Assembly: GCF_964355755.1 (NCBI RefSeq)
Contig: NC_092671.1
Location: forward strand, 34,172,304 to 34,236,303
From: Antedon mediterranea
Taxonomy: Eukaryota; Animalia; Echinodermata
Length of the DNA stretch: 64,000 nucleotides
Reading direction: 5' to 3'
Each line of letters starts with the position of its first letter. The first letter of the stretch is position 1. This document shows, in pieces, positions 1-64,000 of the stretch. Both the position numbers and the translations under genes were made by a program. The notes below the pieces were generated by a model, which did no database searches, was not told where the DNA came from, and saw nothing but the letters and a program-made list of their open reading frames with translations.

Positions 1-766
1 GATGAAAATGGGCCACATAAACCCGCAAGGCTTATAAAGATGTGGAAACCATAATAGTAGGCCTAAATGAATGAGTAATTACACAGTAAGCAAAATTGAA
101 ACGATAAAATTAAGGGTAATAGGGCCTACATAATAATATATAATAATACATGTTTAGTAAACTAAAAGTTAATACATATTTCGTTAACAAAAAAAGATGT
201 TAACATCATTATGATTAATAGATCAATACTCTATTATTTCTACTACATTTTAATTCATAAAAAAAAATGGGTACAGAGTCTGAATTAGTATCTAGATCAC
301 CGGTAAATAATATTAGGCTGCCAGTTATTGATTTAAACAATGTTTAAATGCGAAGGCTTGTTAATATGCTTCCTTCTTCGTGGTAAATTAACGGCGAACT
401 GTACTAAAAAAGAAGACACATTTGCTTCGGCCTCCAAGCGATTATATAAAACACATTGTTTTCAGTGGGGTTTTATCGCAGGACATGTCTCGGGGTAATG
501 GTATCGAGATCGTCACGGGCTATATATTGAACTATGCCCCAGTCAAATGTATATTGGCCTAATATGCATTAAAGCAGAATAATGCATGTCTGTGTACATT
601 ATTATAATGAAAGAAAAACAATGTAAATAAGTTAAACATTTTGGCAACATAAATTTTAGATAGGCCATTACTTTAATTATTTTTCTTGAGCCCAAAGAAA
701 TATATTTATTACATTTTCGTTATCCGTGCTCTTAAATTGCTCAGAAAAAACGTCCCCTTTTTTAGT

Positions 767-954
767 AAACCAAATATAAACAGGTTAAAACCAAATATAA
801 ACAGGTTAAAACCAAATATAAACAGGTTAAAACCAAATATAAACAGGTTAAAACAAAATATAGACAGGTTAAAACCAAATATAGACAGGTTAAAACCAAA
901 TATAAACAGGTTAAAACAAAATATAAACAGGTTAAAACCAAATATAAACAGGTT
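767..954. repeat. 21-bp tandem minisatellite (aaaccaaatataaacaggtta), ~9 copies
   Basis: Directly visible; generates the spurious KPNINRL ORF. About 4 inverted copies at 48494-48580. Confidence 0.95.
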
Positions 955-1601
955 CCGAATTATGACATTAGGTTACGTATCATAATCAGCAACCATGACT
1001 AATACAATTAATAAAAACCAAGTACGAAAGGATATGTAAACATTTTCTCAGTCGGTCAACCATGTGCTTTTTTAAAATGATAAACGAGTTATGGCGAACA
1101 CGCACAGTATACATCAACTGAAAGAAAAAATAATATTTTAGGAACTGTATCTTGGAGTTGTGGCTTGGTGGTTATGATGCTTGGCTACCAATCCAAGGGT
1201 ACTGGGTGCCTGTCGTATGTCAGTAGTTTTTCTAATTTCTAATGACCAATTACAACTCCACTCCAAAACTTGTAATAAGACATTGTTTATGTAGGGCATC
1301 TTATGTATGTTTGTCTTCTTGTGAACGGGATTGCCAACTTTAAGAAGGATAGTGAATGAATTCGCGTTTGGTTCGTCCTTGGCAAATGAAAATTTAAATT
1401 AATTTTACACTTTATTTTATATTTTACACTGTGTTTTGTCAATATATTTTGCAAGCAAAAAATGCAAAATACATGCATGAAGTAATTTTACTTTGTGTTC
1501 TTTAAAATTATGTTCTGTCGTGATACGGCGTTTTAAAAGAATGGGGACGAATGAAAAAGAATTTAGGCACACTGAATAGATTAATATTTGTTTAAGTATA
1601 C

Positions 1602-4600
1602 TTTTTTTATGGCTACATGTTGGGCCCATGTACCCATTGGAGCATTTGCAGACGCTTGTATTATCTGTTGTAACACAAGTACCACCATTCAAGCATACAC
1701 CGCAATCATCTTGAATATCATCTGTAATAAAGAAATTAGTAATGGTATATTTAGTAAAAATAAGATGTTAGACTTGTGTCTAAAATGAATAATGGGAACT
1801 TTTATGTTTACGACCTACCACCGACTAACCTAGGTCAGGTCAATCGATGTGTCTTCCTCGTCGTCTAGACTGGACCTAAAAACTATTGAAACAAACATGT
1901 GTCGAGGTGAGGAGCAGGATATGGAACGCCATGACGGACATAACTATGTCAAGTTGACCTCGCTCGTGTTATGTAGACATCGCTCTCGTGTTATGGAGAC
2001 ATTGCGCGAGTTGAGTTTACACATCGATCGTGTTATGGAGACATCGCTCGTGTTATGGAGACATCGCTCGAGTTGAGTTTTCGCGATGTGTAAACTCAAC
2101 ACGAGCAATATCTCCATAACACGAGCGATGTGTAAACTCAACACGAGCGATGTCTCCATAACACGAGCGATGTGTAAACTCAACTCGAGCGATGTCTCCA
2201 TAACACGAGCGATATGTAAACTCAACTCGAGCGATGTCTCCATAACACGAGCGATGTGTAAACTAAACCGGAGGAAATGCGTCCCATACGTAGTTCAGTC
2301 GTCACAAATCAAAATCTACGATATTATATCCTTAGGTCCATGATTATACTCTAAATTGTTAGACCACAAAAAGAATAGTCTTAGTCCATGGTTAAACCTA
2401 CCTGTGAATGGGCCTATATATAAGCTTGAATATGGATATTGAAATCGAGTAATACTGCTCTCCAATGATGGATTTCCAGTTCTTCTATCAACTCGATATA
2501 TGTCATAAGTCCCCGCATTTGTCCAGTAGATATAAGGGCCATATATTTCAATATCAATGCAGAAATATCCGGCCAAATCAGCAATGGTTGTTCTGTTGGT
2601 TCCATCAAGGTTAGCTTCTTCAATGATATTAGCTATTTCATCACACCAATACATCTTTCCATCTTGAAGATAACAACAAAAATATATTTAAAAAAATAAT
2701 GAACAATGGGATGTAGTTTAATCCAATAATTCAAAATATTATAATAATTTATCAAACTTCGTAAAATACATAATCGGTTGACACTTTTGCTCTTTTTTTT
2801 TTATCCCTAAACAGATAATGCTTTCATTGTTTTAAATTATAAAGAAAAAAGATCGAGTTTGTTTACGCTCAGTGTCCAGGCATTTACGATATAAACAAAC
2901 TATGAGATATGTTTTTTATAATAGTTATGGTGTAATTGTTCTTTATCACTGATTTTTAATATTTAAAAAATAGAAATAAACTTCCACACATCCTACAAAA
3001 GATTTGTATAAAGTCCTTTGCATAGAAAGAATGTTATCTACAATCTCCGAAGATAAAGAAATATTACAACATTGTATTAAAACACTGAATGAGGAATTAA
3101 TTAACAATTTGAGTATTGCTATTGAAGAAATTGAGACAGAAATAGACCTAAAACAAAGGAATTCGAAAATATTTACAGTAAAGAAACGAAAGGTGCTTAT
3201 ATACGATCAAGGGTTACAAATGGATAGAGGAGGGTGAGCGCGTAGCACAAAATACTTCTTAGATTTAGAGAAAAAAAGCATATAAAAAATATTTTAAAAA
3301 ATAATTGTAAATTATTGAAAAAACCAAAGGAATCATATGTGAAGAAATAAGATTCTTTAAGAAACTATATGCTAATAAGGGAATCTCCCAGGTAAAGTTA
3401 CTACCTAGATCGTTCAAATGTAAATAGTTTACCAAAATGAAGAAAAAACAAGTTGTGAAGGCTTAAAGAAGAAACGTACAAGAAGCAGTGAAGCATTAAA
3501 GCATATGTAATTGAATAAAGCCCCAGGGTATGATAGTTTACAAATATTAAATTTTTGGGAAGAGCTCAAATATTTAATATGTGATGTATTAATTTTAATG
3601 AATGCTATTTAAATAGCAAAATGAGCAATACGCAATGACTGGGTGTTATTAATCTGAAAGGGGATAAAAATCAACTACAAAATTGGAGTCCTATTACTCT
3701 GCTAACCACAGATTATAAAATATAGATGGTACGCTCGCTTCGCTCGCGTACCATCTAGGTCGTGCCCACAGATGGTTCTCGAATACATAATAATTTCAGC
3801 GTTAAAAAACTGGCGATTTCAAATGTACGTAGAATAATACATGTCGTTTACAGGAACGAATAAATAGACAATGATTTATGTACTCAACTAAAATTATCAC
3901 CCTGAGAATTACTTCCGAAAGAGAAACTTGTCACAAAATGAGACCAATTGTTTAAGTCAAATTTAAACAAACTTAATTTGTGTTTTGTATGTAACATTAG
4001 GGGTGAGGGATGGGGAAGAGGATGGGTGCATAGAGGAACAATTTTTAAATATATTAAATATATTCTTTATCCATTTAGTAACGAAATATTAATTGTTTTC
4101 ATGTTTTACAAATAATATACCACTAAACACAGTAAAACATTGCTATGTAATACTTTGTTGAAACTATAACCGTCCTAGTCGATTGAAATAGTACAGTACA
4201 TGTAACGATACATCACTACGACGTGTATGTTTATATAATGTAAAACAATTTGTGAAAACCCGGGTGAAAACCACCTTTATTCGAGGAAAATCATAAATTC
4301 GATTTAATCGTCAATAAATATTAAATTATCTAACTCAACTTAATTAGTAGGCCTAATGGTTTTCAATTGTTTCTTAGAGCCAATTCATACTTAAGTTGGT
4401 TCTTACCCCAGTTCTTACCCTACCCACCAAAGTTGTTCTGCGTGTGATGCACTGGCTTTACAACGCTACTCATGCCAGAGAGGGAAGGGTGATGATGTGG
4501 GTGGTTTAAATGCAATAATAAAGATTTTTTACATAATATACTGCGACTGAAAACGGTAGCTCATTATCCGTTTAAAAAAAAATTATATCCAACCTCTGCA

Positions 4601-7600
4601 GCACAGATTGAAAAAAAAATGGATCAAATTTACGACGCCTGAGGGAATAGACACTTGTGGAACAGAGATTGGAATGTTCCATTCATCGCAAATCAATACA
4701 TTTGTATAAATGTATATTAAATCTATCAAAATAGTATTTTTTAAAGAAAAGCGGCCTGTCTTCAACATTATGATGCTGTACTCGAGCTGTTCAACCGGTT
4801 TTCAGCCATTAAAAACAATTATCGTAGGAGGAGATAGGAAAATGCGAAGCATCCTCGTATTATTGTCTGTGGGTATTTTTCAAGACGGACATCCATTAGA
4901 CAGTGTATACCACGATCGAAAAACACCCCTATTTGGGGCAAATCGTTGAACCTAAATTCGTTTTAATTGTCAATAACTAATTATCTAACTCAATTTAATT
5001 AGTAAACAGGATTACATCAGGTGGTTAAAATCAGTACCGAGATTCTAACCAACTTTATATACCATCGAGTAAACATTCTAGAAATAACGTGCGATTTACC
5101 GAATTTTGCCCTTACGCATCCTCGTATTATTGTCTGTGGGTATTTTTCAAGACGGACATCCATTAGACAGTGTATACCACGATCGAAAAACACCCCTATT
5201 TGGGGCAAATCGTTGAACCTAAATTCGTTTTAATTGTCAATAACTAATTATCTAACTCAATTTAATTAGTAAACAGGATTACATCAGGTGGTTAAAATCA
5301 GTACCGAGATTCTAACCAACTTTATATACCATCGAGTAAACATTCTAGAAATAACGTACGATTTACTGAATTTTGCCCTTACGTAAATTTATATATAGAT
5401 TAACACACATCCTTAGTAATGTGTATATGACAGGGATGTCGCTTGTCAGCATTATTATTTCTATTGGTTGTAGAAGCAATGGCAATTAAGTAACCTAAGA
5501 AATGATCATCATTATAAAGGAATGTTGCTACCTAGTCCTATAAAAGAGGAAGTGCGTCCCGTGGGGGTCACTTGTATATAAACCAAACGGTGGGGGGGGG
5601 GGGGTGCAGCAGCCACTTCAAGACATGAGGCACTTGCGCTACCTGTTTTACTGAAAAATACTACGGATTTGAACTACAATTTACCAAAATCCAGTGTACT
5701 CTAAAAAGACGGTAGGCAGAAACAAGGCCACGCCAGAGAGGGCGCAATGTTTGTACTGGTTCCCGGCATGATCTGCGCATTGCCAAAGAGACCGTTCATG
5801 GCAAAATCACGAAGTTTATCGCTCGTCCGTGTGGTGCATGACGACGATGATCAAGATTGGTCACAGTTGAATGATTTTTGATGCAAAAACTCTAGGCCTA
5901 TTCAAAGGTATTTAGCGATGGGCTTATATAGCCGGGCTTATAGCATCCAGTATGCTAAAATACCTGCAAAATGTGGCGATAAATCGTCAAATTTTGACAC
6001 GGGTGGGCGGGCCAGGGACTTGAACTACTAATTTCACCCTGTCATTTCCCACACTTGTGCTACCAACTCTCCATATTTTCCCACACTTGTGCTACCAGGC
6101 CCTCGAAATCATACCCGTAAATGCGGCACCTCCCCGTATGGAAATATTAAGAGTGACCCCCCCCCCCCCTGTGAAGTGCGTATAGCACAACTTGCAGATG
6201 ATACAGTATTGTTTGCAGGAAACGAAAAAAGTATAACAAGAGGTCTATTCATTGTTAATAATTTCTGTGAAGTATCTGGTTTAAGCTTAAATAATAACAA
6301 AACTAGTGCCATGTGGATTTTATAGAAGGTATTACCATTCCCAAATGGGAAAAAGAAATTGGTATTGAAATTACAAACTGGTTTGATATTTGGTCAAGAA
6401 AAGTAAGAAATGAGAAATACAAAAAATATGCATAACTTAATTACAAATTGCTTCTCAGAATTTTACCAACACATTTACAACTAGAGGGTACTCCGAGAGT
6501 ACAAACCTCCGCCTACTGTAAATTTCCCTACATAAAATTCACCCGGAAAATATTATAGGCTAACTGCACACTACAAAGTTGTGGATGAGCGTTTGGTGTA
6601 ATTGTTATGTATCCAGCCTCTTACAGTTGAGATCGCTGGTTCAAGTCCCGCTGATGTTTTTTTTTTTTATTATTATTGTATTTTATTTATTTTTTTGGAC
6701 CTTGATCTTTGACCCTGACCCTTCAAAATTTAACCACAATTATATGATGAGTCATTGATCATTGTGGCTAAGTTTGGTGAGAATCGGATTAAAACTGTGG
6801 TCTCTAGGCAGTAAAATAGTTTTTTGTTAGTTGTGACCTTGATTTATGACCTTTCCCCTCAAATTCAAACTCCTCTGAGCTTTTTGGGCTTAGATCATTG
6901 TGAACAAATTTGGTGAGAATCAGCTAAAAACTGTGGTCTCCAGGATGTTCACATACACACACACACACACCCACACCCACGCACACAAACATACAGGGGT
7001 GAAAATATAACCTCCTTGGCGGAGGTAACTATATAAATGGAATACTAAAAACCCCAAAAAAGGTTATGTGATGTAACTGAGGATGAAAAACACATGTTTT
7101 TCAAATGTAAAAGCAATGTCTATTTATGGAAAAAATCAATGAAATAATAAAAAGTTAGATAATAGTATCGGTTCTTTTGAAGAACTTGTTTTTGGGTGAA
7201 TGCAATATAAAGAAGAATTTATGCTCTATATTCTATATACAAAATAAAAATATTGTCAGAATTAAATAGGTCAATCTGTAAAAACTTATGGATTATGTTT
7301 AAAAATATACTTACACAAGAGCATTCCATGAATGTATTTTTAATTTTTTTTTTAAGGTTACTGTAAATAAACTAATTTGTACAAAAATGTAAATAATGCA
7401 AATAAAACAGAAAAGAAAAATAGGGGGAAAACACTAAAAAGAAAAGTAAGCAGAAAGCACTGAAAATGCTATACTCTAGTATAGTTTTTTCAGATGTAAG
7501 GGGAAACTTAATATTATAAATGAAAATATTTATACATTTAAAAAAGATAACACAAACATAATAAAATTGTTTATTTATCAAAATGATTATGTTTTGAAAT

Positions 7601-10478
7601 GAAGTAAAGGTGAGTGAACCTCACAAAAGAGAAAAAAAAGAGGCCAGGGGTTCTCAACAGGCGGCTCAAGGACCAAATGCGGCTCGTGGGTGCATTTCAT
7701 ATGGCATGCAAAGAGATACTGCTAAAAAGTTTACTCCTTATAGCGGCATGGGTTCCCGTAAGCAGGGCTTTAAATATTAGCAGCAACCGGAACCGGCACA
7801 TCAACCGTCTAGCTCTATTTTTCAAATGGTACTGGTTGGTCATGGAAACTAAGTGCCATTTCCCGTTTTTTTTTATCTTTGTAGGCCTACTCCATGACCC
7901 AATGCCCTTGTTACATGGCTGTTCTAGCCTATAATATCTGGCCCGCGGCGACATTTGTAAATTGCAATATGGCCCACGGTAGGAACGGTTGAGAACCCCT
8001 GACATATTCTAATAACTAAAAAATAAAATATAAGTTGTATCTGAACCGTTAACTGATAACGCAAGCCCGTTTGGTAGATAAAGTGCCGTTGTCACAAGTT
8101 CTTCTCTGGTACTCAAGTCATTCAGCTTCGCGCGCTCTATCTTTTGCAAACCATAATCAGTCCAGTACAGGTATCTATAAAATAAAGCATAATAATTTCT
8201 CGTATTTATAACGTCCATGTGTAGAAATATATAATACAACTATTACAACCGGAACAGATGAAAATATTCAATTTCATTATTAATAAGAAAACCAATGGAA
8301 ATTAATAAAATTAAACAAATCAATGTTGAATTTTGATCTACGTCATTTAAAAAAAATTATTTTGTTAAAAAGGTACCGTGATAAAGCCCTGCATAGAGCA
8401 AGGATAGATTGATTTGCATAAGTAAACCCACCTAAGCAAGATTTAAACCCGATTTCTTCAGATAAGCTACATACCCGTTAACAGTATCTATCGCAATCCC
8501 ACGTGGACCGCCTAATGATGTATCAAAAAGAACTGTTCTGCCTGTTCCATCCAGATTTATTACTTCGATTCGGTCTTCTACCTCATCTGTCCAATAAAGT
8601 TTATTTCCAATTACGTCAACGGCAATACCACGAACACCTTAATTAATGAGAAATATCATCTTTATATTATTGCTGTGGGTTAACATTACCTTGAAACATT
8701 ACCTATACAGCCTCGGATTATGTATTAGTGTAACCCTTCTTGTTCGATAAAAAATAATGAAAACTCGGATTTCAAATAAATTTATATCATTCCGGAATTT
8801 ATTCCAATTGAAGTTTAATCTTAAACTAAAATAGAAAATACATACATGTATTATAATATAACTAACATACATCGATCGATTAAAACAATACAACACTATC
8901 AAAACAGGTAACTCTTGATATCTTAATCCATAATTGTCTTCATAATTAATCAATAATCAATAATATCGTAATAAAACAAAAATGCTATAGCAATAGTAAT
9001 TAAGTGAAAATTCAATATAAAACACGCTAATGCTTCATCACTTTATACATTTACTAAAGCCTAACATATTCCTTGGAATATCTTTAATACAAACGTATCC
9101 TTTAACATACTAGATCAAGAGTGAAATAAAAGTTATAACAAGTGTACATAATACAGTACCCCTATGAGTCGTTCAGCCAATTCGGCGAACATAACACTAT
9201 GTTCTTGATCCTAAATTAATATAAAGATGGATCATCGTAACAAGGCTTCTAATAATTAGTCGTATGGACCAGAAACTTAAAAAAACAGGTTGTTAATATG
9301 GTTAGAGCAGTGTTACACTTTGTATGTCTTGGTTTTATCTGTGTGAATCAGGGGAATGGAATGTGGGGCTGGTCTTATTTGACAACTTTGGGTTTAGGTT
9401 ATTTATGTCTTCTTCAAGAGGGCTCTTTATGTTATGGTTCCCTGTCATTTCAGATTTTGCACTGGGTTACATATAGGCCGAACCTATATTTTAATTCTTG
9501 GCCAAGTTCTTCTTCACGGCTGTCAATAGTACATTCTACTTGATAATTATTTGAACATAAACAGAATAATGTCTTGTTCTTACCCCTAACTTCAGTAGAA
9601 ACCAAAACTTTGTGCTGATTATTGGCAAATGAATACCATTCAATGGTATCATTAGTATAAGAAGACCAGTATAACGTTAAGGTGTCAGGATTATAATCAA
9701 GAGCTGTGATACCGATTGGTGTTGGTGAAACTGTCTGTGGCAATGCGGCCACAAAGTTTAAAGTTGTGTTAGTCAGACTTATGTTTGAATAATAAATGGT
9801 GTCTTGATAACCACCTACGAACACAATATCACGTCCTGTAAGATAATAACGTTACATCGAATACAATAACCTAAATAATACAAATACAATAACTTAAAAC
9901 CATGAGTACATTCTAATAAATAAAACACGAATACAGACTCTGTGCATCCGTCAGACAGCGTAACACAAACTACAAATGATATCTATAGTTAATATCTAAT
10001 TTGTTAGGTAAAAACAAAAGCTCCCTCTATAATGTAAAGCATCCTTCTGTAACAACAAACCTTATTTCTGAAAACACTGTCATGCAAACTTTACTTCCAG
10101 AAAATAATATATTATTACAATATTAATAGAAGAAGAATAGTTTATTATTATTCATTAAATAATTTTTTTTGTAAGAATGATGGAAATTAGAGGGAGCTAA
10201 CCGTACCTTTATGCCTACCGTAACAGAGTTATAGTGGGAAGGTAACCTGTTAATTGTACACTGTAATATATATATATATATATATATATTTGTTGAAATT
10301 ATAGTGTAGTTTGATAGTCATTTCGTATGATACATGATTATATTTCACCGTATTTATATTTTTTTTTTCTAAAAACGAATAATTATATTAAGGCCATGTC
10401 TTGAAGTCAATACTTACCGTAAACGAATCCTATGCGTAAAGTCACTAGACACATTGCAAACAATAGAGATGTCATCAT
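1602..10478 (-). CDS. YWTD beta-propeller + EGF protein with signal peptide (LRP/nidogen-like module), copy A; exons 10478-10418, 9835-9584, 8637-8475, 8174-8047, 2662-2402, 1721-~1602
   Basis: GT-AG exons with consistent phases. Signal peptide MMTSLLFAMCLVTLRIGFVYG; repeats LYWSS, LYWTD, LYWTD, MYWCD, IYWTN; EGF CGVCLNGGTC...CKCSNGYMGPTC. The 3' end after the EGF is uncertain. Confidence 0.85.
1960..2267. repeat. 39-bp minisatellite (atcgctcgtgttatggagacatcgctcgagttgagtttacac) with an internal orientation switch
   Basis: Visible tandem units in both orientations; counterpart at 47065-47480. Confidence 0.9.
3723..5399 (-). mobile_element. Non-autonomous Helitron-like insertion present only in arm A; contains a 267-bp tandem duplication (4849-5383)
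   Basis: Minus strand starts TCTATATA and ends with hairpin GATGGTACGCGAGCGAAGCGAGCGTACCATC-TA. The empty site tataaaata|ttaacac is present in arm B (~45540); no TSD. Confidence 0.75.
6481..7029 (-). mobile_element. Helentron/HINE-like non-autonomous element carrying a tRNA-like fragment
   Basis: Ends TTACCTCCGCCAAGGAGGT and GGCGGAGGT...CTCTAG, a CA/GT microsatellite and GACCTT motifs. Inverted copy at 41029-41570. Confidence 0.6.
7645..8001. mobile_element. hAT-like MITE
   Basis: TIR caggggttctcaac...gttgagaacccctg; no clear TSD. The arm-B copy (37494-40415) is split by a LINE. Confidence 0.7.
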
Positions 10479-10992
10479 GTTACTTCTATATACAAAAACA
10501 TTATTTGTTATCGAGGATTCATGACAACTTAATTATATCTTCTTTTTTACATGTCAAACAAAAACTAGCCCTAATAATATTAGTACTATAAAATATCGTG
10601 TTATTATGATACCATTAAGTAAGTACTTCAAGCTATTTTACATGGATACAATTTATCAACGTTGATAAAATAGATATCATTGTGTGCAACTTATGATTTT
10701 AATTATAATGCAAACTCTACCAACAGACTTTTGTTGGAAGAGAATGGTACTTATAACACGCTTTGACGTCATGGTATGCCTACCAACATGCTTCACTGGG
10801 TATTGCATAAAAAAAAAAACTTTTAGCAGTATATGAATTGTAAGCACGATCGATATGTCATTTAGAAATAATAAAGGCTGAAAATAATGAAAATGCTGTG
10901 GGTATCGGTGACTGGATCTCAATGGAGATACAAAATAAAATAATCAAAATGCTACTGTAGATCAAAACGATAAAGTAAAACAGCCAGAAAAT

Positions 10993-11032
10993 TATCAGAG
11001 CTTTCGGGTAACACTAGCCCTTCATCAGTGCA
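10993..11032 (-). ncRNA. Minimal type-I hammerhead ribozyme motif (Penelope/retrozyme type), copy A
   Basis: Minus strand tgca-CTGATGA-aGGGctagtgttaCCC-GAAA-gctc-tg: both core boxes plus helix II. Confidence 0.6.
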
Positions 11033-11125
11033 AGTGAGAGTATATATATTGTGAGGGTGTTTGTTGTATGAGAGAACGTATATGGTGGGTGAAAATCGGT
11101 GAAAATATGTGATAATACCATATAT

Positions 11126-11197
11126 GGCTCTGTGGTCTGGTGGTATGATACTCGCCCTGTAAGCGAGAGGTCGCAGGTTCGACTCCCGCCAGAAACA
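11126..11197 (+). tRNA. tRNA-derived pseudogene/SINE head (tRNA-Pro-like body, TGT at anticodon position)
   Basis: A box TGGTCTGGTGG, B box GGTTCGACTCC, anticodon stem CTCGC/GCGAG; acceptor stem only partly paired. Confidence 0.6.
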
Positions 11198-11819
11198 TTT
11201 TTTCAACATTTTTTTACAACTAAAAATACGGAACTTTCGCCGATGAGCTATGCTCGACACGATTATGAGACATTGGTCCAAATATGAGCACTGTTTCAAT
11301 AATTTGACAGTATTATTTATTTTATCTCTGGTGCGGGTGCGTACAATTGAGGGAATAGTGCTGAAATCTGTGAACATAAGAAAAAGTCGCTTCAACCGAG
11401 ATTCGAACCCGGCATTACAAACTTATTTTGTGCTAAAAACGTTCTAAAGGTCACACCGAAAATCACCAAAAACACTGATTGTTCACATTATATTGGTCAA
11501 AACTTCGCTGATACTTATCCGATATTTTTCTGGAAAAGTCAAATTTGTTGAAAGTTTAATCATCTTTACAGCAATATAAATATTAATAACTAAATGCTAC
11601 GTATTTTTTTCCGGAAGTTTGATTCCACTCGTGAAAACGAAACAGTAAAATCGGTTAAATTACCATGCTATAATAAATACAAATTCCTCTATAGCCAGTT
11701 TCTTCCCAAAGGTAAGAAACATCTCTGTCCAAAAACAGACGATCAATGATACAAATAGCCAAAAAAGGCTGAAACTGTAACATTTTACATGAAAAAATGA
11801 AGATAAAAAGAAAATATCA

Positions 11820-12763
11820 TATATGTAAACAAATGTATAAAATGTGTAGACAATTAAATATAAAAACAGGAAACGACATTCATATTAAACTGAGTAAAGG
11901 ACATCAATAAAAAAAAAGAAGATTAAGGCGGATCATTAAGGAGTCTGATTAGGGCTGGAATAGCTGACTTTCAGTGTCTCTCAGTACGACAAAAGGATCA
12001 TCAAAGTTTTTCTAAGGCATCTCAAACACTCACGTTTAGGGAGTAACAAACTGCCGATATCAGATAAAAGAAGTTTCTTCCCAAAGGTAAGAAACATCTC
12101 TTCTCGCCTTAAGTGAAGTGACCTACAGACCCAAGAGCAATATCGTAATGGGTATAGTCTTAACCGAGAATGAGACGTAACACTCTTCTGAATTAACTCA
12201 ATACGCTACGTGTTTAAATGTTAAAGAGGTATGCCAGACACAGCATGAAGCATACTCTAAACACGGCCTAATATATGTGGTATAAACACTACCATGACAT
12301 TTCGATGGTTTCGGAATGATCTGATTATTATTGCACCAGAGTTCAATCTCATTAAGCATACATTGCATAGAGGATTACCACCCTTTTTAACAATTTCATC
12401 AATGGTAAGGTCATTAACATATTTTCATCGCCTGCAGTTTCCCTCACAATCATTATTAATGAGGATGTGTAGATGGTATATTAGTGCCAATTTTGGAATT
12501 AATAACTCTATTAGAAAGGAAATTGCAGACAATGGGTATGATTGACGGTCTAACACCAATGGAAATCATCTTATTAATTAAAACAGTGTGGTCAACACGA
12601 TCGAACGCTTTGGCGAAATCTAAAGCACAAACATAGACGTAACAGCTTTTACCATCAACATCTTTAGAAATAGAGTCAAGCATGGTAATTAAATAATGAG
12701 AAGTCGAAACGCCTTTCCTACTACCGAACTGTTTCAAATTAAGCACGCGACCAAAAACACATA
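11820..12763 (-). pseudogene. 5'-truncated, internally deleted LINE RT fragment, copy A
   Basis: QFGSRKGVSTSHYL...ALDFAKAFDRVDH, then degenerate C-terminus and an AATAAA-containing tail. Confidence 0.75.
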
Positions 12764-13849
12764 TAATGAACCGTTCCTATTAAATTATTGCCTGTAAACG
12801 GTTCGTTTGAATGACCGACAACCTTTTTAAGCAACTTCAGGGCTGTTGGTGCAAAATAAGTTTATAATGGAACCTTTTGCTTGATATGCAGATGTCCTAA
12901 ACATTAGACCACTGGGGCTTTCATGGTATTCAAAATTGCACTGATAATAAAATGTATTACTTATAAAATACTTACCCAGATTCCAAACTTGATTAGTTAA
13001 ACTAGAATTCGCTTACCGACCAATTTACCTACACTGAAAGAGACTTGCCTTTATTGTCGTTATATGAAGTCAATTTGATTGTTAAGTTTATTTGAATTAT
13101 AATTTATAAAGATTTCGATAAAGCAATTATTGCTACGTTTCGACTATTTTCATGTCAATATCTTTGGTCACGCAAATGACTCTATTAAAATCCTCGTTAT
13201 TATGTTCTTTACTTATGACAATTCTTCTTATGCCCCAATAGATTTGGCACTCCTTATACAATAATTGTTTTTAATAGCTGAAACCCTGTTGAACAACTTG
13301 AGTAGTACATAATCATAATGTTGAAGACAGGCCGATTTTCTTTAAATAAAATAATATTTTGATGAATTTAAATAAACTTTATTACTGTGAGTGTGGATAG
13401 GCCCTACTGTTAGATATATATACACAGAATATACAAATAAACTTTATTACTGGCAGTTGTTTCTCAACGCTTGTATTTATTTATAATTACAAACATTGGA
13501 ACAAATTTTGGACATGGAAAAGTCACAAAGTGTGATGTCAACTTCTTCTAATTTTATACCCCTTTTCGATATCCCGTCTGGGGAAAATAGTTTCGTGGCT
13601 TCTTCAATAATGTTGTTACCGTCTGCATCCTTTGACACCGTCATTTTTCGGGTTCCTCCACCCTTCACACTTGTATCCCTTGATGGAGCCATCCAACTTC
13701 AATAATGCGATTTGATTTCATTGCAAATGTATAATTACCATGCATGGATTTACTCTTTTTTTGTGATGTTAAAGGGGGATTGTGGGTTTAAAATTGCTTT
13801 TAAGTATCGTTTATTTATTAAATAAAAAATATTATAACAATATAGACAT

Positions 13850-14870
13850 GTCAGAATGAAGAAGTAATAACGAGAAATTAAAAAAATTCAATTTCATATA
13901 CATTTTTGGGTAAAATGTTAATGTTACTTCAAATTATACAACTGCAAACAATTCTATTCCACTTTTACCGATGTAGCATATAAAGCGTGCATACCAAAAG
14001 CACAAGATAAATGGGAAAACCAACTTCAAAATTGTTTTATTGACTGGAATCTATGTTGGAAAAACAAAGTTAAGAGTATGTTGCACATAAAAAGAGTGGC
14101 TTTCTTTAATTTTAAGTTGCTACATTAAAAAAAACCAACTAGGTGTAAGCTAAAATTATGGAATTTGTCAAACAGTAATTATTGTGAATATTGTAATGAG
14201 GATGTTGAAAATGAAAAGCATATGTTATTTACATGCAAAGAAGTAAAACATTGCTGGGTAAAATGTTGCGCTATGCTGAAAACATGTTTTGCATTTACTC
14301 AGGAAGTTACATGGGAGAAAATTGTACTTGGAAAATATGATGTCAAAATTAATTAAATATTTTCCATTTTAACTTTCTGTGTTTATAAAAGTAAAGTCAA
14401 ACATAGACTAGGACTTGTTAAAAAATGTCCATGGTTAATGTTCACTGCGGAGTTAGAAGGTATAATCAATTGTGAGTTTTTAATAAATAAAGAAAAGGCA
14501 ACAAAAATGTGGTCAGATATGGACCGTAACAATTTAGCAAGGTATAACATTAACGTTTATAAAATTAATATTTATGTAAAGTAAAATATAACTCTTTTTT
14601 TTGCCTGAAAGAGATAAAAAGAGTTATAAAATAAAGAATTCTGTGGTAAATTATACGTACATTGTTAAGGATTGAAAAACGTTTAAAGAGTGTATACATA
14701 GAGGATTTTTTTTTCTTCTTTCCTTATACTATCATATATAAAATGCAATGTTAGGAGTGAGATATCAGATGTACTGACAGTTATTTAATGTCAATTATAT
14801 TGTATTGTATCATTACATTACTCATGTGCAATGCATTGTAAACAAACATTTTATTGATGAAGAAATAAAA
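13850..14870 (+). pseudogene. 3' fragment of an L1/Tx1-like LINE (zinc-knuckle region)
   Basis: FNFKLLH...CEYCNEDVENEKHMLFTC..VK.CW is the CxxC...H...C motif of LINE ORF2 C-termini. Confidence 0.65.
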
Positions 14871-15188
14871 GTGGGTAGATCCTACATAAGACAAAAAAAA
14901 CATTTTAGGGTAAATTAGGGAAGCTCATTAATATTCACGAGATATTCACAAACACGTCATCAGTGGATTCCAAACTCGCGACGTCATGTACGTTGTGTTT
15001 GTCAACTAATTTACATCTGCCAAACGACGACCACCCGATCATTGTGAAATACATTTTTTGTAGATTTTCTAAGCTAGGCCTAAAGTGTAATAATAACAGT
15101 AGTCTTAGCATATATTTATTTGACATTTAATGAAATACAAAATTTAGTACAGATTAAGACCGGCGTGAAGTTGGTTACTTATTCCTTA

Positions 15189-15225
15189 CTAGAGGGTGAG
15201 CTCGCTTCGCTCGCTCCCCTCTAGG
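15189..15225 (-). mobile_element. Helitron-like 3' terminus (hairpin + CTAG); body extends rightwards, other end not located
   Basis: ctagagggtgagctcgcttcgctcgctcccctctag has the same CGCTTCGCTCG hairpin as 3723. Confidence 0.6.
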
Positions 15226-16299
15226 AAGTGTAGACGATGGTTCTCGGAATGATAATGACTCGGGTAAAAAGTTTTAGGACATTCTGGCCTGGACGATTTC
15301 GATCGGTTACCATTATTTAAATGCTTTTGATATTCGTAAAACTAAACCTACTCACTAACCTGTTTCACAGTGTCTTAGATGATTAATAGCGTCTTACGTA
15401 TAGTGTGGGAAGGGGGAGTGGCGATAATTATTTTAATTGATGTTTTATTGTGGAGGTGTTCCGGGCGCTTATTCAAATAAATACCATCCTAATTGGTATA
15501 ATTAATACATTATTCCGCGACACAGTGAGCCGTTTTGGCCTAAGAAGGAAGACGTTTTAGACGGCTTGCAATATGGGCAGTAGTATCCCAGGGTCCTGAC
15601 GGGACACAGATAGCGCATAGTATACATAAAGTCCTGGCAGCTTATCTATCGGGGTTTCATTCCATTTCAAACAAAAGCTCTTATCATCAATTCTCTCGAT
15701 GTAATTTTATATAATTATTTCCCACAATTTACTCCTATGTTTTATGATTATATTTAATTTGATCTTTATGTACTACAGTATTATAATTTCACACGCGCAG
15801 TCCGAAAAAAAAAAAAAATCAAACGGCCAAGGTTACAACTCCCTGGTTGAAACCAACCATGCAGGGAACTTGCTAGGTGATTGACACACCTTACCTTACC
15901 GTGAACCCGGAAATTACTTACCGCGCGTCGAGTTAAAATTTACCGATTGAAATAAGAACATTTCTTATAAAACCCTTTATAATATCTTCCTAAGATAGAA
16001 ATATGGAACAATAGTGTCGATGTGAAAACTAATGTTATCAAATCTTCGTCTCCCGGTACATCTGAGATAGATAAGGTAGGTATCCATGGCGGAGATTTGT
16101 ACCGAAGTTTTTGCATTGTGCTCGCCTATGTCAGAATTAACCATAATTTATATATAGATTCGATATTCAATTTTTTTTGTGAAGTTGGATCCTTATTCGA
16201 CATTCACATTCACATGTATGGGGCGCAATATGTGTAATATTTTAATTAAATGAGTTTATACTTACGGCTAAGACTAACTAGGGCTATGATTTATAGGGC

Positions 16300-19220
16300 T
16301 ATGACTTCGTTATAAACGTCATGGACCGGGATGACGATACATGGGTCGGGGCGAGTAGGGTCCAATCATTTCATAAAATACCACTTGTCCCGGTCGCGAT
16401 TTTTTTTTTCGTACATAAGTTGGGGACCCCATCATGAAACGTCACAAAATAAACATGAATAATTTATCAGTTACATTTTCTTGTTCCGTGTGCACCCAAG
16501 CGTATAGCAACAAGAAGTGATTACACAAGTGCGGTACGATTCTAGGCCTATCTCCGCTGTGGTTGCCGCGTGCGATTTCATAATAGAATAGCGGAGTTTT
16601 GTGTGGATTGTCGAAATAATCAGCCTTTAGTTTATGGTGTTTTTAATATAGTTTATTACTAAAGAATTACGTGTTAAAATTATAGTTTCTATTGATACTA
16701 TTAGGCCTAATTACTAGTCTCTAATCTAAACCCCTGTATATTCTAGTAGTAGCTGTGTGGGTGTGTGTGACTTGTGTCTTTGGGCTATGTCCAATTACTA
16801 CTTAGTTTAATGTTTTGCCTAGCTGTCGATTAGCCTCGACACATTTTGCATAGTGGACGTGTGTGTGAAGAAGAGTGCGCGAAGGCAATCACGTGAATTG
16901 ACCTAGAATCCTAGGCCTATTATTGTAGAAAGAATCGTATCGCAGTTGTTGTTCCGTGTGCACCCAAGCGTTCTTGGACATAGCCCAAAGAAAGCTTAGA
17001 CCCGCAAGAATAAAATTCTGCTATCAATTATCAAACAATATGCAATGTACTCAAAGGAACTTTAAAAATGCGCGTATATGAACACATGAGATGGGAAGAT
17101 TTGACCCACGAGAATAAAAAATGTATTTTTGTGTAATGTTTATTGTTTAATTTTGCTGACTTATTACTCGGATTGTGTCATACCAAAGATAGTGTAACTA
17201 TTACCAAAGATAGTGTAACTATCTTTGGTCATACCTAACACACACACACGTCACACACATCCACACAGCTACTACTAGAATAGACATGGGTTTAGAGACT
17301 AATAATTAGGCCTAATAGTATTAATAGAAACTATAATTTTAACACGTAATTCTTTAGTAATAAATTTTATTAAAAACACCATAAACTAAAGGCCGATTAT
17401 TTCGACAATCCACACAAAACGCCGCTATTCTTCAACAGCGGAGATAGGCCTAGAATCGTACCGCACTTGTGTAATCACTTCTTGTTGCTATACGTTTGGG
17501 TGCACACGGAACAAGAAAATTTAACTGATGAATTATTCATGTTTATTTTGTGACGTTTCATGAGGGGGTCCCCAACTTATGTACGAAAAAAAAAATCGCG
17601 TCCCGGTCCATGCCGTCTAGCTCTCATTTTACGCCATTTTAAAACGTTACTACAATTTAACGTTTTTTAAAATAAAAAATGCAAATAACAAGATGATATA
17701 TAGGTCTATAATTACGTTATAAACGGCATGGACCGGGATGACGATAAATGGGTTGGGGCGAGTAGGGTCCAGTCATTACAGAAACATACAACTTGCCCCG
17801 GTCCCTGCCGTCTAGCTGTCATTTTACGCCATTTTAAAACGTTACTACAATTTAACGTTTTTTTTTATAAAAAAATGCGATATAACCGAATGATTTATAG
17901 GGCTATAATTACGTTATAAACGGCATGGACCGGGATGACGATACATGGGTTGGAGCTAGTAGGGTCCAGTCGTTTCAGAAAAATACCACTTGCCCCGGTC
18001 CATGCCGTCTAGCTGTCATTTTACGCCATTTTAAAACGTTACTACAATTTAACGTTTTTTAAAATAAAAAATACAATATAACAGGATGATATATAAGACA
18101 ATAATTACGTTATAAACGGCATGGACCGGGATGACGATACATGGGTTGGGGCTAGTATGGTCCAGTCATTATATAAAAGTACCACTTGCCTCGGTCCATG
18201 CCGTCTAGCTGCCATTTCACGCCATTTTAAAACGTTACTACAATTTAACGTTTTTATTAAAAATGCAATATAACCGGATGATATATAGGGCTATAATTAC
18301 GTTATAAACGGCATGGAACGGGATGACAATACCTGGATTGGGGCGAGTAGGGTCCAGTCATTTCAGAAAAATACCACTTGTCCCGGTCTATGCCGTCTAG
18401 CTGTCATTTTACGCCATTTTAAAACGTTACTACAATTTAACGTTTTTTTAAAATAAAAAATGCAATATAACCGCTTGATTTATAGGGCTATAATTACGTT
18501 ATAAACGGCATGGACCGGGATGACGATACATGGGTTGGGGCTAGAAGGGTCCAGTCATTTCAGAAAAATACTACTTGCCCCAGTCCATGCCGTCTAGCTG
18601 CCATTTTACGCCATTTTAAAACGGTACTACAATTTAAGTTTTTTTTTTTAAATGCAATATAACCGATTGATTTATAGGGATATAATCAGGTTATAAACGA
18701 CATGGACCGGGATAACGATACATGGGTTGGGGCGAGTAGGGTCCAGTCATTTCAGAAAAATACCTCTTGCACCGGTCCATGCCGTCTAGCTGTCATTTTA
18801 CGCCACTTTAAAACGTTACTAAAATTTTACGTTTTTTAAAATAAAAAATTCAATATAACCGGATGATATATAGGGCTATAATTACATTATAAACGGCATG
18901 GACCGGGATGACGATACATGGGTTGGTGCTAGTAGGGTCCAGATGTTTCAGAAAAATACCACTTGCCCCCCGGTCCATGCCGTCTAGCTGCCATTTTACG
19001 CAATTTTAAAACGTTACTACAATTTAACGTTTGTTAAAATAAAAAAGGCAATATAACCGGATGATATATAGGCCTATAATTACGTTATAAACGGCATGGA
19101 CCGGGATGACGATACATGGGTTGGGGCGAGTAGGGTCCAGTCATTTCAGAAAAATACCTCTTGCCCCGGTACATGCGGTCTAGCTGTCATTTTACGACAT
19201 TTTAAAACGTTACTACAATG
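16300..19220. repeat. ~195-bp satellite, ~9 units, first unit split by a foldback element
   Basis: atggaccgggatgac-like unit marker at 16321, 17728, 17926, 18121, 18313, 18510, 18702, 18898, 19096. Confidence 0.95.
16393..17602. mobile_element. Foldback/MITE with long imperfect TIRs, copy 1
   Basis: Ends cgcgatttttttttcgtacataagttggggaccc / gggtccccaacttatgtacgaaaaaaaaaatcgcg; cccgg is duplicated on both flanks relative to intact satellite units. Confidence 0.85.
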
Positions 19221-19231
19221 TAAGTACAATG

Positions 19232-20290
19232 TATGTGTTTTTGGTCACGTGCTTAATTTGAAACAGTTCGGTATTAGGAAAGGCGTTTCGACTTCTAATT
19301 ATTTAATTACCATGCTTGACTCTATTTCTAAAGATGTTGATGGTAAAAGCTGTTACGTCAATGTTTGTACTATAGATTTTGCCAAAACGTTCGATCCACA
19401 CTGTTTTAATTAATAAGATGATTTCCATTGGTGTTAGACCGTCAATCATACCCATTGTCTGCAATTTCCTTTCTAATAGAGTTATTAATTCCAAAATTGG
19501 CACTAATATACCATCTACACATCCTCATTAATAATGATTGTGAGGGAAACTGCAGGCGATGAAAATATGTTAACGACCTTACCATTGGTGAAATTGTTAA
19601 AAAGGGTGGTAATCCTCTATGCAATGTATGCTTAATGAGATTGAACTCTGGTGCACTAATAATCAGATCATTCCAAAACCATCGAAATGTCATTAGTATA
19701 GTGTTTATACCACATATAATAGGCCGTTTTAGAGTATGCTTCATGCTGTGTTTGGCATACCTCTTTAACATTTAAACATGTTAAGCATATTGAGTTAATT
19801 CAGAAAAGAGTGTTACGTCTCATTCTCGGTTCAGACTATACCCATTACGATATTACTCTTGGGTCTGTAGGTCACTTCGCTTAAGGCGAGAAGAGATGTT
19901 TCTTACCTTTGGGAAGAAACTTCTTTTATCTGATATCGGCAGTTTGTTACTACCTAAACGTGAGTGTTTGAGATGCCTTAGAAAAACTTTGATGATCCTT
20001 TTGTCGTACTGAGAGACACTGAAAGTCAGCTATTCCAGCCCTAATCAGACTCCTTAATGATCCGCCTTAATCTTCTTTTTTATTTTATATTTTTTGATGT
20101 CCTTTACTCAGTTTAATATGAATGTCGTTTCCTATTTTTATATTTAATTTTCTATACATTTAATACATTTTTTTTACATATATGATATTTTCTTATAAAT
20201 TTAAACTTTTTTCATGTAAAATTTTACTGTTTCAGCCTTTTGGCTATTTGTATCATTGATCGTCTGTTTTTGGACAATAAATATACCTGA
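19232..20290 (+). pseudogene. LINE RT fragment, copy B
   Basis: QFGIRKGVSTSNYL...TIDFAKTFD; inverted counterpart of 11820-12763. Confidence 0.75.
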
Positions 20291-20887
20291 ATTATCATGG
20301 CTATTCTGTAACGATGGGTGAAGTTTCTAAAGAGGCTTTACAAATTTGATTAGTCCGTAAAAAGAACTAATCAAATGCACCTTTAGACATAATTTACAGA
20401 ATAGATTAAGCTCAGCGGTTTTGTGGCTTTAGAGAATTTGTATTTATTATAGCATGGTAACTTAACCAATTTTACTGTTTTCACGAGTGGAATCAAACTT
20501 CCGGAAAAAATACGTAGCATTTAGTTATTAATATTTATATTGCTGTAAAGATTATTAAACTTTCAACAAATTTGACATTTCCAGAAAAATATCGGATAAG
20601 TATCAGCGAAGTTGTGACCAATATAATGTGAACAATCAGTGTTTTTGGTGTAGCACAAAATAATTTGCAATGCCGGGTTCGAATCTCGGTTGAAGCGACT
20701 TTTTCTTATTTTCACAGATTTCAGCACTATTCCCTCAATTGTTCGCACGCGCACCAGAGATAAAATAAATAATACTGTCAAATTATTGAAACAGTGTTCA
20801 TATTCGGACCAATGTCTCATAATCGTGTCGAGCATAGCTCATCGGCAAAAGTTCCGTATTTTTAGTTGTAAAAAAATGTTGAAAGCA

Positions 20888-20959
20888 ATTCTCTTGCGGG
20901 AGTCGAACCTGCGACCTCTCGCTTACAGGGCGAATATCATACCACTAGACCACAGAGCC
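20888..20959 (-). tRNA. tRNA-derived pseudogene/SINE head, copy B
   Basis: Inverted counterpart of 11126-11197; acceptor stem broken. Confidence 0.55.
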
Positions 20960-21052
20960 ATATATGGTATTATCACAGATTTTCACCGATTTTCACCCAC
21001 CATATACGTTCTCTCATACAACAAACACCCTCACAATATATATACTCTCACT

Positions 21053-21092
21053 TGCACTGATGAAGGGCTAGTGTTACCCGAAAGCTCTGATA
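21053..21092 (+). ncRNA. Minimal type-I hammerhead ribozyme motif, copy B
   Basis: tgcaCTGATGAagggctagtgttacccGAAAgctctg, identical to copy A. Confidence 0.6.
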
Positions 21093-21599
21093 ATTTTCTG
21101 GCTGTTTTACTTTATCGTTTTGATCTACAGTAGCATTTTGATTATTTTATTTTGTATCTCCATTGAGATCCAGTCACCGATACCCACATCATTTTCATTA
21201 TTTTCAGCCTTTATTATTTCTAAATGACAATTCGATCGTACTTACAATTCATATACTGCTAAAAGTTTTTTTTTATGCAATACCAGTGAAGCATGTTGGT
21301 AGGCATACCATGACGTCAAAGCGTGTTATAACTACCATTCTCTTCCAACAAAAGTCTGTTGGTAGAGTTTGCATTATAATTAAAATCATAAGTTGCACAC
21401 AATGATATCTATTTGATCAACGTTGACAAATTGTATCCATGTAAAATAGCTTGAAGCACTTACTTAATGGTATCATAATAACACGATATTTATTATTAAT
21501 ATTATTAGGGCTAGTTTTTGTTTGACATGTAAAAAACAAGATATAATTAAATGGTCATGAATCCTCGATAACAAATATGTTTTTGTATATAGAAGTAAC

Positions 21600-21783
21600 A
21601 TGATAACATCTCTATTGTTTGCAATGTGTCTAGTGACGTTACGCATAGGATTCGTTTACGGTAAGTATTGACTTCAAGACATGGCCTTAATATAATTATG
21701 CGTTTTTAGAAGAAAAAAAATATAAATACGGTGAAATATAATCATGTATCATACGAAATTACTATCAAACTTCACTATAATTT

Positions 21784-21831
<48 letters not shown>

Positions 21832-24800
21832 TACAGTGTACAATTAACAGGTTACCTTCCCAATATAACTCTGTTACGGTAGGCATAAAGGTACGGTTAG
21901 CTCCCTCTAATTTCCATCATTCTTACAACAAATATTATTTAATGAATAATAATAAACTATTCTTCTTCTATTAATATTGTAATAATATATTATTTTCTGG
22001 AAGTAAAGTTTGCATGACAGTGTTTTCAGAAATAAGGTTTGTTGTTACAGAAGGATGCTTTACATTATAGAGGGAGCTTTTGTTTTTACCTAACAAATTA
22101 GATATTAACTATAGATATCATTTGTAGTTTGTGTTACGCTGTCTGACGGATGCACAGAGTCTGTATTCGTGTTTTATTTATTAGAATGTACGCATGGTAT
22201 TAAGTTATTGTTTTTGTATTATTTAGGTTATTGTATTCGATGTAACGTTATTATCTTACAGGACGTGATATTGTCTTCGTAGGTGGTTATCAAGACACCA
22301 TTTATTATTCAAACATAAGTCTGACTAACACAACTTTAAACTTTGTGGCCGCATTGCCACAGACAGTTTCACCAACACCAATCGGTATCACAGCTCTTGA
22401 TTATAATCCTGACACCTTAACGTTATACTGGTCTTCTTATACTAATGATACCATTGAATGGTATTCATTTGCCAATAATCAGCACACAGTTTTGGTTTCT
22501 ACTGAAGTTACGGGTAAGAACAAGACTTTATTCTGTTTATGTTCAATTAATAATTCTCAATTAGAATGTACTAATGACAGCCGTGAAGAAGAACTTTTCC
22601 AAAAATTAAAATATACGTTAGGCCTATATGTAACCCAGTGCAAAATCTGAAATGACAGGGAACCATAACATAAGGAACCCTCTTGAAGAAGACATAAATA
22701 ACCTAAACCCAAAGTTGTCAAATAAGACCAGCCCCACATTCCATTCCCCTGATTCACACAGATAAAACCAAGACATACAAAGTGTAACACTGCTCTAACC
22801 TTAACAACCTGTTTTTTTTAAGTTTCTGGCCCATACGACTAATTATTAGAAGCCTTGTTACGATGATCCATCTTTATATTAATTTAGGATCAAGAACATA
22901 GTGTTATGTTCGCCGAATTGGCTGAACGACTCATAGGGGTACTGTATTATGTACACTTTTATTTGTAGAACTTTTGTTTCACTCTTGATCTAGTATTAGT
23001 GGGGAACCTAATGTTCCAAAAATCAGTTCCGTGAGATTTTAATGCTCAAGTTAAGTTCTTGGCAGTTTTGGAATAATTGGGACCAGCAGAATTCATTGCA
23101 ACTGGGGGCCAATTTTTTCCAACCCTATTTTGGCCGCCATCTTGGATTTCAAAATGGCCCCCATTTTTTACTCAAAACTGATAGTAGCTCCTATTTTAAA
23201 CCACGTACGAACGTAATTTGTGTGATAAATCTTACAATGTTATGATAAATCAGTCCAATGGTACAATTTATAATAATAGCATATGGCAGCCATATTGAAT
23301 TCCAAGATGGCCGCCATTAAAAACGTATATAATGTATGCATTTTATAGTCAGGGTCCTCGTGTATTTCCGTAGGATTTTAATGCCCAAAATGAGATTTCA
23401 CTTCTTTAATATGGTGGTAGGATACCAAAAATGCTAGGTAACCAATTTTCACGATCCCGTAACCATGGTAACAGCCCCAAGTTCAAAATGGCGCCCAATT
23501 GGCCCTATCTCCGTATCAAAATACTCGGAGCGTATATATTTATATTCACTGTAATGGAACATTTTGACGAAATGTAATAGGAAATGCTATTTTTCTGCAC
23601 TATTGACCTTTGACCTTGACTTGCATTGTATCTATAAAACGGCTGGTCATTGAAATTTAAAAATGGTCTCAAATTGCTGAGACCATACATATTTATATTT
23701 ATTGTAATGCAACATTTTGTTAGAAAATGACCGGAAGTAAAGTTATTGACCTTTGACCTAATAAATATGAACTTGATGTATATAATAATCGGCAATTATT
23801 TGAGAATGTATCGGTAATTATCTGTGGTAGGTATTAAACAATGGGTTTATACATATTATTATCATTTGAATATCTAATTTCTAATTCACATACTTAATCA
23901 ATCAATACCATGCATTATTGTGTCACCATCCTCGTCCCATTCTTTCCATTAAGACAGTCAAAGGAGTGAGAGTGGTTGATTCTTAAACTTTGTACCTTTC
24001 CATTTTATTTCCTAATGCTTGTTTTTCTTGAAACAATTTCATATATATAGGTTTTTCATACGTTCGTTCTCCTAACGGGGTTTTATTTCCACAATATTTA
24101 GGCCTCTGGCCCTTATATCTTACATACAAATCATACAATAATATTTTCTGGTTGGGTTGCAAAATATATTTTCTATTTTCGTAAGCTAAATAAACAAAAT
24201 TTGCTAAATCTTGGACTACTCTAGTGTTGCACATTAAAAAATAAAACTTATTTAAACAAGGGAACGTGTGATAAAAATTAGGAATATATAAGTTTCTGAT
24301 GAGTTCGGAATAATATGGACAGACTAACATAAAATGAAATTCGTCTTCAATAGAATTCATATTGCATAATTTACATAAACGGTTTTGAAGTGGGATTTTG
24401 TTCCATCTTCCCTTTTCTATTTCCAAATCTAACACTCCTAAACGAAATTTTGTGAATATATTTTTACGTTTCCAATCTTTTAAGTGTAACAAATGATAAC
24501 TTATTTCAATTTTCGTTTTAAAATACTTAAAATATTTTAGTTTTGAATGTAAAGAAAATTGTTCAAAATATTTTTTTTTTTCTAAATCAATCAGTCGTAA
24601 TTTAAATTCTTTAATAAATAATTTCTTGTCTTATCTTCAATCATTTGATTGTACCAAACATAACCAAAGCCGGTTGAACAAAGTAAATGTTTTACCTGAC
24701 TAGCCCAGCAATATTCATTTCTGTTTCTGTTTTCTTAACTGAAAACTGTAACATTTAAAAATAAATCTATTTTTATCCATGTCTCAATAATATGCAACCA

Positions 24801-27800
24801 AAAACGAATAATTGAAATTAAACAATCGACATGCAAGGAAACTCTGCCTAATTCTGTAGTTACGGCTGCGCTAGGGGCACTTTTTCCAATGTTCAAAATA
24901 AACCTCGCAAAACGCGTGTGGAAATTATTAATAATTATTTGGTTAGAAAACCCCCATATTTCACTGCCGTAAATTAAAATTGGTAATATTTTTGTGTCAA
25001 AAATATAATTCCATGTATTTTCTGGTAAATATTTCATATTTCGACTAATAAAAGATTTAACGGAAAATAATGCGTTGTTTGCTTTTTGACAATTATATTC
25101 AAGTGCTTTGTTCCACTGGCCATTTGAACTAAATACCACTCCTAAATAATTATAAGTCGTAACAACCTCCATTTGAATATTCCTGTAATACCATTTTTCA
25201 AAATATTTTAGTTTCCCACCCTTTTTAAATATCATTATTTTTAATTTATTTATGTTTACACTGAGACCCCATGTGTCACAAAAATGTTCGAGTTTATTTA
25301 TTAAAATTTGTAAGCCCCTTACCGTATCTCCAAATAATACTAAGTCATCAGCGTATAATAAATGATTGATAAAGCTGTCTTCAACTTGTATTTTGTCGCT
25401 ATCTCTACTCTGATTTAGATCATAACTTAAATCATTCATAAATATGTTGAAAAGTAAAGAGGATAAAGGTGAACCTTGTTGTATTCCAATAGAACAGTCA
25501 AATGGAAATGTCACTTTGTTACCAATTTTTACATGTGCAGACAAATTGTTATACATAGACTGAATTATATTGTACATATTACCATTTACACCTATTCGTT
25601 TTAATTTAAGCAAAAGAAAACTATGATTTATACTATCGAAGGCACGCTTGAGATCAATGAAACAGCAGAATACCCTACCTCGTTTTTTACTTAAATATTT
25701 TGCAATGATACTATTTAAAATAAAAATATTGTCGAATGTGCGAAAACCCTTACGAAAACCTGCTTGCTCTTGATAAATAATGTTGTTATTTTCAGTGAAG
25801 TGGTCTAATCTTGATTTAAGGATGTGTAACAACATTTTGCCAAGTATCGGAATAAGAGCAATGCCTCTGTAATTTTCTGGCTTATTCTTTTTGCCCTTTT
25901 TGTAAATAGGAATTATCATGCTCGTCGCCCATTGTGTTGGGAATTGGCCCAACTGAAAAATTGAATTAAAAATAAGTTTTAGATTATCAAATAATAAATT
26001 GGGTGCATTTAAGATATATTCTAAAAACATAACATCCATACCAGGAGATTTTCCTGATTTCTGCATTTTCAATGCTTGTTTGATTTCACCCAAGTCAATT
26101 TCTGAATTGAGGTTATCGTTTTCGTTAACAATGTTATGTACTATTTTGTCTGTAACTTTGTTAACTGGCTCGGGGGGTTCAAACAGTGATTGGAAATGAT
26201 CTCGCCATTCGTTAATTGTTATTTCAGAAGTTATTGTTTGTTTATGAGTTTTTAATTTTGACCAAAATTGTTTTGAGCTCCTATTACTGGCTGCTATTAA
26301 AATTTCGTCACGTTTTTGTTTTTGATGGTTATATTTCGTTTGTCTTATTGTTTTTTTGTATTCCTTTTTAAATTTGATATAATTATTAAATGAATTCTGT
26401 TGATCGTTATTTCTTAAAGCTAAAGCTTTATTCAATTCTTTTTTTAAATCTTTTTTTAAAGTAAGGCATTCGCGATCAAACCAGTTATTTTTTTTCTTAA
26501 CATTTTGAATAGTGGTATTAGCGGTAAAATGTGTAAATACTTTAGATATTCCCCTACAAGTGTATTCAAAAGTTTTTTGAAGACATGTTACAGCCTCGTC
26601 GATTTTGCTTTGAATTATTGCGCTCATGAAACTGTTGTCTAACTTCTCGACTGTTTCATGTTCCCAACGTGCCCTAAATGTGTCTTTATAGTTTTCTTTC
26701 CATTGATATTTATTTAGCGTTTTAAAATTATCATTTTCATTACTATTATAATAAAGATTATTAAATTCAGTATTTTCAATTTTAATTTCAAAGTTGACCG
26801 GCATGTGATCAGACTCCACACGTTTGTCTATCAACAAGGAAATATTGTTGAATTCTTCGTACGGCGCAAGTAAATAGTCACAAACGCTATTTCCCTGATG
26901 ACCGACAAACGTGTAACCATTTGTTTTGTTTTTATTTATTCTTCCATTCGTTATACGCATGCCGGTTTCTTTGCAAAAATCAAGAATCTCGATACCATAT
27001 TTATGTTGTCATTGATATTTAAATCATTCCGTTCAGCGAGATTATTATCATTGTGAATATAATCTTTCTCTGTCCCTGTTCTGCCATTTAGGTCACCTGC
27101 TATAAAGATTGGGCAATCATATTTAGCATTGAATTTAACAAGCTCGTTAGAAAGAATATCATAAAAATTCTCGATTGCATATGTGGATCCCATTGGTGGC
27201 CTATATACAAATGCAATAATGATATTTGTTGAATGATTAATTAATAATTTTAACCAGATTATGTTTTTCGATAAACTTGGTAATTCCTTAATGGGAATGT
27301 TATTTTTGAAGTATACAAACATACCTCCTGTGTTTCTACCTAAATTTGATTTTTTTTCTGGGATCTTCCAAATGCAATCATATCCATTAATATTATAACA
27401 TTGCTCATATTTTGCCCATGTTTCACTTAAACTAAAAATATCAAAGTTACGTACATAATCTATAAATTGCGAGTCTTTAAATGTGTCTTGAATACCATTG
27501 ATATTTCATGCGAGACATTTTACCTGCTTGAAGTAATTGTTTTGTTTTCCCTGATTAATTGCATGAACAATATTGTTTTTAGGGCCTTGACCTAATTCTC
27601 ATTTTCCTTTGTTCAGTTTGGCATATACTTCATGTTCCTCATCGTATGTGTATATGTCACCATCTATATATGCTTTATCAAAACTTAGTTTGCATAGTTT
27701 CCCTGATTGTTTTTCTTTTTTAATTAGTTCTATCAATTTCTTTCTTATGTTCCGTACTCTGTATGTGAAGTCTTCACTAACACTGATTATGTCTCGTCTG

Positions 27801-30800
27801 TTATGTCCTTGTGTTTCTTCATTTGTTCGTTGACTATCGTTCGTCCTTCTTTCCTTTTACATCTGTCTAGCTTTTGCTAACACTTCTTCTTTTTGTTTGT
27901 ATTTTTCAAATTTGAGGATTATTGGTCTTGGTTTTGATTTCGTTTTCAGTCGATGGGCTCTTTCAATTAACAATTCAGTGCGTATTCCGCATTTATCTTT
28001 TACGTATGATCTAATTTGTTTCTCACTTTCGTCCCAATTCTCGTTCCCCTTTTCGTTGAGACCATAAAATATCAGATTATTCCTTCTACTTTGTCCTTCA
28101 ATATTATCAATCTTTGTCATAAGGCGTGTGTTTGTCTTTTTGAGCTCCTCATTCTCCCTTTCTAAGTCTACCATCCTATGCTCAATTTGCTCGACTGTTA
28201 TGTTTATGTTATCTATCTTTTCATCTGTTCTTTTAACACTATCGTCTACTTCCTTTATATTGGCGTTTACTTCATCAATACGTGTGTTCAAGTCATTGAA
28301 ATTTGCACTAAATTCTGCAAAACTGTGATCTATTTTTTGATTTAATGCAGTTAATTGTTGAACTGCTGCCTGCCGGCCATACATTATTACGTGATCGTAG
28401 ATGATAATTTGTATGCTTGGTTCAGTTGCTTGATTAGACGTTCCTTGGGGTTTCTTCTTTGATGTTTCGATATAAGAAGTAATCTTCCAATGCTAACATT
28501 GACTGCCATTTTGTAGTTATATCGACAAGCCAAGGAATCATTTTAGATTAGATAGCGTGAGATTGTTAGAAGGGACCAAGAGGTTTTGGATGTTTACAAC
28601 ATTTTATGTTCTCTTCAAGCTACTAAATGTGTTTAGTTTCATTTTTTAGCTATTAGCTATTCAAATGATAATAATATGTATAAATCCATTGTTTAATACC
28701 TACCACAAATAATTGCCGATTATTGTATACATCAAGTTCATGTTTATTAGGTCAAAGGTCAATAACTTTACTTCCGGTCATTTTCTAACAAAATGTTGCA
28801 TTACAATAAATATAAATATGTATGGTCTCTGCAATTTGAGACCATTTTTAAATTTCAATGACCAGCCGTTTTTTAGATACAATGCAAGTCAAGGTCAAAG
28901 GTCAATAGTGCAGAAAAATAGCATTTCCTATTACATTTCGTCAAAATGTTCCATTACAGTGAATATAAATATATACGCTCCGAGTATTTTGATACCAATA
29001 TCTTGTTGATAGACCAAAGGGATACGGAGATAGGGCCAATTGGGCGCCATTTTGATCTTGGGGCTGTTACCATGGTTACGGGATCTTGAAAATTGGTTAC
29101 CTAGCGTTTTTGGTATCCTACCACCATATTAAAGAAGTGAAATCTCACTTTGGGCATTAAAATCCTACGGAAATACACGAAGACCCTGACTATAAAATGC
29201 ATACATTATATACGTTTTTAATGGCGGCCATCTTAGAATTCAATATGGCTGCCATATGCTATTAATAGGGAGGTTTCGCAACCTTACGAATACGATAACG
29301 AAAACGGATACGTCATACATTTGTGAAACTTTTGAGCTGATCCCCATTTCATATTCGTAAAGCGTATTCGTGTTGACGAATATCGCCAGTCATAAAACGA
29401 GTATAGTTTTTGATCTATTTTGCACATTTTGCATTTGAATCAAGAATGATTCATGATTATAATATAATTATAGATTTATTGAAAGTAATTTACTAAAATG
29501 CCAAGTCAATTTTGATAAATAGCAGTTTTTAAAGTCCTCACTCGCGTTGATGTTACGCTAGGCCTAGGCAGCCAAGCACCAAGCAACACGTACCTGCGCT
29601 TCGCTCAGATTTACCGCAGTCATCATTTGGACGCGCCTCAATATTTCGTTGCCATGCGAAACAGATTTTTTTTATGGCTTACGAAAACGAATACGTGTGT
29701 GTGATGTATCCGTTTTCGTTATCGTATTCGTAAGATTGCGAAACCTCTCTATTATAAATTGTACCATTGGACTGATTTATCATAATATTGTAAGATTTAT
29801 CACACAAATTACGTTCTCGTACGTGGTTTAAAATAGGAGCTACTATCAGTTTTGAGTAAACAATGGGGGCCAGGTTGCAATGAATTCTGCTGGTCCCAAG
29901 GATTCCAAAACTGCCAAGAACTCAACTTGAGCATTAAAATCTCACGGAACTGATTTTTGGAACATTAGGTTCCCCACTATATGTTAAAGGATACGTTTGT
30001 ATTAAAGATATTCCAAGGAATATGTTAGGCTTTAGTAAATGTATAAAGTGATGAAGCATTAGCGTGTTTTATATTGAATTTTCACTTAATTACTATTGCT
30101 ATAGCATTTTTGTTTTATTACGATATTATTGATTATTGATTAATTATGAAGACAATTATGGATTAAGAGATCAAGAGTTACCTGTTTTGATAGTATTGTA
30201 TTGTTTTAATCGATCGATGTATGTTAGTTATATTATAATACATGTATGTATTTTCTCGTTTAGTTTAAGATTAAACTTCAATTGGAATAAATTCCGGAAT
30301 GATATAAATTTATTTGAAATCCGAGTTTTCATTATTTTTTACCGAACAAGAAGGGTTACACTAATACACACAGCAAAATTTGAAATTCTAAGCAAGAAAA
30401 AAAAATCTTGTTTTAAGAAAAAATTCTTAAAATAAGTATTTTTTTTTCTTGTCAAGATTTAAAATTACTTAAAACAAGAAATAATTTTCTAGAAAAGACA
30501 CATTTTCTTAAATTAAGTTTTGCAATATTCTTGAAAATGCTTATTACAAGAAATATTTTACTTAAAATAAGAAGTCAATATCATTCTCTTCTTATTAAGA
30601 ATAGTTTTGCTTAAAACAAGATTTGAAAATACTTAATTTGAAAAGTATTTTACTTAAAATAAGAAATCTATATTATATTTATCCCTATCAAGAATAATTT
30701 TTCTTAAATCAAGATTGATGAATTATAAAAATTACTTAAAACAATCAATATTTTTCTAGGTAAGACAAAGTTTCTTAAATTAGGTTTCGCAATAGTCTTG

Positions 30801-33800
30801 AAAATACTTGTTTTGAGAAATATTTTACTTAAAATAAGAAGTCAATTTCACACTACCCTTATCAAGATTATTTTTACTTGAATCAAGATTCGCAATATTC
30901 TTGAAAATGCTTATTACAAGAAATATTTTACTTAAAATAAGAAGTCAATATCATTCTCTTCTTATTAAGAATAGTTTTGCTTAAAACAAGATTTGAAAAT
31001 ACTTAATTTGAAAAGTATTTTACTTAAAATAAGAAATCAATATTATATTTATCCCTATCAAGAATAATTTTTCTTAAATCAAGATTGATGAATTCTAAAA
31101 ATTACTTAAAACAATAAATATTTTTCTAGGTAAGACAAAGTTTCTTAAATTAGGTTTCGCAATATTCTTAAAAATACTTATTTTGAGAAATGTTTTACTT
31201 AAAATAAGAAGTCAATATCATACTATCTTATCAAGACTATTTTTGCTTAAATTGAGATTCGCAATATTTTTTAAAATACTTATTTTGAGAAATGTTTTAC
31301 TTAAAATAAGAAGTCAATATCATACTATCTTATCAAGACTATTTTTACTTGAATCAAGATTCGCAATATTCTTAAAAATACTTATTTCGAGAAATGTTTT
31401 ACTTAAAATAAGAAGTCAATATCATACTATCTTATCAAGACTATTTTTGCTTAAATTGAGATTCGCAATATTTAAAAAAATACTTATTTTGAAAAATGTT
31501 TTACTTAAAATAAGAAGTCAATATCATACTATCCTATCAAGACTATTTTTGCTTGAATTCAGATTCGCAATATTCTGATTTTGAGAAATGTTTTACTTAA
31601 AATAAGAAGTCAATATCATACTATCTTATCAAGACTATTTTTACTTGAATCAAGATTCGCAATATTCTTTAAAATACTTATTTTGAGAAATGTTTTACTT
31701 AAAATAAGAAGTCAATATCATACTATCTTATCAAGACTATTTTTGCTTAAATTGAGATTCGCAATATTTTTAAAAATACTTATTTTGAGAAATGTTTTAC
31801 TTAAGATAAGAAGTCAATATCATACTATATCCTATCAAGACTATTTTTGCTTGAATTGAAGTCAATTCTATTTTAATATTCTTAAAAATACTTATTTTGA
31901 GAAATGTTTTACTTAAAATAGATTGTCAATATCCTTATATTCACACAACGGTAGAGCAGTTAGCACTTCAGTTTCAACTGATGAAAGAATCTGGGTAATC
32001 AAACTGTTTGTGCTTTGAATAATCGATTGCACTGCAACCTAAAGAAAATAATATTGATTTAATATTTTTTATATTCAAGTTTTAATATGTTTAAAAACTA
32101 AGTTGTGCTTTAGTTGGGGAGCTATGCAGCCTAACAAAAAAAATGTTATTTGTAACAATGAAATTGGTCACAAAAAAATGCAACATAAACTTAGAGTGTA
32201 TAATGCCTAGGCCTAGTACCCAAGTCCTATAGTTACTATAGCTAATAGTCCTGTATAATAACAGTACCAGCAAGGCCTAGGAAATAGACGTATTTCTCTA
32301 ATAAAAAATAGTTTAAAATGCATAATTGTTGTAATTTTAAAGCAAAATGGCTTACCTGTGGAATCTTGTTTCTCTCCTTTAATTTTAGTAGAAAGAAATC
32401 AGCATTTTTTATACTATTATCTGCTTGTTCATCCTCTAGTTAGTAGGCCTTCTTGCTGAGCATCAACAAGATAATTAATATTAAACAATCATTAACAGTA
32501 TAACAATACTAGAATTATCACTACTACTATCGTCAGTTGATAAATCATCCCCGTTATAATAGTTTTTTTCTTCATTAACTTCGTCAGTCTCCTAGTCTAG
32601 GCCCAGTTCTACTTCATCCTCAATTGGCATCCTCGTTTTCTCCAGGCATACTTATATACTGATGTTTCCATCGTCAACTGCAGGAGGTTGCCGATTGTTA
32701 TACTCGTCCTTAAAATGGCGTCTTATGACATGCTTGTAAAACGAATTGTAAATTCCAAAGCTTGCCGGGCAGCGAACCACCAATTCCACATGTTACTCGA
32801 AAATTCGGAGTATTTCCATGAATTGAATTATAATGCCTTAGCAAATAGGGTAGCAAATACTGTACCTACTTCAGTTTACTGGCACCAACTTATCGCTTTT
32901 TTTCGGACTGCAACAAACATGTGTCATTATTATTGTCTGTCGTATTACTGTTGGTCCAGACGTTTTAAAGATTTGCTTTAACCACCATGGAGGTTTATAC
33001 CTCCATCCATGCTTTAACGTTGAGCAGTATAATGACCTTATACATTCTGGGTAAAAGGCCAGCGATAAATTTTTGGTTATAGTTGAAAAACAACACTGTG
33101 TGTGGTCGATGACCTAGCTCCCGGCGGGCGGGATCATGGCCAACGGTTTTTTAAAGCAATCATTCAAAATCTAGAGTTTGTAAGTAAAAGACACCTTTCA
33201 TCGCAATTTATATATTAAATGCTTCAATAGGCCTAGTAAGATTAGTCTAATATAATGTCGAAGGAAGACGCTTTGTTGAAGATCCGAGAAATAGATGAAG
33301 AAGTGGCCAACATTTTAACAGGTTCGTAGGCCTAATAATTATATTTTAATCTGCCAGCAGTCTAGGCCTAGCCTAGGCTCCTTCCTAGTTAGTAATACTG
33401 TAGGCCTGGAACAAGTAGGTCTAGGCTAGCCTACTATGCCTGTACTGACGGACAGGTGTATAGGTTTAGCTTAGCATTTTAGTTCAGACATTGACAGAGG
33501 GGACAAATATTGTCGGACCTATTTCAGCTAGGTATAAGGAAGGCCTAATAATAGATAATACAATTATAATGTAACAGTTATTTTGTAATGTAGCCATGAA
33601 ATATCTACGAAGGATTATATTATATACACATATTCCAATGAGAATATAATGACATTTAAAAACATTTCTTTATATTTAATTAATTGTACACACTAAGTAA
33701 TCCCCTAAGTGATCACATCGATATTGAAACTTAATGTTTTTAACTCTAAATTTAAAAAAAACATACTAAAAAAACAAACAAAAAACATACGTACTGCATA

Positions 33801-36800
33801 ACTAAAATTGTTATATTAAATTTCTTTTTAAAAAAATGTGTTATTTACAATATCTTAAATTATTTGTTAGGTAATTGAAGAAGTTCGAAGGATACTAATT
33901 ATTACTAGGCAAAGAGGAATGAAATACAAAAGAAAGCTTTTTAAAAAAGTGCTTAGCAAATTTTTCCCAAAGAAGAGAATAATATAGTTTATTTTGGTAT
34001 TTTAAAGAGAAACACCAGTCCTCCATCTGGTAAGTACAGTGTATGTTTTTGTACTTTTATCTATTCATAAATAGTTTTATAATGGACCAATGGTAGTGAG
34101 GAAAATACGTGTACATATTGTGTACGTATTTTTAACAGCTTGGTTCGACTCAAGCTAGTGTCATGCACTCCTCCCTTTGACAACTAAAATTAAATAAATG
34201 ACTTATGAATATTAATTGTTGACATATTAATGCTCTCCTGGCCAGCCCACCCTTTCCCCTTCCTTTTACATTGACCACCTACAAAACTGTAGACTACATT
34301 ATTAAAAATTTGAGCTACAGTATATCAAGTTAATGTCCATGCATTATTCCACTCATTTAAATAAATTTATATAATATAATGTTTTCAATTTGTTATTTTT
34401 GGTTAGGTTCAAAGATAACCCATATGTTGTCAAATCTGTCAAACATATTTGTTGGGAAAAACTCATCAAAAAAAGTCTGCCGACCTTGAAGGTATTTAGT
34501 GTTTTTAAAAATTTAAAATACAAGTAACATTATGTACATTAAAAAAAAATATCTTAAAGTGTTTTTTTTAAATCAAATTTATCTTAGCTTAAAATTCGAG
34601 GTATATACTATGTTTACAATAATTTATTAAAATCAAACAATTAAACAAAATTTACATTTAATTGTATGATTGTTATTATAAACATTGATACGGAATAAAA
34701 ACATCAATCAGGATTGAGCACCGTTTTGCGTATTGTCTTCCTAAATAGTAATATTAAAACTAAATTTAGACCCTAATAATTTAACTAAAAATAATAGATA
34801 CAGCCAGGCCTGTCTTTGGGATCGGTATAAACAGGGCAAAGTTTGTGATTAAAAAGTTCAAATGCATATTCCACCCACCCTTATGTCTTATAATGTAAAA
34901 TTATTCTTACCACCGTTCTAATATTGCGTCATGATTTTGTGTTTACCGACCCAGATATAGGACTCTAAAACCACACCGTACCCAATTAGTTGATGATGTT
35001 ACACATTTAATAATTAAATACAGTAATAACTAAAACTATATTAATCTCTTTTCATTTTTAGGAACATGAATAAAGATCCAGAATCCTGGTCTTCACGCCG
35101 ATCAGGTAATATGCCGGTATTGCTCTTGGACACAGAAATGGCCTACATTAAAGTTTAGCAAACAATTCTAACTACAAAGAAAGCAAAATTAGATGAGGCT
35201 CTAGTTACTCTCCTCTCCACTTTTTACCTTCTGGATTTCGATTATCCAAAATGAAAAGAAGTAGGCCTCACTATCCTTTAACAGTTAGTGATTTGTGATG
35301 AAAACACACCTGTACACTTGACAAAGGCTGTTGAATCATCATTAGTATACATTAATAAATTTAAAGACACCTAATAGTTTAAAGCCCAGGTGCGGGAGAA
35401 GAATTTTACGAAATTTGTATTTTACCATTTTAATGTTTTTAAGTTTTCTTTTGATGGCATTTTATTATTAATAAAAACAAGTTTGTTTTAAAGAAGTTGT
35501 ATATATTATTGTACCTAATGTCATGTAAATTCTAAAAAATACAAACCGGAATATTCTTACTTATTTTAAGAAAAATATTGCTTGAAACAAGAATTCTACA
35601 AATAAAAATCGGAATATTCTTACTTATTTTAAGAAATATATTGCTTGAAACAAGAATTCAAAAAATACAAATCGGAATATTCTTACTTATTTTAAGAAAA
35701 ATATTGCTTGAAACAAGAATTCAAAAAATACAAATCGGAATATTCTTACTTATTTTAAGAAAAATATTGCTTGAAACAAGAATTCAAAAAATACAAATCG
35801 GAATATTCTTACTTATTTTAAGAAATATATTGCTTGAAACAAGAATATTAAAATTAAAAATCGGAATATTCTTACTTATTTTAAGAAAAATATTGCTTAA
35901 AACAAGAATTCTAAAAAATACAAATCGGAATATTCTTAGTTATTTTAAGAAAAATATTGCTTGAAACAAAAATTCTACAAATAAAAATCGGAATATTCTT
36001 ACTTATTTTAAGAAATATTTTGCTTGAAACAAGAATTCAAAAAATACAAATCGGAATATTCTTACTTATTTTAAGAAAAAAATTGCTTGAAACAAGAATT
36101 CAAAAAATACAAATCGGAATATTCTTACTTATTTTAAGAAAAATATTGCTTGAAACAAGAATTCAAAAAATACAAATCGGAATATTCTTACTTATTTTAA
36201 GAAATATATTGCTTGAAACAAGAATATTAAAATTAAAAATCGGAATATTCTTACTTATTTTAAGAAAAATATTGCTTAAAACAAGAATTCTAAAAAATAC
36301 AAATCGGAATATTCTTACTTATTTTAAGAAAAATATTGCTTGAAACAAGAATTCTACAAATAAAAATCGGAATATTCTTACTTATTTTAAGAAATATATT
36401 GCTTGAAACAAGAATTCAAAAAATACAAATCGGAATATTCTTACTTATTTTAAGAAAAATATTGCTTGAAACAAGAATTCTATTTTAAAAAATCGATAAA
36501 TTGTTACTTATTTTAAGGCAGATACTGCTTAAAACAAGACTGAAAAAAGCAATTAAATTCTTGGTAAGAATATTGTTCTTAAAGTATTATTTCTTGGTAA
36601 GAATAATTTTCTTGATAAGAATTTGTGTGATTCTTGTTAAGAATTTTACGATTCTTGGTAAGCCAAAAAGTATTGAAATACGGACAAGTCAAAATTTACT
36701 TGTTTCAAGAAATATTTTGCTTGAAACAAGTTTTTTTTTTCTTAAAACAAGAATCAGAATTTTGCTGTGCATAATCTGAGGCTGTATAGGTAATGTTTCA

Positions 36801-39800
36801 AGGTAATGTTAACCCACAGCAATAATATAAAGATGATATTTCTCATTAATTAAGGTGTTCGTGGTATTGCCGTTGATGTAATTGGAAATAAACTTTATTG
36901 GACGGATGAGGTAGAAGACCGAATCGAATTAATAAATCTGAATGGAACAGGCAGAACAGTTCTTTTTGATACATCATTAGGCGGTCCACGTGGGATTGCG
37001 ATAGATACTGTTAACGGGTATGCAGCTTATCTGAAGAAATCGGGTTTAAATCTTGCTTAGGTGGGTTTACTTATGCAAATCAATCTATCCTTGCTCTATG
37101 CAGGGCTTTATCACGGTACCTTTTTAACAAAATACATTTTTTTAAATGACGTAGATCAAAATTCAACATTGATTTGTTTAATTTTATTAATTTCCATTGG
37201 TTTTCTTATTAATAATGAAATTGAATATTTTCATTTTTTCCGGTTGTAATAGTTGTTGTATTATATATTTCTACACATGGACGTTATAAATACGAGAAAT
37301 CATTATGCTTTATTTTATAGATACCTGTACTGGACTGATTATGGTTTGCAAAAGATAGAGCGCGCGAAGCTGAATGACTTGAGTACCAGAGAAGAACTTG
37401 TGACAACGGCACTTTATCTACCAAACGGGCTTGCGTTATCAGTTAACGGTTCAGATACAACTTATATTATATTTTTTAGTTATTAGAATATGTCAGGGGT
37501 TCTCAACAGTTCTTACCGTGGGCCATATTGCAATTTACAAATGTCGCCGCGGGCCAGATATTATTGGCTGGAACAGCCATGTAACAAGGGCATTGGGTCA
37601 TGGAGTAGGCCTACAAAGATAAAAGAAACGGGAAATGGCACTTAGTTTTTCAAATTCAAATATTCTTTATTCATCCTCAATCATGAAAATATACAACAAC
37701 AATATATGAGAACATAAAAAAGATGAAAAGGAAACACATAAAAACTCAAAAGAGCTTGATTAGTTGTGTCCCCCTACGTCCCTAACTAGCCTAAAAAACT
37801 AAAACATAAATAATAAAAAAGCTAAATCCTGCAACAAGTATTATTTTTAAAATTATTTGTAAAATGATAATAAATGTTCTTTAAACAATGATTTAAATAT
37901 ATATATTGATTTGGTACTTTGTAGTTCGTAATTCAAGTCATTCCACAATTTGGGTCCCACACATGACACAGTAAAACTAGTAGAAGTACGATTACGTTTT
38001 CTGAGTCTCATTTTGTCTTTAGATCTTGTATTATAATTATGGTAAGAACCATTTTTAATAAAGAGCGATGAAAAACGCACCTCCTGATTAGTAGTAACAT
38101 TATACATGAAAAGCCCAATTTGGTACTTATTGATATCCGCAATTTTAAGAAGTTTAAATTTATAGAAACATTCAGTCATTGAATCATTAAACTTTGACCA
38201 TGTTATAGCTCGTAATGCCCTTTTCTGGAGTTTAAATAACTCATCTAGATAACTTGGAAATGTGCTACACCATATTATGTTTCAATAATTTAATACTGGT
38301 TCAATGAGTGATTTGTATATTGTCCAGAGAGCATAGGTTGGTAAAAAATGTCTTTATTCAGAACAAAATACACAAGTTCTGTCAATTGTTGCATCCACAT
38401 GAGTACTGTATTTATTTGACATAGGCTTGCTAATGCGTGACGATAATCTAACGTGACGGTTACAATGTTCCTATATAATTACTTCTTTCTAGGAATTCTC
38501 CGCCACGCCCAAGTTCACATATCACGATTAACTGAAAGTTTAACAAAACATCTATAAAGTAAAGACTCAATAGTTACTACAATAGTTTCATTAAGATGAT
38601 ATGCCTGCCTCCTAATCTTATGTGTATATAAGTATACGCTTACCAAAAGTAGGCCTAAGCAACCAAAGTAATACACTAGCATCCCACTGATGTGTCCATT
38701 AACCACCATTGTCTTGTACTAACTGACTGACCTTGGCCACAGAACACAGTGAGCTAATTTGCATAATAATGCCACCTGTGAGCACTACTAACTAGCCAAT
38801 CAGCAAAGAGTCACTCAAGTGGAACAATGAGCTAACTTGGCTTCATAGAGCCACACAATAAATAAAGTACAGTAAATTAATAGTAAAACTTCTTAATTTG
38901 GCCTTTACAGTCTTACTTTATATAGTATGCCTAAATATCGAGATATTTTCCTAGCTGTAACATTGATGTGGTTCTTATATGTGAGAAATTCATCAATATG
39001 TACTCCAAGGAATTTAGTCGATTTAACTCTATCTATTCTTTTATTGTTGACATAAATATTTACATTCTCTAAATTACTTGGATTTCGCTGATTGCGGAAA
39101 ATTATGTAATTAGTTTTTTAACGTTGATTGATAGTTTATTGCACATGAACCAATCCGAAACATTTTTTAGTTCACAATTAACTAGTTCTATGAGCGTATC
39201 CAAGTTTTCGTGAGATGCAGATATGTTTGTGTCGTCAGCAAATAAAACAAAAGATAACGAGTTTGAGCAATTAAATACATCGTTAATGTACAAAATAAAA
39301 AGTAGAGGCCCCAGAATTGAACCCTGTGGTACACCGCAATTTATATCCAAACACGAACTTGTGTTATCAATAGACGTAAATTGTTTCCTTCCACTAATAT
39401 AGTTTCTAAACCATTTAAGGGCCGTGCCTCTTATGCCATAGTGTTCCAATTTTTTAAGAAGTATATCATGGTTGATGGTGTCAAACGCTTTTGACAAATC
39501 AATAAATATTCCGATGGTATTTTTTTTCTTATCAAGCGCATCGGTTATTCGTTCAACCAGATCTATAACGGCCATAAAAGTAGAACTGTTTTTTCCGAAA
39601 CCATATTGTGCATTATTAAGGATGTTAAACTTTGTGATATAATTATTTACTCTAATTTGAACAATTTTTTCAAGAATTTTTGAAGCGGTAGGCAGAATAG
39701 AGATCGGCCTATAATTACTGACGTCACTTTTATTGCCAGATTTAAAAATTGGAACTACTCTAGCTACTTTCATACTATCAGGGACCATGCCTGTCTCAAG

Positions 39801-42800
39801 AGAGAGGTTAAAGATATGTACAAGAGGAGCTGCCACAGCAGCAATAATATGTTTTAGAATGCGATTACTTAAGTTATCAACACCTTCTGAATTTGAATTT
39901 TTGATTTCACTAACTATTTCAATGACCTCTTCTTCATTCGTAGGATTGAAAAATATGGATTGGGATTGACTCTCTTTCATATATTGTTTAAAGTCAGAAT
40001 TGTTTACATTTGGTATTTTGTTTGCTAATTCATTTCCAATGTTGGAGAAGAAGTCATTAAAAGCATCAGACATACCTTTTGGATCACATACCAAAGTTTT
40101 ATTACTATGGTTAATTACTTCATTTGGCTTAACACTCGATTTTTAGAACTTCATTTAAAACTTTCCATGTTTGCTTTGAATCGTGTCGAGCTGCATCCAG
40201 TTTTTTGGAATAATATTGTTTTTTCCAGGACCGACCAGTCCCATTTGAGCTAGACGGTTGATGTGCCGGTTCCGGTTGCTGCTAATATTGAAAGCCCTGC
40301 TTACGGGAACTCATGCCGCTATAAGGAGTAAACTTTTTAGCAGTATCTCTGCATGCTATATGAAATGCACCCACGAGCCGCATTTGGTCCGTGAGCCGCC
40401 TGTTGAGAACCCCTGGCCGCCTCTTTTTTTTCTCTTTTGTGAGGTTCACTCACCTTTATTTCATTTCAAAACGTAATCATTTTGATAAATAAACAATTTT
40501 ATTATGTTTGTGTATTATCTTTTTTAAATATATAAATATTTTCATTTATAATATTAAGTTTCCCCTTAAATCTGAAAAAAACTATACTAGAGTATAGCAT
40601 TTTCAGTGCTTTCTGCTTACTCTTCTTTTTAGTGTTTTCCCTCTTTTTTTCTTTTCTGTTTTATTTGCATTATTTACATTTTTGTACAAATTAGTTTATT
40701 TACAGTAACCTTAAAAAAAAATTAAAAATACATTCATGGAATGCTCTTGTGTAAGTATATTTTTAAACATGATCCATAAGTTTTTACACATTGACCTATT
40801 TAATTCTGACAATATTTTTATTTTGTATATAGAATATAGAACAATTGAGTTGCATTCACACTCAAAAACAAGTTCTTCAAAAGAACCGATACTATTATCT
40901 AACTTTTTATATATTTCATTGATTTTTTCCATAAATAGACATTGATTTTACATTTGAAAAACATGTGTTTTTCAACCTCAGTTACATCACATAACATTTT
41001 TTTGGGTTTTTAATATTCCGTTTATAAAATTACCTCCGCCAAGGAGGTTATATTTTCACCCCTGTGTGTTTGCTGGGTGTGTGTGTGTCTGTGAACAGCC
41101 TGGAGGCCACAGTTTTTAGGCGATTCTAACCAAATTTGGTCACAATGATCTAAGCCCAAAAATCTCGGAGGGGTTTGAATTTGAGGGGAAAATGTCATAG
41201 GTCAAGGTCACAACTAACAAAAAACTATTTTACTGCCTAGAGACCACAGTTTTAATCCGATTCTCACCAAACTTAGCCACAATAATCAATGACTCATCAT
41301 ATAATTGTGGTTAAATTTTGAAAGGTCAGGGTCAAAGATCAAGGTTCAAAAAAAAAAAAATAAAAAAAAAAAAAAAAAAAAAAAAAACATCAGCGGGACT
41401 TGAACCAGCGATCTCAACTGTGAAAGGCTGGATACTTAACAATTACACCAAACGCTCATCCACAACTTTGTAGTGTGCAGTTAGCCTATAATATATATTT
41501 TCCGGGAGAATTTTATGTAAGGGAATTTTACAATAGGCGGAGGTTTGTACTCTCGGAGTACCCTCGAGTTGTAAATGTGTTGGTAAAATTTTGACAAGCA
41601 ATTTGTAGTTAAGTTGTGCATATTTTTTGTATTTCTCATTTTTTACTTTCTTGACCAAATATCAAACATGTTTGTAATTTCAATACCAATTTCTTTTTCC
41701 CATTTGGGAATGGTAATAGGAGCAACAAACATACCTTCTATAAAATCCACATGGCACTAATTTTGTTCTTATTTAAGCTTAAACCAGATACTTCACAGAA
41801 ATTATTAACAATGAATAGACCTCTTTTTATACTTTTTTCGTTTCCTGCAAACAATACTGTATCATCTGCAAGTTGTGCTATACGCACTTCCCGGGTGGGG
41901 GGTGGGGGGTCACTCTTAAATATTTCCATACGGGGAGGTGCCGCATTTACGGGTATATTTTCGAGGGCCTGGTAGCACAAGTGTGGGAAAATATGGAGAG
42001 TTGGTAGCACAAGTGTGTGAAATTACAGGGTGAAATTAGTAGTTTAAGTCTCTGGCCCACCCACCCATGTCAAAATTTCACGATTTATCGCTAAATTTTG
42101 CAGGTATTTTAGCATACTGGATGCTATAAGCCCGGCTATATAAGCCCATCGCTAAATACCTTTGAATAGGCCTTGAGTTTTCACGAAACCTAAGACCACG
42201 AAAGGTAAGACCCCATAAGACCTAAGATCACGAAAGCTAAGACCCAAGACCTAAGATTACAAATTCTAAGATATACTACAGCTTAAAAACAATACTTGTT
42301 TATCCATACATAATTTTAAACACAGTAGGTTTCATTTATTACCATAAATATAATTAAATACTACCGCAAAACATAGATAAACTCACATTATTTTCGCCCG
42401 TTGAGTAAATGTATATTTTTTCTTTACAACAAACAAACTTGACGGGTTGTTTGTTGGTATATATTTACTCCATTGTGTTGGTTCAGAGGATGTTTTTCTT
42501 ACGCACCTGCCTTACTTGTATTTTGACTCCAAATTTGTTTACTAACTTTATCCTGAATACCACACTTTAAAGTTAGGATTTCTAAATACTTTCAGACGGA
42601 GAAACACATAAAAACAAATAAATAAATCCTTTAAATTGATGATTTTACAGACATGTTTCTTTGTATACTGTAACTCCTCGAGCTTCCCCCATGCTCAATG
42701 TTTTTGTTTCTATGGAGCGCCAAAAGAGCAACAATAATAGTACAAGTATAAAAACAGTAAGAAAACAAAACAAATCATGATTTTTAAATTAAAATTTATT

Positions 42801-45800
42801 TGCCAGTATTTATTTCTCCGTACTTGCATGATTATACTATTATCATTACAATTTTAATTTTACATTGTTCCATCCACACTGTAGATGGACTCCACAGAGT
42901 TTTCAGCCCTCTATATAATTTTGGCTCCTTTGACGTTCCATAGAAACAAAAACATTGAACATGGTAGGCCTACAACTGCTACTGTACTGTAGGCTAGCGA
43001 AATTTGCAAACAGTTTGTGTGCGAGAAAAACGTCTGTACGGTAAAATCATCGATTTAAAAATGTATATGTTACTTATTATGTGATTCTTTTTCATAAAAG
43101 TGCCAATTCTAAGGTGTGGTATTCAGAATAAATGTTGGGAGTTAAAATACAAGGCAGGTGCGAAAGATAAATATTTGTAATCTTAGGTCTTGGGTCTTAG
43201 CTTTCGTGATCTTAGGTCTTAGGGGGTCTTAGCTTTTGTGGTCTTAGGTTTTGTGACACCCTAGAGTTTTCGCATCAGCAGAAGAACACGAAACATAGCC
43301 TAGGACAAAATCATTCAACTGTGACCACTCTTGATCATCGTCGTCATGCAACACGGACGAGCGATAAACTTGTCATCAAAACACGTTCGTGATTTTGCCA
43401 TGAACGGTCTCTTTGGCCATGGGCAGATCATGCCGGGAACCAGTACAGATATTGCGCCCTCTCTGGCGTGGCCTTGTTTCTGCCTGCCGTCATTTTAGAG
43501 AAAACTGGATTTTGGTAAATGGTAGTTTAAGTCCGTAGTATTTTTCAGTAAAAAAGGTAGTACAAGTGCCTCATGTCTTGAAGTGGCTGCTGCACCCCCC
43601 CCCCCCCCCCGTTTGGTTTATATACAAGTGACCCCCCCCCCCCGGGACGCGATTTTTTTTTCGTACATAAGTTGGGGACCCCCTCATGAAACGTCACAAA
43701 ATATACATGAATAATTCATCAGTTAAATTTTCTTGTTCCGTGTGCACCCAAGCGTATAGCAACAAGAAGTGATTACACGGTACGATTCTAGGCCTATCTC
43801 CGCTGTCGAAGAATAGCGTCGTTTTGTTTGGATTGTCGAAATAATCGGCCTTTAGTTTATGGTGTTTTTAATATAATTTATTACTAAAGAATTACGTGTT
43901 AACATTATAGTTTCTATTAATACTATTAGGCCTAATTATTAGTCTCTAAACCCATGTCTATTCTAGTAGTAGCTGTGTGGATGTGTGTGACGTGTGTGTG
44001 TGTTAGGTATGGCCAAAGATAGTTATACTATCTTTGGTAATAGTTACACTATCTTTGGTATGACACAATCCGAGTAATAAGTCAGCAAAATTAAACAATA
44101 AACATTACACAAAAATACATTTTTTATTCTCGTGGGTCAAATCTTCCCATCTCATGTGTTCATACACGCGCATTTTTAAAGTTCCTTTGAGTACATTGCA
44201 TATTGTTTGATAATTGATAGCAGAATTAAAAAAATACAGTACACAAATACACATTCTTATTCTTGTGGGTCTAAGCTTTCTTTGTCCAAGAACGCTTGGG
44301 TGCACACGGAACAACAACTGCGATACGATTCTTTCTACAATAATAGGCCTAGATTCTAGGTCAATTCACGTGATTGCCTTCGCGCACTCTTCTTCACACA
44401 CACGTCCACTATGCAAAATGTGTCGAGGCTAATCGACAGCTAGGCAAAACATTAAACTAAGTAGTAATTGGACATAGCCCAAAGAAAGCTTAGACCCACA
44501 ATAATAAAGAATGTGTATAATTTGTGTACTGTAATTTTTTAATTCTGCTTTTATTATCAAACAATATGCATTACTCAAAGGAACTTTAAAAATTCGCGTA
44601 TATATGAACACATGAGATGGGAAGATTAGACCCACGAGAATAAAAAATGTATTTTTGTGTAATGTTTATTGTTTAATTTTGATACCTAACACACAAGTCA
44701 CACACACCCACACAGCTACTACTAGAATATACAGGGGTTTAGAGACTAGTAATTAGGCCTAATAGTATCAATAGAAACTATAATTTTAACACGTAATTCT
44801 TTAGTAATAAACTATATTAAAAACACCATAAACTAAAGGCTGATTATTTCGACAATCCACACAAAACTCCGCTATTATATTATGAAATCGCACGCGGCAA
44901 CCACAGCGGAGATAGGCCTAGAATCGTACCGCACTTGTGTAATCACTTCTTGTTGCTATACGCTTGGGTGCACACGGAACAAGAAAATTTAACTGATGAA
45001 TTATTCATGTTTATTTTGTGACGTTTCATGATGGGGTCCCCAACTTATGTACGAAAAAAAAAATCGCCCCCGGGACGCACTTCCTCTTTTATAGGACTAG
45101 GTAGCAACATTCCTTTATAATGTTGATCATTTTTTAGGTTACTTAATTGCTTGCCATTGTTTCTACAACCAATAGAAATAGTAATGCTGACAAGGGACAT
45201 CCCTGTCATATACCACATTTCATTTCAAAATTATCAGATACCCATCCATTGTTAACATTCTGTTTTGCTATACTGTACATTGTTTTTTACCCATTTACAA
45301 AAGGACTGTCCAAAATTAAATTTTTCCAACAAATTAAACTTGAACCCTCTACTTACAGAATCAAATGCTTTTCTAAAATCAAGTGACAAAAAAGCACCTT
45401 CAACATCTTCTTCAACAGTATAGTATAGGAGATCATGATGTTTTCTCCAGCAAAACGACCTTTGATATAGCCATTTTGGTCACTTTTTACAACAGGATTT
45501 AATTACGTTATGTAATCTATTACTAAGGAGGTGTGTTAATATTTTATAAACTGTGGTGAGCAGAGTAATAGGACTCCAATTTTGTAGTAGATTTTTATCC
45601 CCTTTCAAATTAATAACATCAAGTCATTGCGTATTGTACACTTCGCTATTTAAATAGCATTCATTAAAATCAATACATTACATATTAAATATTTGAGCTC
45701 TTCCCAAAAATTTAATATTTGTAAACCATCATACCCTGGGGCTTTATTCAATTTCATATGCTTTAATGCTTCACTGCTTCTTGTACTGTGGTTAAGCCTT

Positions 45801-47846
45801 CACAACTTGTTTTTTCTTCATTTTGTTAAACTATTTACATTTGAACGATCTAGAGTAACTTATATTTGCTTCGGAGATTCCTTTATTAGCATATAGTTTC
45901 TTAAAGAACCTCATTTCTTCACATATCATTTCCTTTGGTTTTTTCAATAAAAAATAAATAAAATATTTTTTATATGCTTTTTTTCTCTAAACCTAAGAAG
46001 TATTTTGTGCTACGCTCACCCTCCTCTATCCATTTGTAACCCTTGATCGTATATAAGCACCTTTCGTTTCTTTACTCTAAATATTTTCCAATTCCTTTGT
46101 TTTAGGTCTATTTCTGTCTCAATTTCTTCAATATCAATACTCGAATTGTTAATTAATTCCTCATTCAGTGTTTTAATACAATTTTGTAATATTTCTTTAT
46201 CATAAATTGTTTTGCTCCGTTTACCCTGGCCTATTTACGGACAGGTCGAAGATTGTAGATAACATTCTTTCTATGCAACGGCCTTTATACAAATCTTTTG
46301 TAGGATGTGTGGAAGTTTATTTCTATTTTTTAAATATTAAAAATAAGTAATAAAGAACAAATACACCATAACTATTATAAAAAACATATCTCATAGTTTG
46401 TTTATATCGTAAATGCCTGGACACTGAGCGTAAACAAACGCGATCTTTTTTCTTTGTAATTTAACACAATGAAAGCATTATCTGTTTAGGAATAAAAAAA
46501 AAAGAGCAAAAGTGTCAACCGATTATGTATTTTACGAAGTTTGATAAATTATTATAATATTTTGAATTATTGGATTAAACTACATCCCATTATTCATTAT
46601 TTTTTTAATATATTTTTGTTGTTATCTTCAAGATGGAAAGATGTATTGGTGTGATGAAATAACTAATATCATTCAAGAAGCTAACCTTGATGGAACCAAC
46701 AGAACAACAATTGCTGATCTGGCCGGACATATCTGCATTGATATTGAAATATATGGCCCTTATATCTACTGGACAAAAGCGCCGACTTATGACATATATC
46801 GAGTTGATAGAAGAACTGGAAATCAATCATTGGAGAGCAGTATTACTCGATTTCAATATCCATATTCAAGCTTATATATAGGCCCATTCACAGGTAGGTT
46901 TAACCATGGACTAAGACTATTCTTTTCGTGGTCTAACAATTTAGATTATAATCATGAACCTAAGGATATAATATCGTAGCTTTTGATTTGTGACGATTGA
47001 ACTACGTGTGGGACGCATTTCCTCGTGTGGCACGCCAGGACGAACATAACTATGTCAAGTTGAACTCGCTCGTGTTATGGAGACATCGCTCGAGTTGAGT
47101 TTACACATCGCTCGTGTTATGGAGACATCGCTTGAGATGAGTTTACACATCGCTCGTGTTATGGAGACATTGCTCGAGTTTAGTTTACACATCGCTCGTG
47201 TTATGGAGACATTGCTCGTGTTGAGTTTACACATCGCTCGTGTTATGGAGACATCGCTCGTGTTATGGAGACATCGCTCGTGTTGAGTTTACACATCGCT
47301 CGTGTTATGGAGACATCGCAAATACGCGCGATGTGTAAAAACTCAACTCGAGCGATGTCTCCATAACACGAGCGATGTGTAAAAACTCAACTCGAGCGAT
47401 GTCTCCATAACACGAGCGATGTGTAAACTCAACTCGCGCAATGTATCCATAACACGAGAGCGATATCTACATAACACGAGCGAGGTCAAGTTGACATAGT
47501 TATGTCCGTCATGGCGTTCCATATCCTGCTCCTCACCTCGACACACGTTTGTTTCAATAGTTTCTAGGTCCAGTCTAGACGACGACCGACGAGGAAGACA
47601 CATCGATTGACCTGACCTAGGTTAGTCGGTGGTAGGTCGTGAACATAAAGTTCCCATTATTCATTTTAGACACAAGTCTAACATCTTATTTTTACTAAAT
47701 ATACCATTAGTAATTTCTTTATTACAGATGATATTCAAGATGATTGCGGTGTATGCTTGAATGGTGGTACTTGTGTTACTACAGATAATACAAGCGTCTG
47801 CAAATGCTCCAATGGGTACATGGGCCCAACATGTAGCCATAAAAAA
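21600..47846 (+). CDS. YWTD beta-propeller + EGF protein with signal peptide, copy B; exons 21600-21660, 22262-22513, 36855-37017, 37321-37448, 46633-46893, 47728-~47846
   Basis: Same exon sizes as copy A (61, 252, 163, 128, 261 nt), GT-AG sites intact, frame open through the EGF. The A-run after the EGF is 6 nt versus 7 in copy A. Confidence 0.85.
24130..27520 (-). pseudogene. LINE ORF2: APE endonuclease - reverse transcriptase - CCHC knuckle, broken by frameshifts/stops
   Basis: LSETW, IAGDLNGRTG, SDHMP, FIDLKRAFD, QGSPLSSLLFNIF, YADD, CKLC...EDEFHFMLVC (ORFs 26951-27322, 24735-26960, 23983-24492). Confidence 0.9.
27599..28509 (-). pseudogene. LINE ORF1 (coiled coil + L1-type RNA-binding domain) with premature stop at 27857
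   Basis: SRRNNLIFYGL, ERAHRL, PRPIILKF; the frame continues past TAA into ISVSEDFT..VRNIRKKL...FDKAYIDG. Confidence 0.8.
29265..29752. mobile_element. MITE inserted in the right arm of the Academ-like element
   Basis: ~45-bp TIR atagggaggtttcgcaaccttacgaatacgataacgaaaacggatac; absent from the left arm (~23275). Confidence 0.8.
31150..31920. repeat. 102-bp subterminal tandem array of the EnSpm-type element
   Basis: gagaaatgttttacttaaaataag recurs at 31185, 31287, 31389 and onward. Confidence 0.9.
35062..35374 (+). pseudogene. Relic last exon of the EnSpm-type element's accessory gene
   Basis: EALVTLLSTFYLLDFDYPK*KEVGLTIL*QLV with 3 in-frame stops; resembles accessory ORFs of animal EnSpm elements (from memory, unverified). 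Confidence 0.45.
35530..36480. repeat. 63-bp subterminal tandem array (~15 copies) of the EnSpm-type element
   Basis: Unit ttgcttgaaacaagaattcaaaaaatacaaatcggaatattcttacttattttaagaaaaata. Confidence 0.95.
37650..40225 (-). mobile_element. 5'-truncated CR1/L2-group LINE inserted in the hAT MITE of arm B
   Basis: ORF 39102-40094: NYRPISILP, FIDLSKAFDT, GVPQGSILGPLLFILYIND, FADDT; C-terminus at 37853-38179; AATAAA tail; absent from arm A. Confidence 0.9.
38355..38909 (-). mobile_element. Probable solo LTR (555 bp) inside the LINE
   Basis: 5-bp TSD GTCTT (38350-38354 / 38910-38914); minus strand starts TGTAAAG and ends GAATA; removal restores LINE peptide LYKVRHFLP. Confidence 0.7.
42181..43260. 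mobile_element. Mutator-like MITE, arm B only
   Basis: ~85-bp TIRs built of taagacc units; flanks cttgagttt / ctagagttt (9-bp TSD, 1 mismatch); single copy at the empty site in arm A (~5890). Confidence 0.7.
43646..45070. mobile_element. Foldback/MITE, copy 2 (same family as 16393-17602, opposite orientation)
   Basis: Same termini; cccggg on both flanks; empty site in arm A at ~5560. Confidence 0.85.
47065..47480. repeat. 39-bp minisatellite, arm-B copy
   Basis: Counterpart of 1960-2267 with different copy number. Confidence 0.9.
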
Positions 47847-48580
47847 GTATACTTAAACAAATATTAATCTATTCAGTGTGCCTAAATTATTGTTAATTCG
47901 TCCCCATTCTTTTAAAACGCCGTATCACGACAGAACATAATTTTAAAGAACACAAAGTAAAATTACTTCATGCATGTATTTTGCATTTTTTGCTTGCAAA
48001 ATGTATTGACAAAACACAGTGTAAAATATGAAATAAAGTGTAAAATTAATTTAAATTTTCATTTGCCAAGGATGAACCAAACGCGAATTCATTCACTATC
48101 CTTCTTAAAGTTGGCAATCCCGTTCACAACAAGACAAACATACATAAGATGCTCTACATAAACAATGTCTTATTACAAGTTTTGGAGTGGAGTTGTAAAT
48201 GGTCATTAGAAATTAGAAAAACTACTGACATACGACAGGCACCCAGTACCCTTGGATTGGTAGCCAAGCATCATAACCACCAAGCCACAACTCCAAGATA
48301 CAGTTCCTAAAATATTATTTTTTCTTTCAGTTGATGTATACTGTGCGTGTTCGCCATAACTCGTTCATCATTTTAAAAAAGCACATGGTTGACCTACTGA
48401 GAAAATGTTTACATATCCTTTCGTAATTGGTTTTTATTAATTGTATTAGTCATGGTTGCTGATTATGATACGTAACCTAATGTCATAATTCGGAACCTGT
48501 TTATATTTGGTTTTAACCTGTTTATATTTGGTTTTAACCGGTTTATATTTCGTTTTAACCTGTCTATATTTGGTTTTAAC

Positions 48581-49500
48581 ACTGGTCCCGTTTACTCAGC
48601 CCTCATCTTTTAAAGCTGAGTGTAACTCAATTACGATTTTTAATATTATAGTGAAAATTGGTACTGTATTTGTGAGAAAACGGCGGATTGCTCCTGGGAG
48701 TTACTTGTTGTTGTAGAATAATATTCCTTAATCCACCATGCTTGGTGGGATTATACTAGGGTACCTCCTTAGTCCAGTATAAGTTAGAGTGGAACTGCTG
48801 GTCCCATTTACACAGCATTTATCTTTTAAATCTGAGTGTAACTCAATGACGATTTTTTATATATAGTGGAATTTTATACTGTATTTTTAAGAAAACGGCG
48901 GATAATTGCTCCTGGGTGTCACTTGTTGCGATTATACTAGGGTACCTCCTTATTCGTCCAGTAAAAGTTAGAGTATGACCACTGGTCCCGTTTACTCAGC
49001 CCTCATCTTTTAAATCTGAGTGTAACTCAATTACGATTTATTAATATTATAGTAAAATTCGGTACTGTATTTGTGATAAAACGGCGGATTGCTCCTGGTA
49101 GTCACTTAGTGGGATTATACCGGGGTACCTCCTTAGTCGTCCAGATGTAGAGTAGGACCACTAGTCCCGTTTACTCAGCATTTATCTTTTAGATGAATAT
49201 GACTTGGACAAGTATACCAAAATGACTATAGTTGAGAACAGTGTTAAACGGGATCGTACATTTTTGTTGTATATTGTTAAGTTTATCCTATTCTTTATCA
49301 CTGTGCTCAAGTATATAAAAATGACTATAGTTGAGAACAGTGTTAAACGGGATCGTACATTAATTTTATTTGTTGTATATTGTTAAGTTTATCCTTTTCT
49401 TTATCAATGTTCTCAAGTATACCAAAATGACTATAGTTGAGAACAGTGTTAAACTACATCGTACATTAATGTTATTTGTTATATTGTTAAGTGTATTCTT
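48581..49500. repeat. Two degenerate tandem arrays (~200-bp unit 48581-49190; ~110-bp unit 49205-49500)
   Basis: ctggtccc(g/a)tttac-like at 48582, 48797, 48982, 49161; aaaatgactatagttgagaacagtgttaaac three times. Confidence 0.85.
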
Positions 49501-51060
49501 TATTCTTAATAATTGTACTAAATTATTAAGAAAGAAACAGTACTGAACTGAACTGAACTGAACTTTTATTGTATCTCTTTTAAATCAGAGGCACAGTCTC
49601 AATGAGATGTGCAACAAGTTTACAGTGAAAAATAATACATACACACTTAAATATAAATACAAAACAAGAAATTAGACATAAGAACAAAATAACAAAAAAA
49701 AATTTAAGAAAACTGAGACAGATTAAATACTAAGAAAATGAATAAATTAAGTTTGAGAAGGAATTGTATTATATATATCATTTCGTGTGTTCCAAGCCAT
49801 GGTCAGAAAAATTTTACAATGTTTGTCGAAAATAATACTTGCTAATTCGTGTACATCATGAGTCAATTGATTTGGTGTAATTTTAAATTCATTATGGATT
49901 TCAAGATCATCGAAGAATAAGTGGTATTTAAGATCTAGAGAGCTAGTAGTAAGCATAACATTTCCCCACTCCTACATTAGCATGGTAGGATATTGTAATG
50001 GTCGCAGGTGGCTCAACTTTATTTATTACTGCAATGGGATGGACATGGTCCTACTACCACCTTACCATCCAATAGGATTCCAGTAAATTTCCTGTAGGGC
50101 CTACTACCATGCCAATCAGGATTCAGTAATTAAATGAATGAACCCCTTAAGTTAACAAGGAAATCAGCCTATCCGAATATACCAGTAGACTTCGTCGTAC
50201 AGTCGTACTGTGGTAATAGTTGAGAATTCTCAATAGTCAATTTGGTATATTTTATATACCTGACAGGACTGGACACAGAGTGGTTTCAGTCACGTGGTTT
50301 TAAAATACTATACTGCCCTCAACGTTTATATTTAGTTAGACTGTACGCCGATTTGTCCTTACGCCAATTGTTGTCCTTTGGGCAATTTTGTCCTTTGGGC
50401 AATTTTTGTCCTTACGCCAATTTGTGTACTTACGCCAATTTAACCATACGGCAATTTGTTCATACAGTATATGGCAATGTGTTTGTGTGTCCGTACGGCA
50501 ATATTTGTTTGTCACTCGAGGAATTATGTCTTTAACGCCATTAGTTTGCCTTACGGGAGCGGAATTGTTTGTACGGCAACGTTTGTCTATTTTGGCCCTA
50601 ATGGCCGCCCATAAATTCCCGAGTTGCCTATCTACAACTCAGGTTTTTCTCTTAAGCTGACTGAACCAGCATGCGAATTTCATATAACTTTATTAATTTG
50701 AATTTTTAAATAATTGTAAAATAAATTCAATAAATTATTATTTAATATTTTCTTTTTAAATCATAAAAAATCAAGGGTTTTTGACTAATGACACTATTGC
50801 AAAAATAATAAGAACCAATGTTAATATTTATCACAATGTATAATACATTTTAGAAATTAACAGAACATAATTCCTCTAAGAAAATAATATCAAACATTTA
50901 AATATTAAGATGATAATTTAGAGACAATGCCTAATTGTCAATAAACAAAATAGCAAGAAATAAAATAAAAAAGACTAATATCAATATAAATGTAGTGAAT
51001 TTATTTTAGTTGGTTCCGAGCTTTCTCATGCGTATACATATAACTCCACGCGACGTACAC

Positions 51061-51397
51061 TGTCACTGAATGATAACTCATACAAAAAGTATATTTAACT
51101 CAACTAGAACTGTTATTCCTTGTAACTCGTTTAATACATCTTTCTACCACTACCAGTCAAGCCTTAATATTTTCTTTATCATCTTTCCGTTTATCTACTT
51201 TGATCTTATTCTCTCTTCTCCCCCTAATATCTATTACATTCCACTTTTATACTGGACATGCAAATTTTAGGCTTCAGAGGAGGACAACATTTTCCCTCCA
51301 AAATTTATACGATTTTGATTGGCTAATAATATAAGGCGGACCTGGTCTAAAGCATCCTTATCTAATCACAGAGAATCACAACATCAATAATATGACA
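51061..51397 (-). mobile_element. Putative 3' LTR of the gypsy (Gmr1-like) retrotransposon
   Basis: Minus strand: polypurine tract AAAAAGGGGAA immediately followed by TGTCA (51397) ... TGACA (51061), ~100 bp after the pol stop. The distal boundary is inferred. Confidence 0.6.
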
Positions 51398-51498
51398 TTC
51401 CCCTTTTTGGGAAAAAGATTGTGTCAATCTTTCCAAAAATTTAACATTTAAAACCATTTTACTATAAACTATCTACAAATAACACCTCTATAATATTA

Positions 51499-51628
51499 TT
51501 ATGCACGGCTTAATCCATCTGCATTTCCATTTAATGATCCTTTCTTGTAAATAACTTTAAATTTATATCCTTGTAAAAACAGAGCCCATCTCATAAGTCT
51601 AACATTGGCACCCTTCATTGAGTCCATC
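51499..51628 (-). pseudogene. C-terminal part of gypsy RNase H, separated from the rest by the Polinton-like insertion
   Basis: (M)DSMKGANVRLMRWALFLQGYKFKVIYKKGSLNGNADGLSRA*; in frame with 63665-64000 after removing the insert and one TSD. Confidence 0.93.
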
Positions 51629-51685
51629 AGTAGAAAGAAAGGTACTTCAGACCCGACCTTGGTGTATTTCCTGATTACGTAATAT

Positions 51686-51940
51686 CCGCCAGGTGTTTCT
51701 AATGAAGGTCGTTCATTTCCTGTTATTGTATTAGTTATGTAACTTCCGCCAGGTGTTTCTAATGAAGGTCGTTCTTTTCCTGTTATTGTATTAGTTATGT
51801 AACTTCCGTCAGGTGTTTCTAATGAAGGTCGTTCTTTTCCTGGTTTCGTACTAGTTATGTAATTTCCGCCAGGTGTTTCTAATGAAGGTTATTCTTTTCC
51901 TGTTATTGTAATAGTTATGTAATTTCCGCCAGGTGTTTCT
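51686..51940. repeat. Subterminal 60-bp tandem repeat, ~4.25 copies (left)
   Basis: ccg(c/t)caggtgtttct at 51686, 51746, 51806, 51866, 51926. Confidence 0.95.
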
Positions 51941-51959
51941 TTGTCTCATATTTATTAAT

Positions 51960-51997
51960 TTTTGGCGCGAGGTTCTGGTACGTGGTGAGTGACGTCA
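51960..51997 (+). promoter_or_regulatory. Candidate promoter: E2F-like TTTGGCGCG and perfect CRE/ATF TGACGTCA upstream of the first ORF
   Basis: Motifs at 51961-51969 and 51990-51997, ~110-150 bp before ATG 52110; mirrored at ~63296-63332. Confidence 0.45.
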
Positions 51998-52109
51998 TTA
52001 CTTTATTTACGATTTAAGATGGTGTAACAAAGTGAATCGGTTATTGTTGTACTATTTTCCAGTTGTTTTGCCTATTTTTGCGTAGAGTATCTCTTTACAG
52101 TATTTCATT

Positions 52110-52664
52110 ATGTCTGGAAGTATATATTTTTCGCAAGAGAGTTGTGTAGATACTGTTATAATAATTAGCGATGATGAGGATACTGTTGTTGTTCCAGGCA
52201 GTGATATAGATGATCGTTACACGGCGGCCGAAGAGGTTATCCCCGTCGGTATAGATGAAGGAGTCAAGAGGAGTAACAGGCCTACAAGTTGTATATTTAC
52301 GTACGTGGACGAGGTGGAGAGAGAATTTTTGTTGAAAATGGAGCGTTTGGTTAAACAATTGTTTGCTGCTCAAGTGTTAGCCAAGTGTTGGGTTTTAAGT
52401 AAAGCGGCTTGTTATGGTTGTGAATTTGACAGGAGCAGTCAAAAAGATCATGATTTCTGTTGTATGAAGTCTCTAGAAGAACAGATTGACTATTTTTATC
52501 GGGAGGTTCTGGATAAGAAGTATGTTTCAGTCGATACCGTTTACAACAAACTAAATATGCACGGAGAATATTCATTGCCTCGGTATAGACATTTCGTTTA
52601 TTTTCTTGTCAATACCCTGATTAATTCAGAGACTATTTTTAAGCTGTTGTGCGAGGACATTTAA
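52110..52664 (+). CDS. 184-aa intronless protein: acidic N-terminus + CxxC-x9-H-x2-CC putative zinc-binding motif (left copy)
   Basis: Open ATG-TAA frame conserved in both arms; motif CYGCEFDRSSQKDHDFCC. Confidence 0.75.
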   Translation: MSGSIYFSQESCVDTVIIISDDEDTVVVPGSDIDDRYTAAEEVIPVGIDEGVKRSNRPTSCIFTYVDEVEREFLLKMERLVKQLFAAQVLAKCWVLSKAACYGCEFDRSSQKDHDFCCMKSLEEQIDYFYREVLDKKYVSVDTVYNKLNMHGEYSLPRYRHFVYFLVNTLINSETIFKLLCEDI

Positions 52665-52819
52665 ATTGTGTTTCGCACGTGTCACGGAAACGATTGACCG
52701 GAAATAACAATCATTATCTTTTTAATTACTGTACTGGGCTACTTCCATACTGAGCTGCATATCCTGTTTCAAGCGTAATCGTTCGTTTCACTCTCTGTAA
52801 ATCTCTACAGTCTATAAAC

Positions 52820-54638
52820 ATGAGTTTCAGCTGTTTACCTACTCCGAAATTAGCAATTGGTGAGAAACCCCGTAGGACAATGAAAAGAGTGATGGGGAGT
52901 TCTAATGGTCAAGCTGACGAGTGTAGCAGTTTAAAATTACCAACGATGGCTTCTAAATCAGCGAATATATTGGATTCTATAAAATCTTTTAACGGTCAAA
53001 CAGATGAGTGTAAAGGTTTGAGTAAAGCCTCAGGAATGAGCGCCCGAGATTTTGCCGTAATGACCGATGGTGTACCAAAGATTTCCATAACTTCAACGAA
53101 TCGGATTTTCTTGTCTGAAAAACGCCATGTAGTGGCCCAACGATGGGGTGACGATGTTTATGTTTATCTCAGAGAGTATTATCAAACGGAAGAATATGGT
53201 GTCTACAAACCTGGACCTCTAGGTATTAATTTACCCGTTCTGCTGTGGCAAAAACTTTTCAACAATATTGATTTAATTAGTCAGGCACTGGAAGACTTAC
53301 AAAGAGACATTAACATGGTGGAGGCAGTAAGAATCCCACTTTCGGACATAATTCATGTGGTAGTTAGTAACTGGAAAGAAGAACAATTTGTGTGTATTCG
53401 CCGCTATTACCAGTCTGAAGAAGGAGGCAAGTTTAAACCCGGTAAAAAAGGTGTAAACCTTCCAAAGAGTCAGTGGTTCAAGATAATTGAAAAACACGGT
53501 GAAATACAAAAGATGATTGAGGAGGTTGGTAATGATAATGCGGCTACTGTTGACAAAAACGTTAATGGAGGACGTTTATTCAATTCAGAACATCAATTGC
53601 TACCCCCTGATAAGTTATCGGTGCAAAAGATAATAGGGGAAAATTTAGACTGTGATTACCTTCAACTTCTTGATAAAGGAGCAGCCGATACATTGTTTAA
53701 AAAATGTGAGGAAGAGATTGACTATTTTACCGGAGATCTTGCAAAGGTGAAAGTGTACGGAAAGTGGTTTAATATTCCTAGAAAACAGGTTAGTTCCATT
53801 ATGTTTTTATCCATGGTTTTGTATTAATGACTTGTTAATTACTTGTATATCGTTTCCTTTGTTTTTTCCATAATTTACCGCTGTGTAGCTATAGGTGTTA
53901 TTTACTCTTTTTCTGTAAATTATTTTATTTGGGGCGTGTTCATTTACATCTCGCCAAATAATAAATGACTTTCTTTGTATGGTTTCCCCTCTGCAGGTTT
54001 CGTTCGGCGATTCAGGCTTAACTTACAAATATTCAGGCAATACAGTACCAGCTTTACCGTGGCCACCATTCCTGAAAGATCTCCGCGATCTTTTAAAATC
54101 GGTTACAGGACATTACTTCAATTTTGTTTTGGTCAACCGGTAAATATTCTTGTTTATTATTTTATTTATTTATTTTATTTATTGATTAAAAGGGTCCATC
54201 GTTTACCTCTAAAACGAATGAACACTATCAGTATTCATACTGGATGATTTCTGCAATTTGCTAGATAATAATTGGGGTTTTTTTTTTAGTCTCATCTTAA
54301 AATATTTTATTTTCTATTGTATTTTGTCGTTACTCTATAGATATGCTACTGGAAGTGATTACATTGGCGAACACAAAGATGATGAGAAAGACATGAATCA
54401 CTTTAGTCCAATCGCCTCTGTATCATTGGGGCAACCACGTATGTTTAGATTTCGACATGGTGATGCGCGAGGTAAGAGTCCCAAAAGAATCATTGAGCCA
54501 GTAACTGTTGATCTTAAACACGGTACATTATTAATGATGAATTATCCCACTAATGAGTACTGGTACCATTCACTGCCTAAAAATCAATCCATCAAGCTAC
54601 CAAGAATAAATCTCACGTTTAGAGATATTAAAAGATGA
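52820..54638 (+). CDS. PC4-PC4-ALKBH2-like fusion protein, 469 aa; exons 52820-53788, 53997-54139, 54341-54638 (intact)
   Basis: GT-AG introns of 208 and 201 bp give one open frame. Two PC4 domains (YLREYY..YKPGPLGINLP..W; CIRRYY..FKPGKKGVNLPKSQW). AlkB domain KVYGKWFNIPRKQVSFGDSGLTYKYSG...FNFVLVNRY..GSDYIGEHKDDE...WYHSLP...RINLTFR with HxD, H and R/N/R ligands. Confidence 0.92.
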
Positions 54639-56997
54639 GAGAAATGTTACGCAAACATTACAGTCTTTAATAGTGATTGCAGATCTCAAGAATATCAACT
54701 GTTCATGATCTGTTCTCATTTAGTATAGTAGTACCAGTTGAATTATTTTTGTGATGATATTCCTAAAAATGGTTGTATTATTGTATTGATGTTAATTCAC
54801 TTAGATCTAGGCCTAATTCCATTGATCGTTAATAATCATGTGATTGTTTGTCATTGTGTGGATAATGATTAACTTTACGAATAATTTCTTAAAAGTAACT
54901 TGTAATGTATTTCTAATTGTTAAATACAATTTTTTATGTTTTTAATAGGTGTGTAAGTTTTTCTTTAAAGCGTTTTAATCGTAATTTCAAGAGTAATAGG
55001 TACTTGTAACGTTTGAAACGGACTGGTAGATTAAACAAAAAAAAACCAAAAAAACAACAAAAACAAAACACGTTATAATAACACTAATAATAGCACATAT
55101 TTTCGTACATGTATCAATGATTTATCTACATAAGTGTGATTAATATTATTACAATAAAGACCATGTACATCTACGATATTTTTACTGTAAGTGGTATTGT
55201 AAATAAAAATTATGAATTCAATCGTGAGAAATGACCGATATCTGTGTATTATTTTATATTACTTTTATCATAATTGCAACAACACCAAAAAAAAAACTCA
55301 GAGAAATCATAATTATCGAATACAGAAAGACGTTTTGGTTACCAATTGTATTTCTTGACACTTAATACATTTTAACAAAAAACAAGACCTTCAACCGGAG
55401 CCAAAAATGGAAATTTGTTTACGTGCAGGTTATTGCCATTAGATATTCTTTGAACTACTCTGGTTTTTATAAATATTGTCACTTTTTTTCTACACGTTTA
55501 TCTACCGAGATTTTGTTTTCCTTTTTATGAATCTTCCGCTGTTCATGAGCATTATTAATTTTTTACAGGCCTTGTTCTTCGCTTTGCAGGCTAAATCTTA
55601 AAACGGCATAGGCCTACATTTTAACGGTTCTTTGTTACCTATAGTTCTCTGAATGTTTTAATTTACCGTAGATGATGAAAAAATCCCTTAATCTAGCACC
55701 ATTTTAAAAAAAAGGTTCCGCAGTAAATGGTTTATTTTTGGTGGTATTAATGGAATCATCGAGGCACAATATTAGGCTTAAAAACATGACGTCACTATTT
55801 TAAACGGTTTATCATACAAGAACAATTAACCAATCACAAAACTGAGCTACTGATTTGCGTAGAAGTTTCTGGAAATGACAAATTAAGGAAACACGTACAC
55901 ATTAATAAATATATATTAATTTTTATATAAATAATAGACAAAACAAAAGGAAATACACCAAACAAATCATTTTCGTTATGAATTTATAATAACTTTAAAT
56001 TTTGTCCATCACAGGAGACGCGTTTAGCGTTTTCCAATTGTAAAACAGTTTCGCATTGCGTCGCAACGCATGCACATACTGCAAGTACCGTACCGTACTG
56101 TAACAAGTGTACTGATATGTATTTTGTTGGTCACTCATCATTTTAGCCAACACATTATTTAACTCATCAGGTGTAATATCTTTTCACAAATCCTTTATAT
56201 CTTTACTTTTTCTTGACAACTCATAACAAACAAGAATAGTACTCTGAATGAGTGTGGGAGAGGTGTGTGGGAGTCCCATTCAACTAAACCTTGCCAATTT
56301 GTACTCGACCTACGATAAAACCATTTTTTAAAAGTCAACATAGCGACACGAGAAAACAATTGATAATAGGGATATAAAGTTTTTCTTGCATTGTTATACA
56401 GTAACCTATGTTTTTCGGTGTTTACACCATCTCATTGTTTATAATTACGTTTGTTAATATCGGTAGTGTTTCTCTAGCAGAGTTATATTACTTGTTTATA
56501 CTCGTATAGTTTGCAGTCCTCCATGTTGTTCGTATATTTTGTAAAAAGTGTACTTATGATTACTTTAAAAAACCAACTCATTTTATTTGCATTTTATCTA
56601 CACCTCATGGTTAAAATGTGTTGTTTTTCATAGAGTGTGATGCTGCTTAAAACGTTATACTAGTATAACCACCAAAACGGTTTATTATCTGTAGGAAATC
56701 ATCAATGGTAACATGCGGTAAACAATACAAATTAGTTTCACAAATTATTTAAAAAAATAGCACAATTGTTACAAATGAATTTAAGAAAATAAAGGTGTAC
56801 AGATTTTATTTCGAAAAATTGTAGGCCTAGACCTACAAAGATAATTTTACAGGTCATGGTTAATTGTCACAGTCTATTCGTCCTTGTATAGATGTCAAGT
56901 TCAAGTGTCAATTGACACAAGTATTTTTCCCATGTTCAGAGTTCAAGTAATTGACCTTTTAATGTTTAACCCTGGTTTGAAAATAAAATGTCCTCTT

Positions 56998-57293
56998 TTG
57001 TAGATTTGTAACCCTTATTGAGTTTGAGCACATTTGTTAAGTACCGGTACTTAATTAAGTTGGGTGGCTCATTAATTGACCTTTTAATGTTGCATGGAAC
57101 TCTCCCTGTAACCCTAATAAGTAATAAACATTTAGTGACAGTCTCTTGTAGATTTGTAACCCTTATTGAGTTTGAGCACATTTGTTAAGTACCGGTACTT
57201 AATTAAGTTGGGTGGCTCATTAATTGACCTTTTAATGCTGCATGGAACTCTCCCTGTAACCCTAATAAGTAATAAACATTTAGTTACAGTCTC
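56998..57293. repeat. 148-bp direct tandem duplication in the central spacer
   Basis: ttgtagatttgtaacccttattgag at 56998 and 57146. Confidence 0.9.
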
Positions 57294-60200
57294 TCTTTAT
57301 CTATATTTGTGAAGTCAGTATACAGAGAAATAATATATTACCTTAACCACTAAAGATATGTTATTAATGTAACAAAGTTATTTTGTGTTATTGAATACGT
57401 ATACAGGTCTAATAATAAATGAATTTTAACACAATAAATGACTATAAACTTATAAAATGGTGAAATTTAATTTTCTTCCGGTCTTGACCATTTTCCCCCG
57501 GTCTTGACCATTTTTACTCCAAGTCTTGAACAATTCCCCTTGACAATAACTACAGTTTTTAAACAACTTTTATTATTAGAAACCCCTGTTCCTAAATGGT
57601 TTCCAGTCTACTTGTATTTAAACATTGTATCAGAGAGTTGAAAAATAAGTTCCCTGAACATGTTATGCGATGTGGTCATCATAAGTGTGTAGACCGCATG
57701 GCTACCGTACATCACTAACAGGGATGTCGTCCCAAGCCGTGGAAACAGAAAAGAAGAACAGACGACCGTGTCCACTTTTCAATGTCCAGATCATTTTCGA
57801 TCGATTTTGATGTATGGAAGAGCTTATTTAGTGGGGTAGGTTCAGCTTATTTATAGGTATTGATTTTTTTTGGGAGTTAGTAGACAGTTTGTTTGTTTTG
57901 GGGTTTTTTTTTTTTTTTCATTATCGACCCGTTCTGATAACTGTAGAAACACGTCCGAAAGCACATCGTTCGAATTGTCTTTGGAGAAAGTACCATACAC
58001 TCAGCAAACAATGTCTACTTGAATGATTGTAGGAATACAGTAGACTTCAAGTTTTCAGTTAATCAGTTATTGTATTGCTATATTGGTGTATCGTACATTC
58101 GTTTCTGTATCGTTATAATATACTGTTTATTAATGAACTTTTATGTTTCGCATCCTGCAATACAGCTCTTTTAGACCGTTGACTAGTATAAGCTGCAATC
58201 ATAGGCTATAGGCCTAATCTCAGAATATTAACTTCAATTTTACGAACAGTTTGAATTACAAACGGCAAAAGGCACAATTAAAAGGGACCGTGTGTTTGCC
58301 ACAAATAGGCCCTATACTTAAAATACTAAAGTTGATATACCTGATAACCAAAGTACACTGTACACTTTTATAAGAATTAGTTTAATGTATGTGTGACCTT
58401 TTTTTTGTTAATTTATTCTGTACACTTTATGTAAAATTATCTTTGTAGGTCTAGCCCTACAATTTTTCGAAATAAAATCTGTACACCTTTATTTTCTTAA
58501 ATTCATTTGTAACAATTGTGCTATTTTTTTAAATAATTTGTGAAACTAATTTGTATTGTTTACCGCATGTTACCATTGATGATTTCCTACAGATAATAAA
58601 CCGTTTTGGTGGTTATACTAGTATAACGTTTTAAGCAGCATCACACTCTATGAAAAACAACACATTTTAACCATGAGGTGTAAATAAAATGCAAATAAAA
58701 TGAGTTGGTTTTTTAAAGTAATCATAAGTACACTTTTTACAAAATATACGAACAACATGGAGGACTGCAAGCTATACGAGTATAAACAAGTAATATAACT
58801 CTGCTAGAGAAACACTACCGATATTAACAAACGTAATTATAAACAATGAGATGGTGTAAACACCGAAAAACATAGGTTACTGTATAACAATGCAAGAAAA
58901 ACTTTATATCCCTATTATCAATTGTTTTCTCGTGTCGCTATGTTGACTTTTAAAAAATGGTTGTATCGTAGGTCGAGTACAAATTGGCAAGGTTTAGTTG
59001 AATGGGACTCCCACACACCTCTCCCACACTCATTCAGAGTACTATTCTTGTTTGTTATGAGTTGTCAAGAAAAAGTAAAGATATAAAGGATTTGTGAAAA
59101 GATATTACACCTGATGAGTTAAATAATGTGTTGGCTAAAATGATGAGTGACCAACAAAATACATATCAGTACACTTGTTACAGTACGGTACGGTACTTGC
59201 AGTATGTGCATGTGTTGCGACGCAATGCGAAACTGTTTTACAATTGGAAAACGCTAAACGCGTCTCCTGTGATGGACAAAATTTAAAGTTATTATAAATT
59301 CATAACGAAAATGATTTGTTTGGTGTATTTCCTTTTGTTTTGTCTATTATTTATATAAAAATTAATATATATTCATTAATGTGTACGTGTTTCCTTAATT
59401 TGTCATTTCCAGAAACTTCTACGCAAATCAGTAGCTCAGTTTTGTGATTGGTTAATTGTTCTTGTATGATAAACCGTTTAAAATAGTGACGTCATGTTTT
59501 TAAGCCTAATATTGTGCCTCGATGATTCCATTAATACCACCAAAAATAAACCATTTACTGCGGAACCTTTTTTTTTAAAATGGTGCTAGATTAAGGGATT
59601 TTTTCATCATCTACGGTAAATTAAAACATTCAGAGAACTATAGGTAACAAAGAACCGTTAAAATGTAGGCCTATGCCGTTATAAGATTTAGCCTGCAAAG
59701 CGAAGAACAAGGCCTGTAAAAAATTAATAATGCTCATGATCAGCGGAAGATTCATAAAAAGGAAAACAAAATCTCGGTAGATAAACGTGTAGAAAAAAAG
59801 TGACAATATTTATAAAAACCAGAGTAGTTCAAAGAATATCTAATGGCAATAACCTGCACGTAAACAAATTTCCATTTTTGGCTCCGGTTGAAGGTCTTGT
59901 TTTCTGTTAAAAAGTATTAAGTGTCAAGAAATACAATTGGTAACCAAAACGTCTTTCTGTATTCGATAATTATGATTTCTCTGAGTTTTTTTTTGGTGTT
60001 GTTGCAATTATGATAAAAGTAATATAAAATAATACACAGATATCGGTCATTTCTCACGATTGAATTCATAATTTTTATTTACAATACCACTTACAGTAAA
60101 AATATCGTAGATGTACATGGTCTTTATTGTAATAATATTAATCACACTTATGTAGATAAATCATTGATACACGTACGAAAATATGTGCTATTATTAGTGT

Positions 60201-60641
60201 TATTATAACGTGTTTTGTTTTTGTTGTTTTTTTTGTTTTTTTTGTTTAATCTACCAGTCCGTTTCAAACGTTACAAGTACCTATTACTCTTGAAATTACG
60301 ATTAAAACGCTTTAAAGAAAAACTTACACACCTATTAAAAACATAAAAAATTGTATTTAACAATTAGAAATACATTACAAGTTACTTTTAAGAAATTATT
60401 CGTAAAGTTAATCATTATCCACACAATGACAAACAATCACATGATTATTAACGATCAATGGAATTAGGCCTAGATCTAAGTGAATTAACATCAATACAAT
60501 AATACAACCATTTTTAGGAATATCATCACAAAAATAATTCAACTTGTACTACTATACTAAATGAGAACAGATCATGAACAGTTGATATTCTTGAGATCTG
60601 CAATCACTATTAAAGACTGTAATGTTTGCGTAACATTTCTC

Positions 60642-62473
60642 TCATCTTTTAATATCTCTAAACGTGAGATTTATTCTTGGTAGCTTGATGGATTGATTTT
60701 TAGGCAGTGAATGGTACCAGTACTCATTAGTGGGATAATTCATCATTAATAATGTACCGTGTTTAAGATCAACAGTTACTGGCTCAATGATTCTTTTGGG
60801 ACTCTTACCTCGCGCATCACCATGTCGAAATCTAAACATACGTGTCTGCCCCAATGATACAGAGGCGATTGGACTAAAGTGATTCATGTCTTTCTCATCA
60901 TCTTTGTGTTCGCCAATGTAATCACTTCCAGTAGCATATCTATAGAGTAACGACAAAATACAATAGAAAATAAAATATTTTAAGATGAGACTAAAAAAAA
61001 CCCCAATTATCCATTAAAACAAACTTATCTAGCAAATTGCAGAAATCATCCAGTATGAATACTGATAGTGTTCATTCGTTTTAGAGGTAAACGATGGACC
61101 CGTTTAATCAATAAATAAAATAAATAAATAAAATAATAAACAAGAATATTTACCGGTTGACCAAAACAAAATTGAAGTAATGTCCTGTAACCGATTTTAA
61201 AAGATCGCGGAGATCTTTCAGGAATGGTGGCCACGGTAAAGCTGGTACTGTATTGCCTGAATATTTGTAAGTTAAGCCTGAATCGCCGAACGAAACCTGC
61301 AGAGGGGAAACCATACAAAGAAAGTCATTTATTATTTGGCGAGATGTAAATGAACACGCCCCAAATAAAATAATTTACAGAAAAAGAGTAAATAACACCT
61401 ATAGCTACACAGCGGTAAATTATGGAAAAAACAAAGGAAACGATGTACAAGTAATTAACAAGTCATTAATACAAAACCACGGATAAAAACATAATGGAAC
61501 TAACCTGTTTTCTAGGAATATTAAACCACTTTCCGTACACTTTCACCTTTGCAAGATCTCCGGTAAAATAGTCAATCTCTTCCTCACATTTTTTAAACAA
61601 TGTATCGGCTGCTCCTTTATCAAGAAGTTGAAGGTAATCACAGTCTAAATTTTCCCCTATTATCTTTTGCACCGATAACTTATCAGGGGGTAGCAATTGA
61701 TGTTCTGAATTGAATAAACGTCCTCCATTAACGTTTTTGTCAACAGTAGCCGCATTATCATTACCAACCTCCTCAATCATCTTTTGTATTTCACCGTGTT
61801 TTTCAATTATCTTGAACCACTGACTCTTTGGAAGGTTTACACCTTTTTTACCGGGTTTAAACTTGCCTCCTTCTTCAGACTGGTAATAGCGGCGAATACA
61901 CACAAATTGTTCTTCTTTTTAGTTACTAACTACCACATGAATTATGTCCGAAAGTGGGATTCTTACTGCCTCCACCATGTTAATGTCTCTTTGTAAGTCT
62001 TCCAGTGCCTGAATAATTAAATCAATATTGTTGAAAAGTTTTTGCCACAGCAGAACGGGTAAATTAATACCTAGATGTCCAGGTTTGTAGACACCATATT
62101 CTTCCGTTTGATAATAATCTCTGAGATAAACATAAACATCGTCACCCCATCGTTGGGCCACTACATGGCGTTTTTCAGACAAGAAAATCCGATTCGTTGA
62201 AGTTATGGAAATCTTTGGTACACCATCATTCATTACGGCAAAATCTCGGGCGCTCATTCCTGAGGCTTTACTCAAACCTTTACACTCATCTGTTTGACCG
62301 TTAAAAGATTTTATAGAATCCAATATATTCGCTGATGTAGAAGCCATCGTTGGTAATTTTAAACTGCTACACTCGTCAGCTTGACCATTAGAACTCCACA
62401 TCACTCTTTTCATTGTCCTACGGGGTTTCTCACCAATTGCTAATTTCGGAGTAGGTAAACAGCTGAAACTCAT
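60642..62473 (-). pseudogene. PC4-PC4-ALKBH2-like fusion, right copy; exons 62473-61505, 61296-61154, 60939-60642; nonsense W185*
   Basis: TGG changed to TAA at 61919-61921, in frame, inside the second PC4 domain; splice sites intact. Confidence 0.9.
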
Positions 62474-62628
62474 GTTTATAGACTGTAGAGATTTACAGAG
62501 AGTGAAACGAACGATTACGCTTGAAACAGGATATGCAGCTCAGTAGGGAAGTAGCCCAGTACAGTAATTAAAAAGATAATGATTGTTATTTCCGGTCAAT
62601 CGTTTCCGTGACACGTGCGAAACACAAT

Positions 62629-63183
62629 TTAAATGTCCTCGCACAACAGCTTAAAAATAGTCTCTGAATTAATCAGGGTATTGACAAGAAAATAAACGAA
62701 ATGTCTATACCGAGGCAATGAATATTCTCCGTGCATATTTAGTTTGTTGTAAACGGTATCGACTGAAACATACTTCTTATCCAGAACCTCCCGATAAAAA
62801 TAGTCAATCTGTTCTTCTAGAGACTTCATACAACAGAAATCATGATCTTTTTGACTGCTCCTGTCAAATTCACAACCATAACAAGCCACTTTACTTAAAA
62901 CCCAACACTTGGCTAACACTTGAGCAGCAAACAATTGTTTAACCAAACGCTCCATTTTCAACAAAAATTCTCTCTCCACCTCGTCCACGTACGTAAATAT
63001 ACAACTTGTAGGCCTGTTACTCCTCTCGACTCCTTCATCTATACCGACGGGGATAACCTCTTCGGCCGCCGTGTTACGATCATCTATATCACTGCCAAGA
63101 ACAACAACAGTATCCTCATCATCGCTAATTATTATAACAGTATCTACACAACTCCCTTGCGAAAAATATATACTTCCAGACAT
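62629..63183 (-). CDS. 184-aa Cys/His-motif protein (right copy)
   Basis: Differs from 52110-52664 at 5 residues; frame open. Confidence 0.72.
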   Translation of the reverse strand: MSGSIYFSQGSCVDTVIIISDDEDTVVVLGSDIDDRNTAAEEVIPVGIDEGVERSNRPTSCIFTYVDEVEREFLLKMERLVKQLFAAQVLAKCWVLSKVACYGCEFDRSSQKDHDFCCMKSLEEQIDYFYREVLDKKYVSVDTVYNKLNMHGEYSLPRYRHFVYFLVNTLINSETIFKLLCEDI

Positions 63184-63352
63184 AATGAAATACTGTAAAG
63201 AGATACTCTACGCAAAAATAGGCAAAACAACTGGAAAATAGTACAACAATAACCGATTCACTTTCTTACACCATCTTAAATCGTAAATAAAGTAATGACG
63301 TCACTCACCACGTACCAGAACCTCGCGCCAAAAATTAATAAATATGAGACAA

Positions 63353-63607
63353 AGAAACACCTGGCGGAAATTACATAACTATTACAATAACAGGAAAAGA
63401 ATAACCTTCATTAGAAACACCTGGCGGAAATTACATAACTAGTACGAAACCAGGAAAAGAACGACCTTCATTAGAAACACCTGGCGGAAGTTACATAACT
63501 AATACAATAACAGGAAAAGAACGACCTTCATTAGAAACACCTGGCGGAAGTTACATAACTAATACAATAACAGGAAATGAACGACCTTCATTAGAAACAC
63601 CTGGCGG
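63353..63607. repeat. Subterminal 60-bp tandem repeat (right)
   Basis: agaaacacctggcgg every 60 bp. Confidence 0.95.
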
Positions 63608-63664
63608 ATATTACGTAATCAGGAAATACACCAAGGTCGGGTCTGAAGTACCTTTCTTTCTACT

Positions 63665-64000
63665 TCCATCCATCTCAATGCCTGGTGGTCAGTATGAACT
63701 TGAAATTCACAACCATACAGATAATACTTAAGTTTATTGATAGCCCAAACAATAGAGAGGCACTCTTTTTCTGGCACAGAATATCTCTGCTCATGTAGAG
63801 ATAACTTTCTACTTATGTACACAATTGGATAATCATTACCCTCACGATCTATTTGGCTCAGCACTGCACCTATGCCATAATTTGAGGCATCGGTTTGCAA
63901 TATAAACATCTTAACAAAATTTGGGGCTTTTAATACATTATCATCAGTAAGTCGTTTCTTTAAAGTTACAAAGGCATTTTCACATTGTTCATTCCACTTA
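63665..64000 (-). mobile_element. Ty3/gypsy pol: RT connection and RNase H N-terminal part, continuing beyond the window
   Basis: KWNEQCENAFVTLKKRL...FILQTDASNYGIGAVLSQ...RYSVPEKECLSIVWAI...FQVHTDHQALRWM; open to the window edge. Confidence 0.93.

Follow-up and report, generated by a model that had tools for sequence, protein, structure and literature searches.

A precisely inserted 12-kb palindrome with Maverick-type ends carries a 2xPC4-ALKBH2 fusion gene in the crinoid Antedon mediterranea

Here we describe a 12-kb palindromic element of Antedon mediterranea that is precisely inserted, has Maverick-type ends and lacks core genes, and that we consider probably a helper-dependent, non-autonomous Maverick/Polinton satellite carrying a crinoid-derived ALKBH2 joined to a pair of PC4 domains. 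The element occupies 12,036 bp (positions 51629-63664) of the window, the whole 64,000-nt stretch of DNA analysed, and consists of two mirror arms of 5,223 and 5,235 bp, which align (51629-56851 versus 58430-63664) over 5,239 columns at 98.9% identity and differ by 36 substitutions and 5 indel sites. A previous sequence-only reading had put the arms at 87% of the element and had noted AGT...ACT ends, an exact 6-bp target site duplication and subterminal 60-bp repeats, all of which are borne out here: the arms take up 86.9%, with 1,578 bp between them; the ends read AGTAGA...TCTACT; each arm holds 4.3-4.4 copies of the 60-bp unit; and an exact TCCATC stands on both sides, a duplication established for one copy and expected by chance for a given 6-mer, at local composition, at about 5e-4. 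Both arms contain the same two genes, oriented inward. The features are as follows.

51499-51628, minus strand: downstream part of the host site, in the same reading frame as 63665-64000
51623-51628, no strand: left copy of the target duplication, TCCATC (flank comparison)
51629-56851, plus strand: left arm, 5,223 bp, starting AGTAGA (arm alignment)
51675-51940, plus strand: tandem array of about 4.3 subterminal 60-bp units, each closest to its positional partner in the right arm (repeat comparison)
52110-52664, plus strand: ORF1, 184 aa, intronless
52820-53788, plus strand: gene 2 exon 1, with the N-terminal region, two PC4 domains and the start of the ALKBH2 domain
53997-54139, plus strand: gene 2 exon 2, with GT-AG introns on either side
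54341-54638, plus strand: gene 2 exon 3, the AlkB catalytic half
54639-56851, plus strand: inner part of the left arm, non-coding
56852-58429, no strand: unpaired middle, 1,578 bp, with a 148-bp tandem duplication at 56994-57294
58430-63664, minus strand: right arm, 5,235 bp, finishing TCTACT (arm alignment)
60642-62473, minus strand: gene 2 in the right arm, its second PC4 repeat broken by a premature stop
62629-63183, minus strand: right-arm copy of ORF1, open, 5 residues unlike the left copy
63353-63618, minus strand: subterminal 60-bp repeats, right
63665-63670, no strand: right copy of the target duplication, TCCATC
63665-64000, minus strand: upstream part of the host site, an RNase H-like domain of a retrotransposon reverse transcriptase (Pfam and reading frame)

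Comparing the 60-bp units revealed 0, 0, 1 and 0 sites that differ from the positional partner in the opposite arm and 4-9 that differ from neighbours in the same arm, indicating that the arms were copied wholesale. The inner non-coding arm and the middle contain no stop-free frame of at least 100 aa beyond the two genes, 54639-58429 holds 6 stop-free frames of 60-78 aa, none with a Pfam match above the curated cut-off, and Rfam gave no match. As the sequence-only reading had claimed for the core viral genes, polymerase B, integrase, ATPase, protease and capsid genes are absent from the element by reading frames and Pfam. The same window holds another large inverted duplication, which lacks Maverick-type ends.

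The element splits the RNase H-like frame of a retrotransposon (presumably Gypsy-like), and both outer flanks are collinear pieces of that frame. The empty site is seen in a public sequencing run, X1, where the loose end at 51628 continues as the right flank. Pit-viper Mavericks that have core genes carry exactly these AGTAGA//TCTACT ends with perfect 6-bp duplications, a duplication length that is the rule for the Maverick family (Barreat and Katzourakis, PMC8097293; Jeong et al., PMC10748475). Together, the shared end pair, the interrupted frame and the empty site support precise integration and uphold the proposal of a Maverick-type non-autonomous element.

With Mavericks and Polintons the element shares AG...CT ends, the 6-bp duplication and genes facing the centre, and its 12 kb lies near the lower end of the 12.7-24.6 kb of intact Mavericks; by contrast, its inverted repeats measure 5.2 kb as against 46-1,447 bp in intact vertebrate Mavericks (PMC8097293; PMC10748475), another published range being 100-1,500 bp. 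The AGTAGA end is one base from the common (AGT)2 Maverick motif. Unlike in a Maverick, the genes here sit within the repeats and so are doubled, and the five core genes of an autonomous Maverick are missing; as to membership of the autonomous class, therefore, the ends and the duplication fit, whereas core genes and repeat length do not. The element's terminal patterns had 0 matches in viral and metagenome contigs, and these contigs gave no helper with the same ends.

Gene 2 is composed of three exons and encodes a 469-aa product in which 2xPC4 is fused to ALKBH2. It is intact on the left and stopped on the right, where a database model (P0005) corresponds to what follows the stop; the claim that both arms bear the same inward two-gene cassette stands, with the refinement that the right-hand gene 2 is stopped early. 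The AlkB domain (PF13532) scores above cut-off. ALKBH2 enzymes of the 2OG-Fe(II) class carry the motifs HxD...H and RxxxxxR, and the product has H382, D384, H447, R459 and R465. The closest solved structures of the AlkB half are those of human ALKBH2 (E 1e-71), so that by sequence and structure match the element has the full catalytic domain of ALKBH2 DNA demethylases and is predicted to demethylate methylated DNA. PC4 is found in two stretches (PF02229, E 1.5e-23) that are 38% identical to each other and match PC4/Sub1 structures. Neither the AlkB half nor the PC4 half has relatives in viral contigs. Between the arms, 13 of 14 changed codons alter the protein, so that in this copy nothing points to selection acting on the cargo after insertion.

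The second gene, ORF1, carries a CxGC...SQxxHxxC motif and belongs to no Pfam family. A word-indexed search yielded 0 relatives from 53 candidates, and HMMER over representatives recovered 24, some of them fused to PC4; among the 10 looked up, the one that is named is a hypothetical protein of another crinoid, and the 25 aligned proteins have no family in common. Structural prediction gave a mainly helical model (pTM 0.60) that matched no fold of the viral and PDB libraries at E 0.001. The Atlas returned no usable match for ORF1 and, for a PC4-fused relative, only PC4 leads (all below 0.8), and searches of genomic context confirmed no locus. ORF1's cysteine-motif family and PC4 domains may occur in Maverick accessory regions; by context or fold, ORF1 and the PC4 pair showed no tie to any Maverick.

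The cargo belongs to a dispersed multicopy family, with 16 database models on 7 chromosome-sized sequences and element sequence in four public runs from two organisms. A repair-type ALKBH2 fusion in many copies agrees with the DNA-repair cassette that had been proposed. In phylogenetic trees the AlkB domain falls inside the crinoid clade (support 100/100), and a tree grouping the echinoderm host genes apart from the element's AlkB was rejected (p-AU 2.7e-9); host-like ALKBH2 paralogues lack the PC4 half. Because it nests among crinoid host genes and has introns, the ALKBH2 is captured host-lineage cargo, and on this placement we rejected viral ancestry for the AlkB domain. Among the 11 further models in which the domain is complete, the AlkB part is 92.5-99.5% identical, the PC4 part 83-100% and the N-terminus 45-100%, a protein-level conservation of AlkB that could come from recombination.

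Two same-chromosome pairs of models are identical, P0007 within P0010 over 393 aa (with 4 residues private to the pair) and P0012 within P0006 over 304 aa, and two further sequences carry two accessions each. The accession numbers of the identical pairs lie 215 and 384 apart, and these pairs may be separate insertions rather than arms. On the window's own chromosome, the neighbouring models P0008 and P0013 are not mutual nearest matches.

The public runs bear on the interior of the element. Three runs have depth in 30 of 30 bins, and the fourth in 29; none of the runs containing element sequence is listed as RNA, although X5 may be RNA. Among the contigs listed for the four runs (28 of 35 records), the arm continues in 4 of 4 into the right side of the middle, and the join between left arm and middle at 56851/56852 is not seen; in X5, position 56852 is preceded by sequence that does not occur in the window. 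Two different continuations that would prove the palindrome were likewise not seen among these contigs, and no single record in the runs spans the whole element. In X1, the best 40 of 431 rows list 18 arm sites at which every X1 contig departs from the left arm; 13 of them are common to both arms, in line with arms copied as a whole, though one copying event would account for them equally well. Summed depth in X1 is 147 for the arm and 141 for the middle, with no halving, although this is a weak measure; read depth as a copy-number estimate was rejected on the method's own warning. As the arm runs on into the right side of the middle and the left join is absent from the listed contigs, the 1,578 bp is probably unpaired inner arm rather than the true centre, likely where the right arm continues inward, with the left-hand counterpart absent from this copy. 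The 1.6-kb spacer previously described does lie between the arms, but it is more likely this unpaired inner arm.

The same behaviour at 56851/56852, the foreign sequence in X5 and the undiminished, if weak, depth of the middle would also suit an ordinary or one-sided Maverick family with the cassette at one end, of which this copy is a one-off copy-back that arose by a template switch at 56851/56852 and integrated once. A hairpin-forming deletion derivative reportedly described for the kalilo plasmid would be a precedent, and nematode Mavericks bear intron-containing, host-derived genes beside one end (Widen et al., bioRxiv 10.1101/2022.07.12.499685). We nevertheless think this origin unlikely, since the identical same-chromosome cargo pairs elsewhere are what two-armed siblings would be expected to give, and a longer palindrome would explain the read data just as well if this copy carries a deletion.

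Less probable again is that a non-Maverick transposase moved the element as a foldback-type cut-and-paste transposon, with gene conversion keeping the arms alike and the Maverick-like ends a coincidence. Nothing beyond the first 6 bases and the length of the duplication links the element to Mavericks, no Maverick gene or context having been found, and the second inverted duplication in the window implies that palindromes form here in other ways too. Foldback elements typically have subterminal tandem repeats, which are present here. Set against this, the exact end pair with a 6-bp duplication is documented for Mavericks, and strong ongoing conversion would not be expected to leave 36 unrepaired substitutions between the arms. 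Ginger1 and Ginger2, inverted-repeat DNA elements with a Maverick-related integrase, were rejected as candidates for their TG ends, 4-bp duplications and repeats below 300 bp (Bao et al., PMC2836005), and these ends and duplications also count against a foldback origin. An assembly artefact joining two copies or two haplotypes head to head is very improbable, as the sequence-only reading had judged from arm-specific differences and the target duplication: the left inner join is missing from the listed contigs, no record spans the element, and two database models of the arms probably derive from the same assembly as the window and so are not independent, but the outer flanks belong collinearly to a single RNase H frame and bear an exact 6-bp duplication, X1 has the uninterrupted site, and 36 substitutions and 5 indel sites separate the arms.

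Under the satellite reading that we favour, the protein-primed polymerase and integrase of a helper would recognise the ends in trans, and the displaced single strand would fold into a panhandle. Re-synthesis from the panhandle would keep the two arms of any one copy similar even as separate copies diverge, and the integrase would leave the 6-bp duplication. We think it probable that the family is palindromic, that its arms exceed 5.2 kb and that this copy has lost both the true centre and the inner left arm; after insertion this copy's arms would have drifted neutrally, with one gene copy stopped. The PC4 pair is predicted to bind single-stranded or opened DNA and the ALKBH2 domain to remove the methyl lesions 1-methyladenine and 3-methylcytosine, so that the cargo may protect the single-stranded intermediate. 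A fusion of repair and single-strand binding suits an element that likely copies itself via single-stranded DNA, and the published model of Polinton replication has a racket-shaped single-stranded intermediate. An alternative role for the cargo would be the removal by ALKBH2 of 3-methylcytosine caused by methyltransferases.

What is new here is the repair-fusion cargo, 2xPC4-ALKBH2. The literature searched contained no description of a palindromic Maverick architecture, and within that literature the suggestion of an undescribed class of element holds; in the supplements and passages searched, neither PC4 nor AlkB occurs as a known Maverick accessory gene. Nematode Mavericks keep their core genes and have cargo at one end (10.1101/2022.07.12.499685), whereas here a doubled cargo, a repair enzyme joined to PC4 domains, makes up nearly the whole content. 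Plant RNA viruses are likewise selfish replicons that have captured an AlkB repair domain, but theirs prefers RNA and belongs to RNA viruses (van den Born et al., PMC2553587), while this one lies behind two PC4 domains in a multicopy, intron-containing gene of a DNA element.

Maverick replication through a single-stranded panhandle is a model without direct proof. If arms across the family are alike within a copy yet different between copies, the panhandle process would be recorded in the genome, where it can be tested across loci. It is conceivable, though on our own estimate doubtful, that crinoid palindromic Maverick satellites have built their own DNA-maintenance enzyme from a captured host ALKBH2 and an element-borne PC4, selected for repairing methyl damage on panhandle single-stranded DNA, with each round of replication remaking one arm from the other. 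For the genome itself, a mobile element has taken up a host repair gene with its introns, joined it to PC4 domains and carried it to at least 7 chromosomes, which also accounts for the apparent ALKBH2 expansion in the genome's annotation as mobile cargo.

The element and its coding parts lie as follows.

51629-63664, whole element
51629-56851, left arm
52110-52664, ORF1 (184 aa)
52820-53788, gene 2, exon 1
53997-54139, gene 2, exon 2
54341-54638, gene 2, exon 3
58430-63664, right arm

The long-armed palindrome proposed by the sequence-only reading stands: the arms make up 86.9% of the element, leave 1,578 unpaired bases between them and are 98.9% identical over 5,239 alignment columns, differing by 36 substitutions (17 transitions, 19 transversions) and 5 indel sites. 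The AGT...ACT termini (AGTAGA...TCTACT), the subterminal 60-bp repeats (about four per arm) and the exact 6-bp target-site duplication, TCCATC in both flanks (chance match about 5e-4), were likewise found as described. The minus strand of the right flank codes for a reverse-transcriptase RNase H-like domain (PF17917, E 1e-33), and the left flank, translated separately, carries on the same frame. Moreover, two contigs of the public sequencing run X1 track the left flank up to 51628 and then pass into right-flank sequence, indicating that the uninterrupted site exists in nature. The element is a true insertion, and the retroelement it interrupts is presumably Gypsy-like.

We observed that the 60-bp units differ from their partners in the opposite arm at 0, 0, 1 and 0 positions and from their same-arm neighbours at 4-9, which argues that one arm is a wholesale copy of its counterpart. 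We compared 31 arm sites with X1, using the best 40 of 431 rows; at 18 of these every X1 contig differs from the window, and the window's letter is common to both arms at 13 of the 18 and confined to the left arm at 5. The arms were therefore homogenised after the split from the lineages of the X1 copies. Nearly all codons that differ between the arms alter the protein (5 of 5 in ORF1, 8 of 9 in gene 2), revealing that the arms of the present copy have drifted neutrally since they were made alike.

The rest of the window holds an older, larger inverted duplication (865-12763 versus 48584-19232; blocks 90-98% identical) of EGF and LDL-receptor class B exons from an LRP-like gene, its right arm fragmented by many insertions and its outer ends lying within a 21-bp tandem repeat, with no matching termini. 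A minus-strand LINE-like element (23983-28492; coiled-coil ORF, endonuclease and reverse transcriptase) is flanked by two roughly 530-bp inverted repeats (23274-23802 and 28706-29264), and 23274-29264 is probably a LINE inserted in a small foldback element. A second LINE-like reverse transcriptase, truncated, lies at 37853-40142 on the minus strand. Tandem arrays include about 8 copies of a 196-bp unit (16387-19223), whose flanking 1.2-kb unit is repeated both ways near 43641-45076, and two AT-rich arrays with a common 52-bp core (30453-31933, 92-102-bp units; 35528-36539, 63-bp units) that sit in a single insertion within the older duplication.

Gene 2 has three exons with GT-AG introns, and its open 469-aa product includes the Antedon mediterranea database model P0001 letter for letter and combines a pair of PC4 domains with an ALKBH2-type domain that is complete. 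This last domain retains its metal- and cofactor-binding residues. The sequence-only reading had placed the same cassette in both arms; two copies are present, but the right-arm gene 2 has a premature stop within the second PC4 repeat. Its claim that core viral genes are missing agrees with our frame search of the element, which found no polymerase, integrase, ATPase, protease or capsid frames (heavily decayed remnants could escape it); nor did the element match any RNA family. ORF1 belongs to no Pfam family and has 24 distant relatives (HMMER, E up to 0.001) with an invariant CxGC...Q..H..C motif; one of ten looked up is a hypothetical protein from another crinoid, and a PC4 domain occurs at the N-terminus of one of the 24. 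ORF1 itself is predicted to be helical, and its model matched no viral or solved structure. Two ORF1 relatives, P0021 and P0041, carry a PC4-like domain fused ahead of the cysteine-motif one; the pairing of these two parts is thus not confined to this element.

Parts of the window are present in ten public runs, and depth in four of them (three studies, two organisms) extends over 30, 29, 30 and 30 of 30 bins. The 16 database models of gene 2 fall into four clusters, comprise 18 accessions and are spread over 7 sequences 22-41 Mb long; two of the models are the arms of the present element. Relative to the left arm, AlkB identity is 92.5-99.5% in the 11 other models where that domain is complete; across all models covering each region, identity ranges over 83-100% for PC4 parts and 45-100% for N-termini. 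This protein-level identity suggests that the enzyme domain is under constraint. Four models (P0002, P0003, P0009, P0016) make up another fusion-gene subfamily, with a PC4 part about 84% and an AlkB domain up to 97% identical.

Outside this family, the closest AlkB relatives among the matches listed are two same-species ALKBH2-like genes (80% and 77%), followed by one from another crinoid (74%) and those of sea urchins (about 61-65%). In a tree of 37 rows selected from the 120 matches listed plus family models, element copies fall inside the crinoid clade (support 100/100), and a constraint grouping the echinoderm host genes to the exclusion of the element was rejected (p-AU 2.7e-9, 20-row subset). 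This placement argues that the element acquired its ALKBH2 domain, introns included, from the crinoid lineage. Crinoid host-like ALKBH2 genes lack the PC4 half, indicating by comparison that the fusion was made in the element. The stem branch leading to all crinoid ALKBH2 sequences is unusually long (0.7). P0042 and P0044 are two host-like paralogues from the same species, without PC4.

An unpaired middle, read earlier as a spacer, is present, but contigs from the public runs alter its meaning. Over 56650-56990, each of four runs has a contig that reaches 56851 and then follows the course of the right arm into the right-hand part of the middle; no record crosses 56851/56852 among the 28 listed of 35, and in run X5 the sequence preceding 56852 is absent from the window. 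The middle is thus probably an inner continuation of the arm, and the left inner join the present copy's own. Contigs of run X6 skip one copy of a 148-bp tandem duplication (56994-57294), and runs X6 and X7 both show a join between about 56880 and about 57945. The middle therefore varies in length within the family. It would fit these contigs if siblings were longer palindromes and the present copy had been deleted for the centre and the inner part of its left arm. In favour of this reading, two other same-chromosome pairs of gene 2 models show complete identity, over 393 and 304 residues, one identical pair has 4 private residues against a between-pair difference of 1-3%, and two further sequences have two accessions each. 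However, accession numbers within the two identical pairs lie hundreds apart, and P0008 and P0013, near in number, are not a pair. One-armed siblings, with the present copy a one-off copy-back, also fit.

Vertebrate Mavericks are described as ending in (AGT)2 or (AG)3, with repeats 46-1,447 bp long and target duplications of 6 bp, and the exact AGTAGA//TCTACT pair is tabulated for pit-viper Mavericks with core genes (PMC8097293); another account gives repeats of 100-1,500 bp (PMC10748475). The element shares the end motif and duplication, whereas it has none of the genes, and is therefore not an autonomous Maverick. The Polinton/Maverick-like, non-autonomous assignment survives in its ends and duplication, with the autonomous class excluded, and by analogy the element would work like a dependent Maverick. 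A Ginger identity was rejected, as the element does not match the description in PMC2836005.

In a published model, an extrachromosomal single strand takes on a racket shape, and integration follows once the polymerase has copied it (PMC4196379). Synthesis copying one end over the other would yield long arms; a precedent comes from the kalilo plasmid, which has a deletion derivative that forms a hairpin (cited in PMC11071308). With its ends kept, the element would need only a helper, an autonomous Maverick acting in trans, for copying and integration. PC4 binds single-stranded DNA; opened or single-stranded DNA is the expected target of the fusion, which is predicted to reverse 1-methyladenine and 3-methylcytosine. 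Alternatively, the cargo presumably could repair damage from host methyltransferases silencing the element, or it may be a mere passenger. 1-Methyladenine and 3-methylcytosine are AlkB substrates, and plant RNA viruses use captured AlkB domains (PMC2553587).

Nematode Mavericks carry intron-bearing cargo adjoining the element end (bioRxiv 10.1101/2022.07.12.499685). PC4 and AlkB are unnamed in the searched text of PMC8502044 (including its supplement) and of bioRxiv 10.1101/2024.03.25.586562, and the searched parts of PMC6431247 and PMC3014272 describe no palindromic Maverick derivative. Across the literature searched, with most subscription papers and Repbase outside it, we found no description of palindromic non-autonomous Mavericks or of a PC4-ALKBH2 fusion. 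What the element would add is a captured repair fusion, together with a testable prediction on arm identity within versus between copies.

What the first reader, a model, noticed from the sequence alone, without database searches (positions are those of the whole stretch)
52820..54638. Tandem PC4-PC4-ALKBH2 fusion: a candidate ssDNA-targeted dealkylase encoded by a mobile element
Seen: a 469-aa spliced frame with two PC4/Sub1 domains (~53099-53305, ~53327-53527) joined to a full ALKBH2-type Fe(II)/2OG dioxygenase with intact HKD...H and RINLTFR. Established: PC4 binds ssDNA and bubbles as a dimer; ALKBH2 removes 1-methyladenine and 3-methylcytosine, lesions formed mainly in single-stranded nucleic acid; AlkB domains are known in some plant RNA viruses; 3mC is also an off-target product of DNA methyltransferases. 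Inference: the two PC4 units form a single-chain dimer that delivers the enzyme to displaced ssDNA replication intermediates, protecting the element from alkylation or methyltransferase-derived damage. I know of no described cellular protein with this architecture.
Basis: partly seen in the sequence, partly recalled or inferred. Interest (0 to 1): 0.9.

Follow-up and report, generated by a model that had tools for sequence, protein, structure and literature searches.

The report
Polinton DNA-binder fused to captured demethylase
A virus-like jumping element in a feather star carries its own predicted single-stranded-DNA-binding protein joined to a DNA-repair enzyme likely taken from the host with its introns; the enzyme half is unusually conserved between element subfamilies, so it likely works for the element, but expression and activity are untested.

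Summary
Exons 52820-53788, 53997-54139 and 54341-54638 (GT..AG) give a 469-aa frame with two PC4 repeats and a complete ALKBH2 with intact metal ligands. A RefSeq model of the crinoid Antedon mediterranea matches it at 100%.

The gene lies in one 5.2-kb arm of a 12,036-bp hairpin-shaped element (51629-63664). The element has AGTAGA..TCTACT ends and a 6-bp target duplication, and it interrupts an LTR retroelement. These are Polinton/Maverick ends, but no core genes are present.

The tandem PC4 is predicted to fold as one pseudo-dimer, and its best viral match is the adintovirus protein MOSUB. Its closest relatives, in another crinoid, lack AlkB. Seventeen family models lie on 7 large contigs. 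Between two subfamilies AlkB is 199/203 identical against 121/143 for PC4.

Not shown: splicing, expression, activity and ssDNA preference. Human ALKBH2 prefers duplex DNA. Tandem PC4, viral AlkB and intron-bearing Maverick cargo are each known; I did not find the fusion in print. Verdict: new variant of a known kind, interest 0.6.

The parts
51629..63664 (.). Whole element, 12,036 bp: non-autonomous hairpin-shaped Polinton/Maverick-type insertion with AGTAGA..TCTACT ends
   Evidence: Self-BLAST 51629-56851 vs 63664-58430, 98.9%; ends and flanks; terminal 26-mer found only at these two places in the window
51623..51628 (+). Left copy of the 6-bp target-site duplication (TCCATC)
63665..63670 (+). 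Right copy of the 6-bp target-site duplication (TCCATC)
51629..56851 (+). Left arm, 5,223 bp
   Evidence: 36 substitutions and 20 gap columns against the right arm
58430..63664 (-). Right arm, 5,235 bp, inverted copy
56852..58429 (.). Central spacer, 1,578 bp, with a 148-bp unit twice (56994-57294); no stop-free frame longer than 78 codons here or in the arm downstream of the gene
51685..51940 (+). Subterminal 60-bp tandem array, 4.3 copies (mirror copy 63353-63618)
52110..52664 (+). Intronless 184-aa ORF with acidic N-terminus and a Cys/His cluster; no family found; mirror copy 62629-63183 is also open
   Evidence: no hit in Pfam, PHROGs, homologue search, viral contigs or Atlas; weak pairwise match to a sea-cucumber PC4 protein (E 0.003)
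52820..53788 (+). Exon 1 of the fusion: N-terminal tail, PC4 repeat 1 (from about 53099), PC4 repeat 2 (about 53327-53530), linker, start of ALKBH2; inferred element/host junction near 53570
53789..53996 (+). Intron 1 (208 bp, GT..AG, phase 0); contains the stop of the unspliced frame at 53825-53827
   Evidence: host isoforms P0010/P0028 imply an acceptor at the same residue
53997..54139 (+). Exon 2 (ALKBH2)
54140..54340 (+). Intron 2 (201 bp, GT..AG, phase 2)
54341..54638 (+). Exon 3 (ALKBH2 catalytic core: H382, D384, H447, R459, R465; stop 54636-54638)
60642..62473 (-). Mirror copy of the fusion gene, broken by a premature stop in PC4 repeat 2 at 61919-61921
   Evidence: RefSeq model P0011 (XP_071941532, 238 aa) fits its downstream part (inferred)

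Best explanation
This is a Polinton/Maverick accessory gene for a tandem PC4 protein, predicted to fold as a single-chain DNA-binding pseudo-dimer, fused in frame to an ALKBH2 likely captured from crinoid genomic DNA with its introns, and the fusion likely repairs methyl damage on the element's own replicating DNA. Shown: the frame, the domains, the element's ends and target duplication, the multi-locus family, and the conservation contrast. Inferred: capture by DNA-level recombination just after the PC4 family's NxNG tail; mobilisation by a helper Polinton supplying polymerase and integrase; PC4 holding the enzyme at displaced strands, bubbles or fold-back junctions during strand-displacement synthesis; removal of 1-methyladenine and 3-methylcytosine, which would otherwise stall the polymerase. 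Because ALKBH2 favours duplex DNA and the arms would snap back into a 5-kb stem, the substrate may be re-annealed or junction DNA as much as free single strands.
For: Element ends, 6-bp duplication and interrupted retroelement frame match published Maverick ends (PMC8097293, passages). The tandem PC4 model's best viral match is adintovirus MOSUB (E 1.5e-7, TM 0.78), which is drawn next to the terminal repeat in that virus's map (PMC8502044 supplement). Closest PC4 relatives are Anneissia japonica proteins that share the N-terminal and NxNG motifs but have no AlkB; 0 of 148 relatives scanned carry PF13532. The AlkB is 81-83% identical to Antedon's PC4-less ALKBH2s for the intact copies, 73-74% to Anneissia and 63% to sea urchin. 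Subfamily A vs B: N-terminus 26/50, PC4 57/67 and 64/76, linker 23/30, AlkB 199/203 (Fisher p 4e-6 for AlkB vs PC4). B copies share three private AlkB residues and differ in the host-derived stretch just after the junction, so conservation begins at the fold's edge. 13 of 14 AlkB-containing models keep all three catalytic motifs. Intron-bearing cargo next to a Maverick terminal repeat has precedent (bioRxiv 2022.07.12.499685, passages).
Against: No enzyme or binding data. The conservation contrast rests on predicted proteins, not on dN/dS; recombination between subfamilies could give the same pattern. The only DNA support is 4 of 4 listed AlkB variants synonymous against 4 of 19 elsewhere, from the 40 best-supported of 350 rows. 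One RefSeq model (P0020) ends at the unspliced stop and only 7 of 17 models have the full architecture. No helper element or core gene is in the window's element, and the genome was not available. PC4 repeat 1 lacks the basic pair. The RKK loop is replaced by NQS, but it is also absent from the crinoid host ALKBH2s, so it is not an element adaptation. The tree does not resolve the donor among crinoid genes.
Confidence: 0.55

Rival explanations
1. Passenger cargo. The ALKBH2 exons were picked up by chance and ride along. The working product, if any, is the PC4-PC4 protein ending at the unspliced stop, and AlkB looks conserved only because one version recently replaced the others by recombination between elements.
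For: The unspliced frame is open to 53827 and one RefSeq model uses it (P0020). Inserted copies decay: 9 of 11 coding differences between the two arms change the protein when scored singly, including a stop. 10 of 17 models lack the full architecture.
Against: The junction is in frame and shared by both subfamilies. Splice sites are canonical in both arms. B copies have their own AlkB residues, and conservation starts at the domain boundary, not at the junction. Listed AlkB variants are synonymous (4 of 4).
Confidence: 0.2
2. Host-serving amplification. The element is only a vehicle, and the crinoid keeps extra PC4-tethered ALKBH2 copies for genome-wide alkylation repair.
For: ALKB2 co-evolves with DNMTs and repairs their 3mC by-product (PMC9246332, passages). 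The species also has at least two PC4-less ALKBH2 types, so dosage may matter. Several copies are intact.
Against: Copies are dispersed over 7 contigs and nearly identical within a subfamily. This copy is a young insertion in a retroelement whose two arms diverge without visible constraint. That pattern fits selection during element propagation better than selection on fixed loci.
Confidence: 0.12
3. Counter-defence. The fusion erases a methyl mark that the host puts on element DNA (or RNA) on purpose, so it is an anti-restriction factor and not a housekeeping repair enzyme.
For: DNMTs make 3mC, which stalls forks (PMC9246332). AlkB occurs in giant viruses and plant RNA viruses (PMC10598087, passages). 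A host ALKBH2 already exists, so a private tethered copy suggests unusual local demand (inference).
Against: No CpG depletion in the arm (observed/expected 0.82-1.09; window 0.92), so no trace of long-term methylation. The active site is an unmodified ALKBH2. No data on methylation of Polinton DNA in crinoids were found.
Confidence: 0.13

Closest known systems
Polintons/Mavericks (adintoviruses); vertebrate set in PMC8097293 and nematode set in bioRxiv 2023.08.22.554363 (passages)
   Same: 6-bp target duplication; terminal inverted repeats; end motif one base from (AGT)2//(ACT)2; accessory genes near the end.
   Different: No polymerase, integrase, ATPase, protease or capsid genes. Arms are 5.2 kb against 46-1,447 bp in intact vertebrate Mavericks, so 87% of the element is inverted repeat.
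MOSUB of Branchiostoma lancelet adintovirus (UniProt A0A5H3CIS2)
   Same: Tandem PC4/Sub1 fold (TM 0.78, rmsd 3.2 over 167 columns); position next to the terminal repeat.
   Different: 203 aa, 22% identity, too short to hold an AlkB domain.
Human ALKBH2/ABH2 (PDB 3rzg and others; PMC12295762 passages)
   Same: His-Asp-His triad, hairpin aromatic (Tyr for Phe102), and the Arg198/Gly204/Lys205 loop are kept.
   Different: RKK loop replaced by NQS (also lost in crinoid host genes); N-terminal tail replaced by two PC4 repeats; carried by a mobile element.
Maverick cargo genes of nematodes (wasp proteases, krma kinases; bioRxiv 2022.07.12.499685, passages)
   Same: Intron-containing, host-derived genes between the terminal repeat and the element's interior.
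   Different: Those passages describe stand-alone cargo of proteases and kinases. Here a DNA-repair enzyme is fused in frame to an element-type gene.
Virus-encoded AlkB domains (giant viruses, plant +ssRNA viruses; PMC10598087 passages; Atlas cluster 76% viral)
   Same: A selfish replicon carries a PF13532 demethylase.
   Different: No PC4 fusion was seen among the proteins examined. This one is a close, intron-retaining copy of an animal ALKBH2.
Pur-alpha repeats I-II (PDB 3k44)
   Same: Two PC4-like repeats in one chain form one domain (Z 11.2, rmsd 3.6, 129 aligned). That 3k44 holds repeats I-II as an intramolecular unit is recalled.
   Different: 7% identity; structural analogy only.

Membership tests
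Polinton/Maverick | 6-bp target-site duplication | tested here: met
   TCCATC on both sides; criterion from PMC8097293 and PMC3014272 passages
Polinton/Maverick | Terminal inverted repeats with AG..CT end motif such as (AGT)2//(ACT)2 | tested here: met
   AGTAGA..TCTACT, 5 of 6 bases match; repeats far longer than usual
Autonomous Polinton/adintovirus | Protein-primed PolB, retroviral-type integrase, ATPase, protease, capsid genes | tested here: not met
   The ORF lists for the element show no frame long enough for them. It is filed as a non-autonomous derivative, not as an autonomous member.
Non-autonomous Polinton | An autonomous helper with the same termini in the genome | not testable with these tools
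   No genome held for this window
Mobile, multi-copy family | Dispersed near-identical copies | tested here: met
   17 distinct RefSeq protein models on contigs of 7 different lengths, 22-41 Mb. Whether each sits in an element with termini was not tested.
PC4/Sub1 (PF02229) | Profile match above the curated cut-off and PC4 fold | tested here: met
   82.6 bits vs cut-off 25, two stretches; model aligns to human PC4 at rmsd 1.1 over 66 residues, Z 6.7
PC4/Sub1 (PF02229) | ssDNA-binding aromatic and basic residues | tested here: inconclusive
   Both repeats keep aromatics at the hairpin and the REYY/RRYY position; repeat 2 keeps KPGKKG, repeat 1 has KPGPLG. Residue roles partly recalled; binding not measured.
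ALKBH2 | Closer to ALKBH2 than to ALKBH3 or AlkB; His-Asp-His triad | tested here: met
   E 1e-71 vs 4e-22 vs 1e-4; H382, D384, H447 align to human H171, D173, H236
ALKBH2 | RKK loop that grips the complementary strand | tested here: not met
   NQS in 13 of 13 element models that reach it; also absent in Antedon and Anneissia host genes, present in sea urchin. It lowers the claim of human-like duplex preference, not the orthology.
ALKBH2 | Fe(II)/2OG-dependent demethylation of 1mA and 3mC | not testable with these tools
   Needs an enzyme assay

The most novel reading that the evidence does not exclude
A Polinton lineage has built a dedicated anti-methylation device, a single-chain PC4 clamp that carries a stolen ALKBH2 to its replicating DNA, because the animal host restricts these elements with fork-blocking methyl lesions such as DNMT-made 3-methylcytosine. 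It would be the first demethylase counter-defence in an animal Polinton, and helper-dependent hairpin elements would be supplying it in two copies.
Probability: 0.15. Interest if true: 0.85.

Novelty: new variant of a known kind. Interest (0 to 1): 0.6.

Why it matters
Polinton accessory genes are mostly of unknown function and Polinton replication has little experimental support. A captured enzyme with known chemistry, fused to an element-type DNA-binding protein and apparently conserved, points to methyl damage as a real cost of Polinton replication and gives a simple assay: purify the protein and test single-stranded, duplex and forked substrates with and without the PC4 part. It is also a clear case of a DNA element making a new domain architecture from a host gene with its introns. 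The limits are that it was found in one species only and that nothing functional is shown.

Tried and rejected
Expression: no RNA holder listed. Three runs were laid. The one guessed to be RNA also covers both introns, and no joint matching either intron was listed; contigs show presence only, so this says nothing either way. Summed contig depth was not used as a copy number.

A DNA-level count of synonymous and amino-acid-changing differences over exon 3 was not obtained; a contig with 23 differences over 54442-54640 could be subfamily B or a host paralogue and was not used.

Folding the full-length protein without an alignment failed (pLDDT 32.5), so domain contacts are unknown. No complex prediction was run.

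Donor and timing: 23-row tree, element clade 83/98, crinoid genes unresolved. In a 13-row tree neither 'element + Antedon hosts' (p-AU 0.36) nor 'element + Anneissia' (0.19) was rejected, and the best tree put the element outside the crinoid host genes at 50/96. Only sea urchin served as outgroup.

The 184-aa ORF: nothing in Pfam, PHROGs, the homologue search, viral contigs or the Atlas.

Context for related PC4 genes: viral scans gave one trivial 15-residue match or none; the metagenome scan gave two short partial matches that I did not read. No longer fused form (822-2,345 aa) was found, which is weak evidence.

Rejected: ordinary host gene (separate PC4-less ALKBH2s exist; element ends are clear). 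Assembly artefact for the palindrome (arms differ at 36 sites plus indels, and the target duplication is clean). Retrocopy capture (introns are kept). Helitron or cut-and-paste element (ends and 6-bp duplication fit Polintons, and the PC4 matches an adintovirus protein).

Literature: PC4/AlkB/Polinton, at least 2 of 3 terms, 28 papers, 25 listed, none on this by title or abstract start; adintovirus + PC4, 0; Maverick + Polinton + AlkB, 1 unrelated paper, listing only; ALKBH2/transposon/captured/Maverick, 128 papers, 15 listed, none of the 15 mentions ALKBH2. PMC11131425 and PMC11071296 contain neither PC4 nor AlkB in the main text. PMC6431247 gave general background only. The PMC8502044 supplement was cut when stored, and bioRxiv supplements were closed, so gene tables there could hold an AlkB I did not see. 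Subscription journals and Repbase were not searched.

Full report
Observation. The sequence at 52820-54638 holds three exons (52820-53788, 53997-54139, 54341-54638) with GT donors and AG acceptors. Joined, they give 469 aa and a stop. Pfam finds PC4 twice in exon 1 and the 2OG-Fe(II) oxygenase family in exons 2 and 3. Against solved structures the enzyme part is ALKBH2 (E 1e-71), not ALKBH3 (4e-22) or bacterial AlkB (1e-4). H382, D384 and H447 align to the human metal ligands H171, D173 and H236. Unspliced, the frame ends at 53827. A RefSeq model from the feather star Antedon mediterranea, P0001, is 100% identical and spliced the same way, which names the likely host. A gene model is not evidence of expression.

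The element. The gene is in the left arm of a large inverted repeat: 51629-56851 matches 63664-58430 at 98.9%, with 36 substitutions and 20 gap columns. The unit starts AGTAGA and ends TCTACT, and TCCATC stands on both sides. The flanks are two parts of one reverse transcriptase/RNase H frame of an LTR retroelement, so the 12,036-bp unit is a clean insertion. Vertebrate Mavericks have 6-bp duplications and (AGT)2//(ACT)2 ends, with repeats of 46-1,447 bp (PMC8097293, passages). So the ends are Polinton-type, but the arms make up 87% of the element and no core gene is present. I read it as a helper-dependent fold-back derivative of one end of a Polinton; the helper could not be sought because no genome is held. 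Each arm also has a 60-bp subterminal array and a 184-aa Cys/His ORF with no recognised family. The right-arm copy of the fusion is broken by a stop in PC4 repeat 2 at 61919-61921.

The family. Seventeen distinct RefSeq protein models of A. mediterranea belong to it, on contigs of 7 different lengths from 22 to 41 Mb. Seven of the 17 have both PC4 repeats and a whole AlkB; 13 of the 14 with an AlkB domain keep all three catalytic motifs. One, P0020, ends at the unspliced stop. The same species has PC4-less ALKBH2 genes (P0006/P0023, P0010/P0028), so the fusion is not the ordinary host gene.

Where the halves come from. A search of 1.84 billion representatives with the PC4 pair gave 222 hits, of which 150 were listed. 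I scanned 148 of these, leaving out two family members: 135 have 2-4 PC4 repeats and none has a 2OG-Fe(II) domain. Tandem PC4 is therefore common and the fusion is not. The closest relatives are Anneissia japonica proteins with one or two PC4 repeats. They share the N-terminal M[KQ]RVM motif and the NxNG tail, then stop without AlkB. In the fusion, sequence resembling host ALKBH2 begins right after that tail, near 53570. The AlkB domain of intact copies is 81-83% identical to the Antedon host genes, 73-74% to Anneissia and 63% to sea urchin. Trees do not resolve the donor or the date among crinoid genes. Host isoforms P0010 and P0028 differ by 12 residues that end where intron 1 ends, implying the same acceptor in the host. 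An intron at the intron 2 position in human ALKBH2 is recalled, not tested. Capture from genomic DNA is the simplest reading. Nematode Mavericks carry intron-bearing cargo next to the terminal repeat (bioRxiv 2022.07.12.499685, passages).

The PC4 pair. With a 59-sequence alignment the 155-residue pair folds as one unit, pLDDT 93.8 and pTM 0.88. The whole model aligns to Drosophila Pur-alpha (Z 11.2, rmsd 3.6, 129 residues) and one repeat to human PC4 (Z 6.7, rmsd 1.1, 66 residues). Its best match among viral models is MOSUB of Branchiostoma adintovirus (E 1.5e-7, TM 0.78; next best 2.7e-4, TM 0.40). The text of the published map lists MOSUB just before the right terminal repeat (PMC8502044 supplement). 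That links the gene to Polintons independently of the element's ends. Repeat 1 has KPGPLG where repeat 2 and solved PC4s have a basic pair, so one binding surface may be weaker.

Is the enzyme selected? Between subfamilies A and B (P0001 vs P0022) identity is 26/50 in the N-terminal tail, 57/67 and 64/76 in the PC4 repeats, 23/30 in the linker and 199/203 in AlkB (Fisher p 4e-6). A recent swap of the 3' part could mimic this. Against that, B copies share three AlkB residues of their own, and the host-derived stretch between the junction and the fold has diverged, so conservation starts at the domain edge. Among the variant sites listed from sequencing contigs, 4 of 4 in AlkB are synonymous against 4 of 19 in the other coding parts (p 0.008), but these come from the 40 best-supported of 350 rows. 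The two arms of this insertion show no such constraint: 9 of 11 coding differences change the protein. That fits selection while the element lineage propagates and decay after insertion. A proper dN/dS was not obtained.

Mechanism. Polintons encode a protein-primed polymerase; that it works by strand displacement is established knowledge of that family, recalled. Displaced strands are exposed at adenine N1 and cytosine N3, and 3mC stalls forks (PMC9246332, passages). A PC4 clamp would hold ALKBH2 at such DNA. The fusion keeps the last, has Tyr for Phe102 and has NQS for RKK. The crinoid host genes lack RKK too, so the loss is not element-specific. Junction or re-annealed DNA is as plausible a substrate as free single strands. 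The host-methyltransferase version finds no support in composition: CpG observed/expected is 0.82-1.09 in the arm against 0.92 for the window.

Comparison and novelty. Tandem PC4 in an adintovirus, intron-bearing Maverick cargo and viral AlkB (PMC10598087, passages) are each known. Four paper searches and the protein searches found no PC4-AlkB fusion outside this species and no AlkB in a Polinton, within the limits listed under Tried and rejected. Earlier notes of this scan describe hairpin-shaped, gene-less Polintons with other cargo in other genomes; these are unchecked leads that suggest the hairpin form recurs.

Verdict. Real, element-borne and probably functional; a new variant of a known kind. 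Confidence in the tethered-repair reading is 0.55, against passenger cargo 0.2, counter-defence 0.13 and host benefit 0.12.

Noticed in passing
window 50991-51628 and 63665-64000, minus strand: The interrupted retroelement has an LTR at 50991-51397 with a polypurine tract beside it. Its RT/RNase H frame stops at 51499, about 100 bp before the tract, leaving no room for an integrase after RNase H. This suggests a Gmr1-like gene order (recalled) or a deletion.
   Followed up: partly
window 865-48584: A large older inverted duplication (pieces about 90-99% identical) with YWTD/LDL-receptor class B exons in both arms, broken up by LINE remnants and minisatellites.
   Followed up: no
window 52110-52664: The 184-aa ORF's Cys/His cluster weakly matches the C-terminal part of a sea-cucumber protein that also has two PC4 repeats (P0120, E 0.003 pairwise). 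The two domain types may travel together in echinoderm elements.
   Followed up: partly
window 56851-57388: One contig of run X1 joins 56851 to 57388 on opposite strands, hinting at another copy with a differently arranged centre.
   Followed up: no
RefSeq models P0012/P0018, P0013/P0016, P0014/P0019, P0017: Pairs of identical or near-identical models on contigs of the same length suggest that other copies are also two-armed hairpins.
   Followed up: no
proteins P0006, P0028, P0007, P0008: Crinoid ALKBH2s lack the RKK loop that sea urchin and human keep, and Antedon has at least two PC4-less ALKBH2 types.
   Followed up: partly
proteins P0031, P0093, P0136 and others: Multi-PC4 proteins with DEK_C, Z-alpha or a viral Rep domain are common among the relatives; the named four-repeat examples are from green algae.
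   Followed up: no
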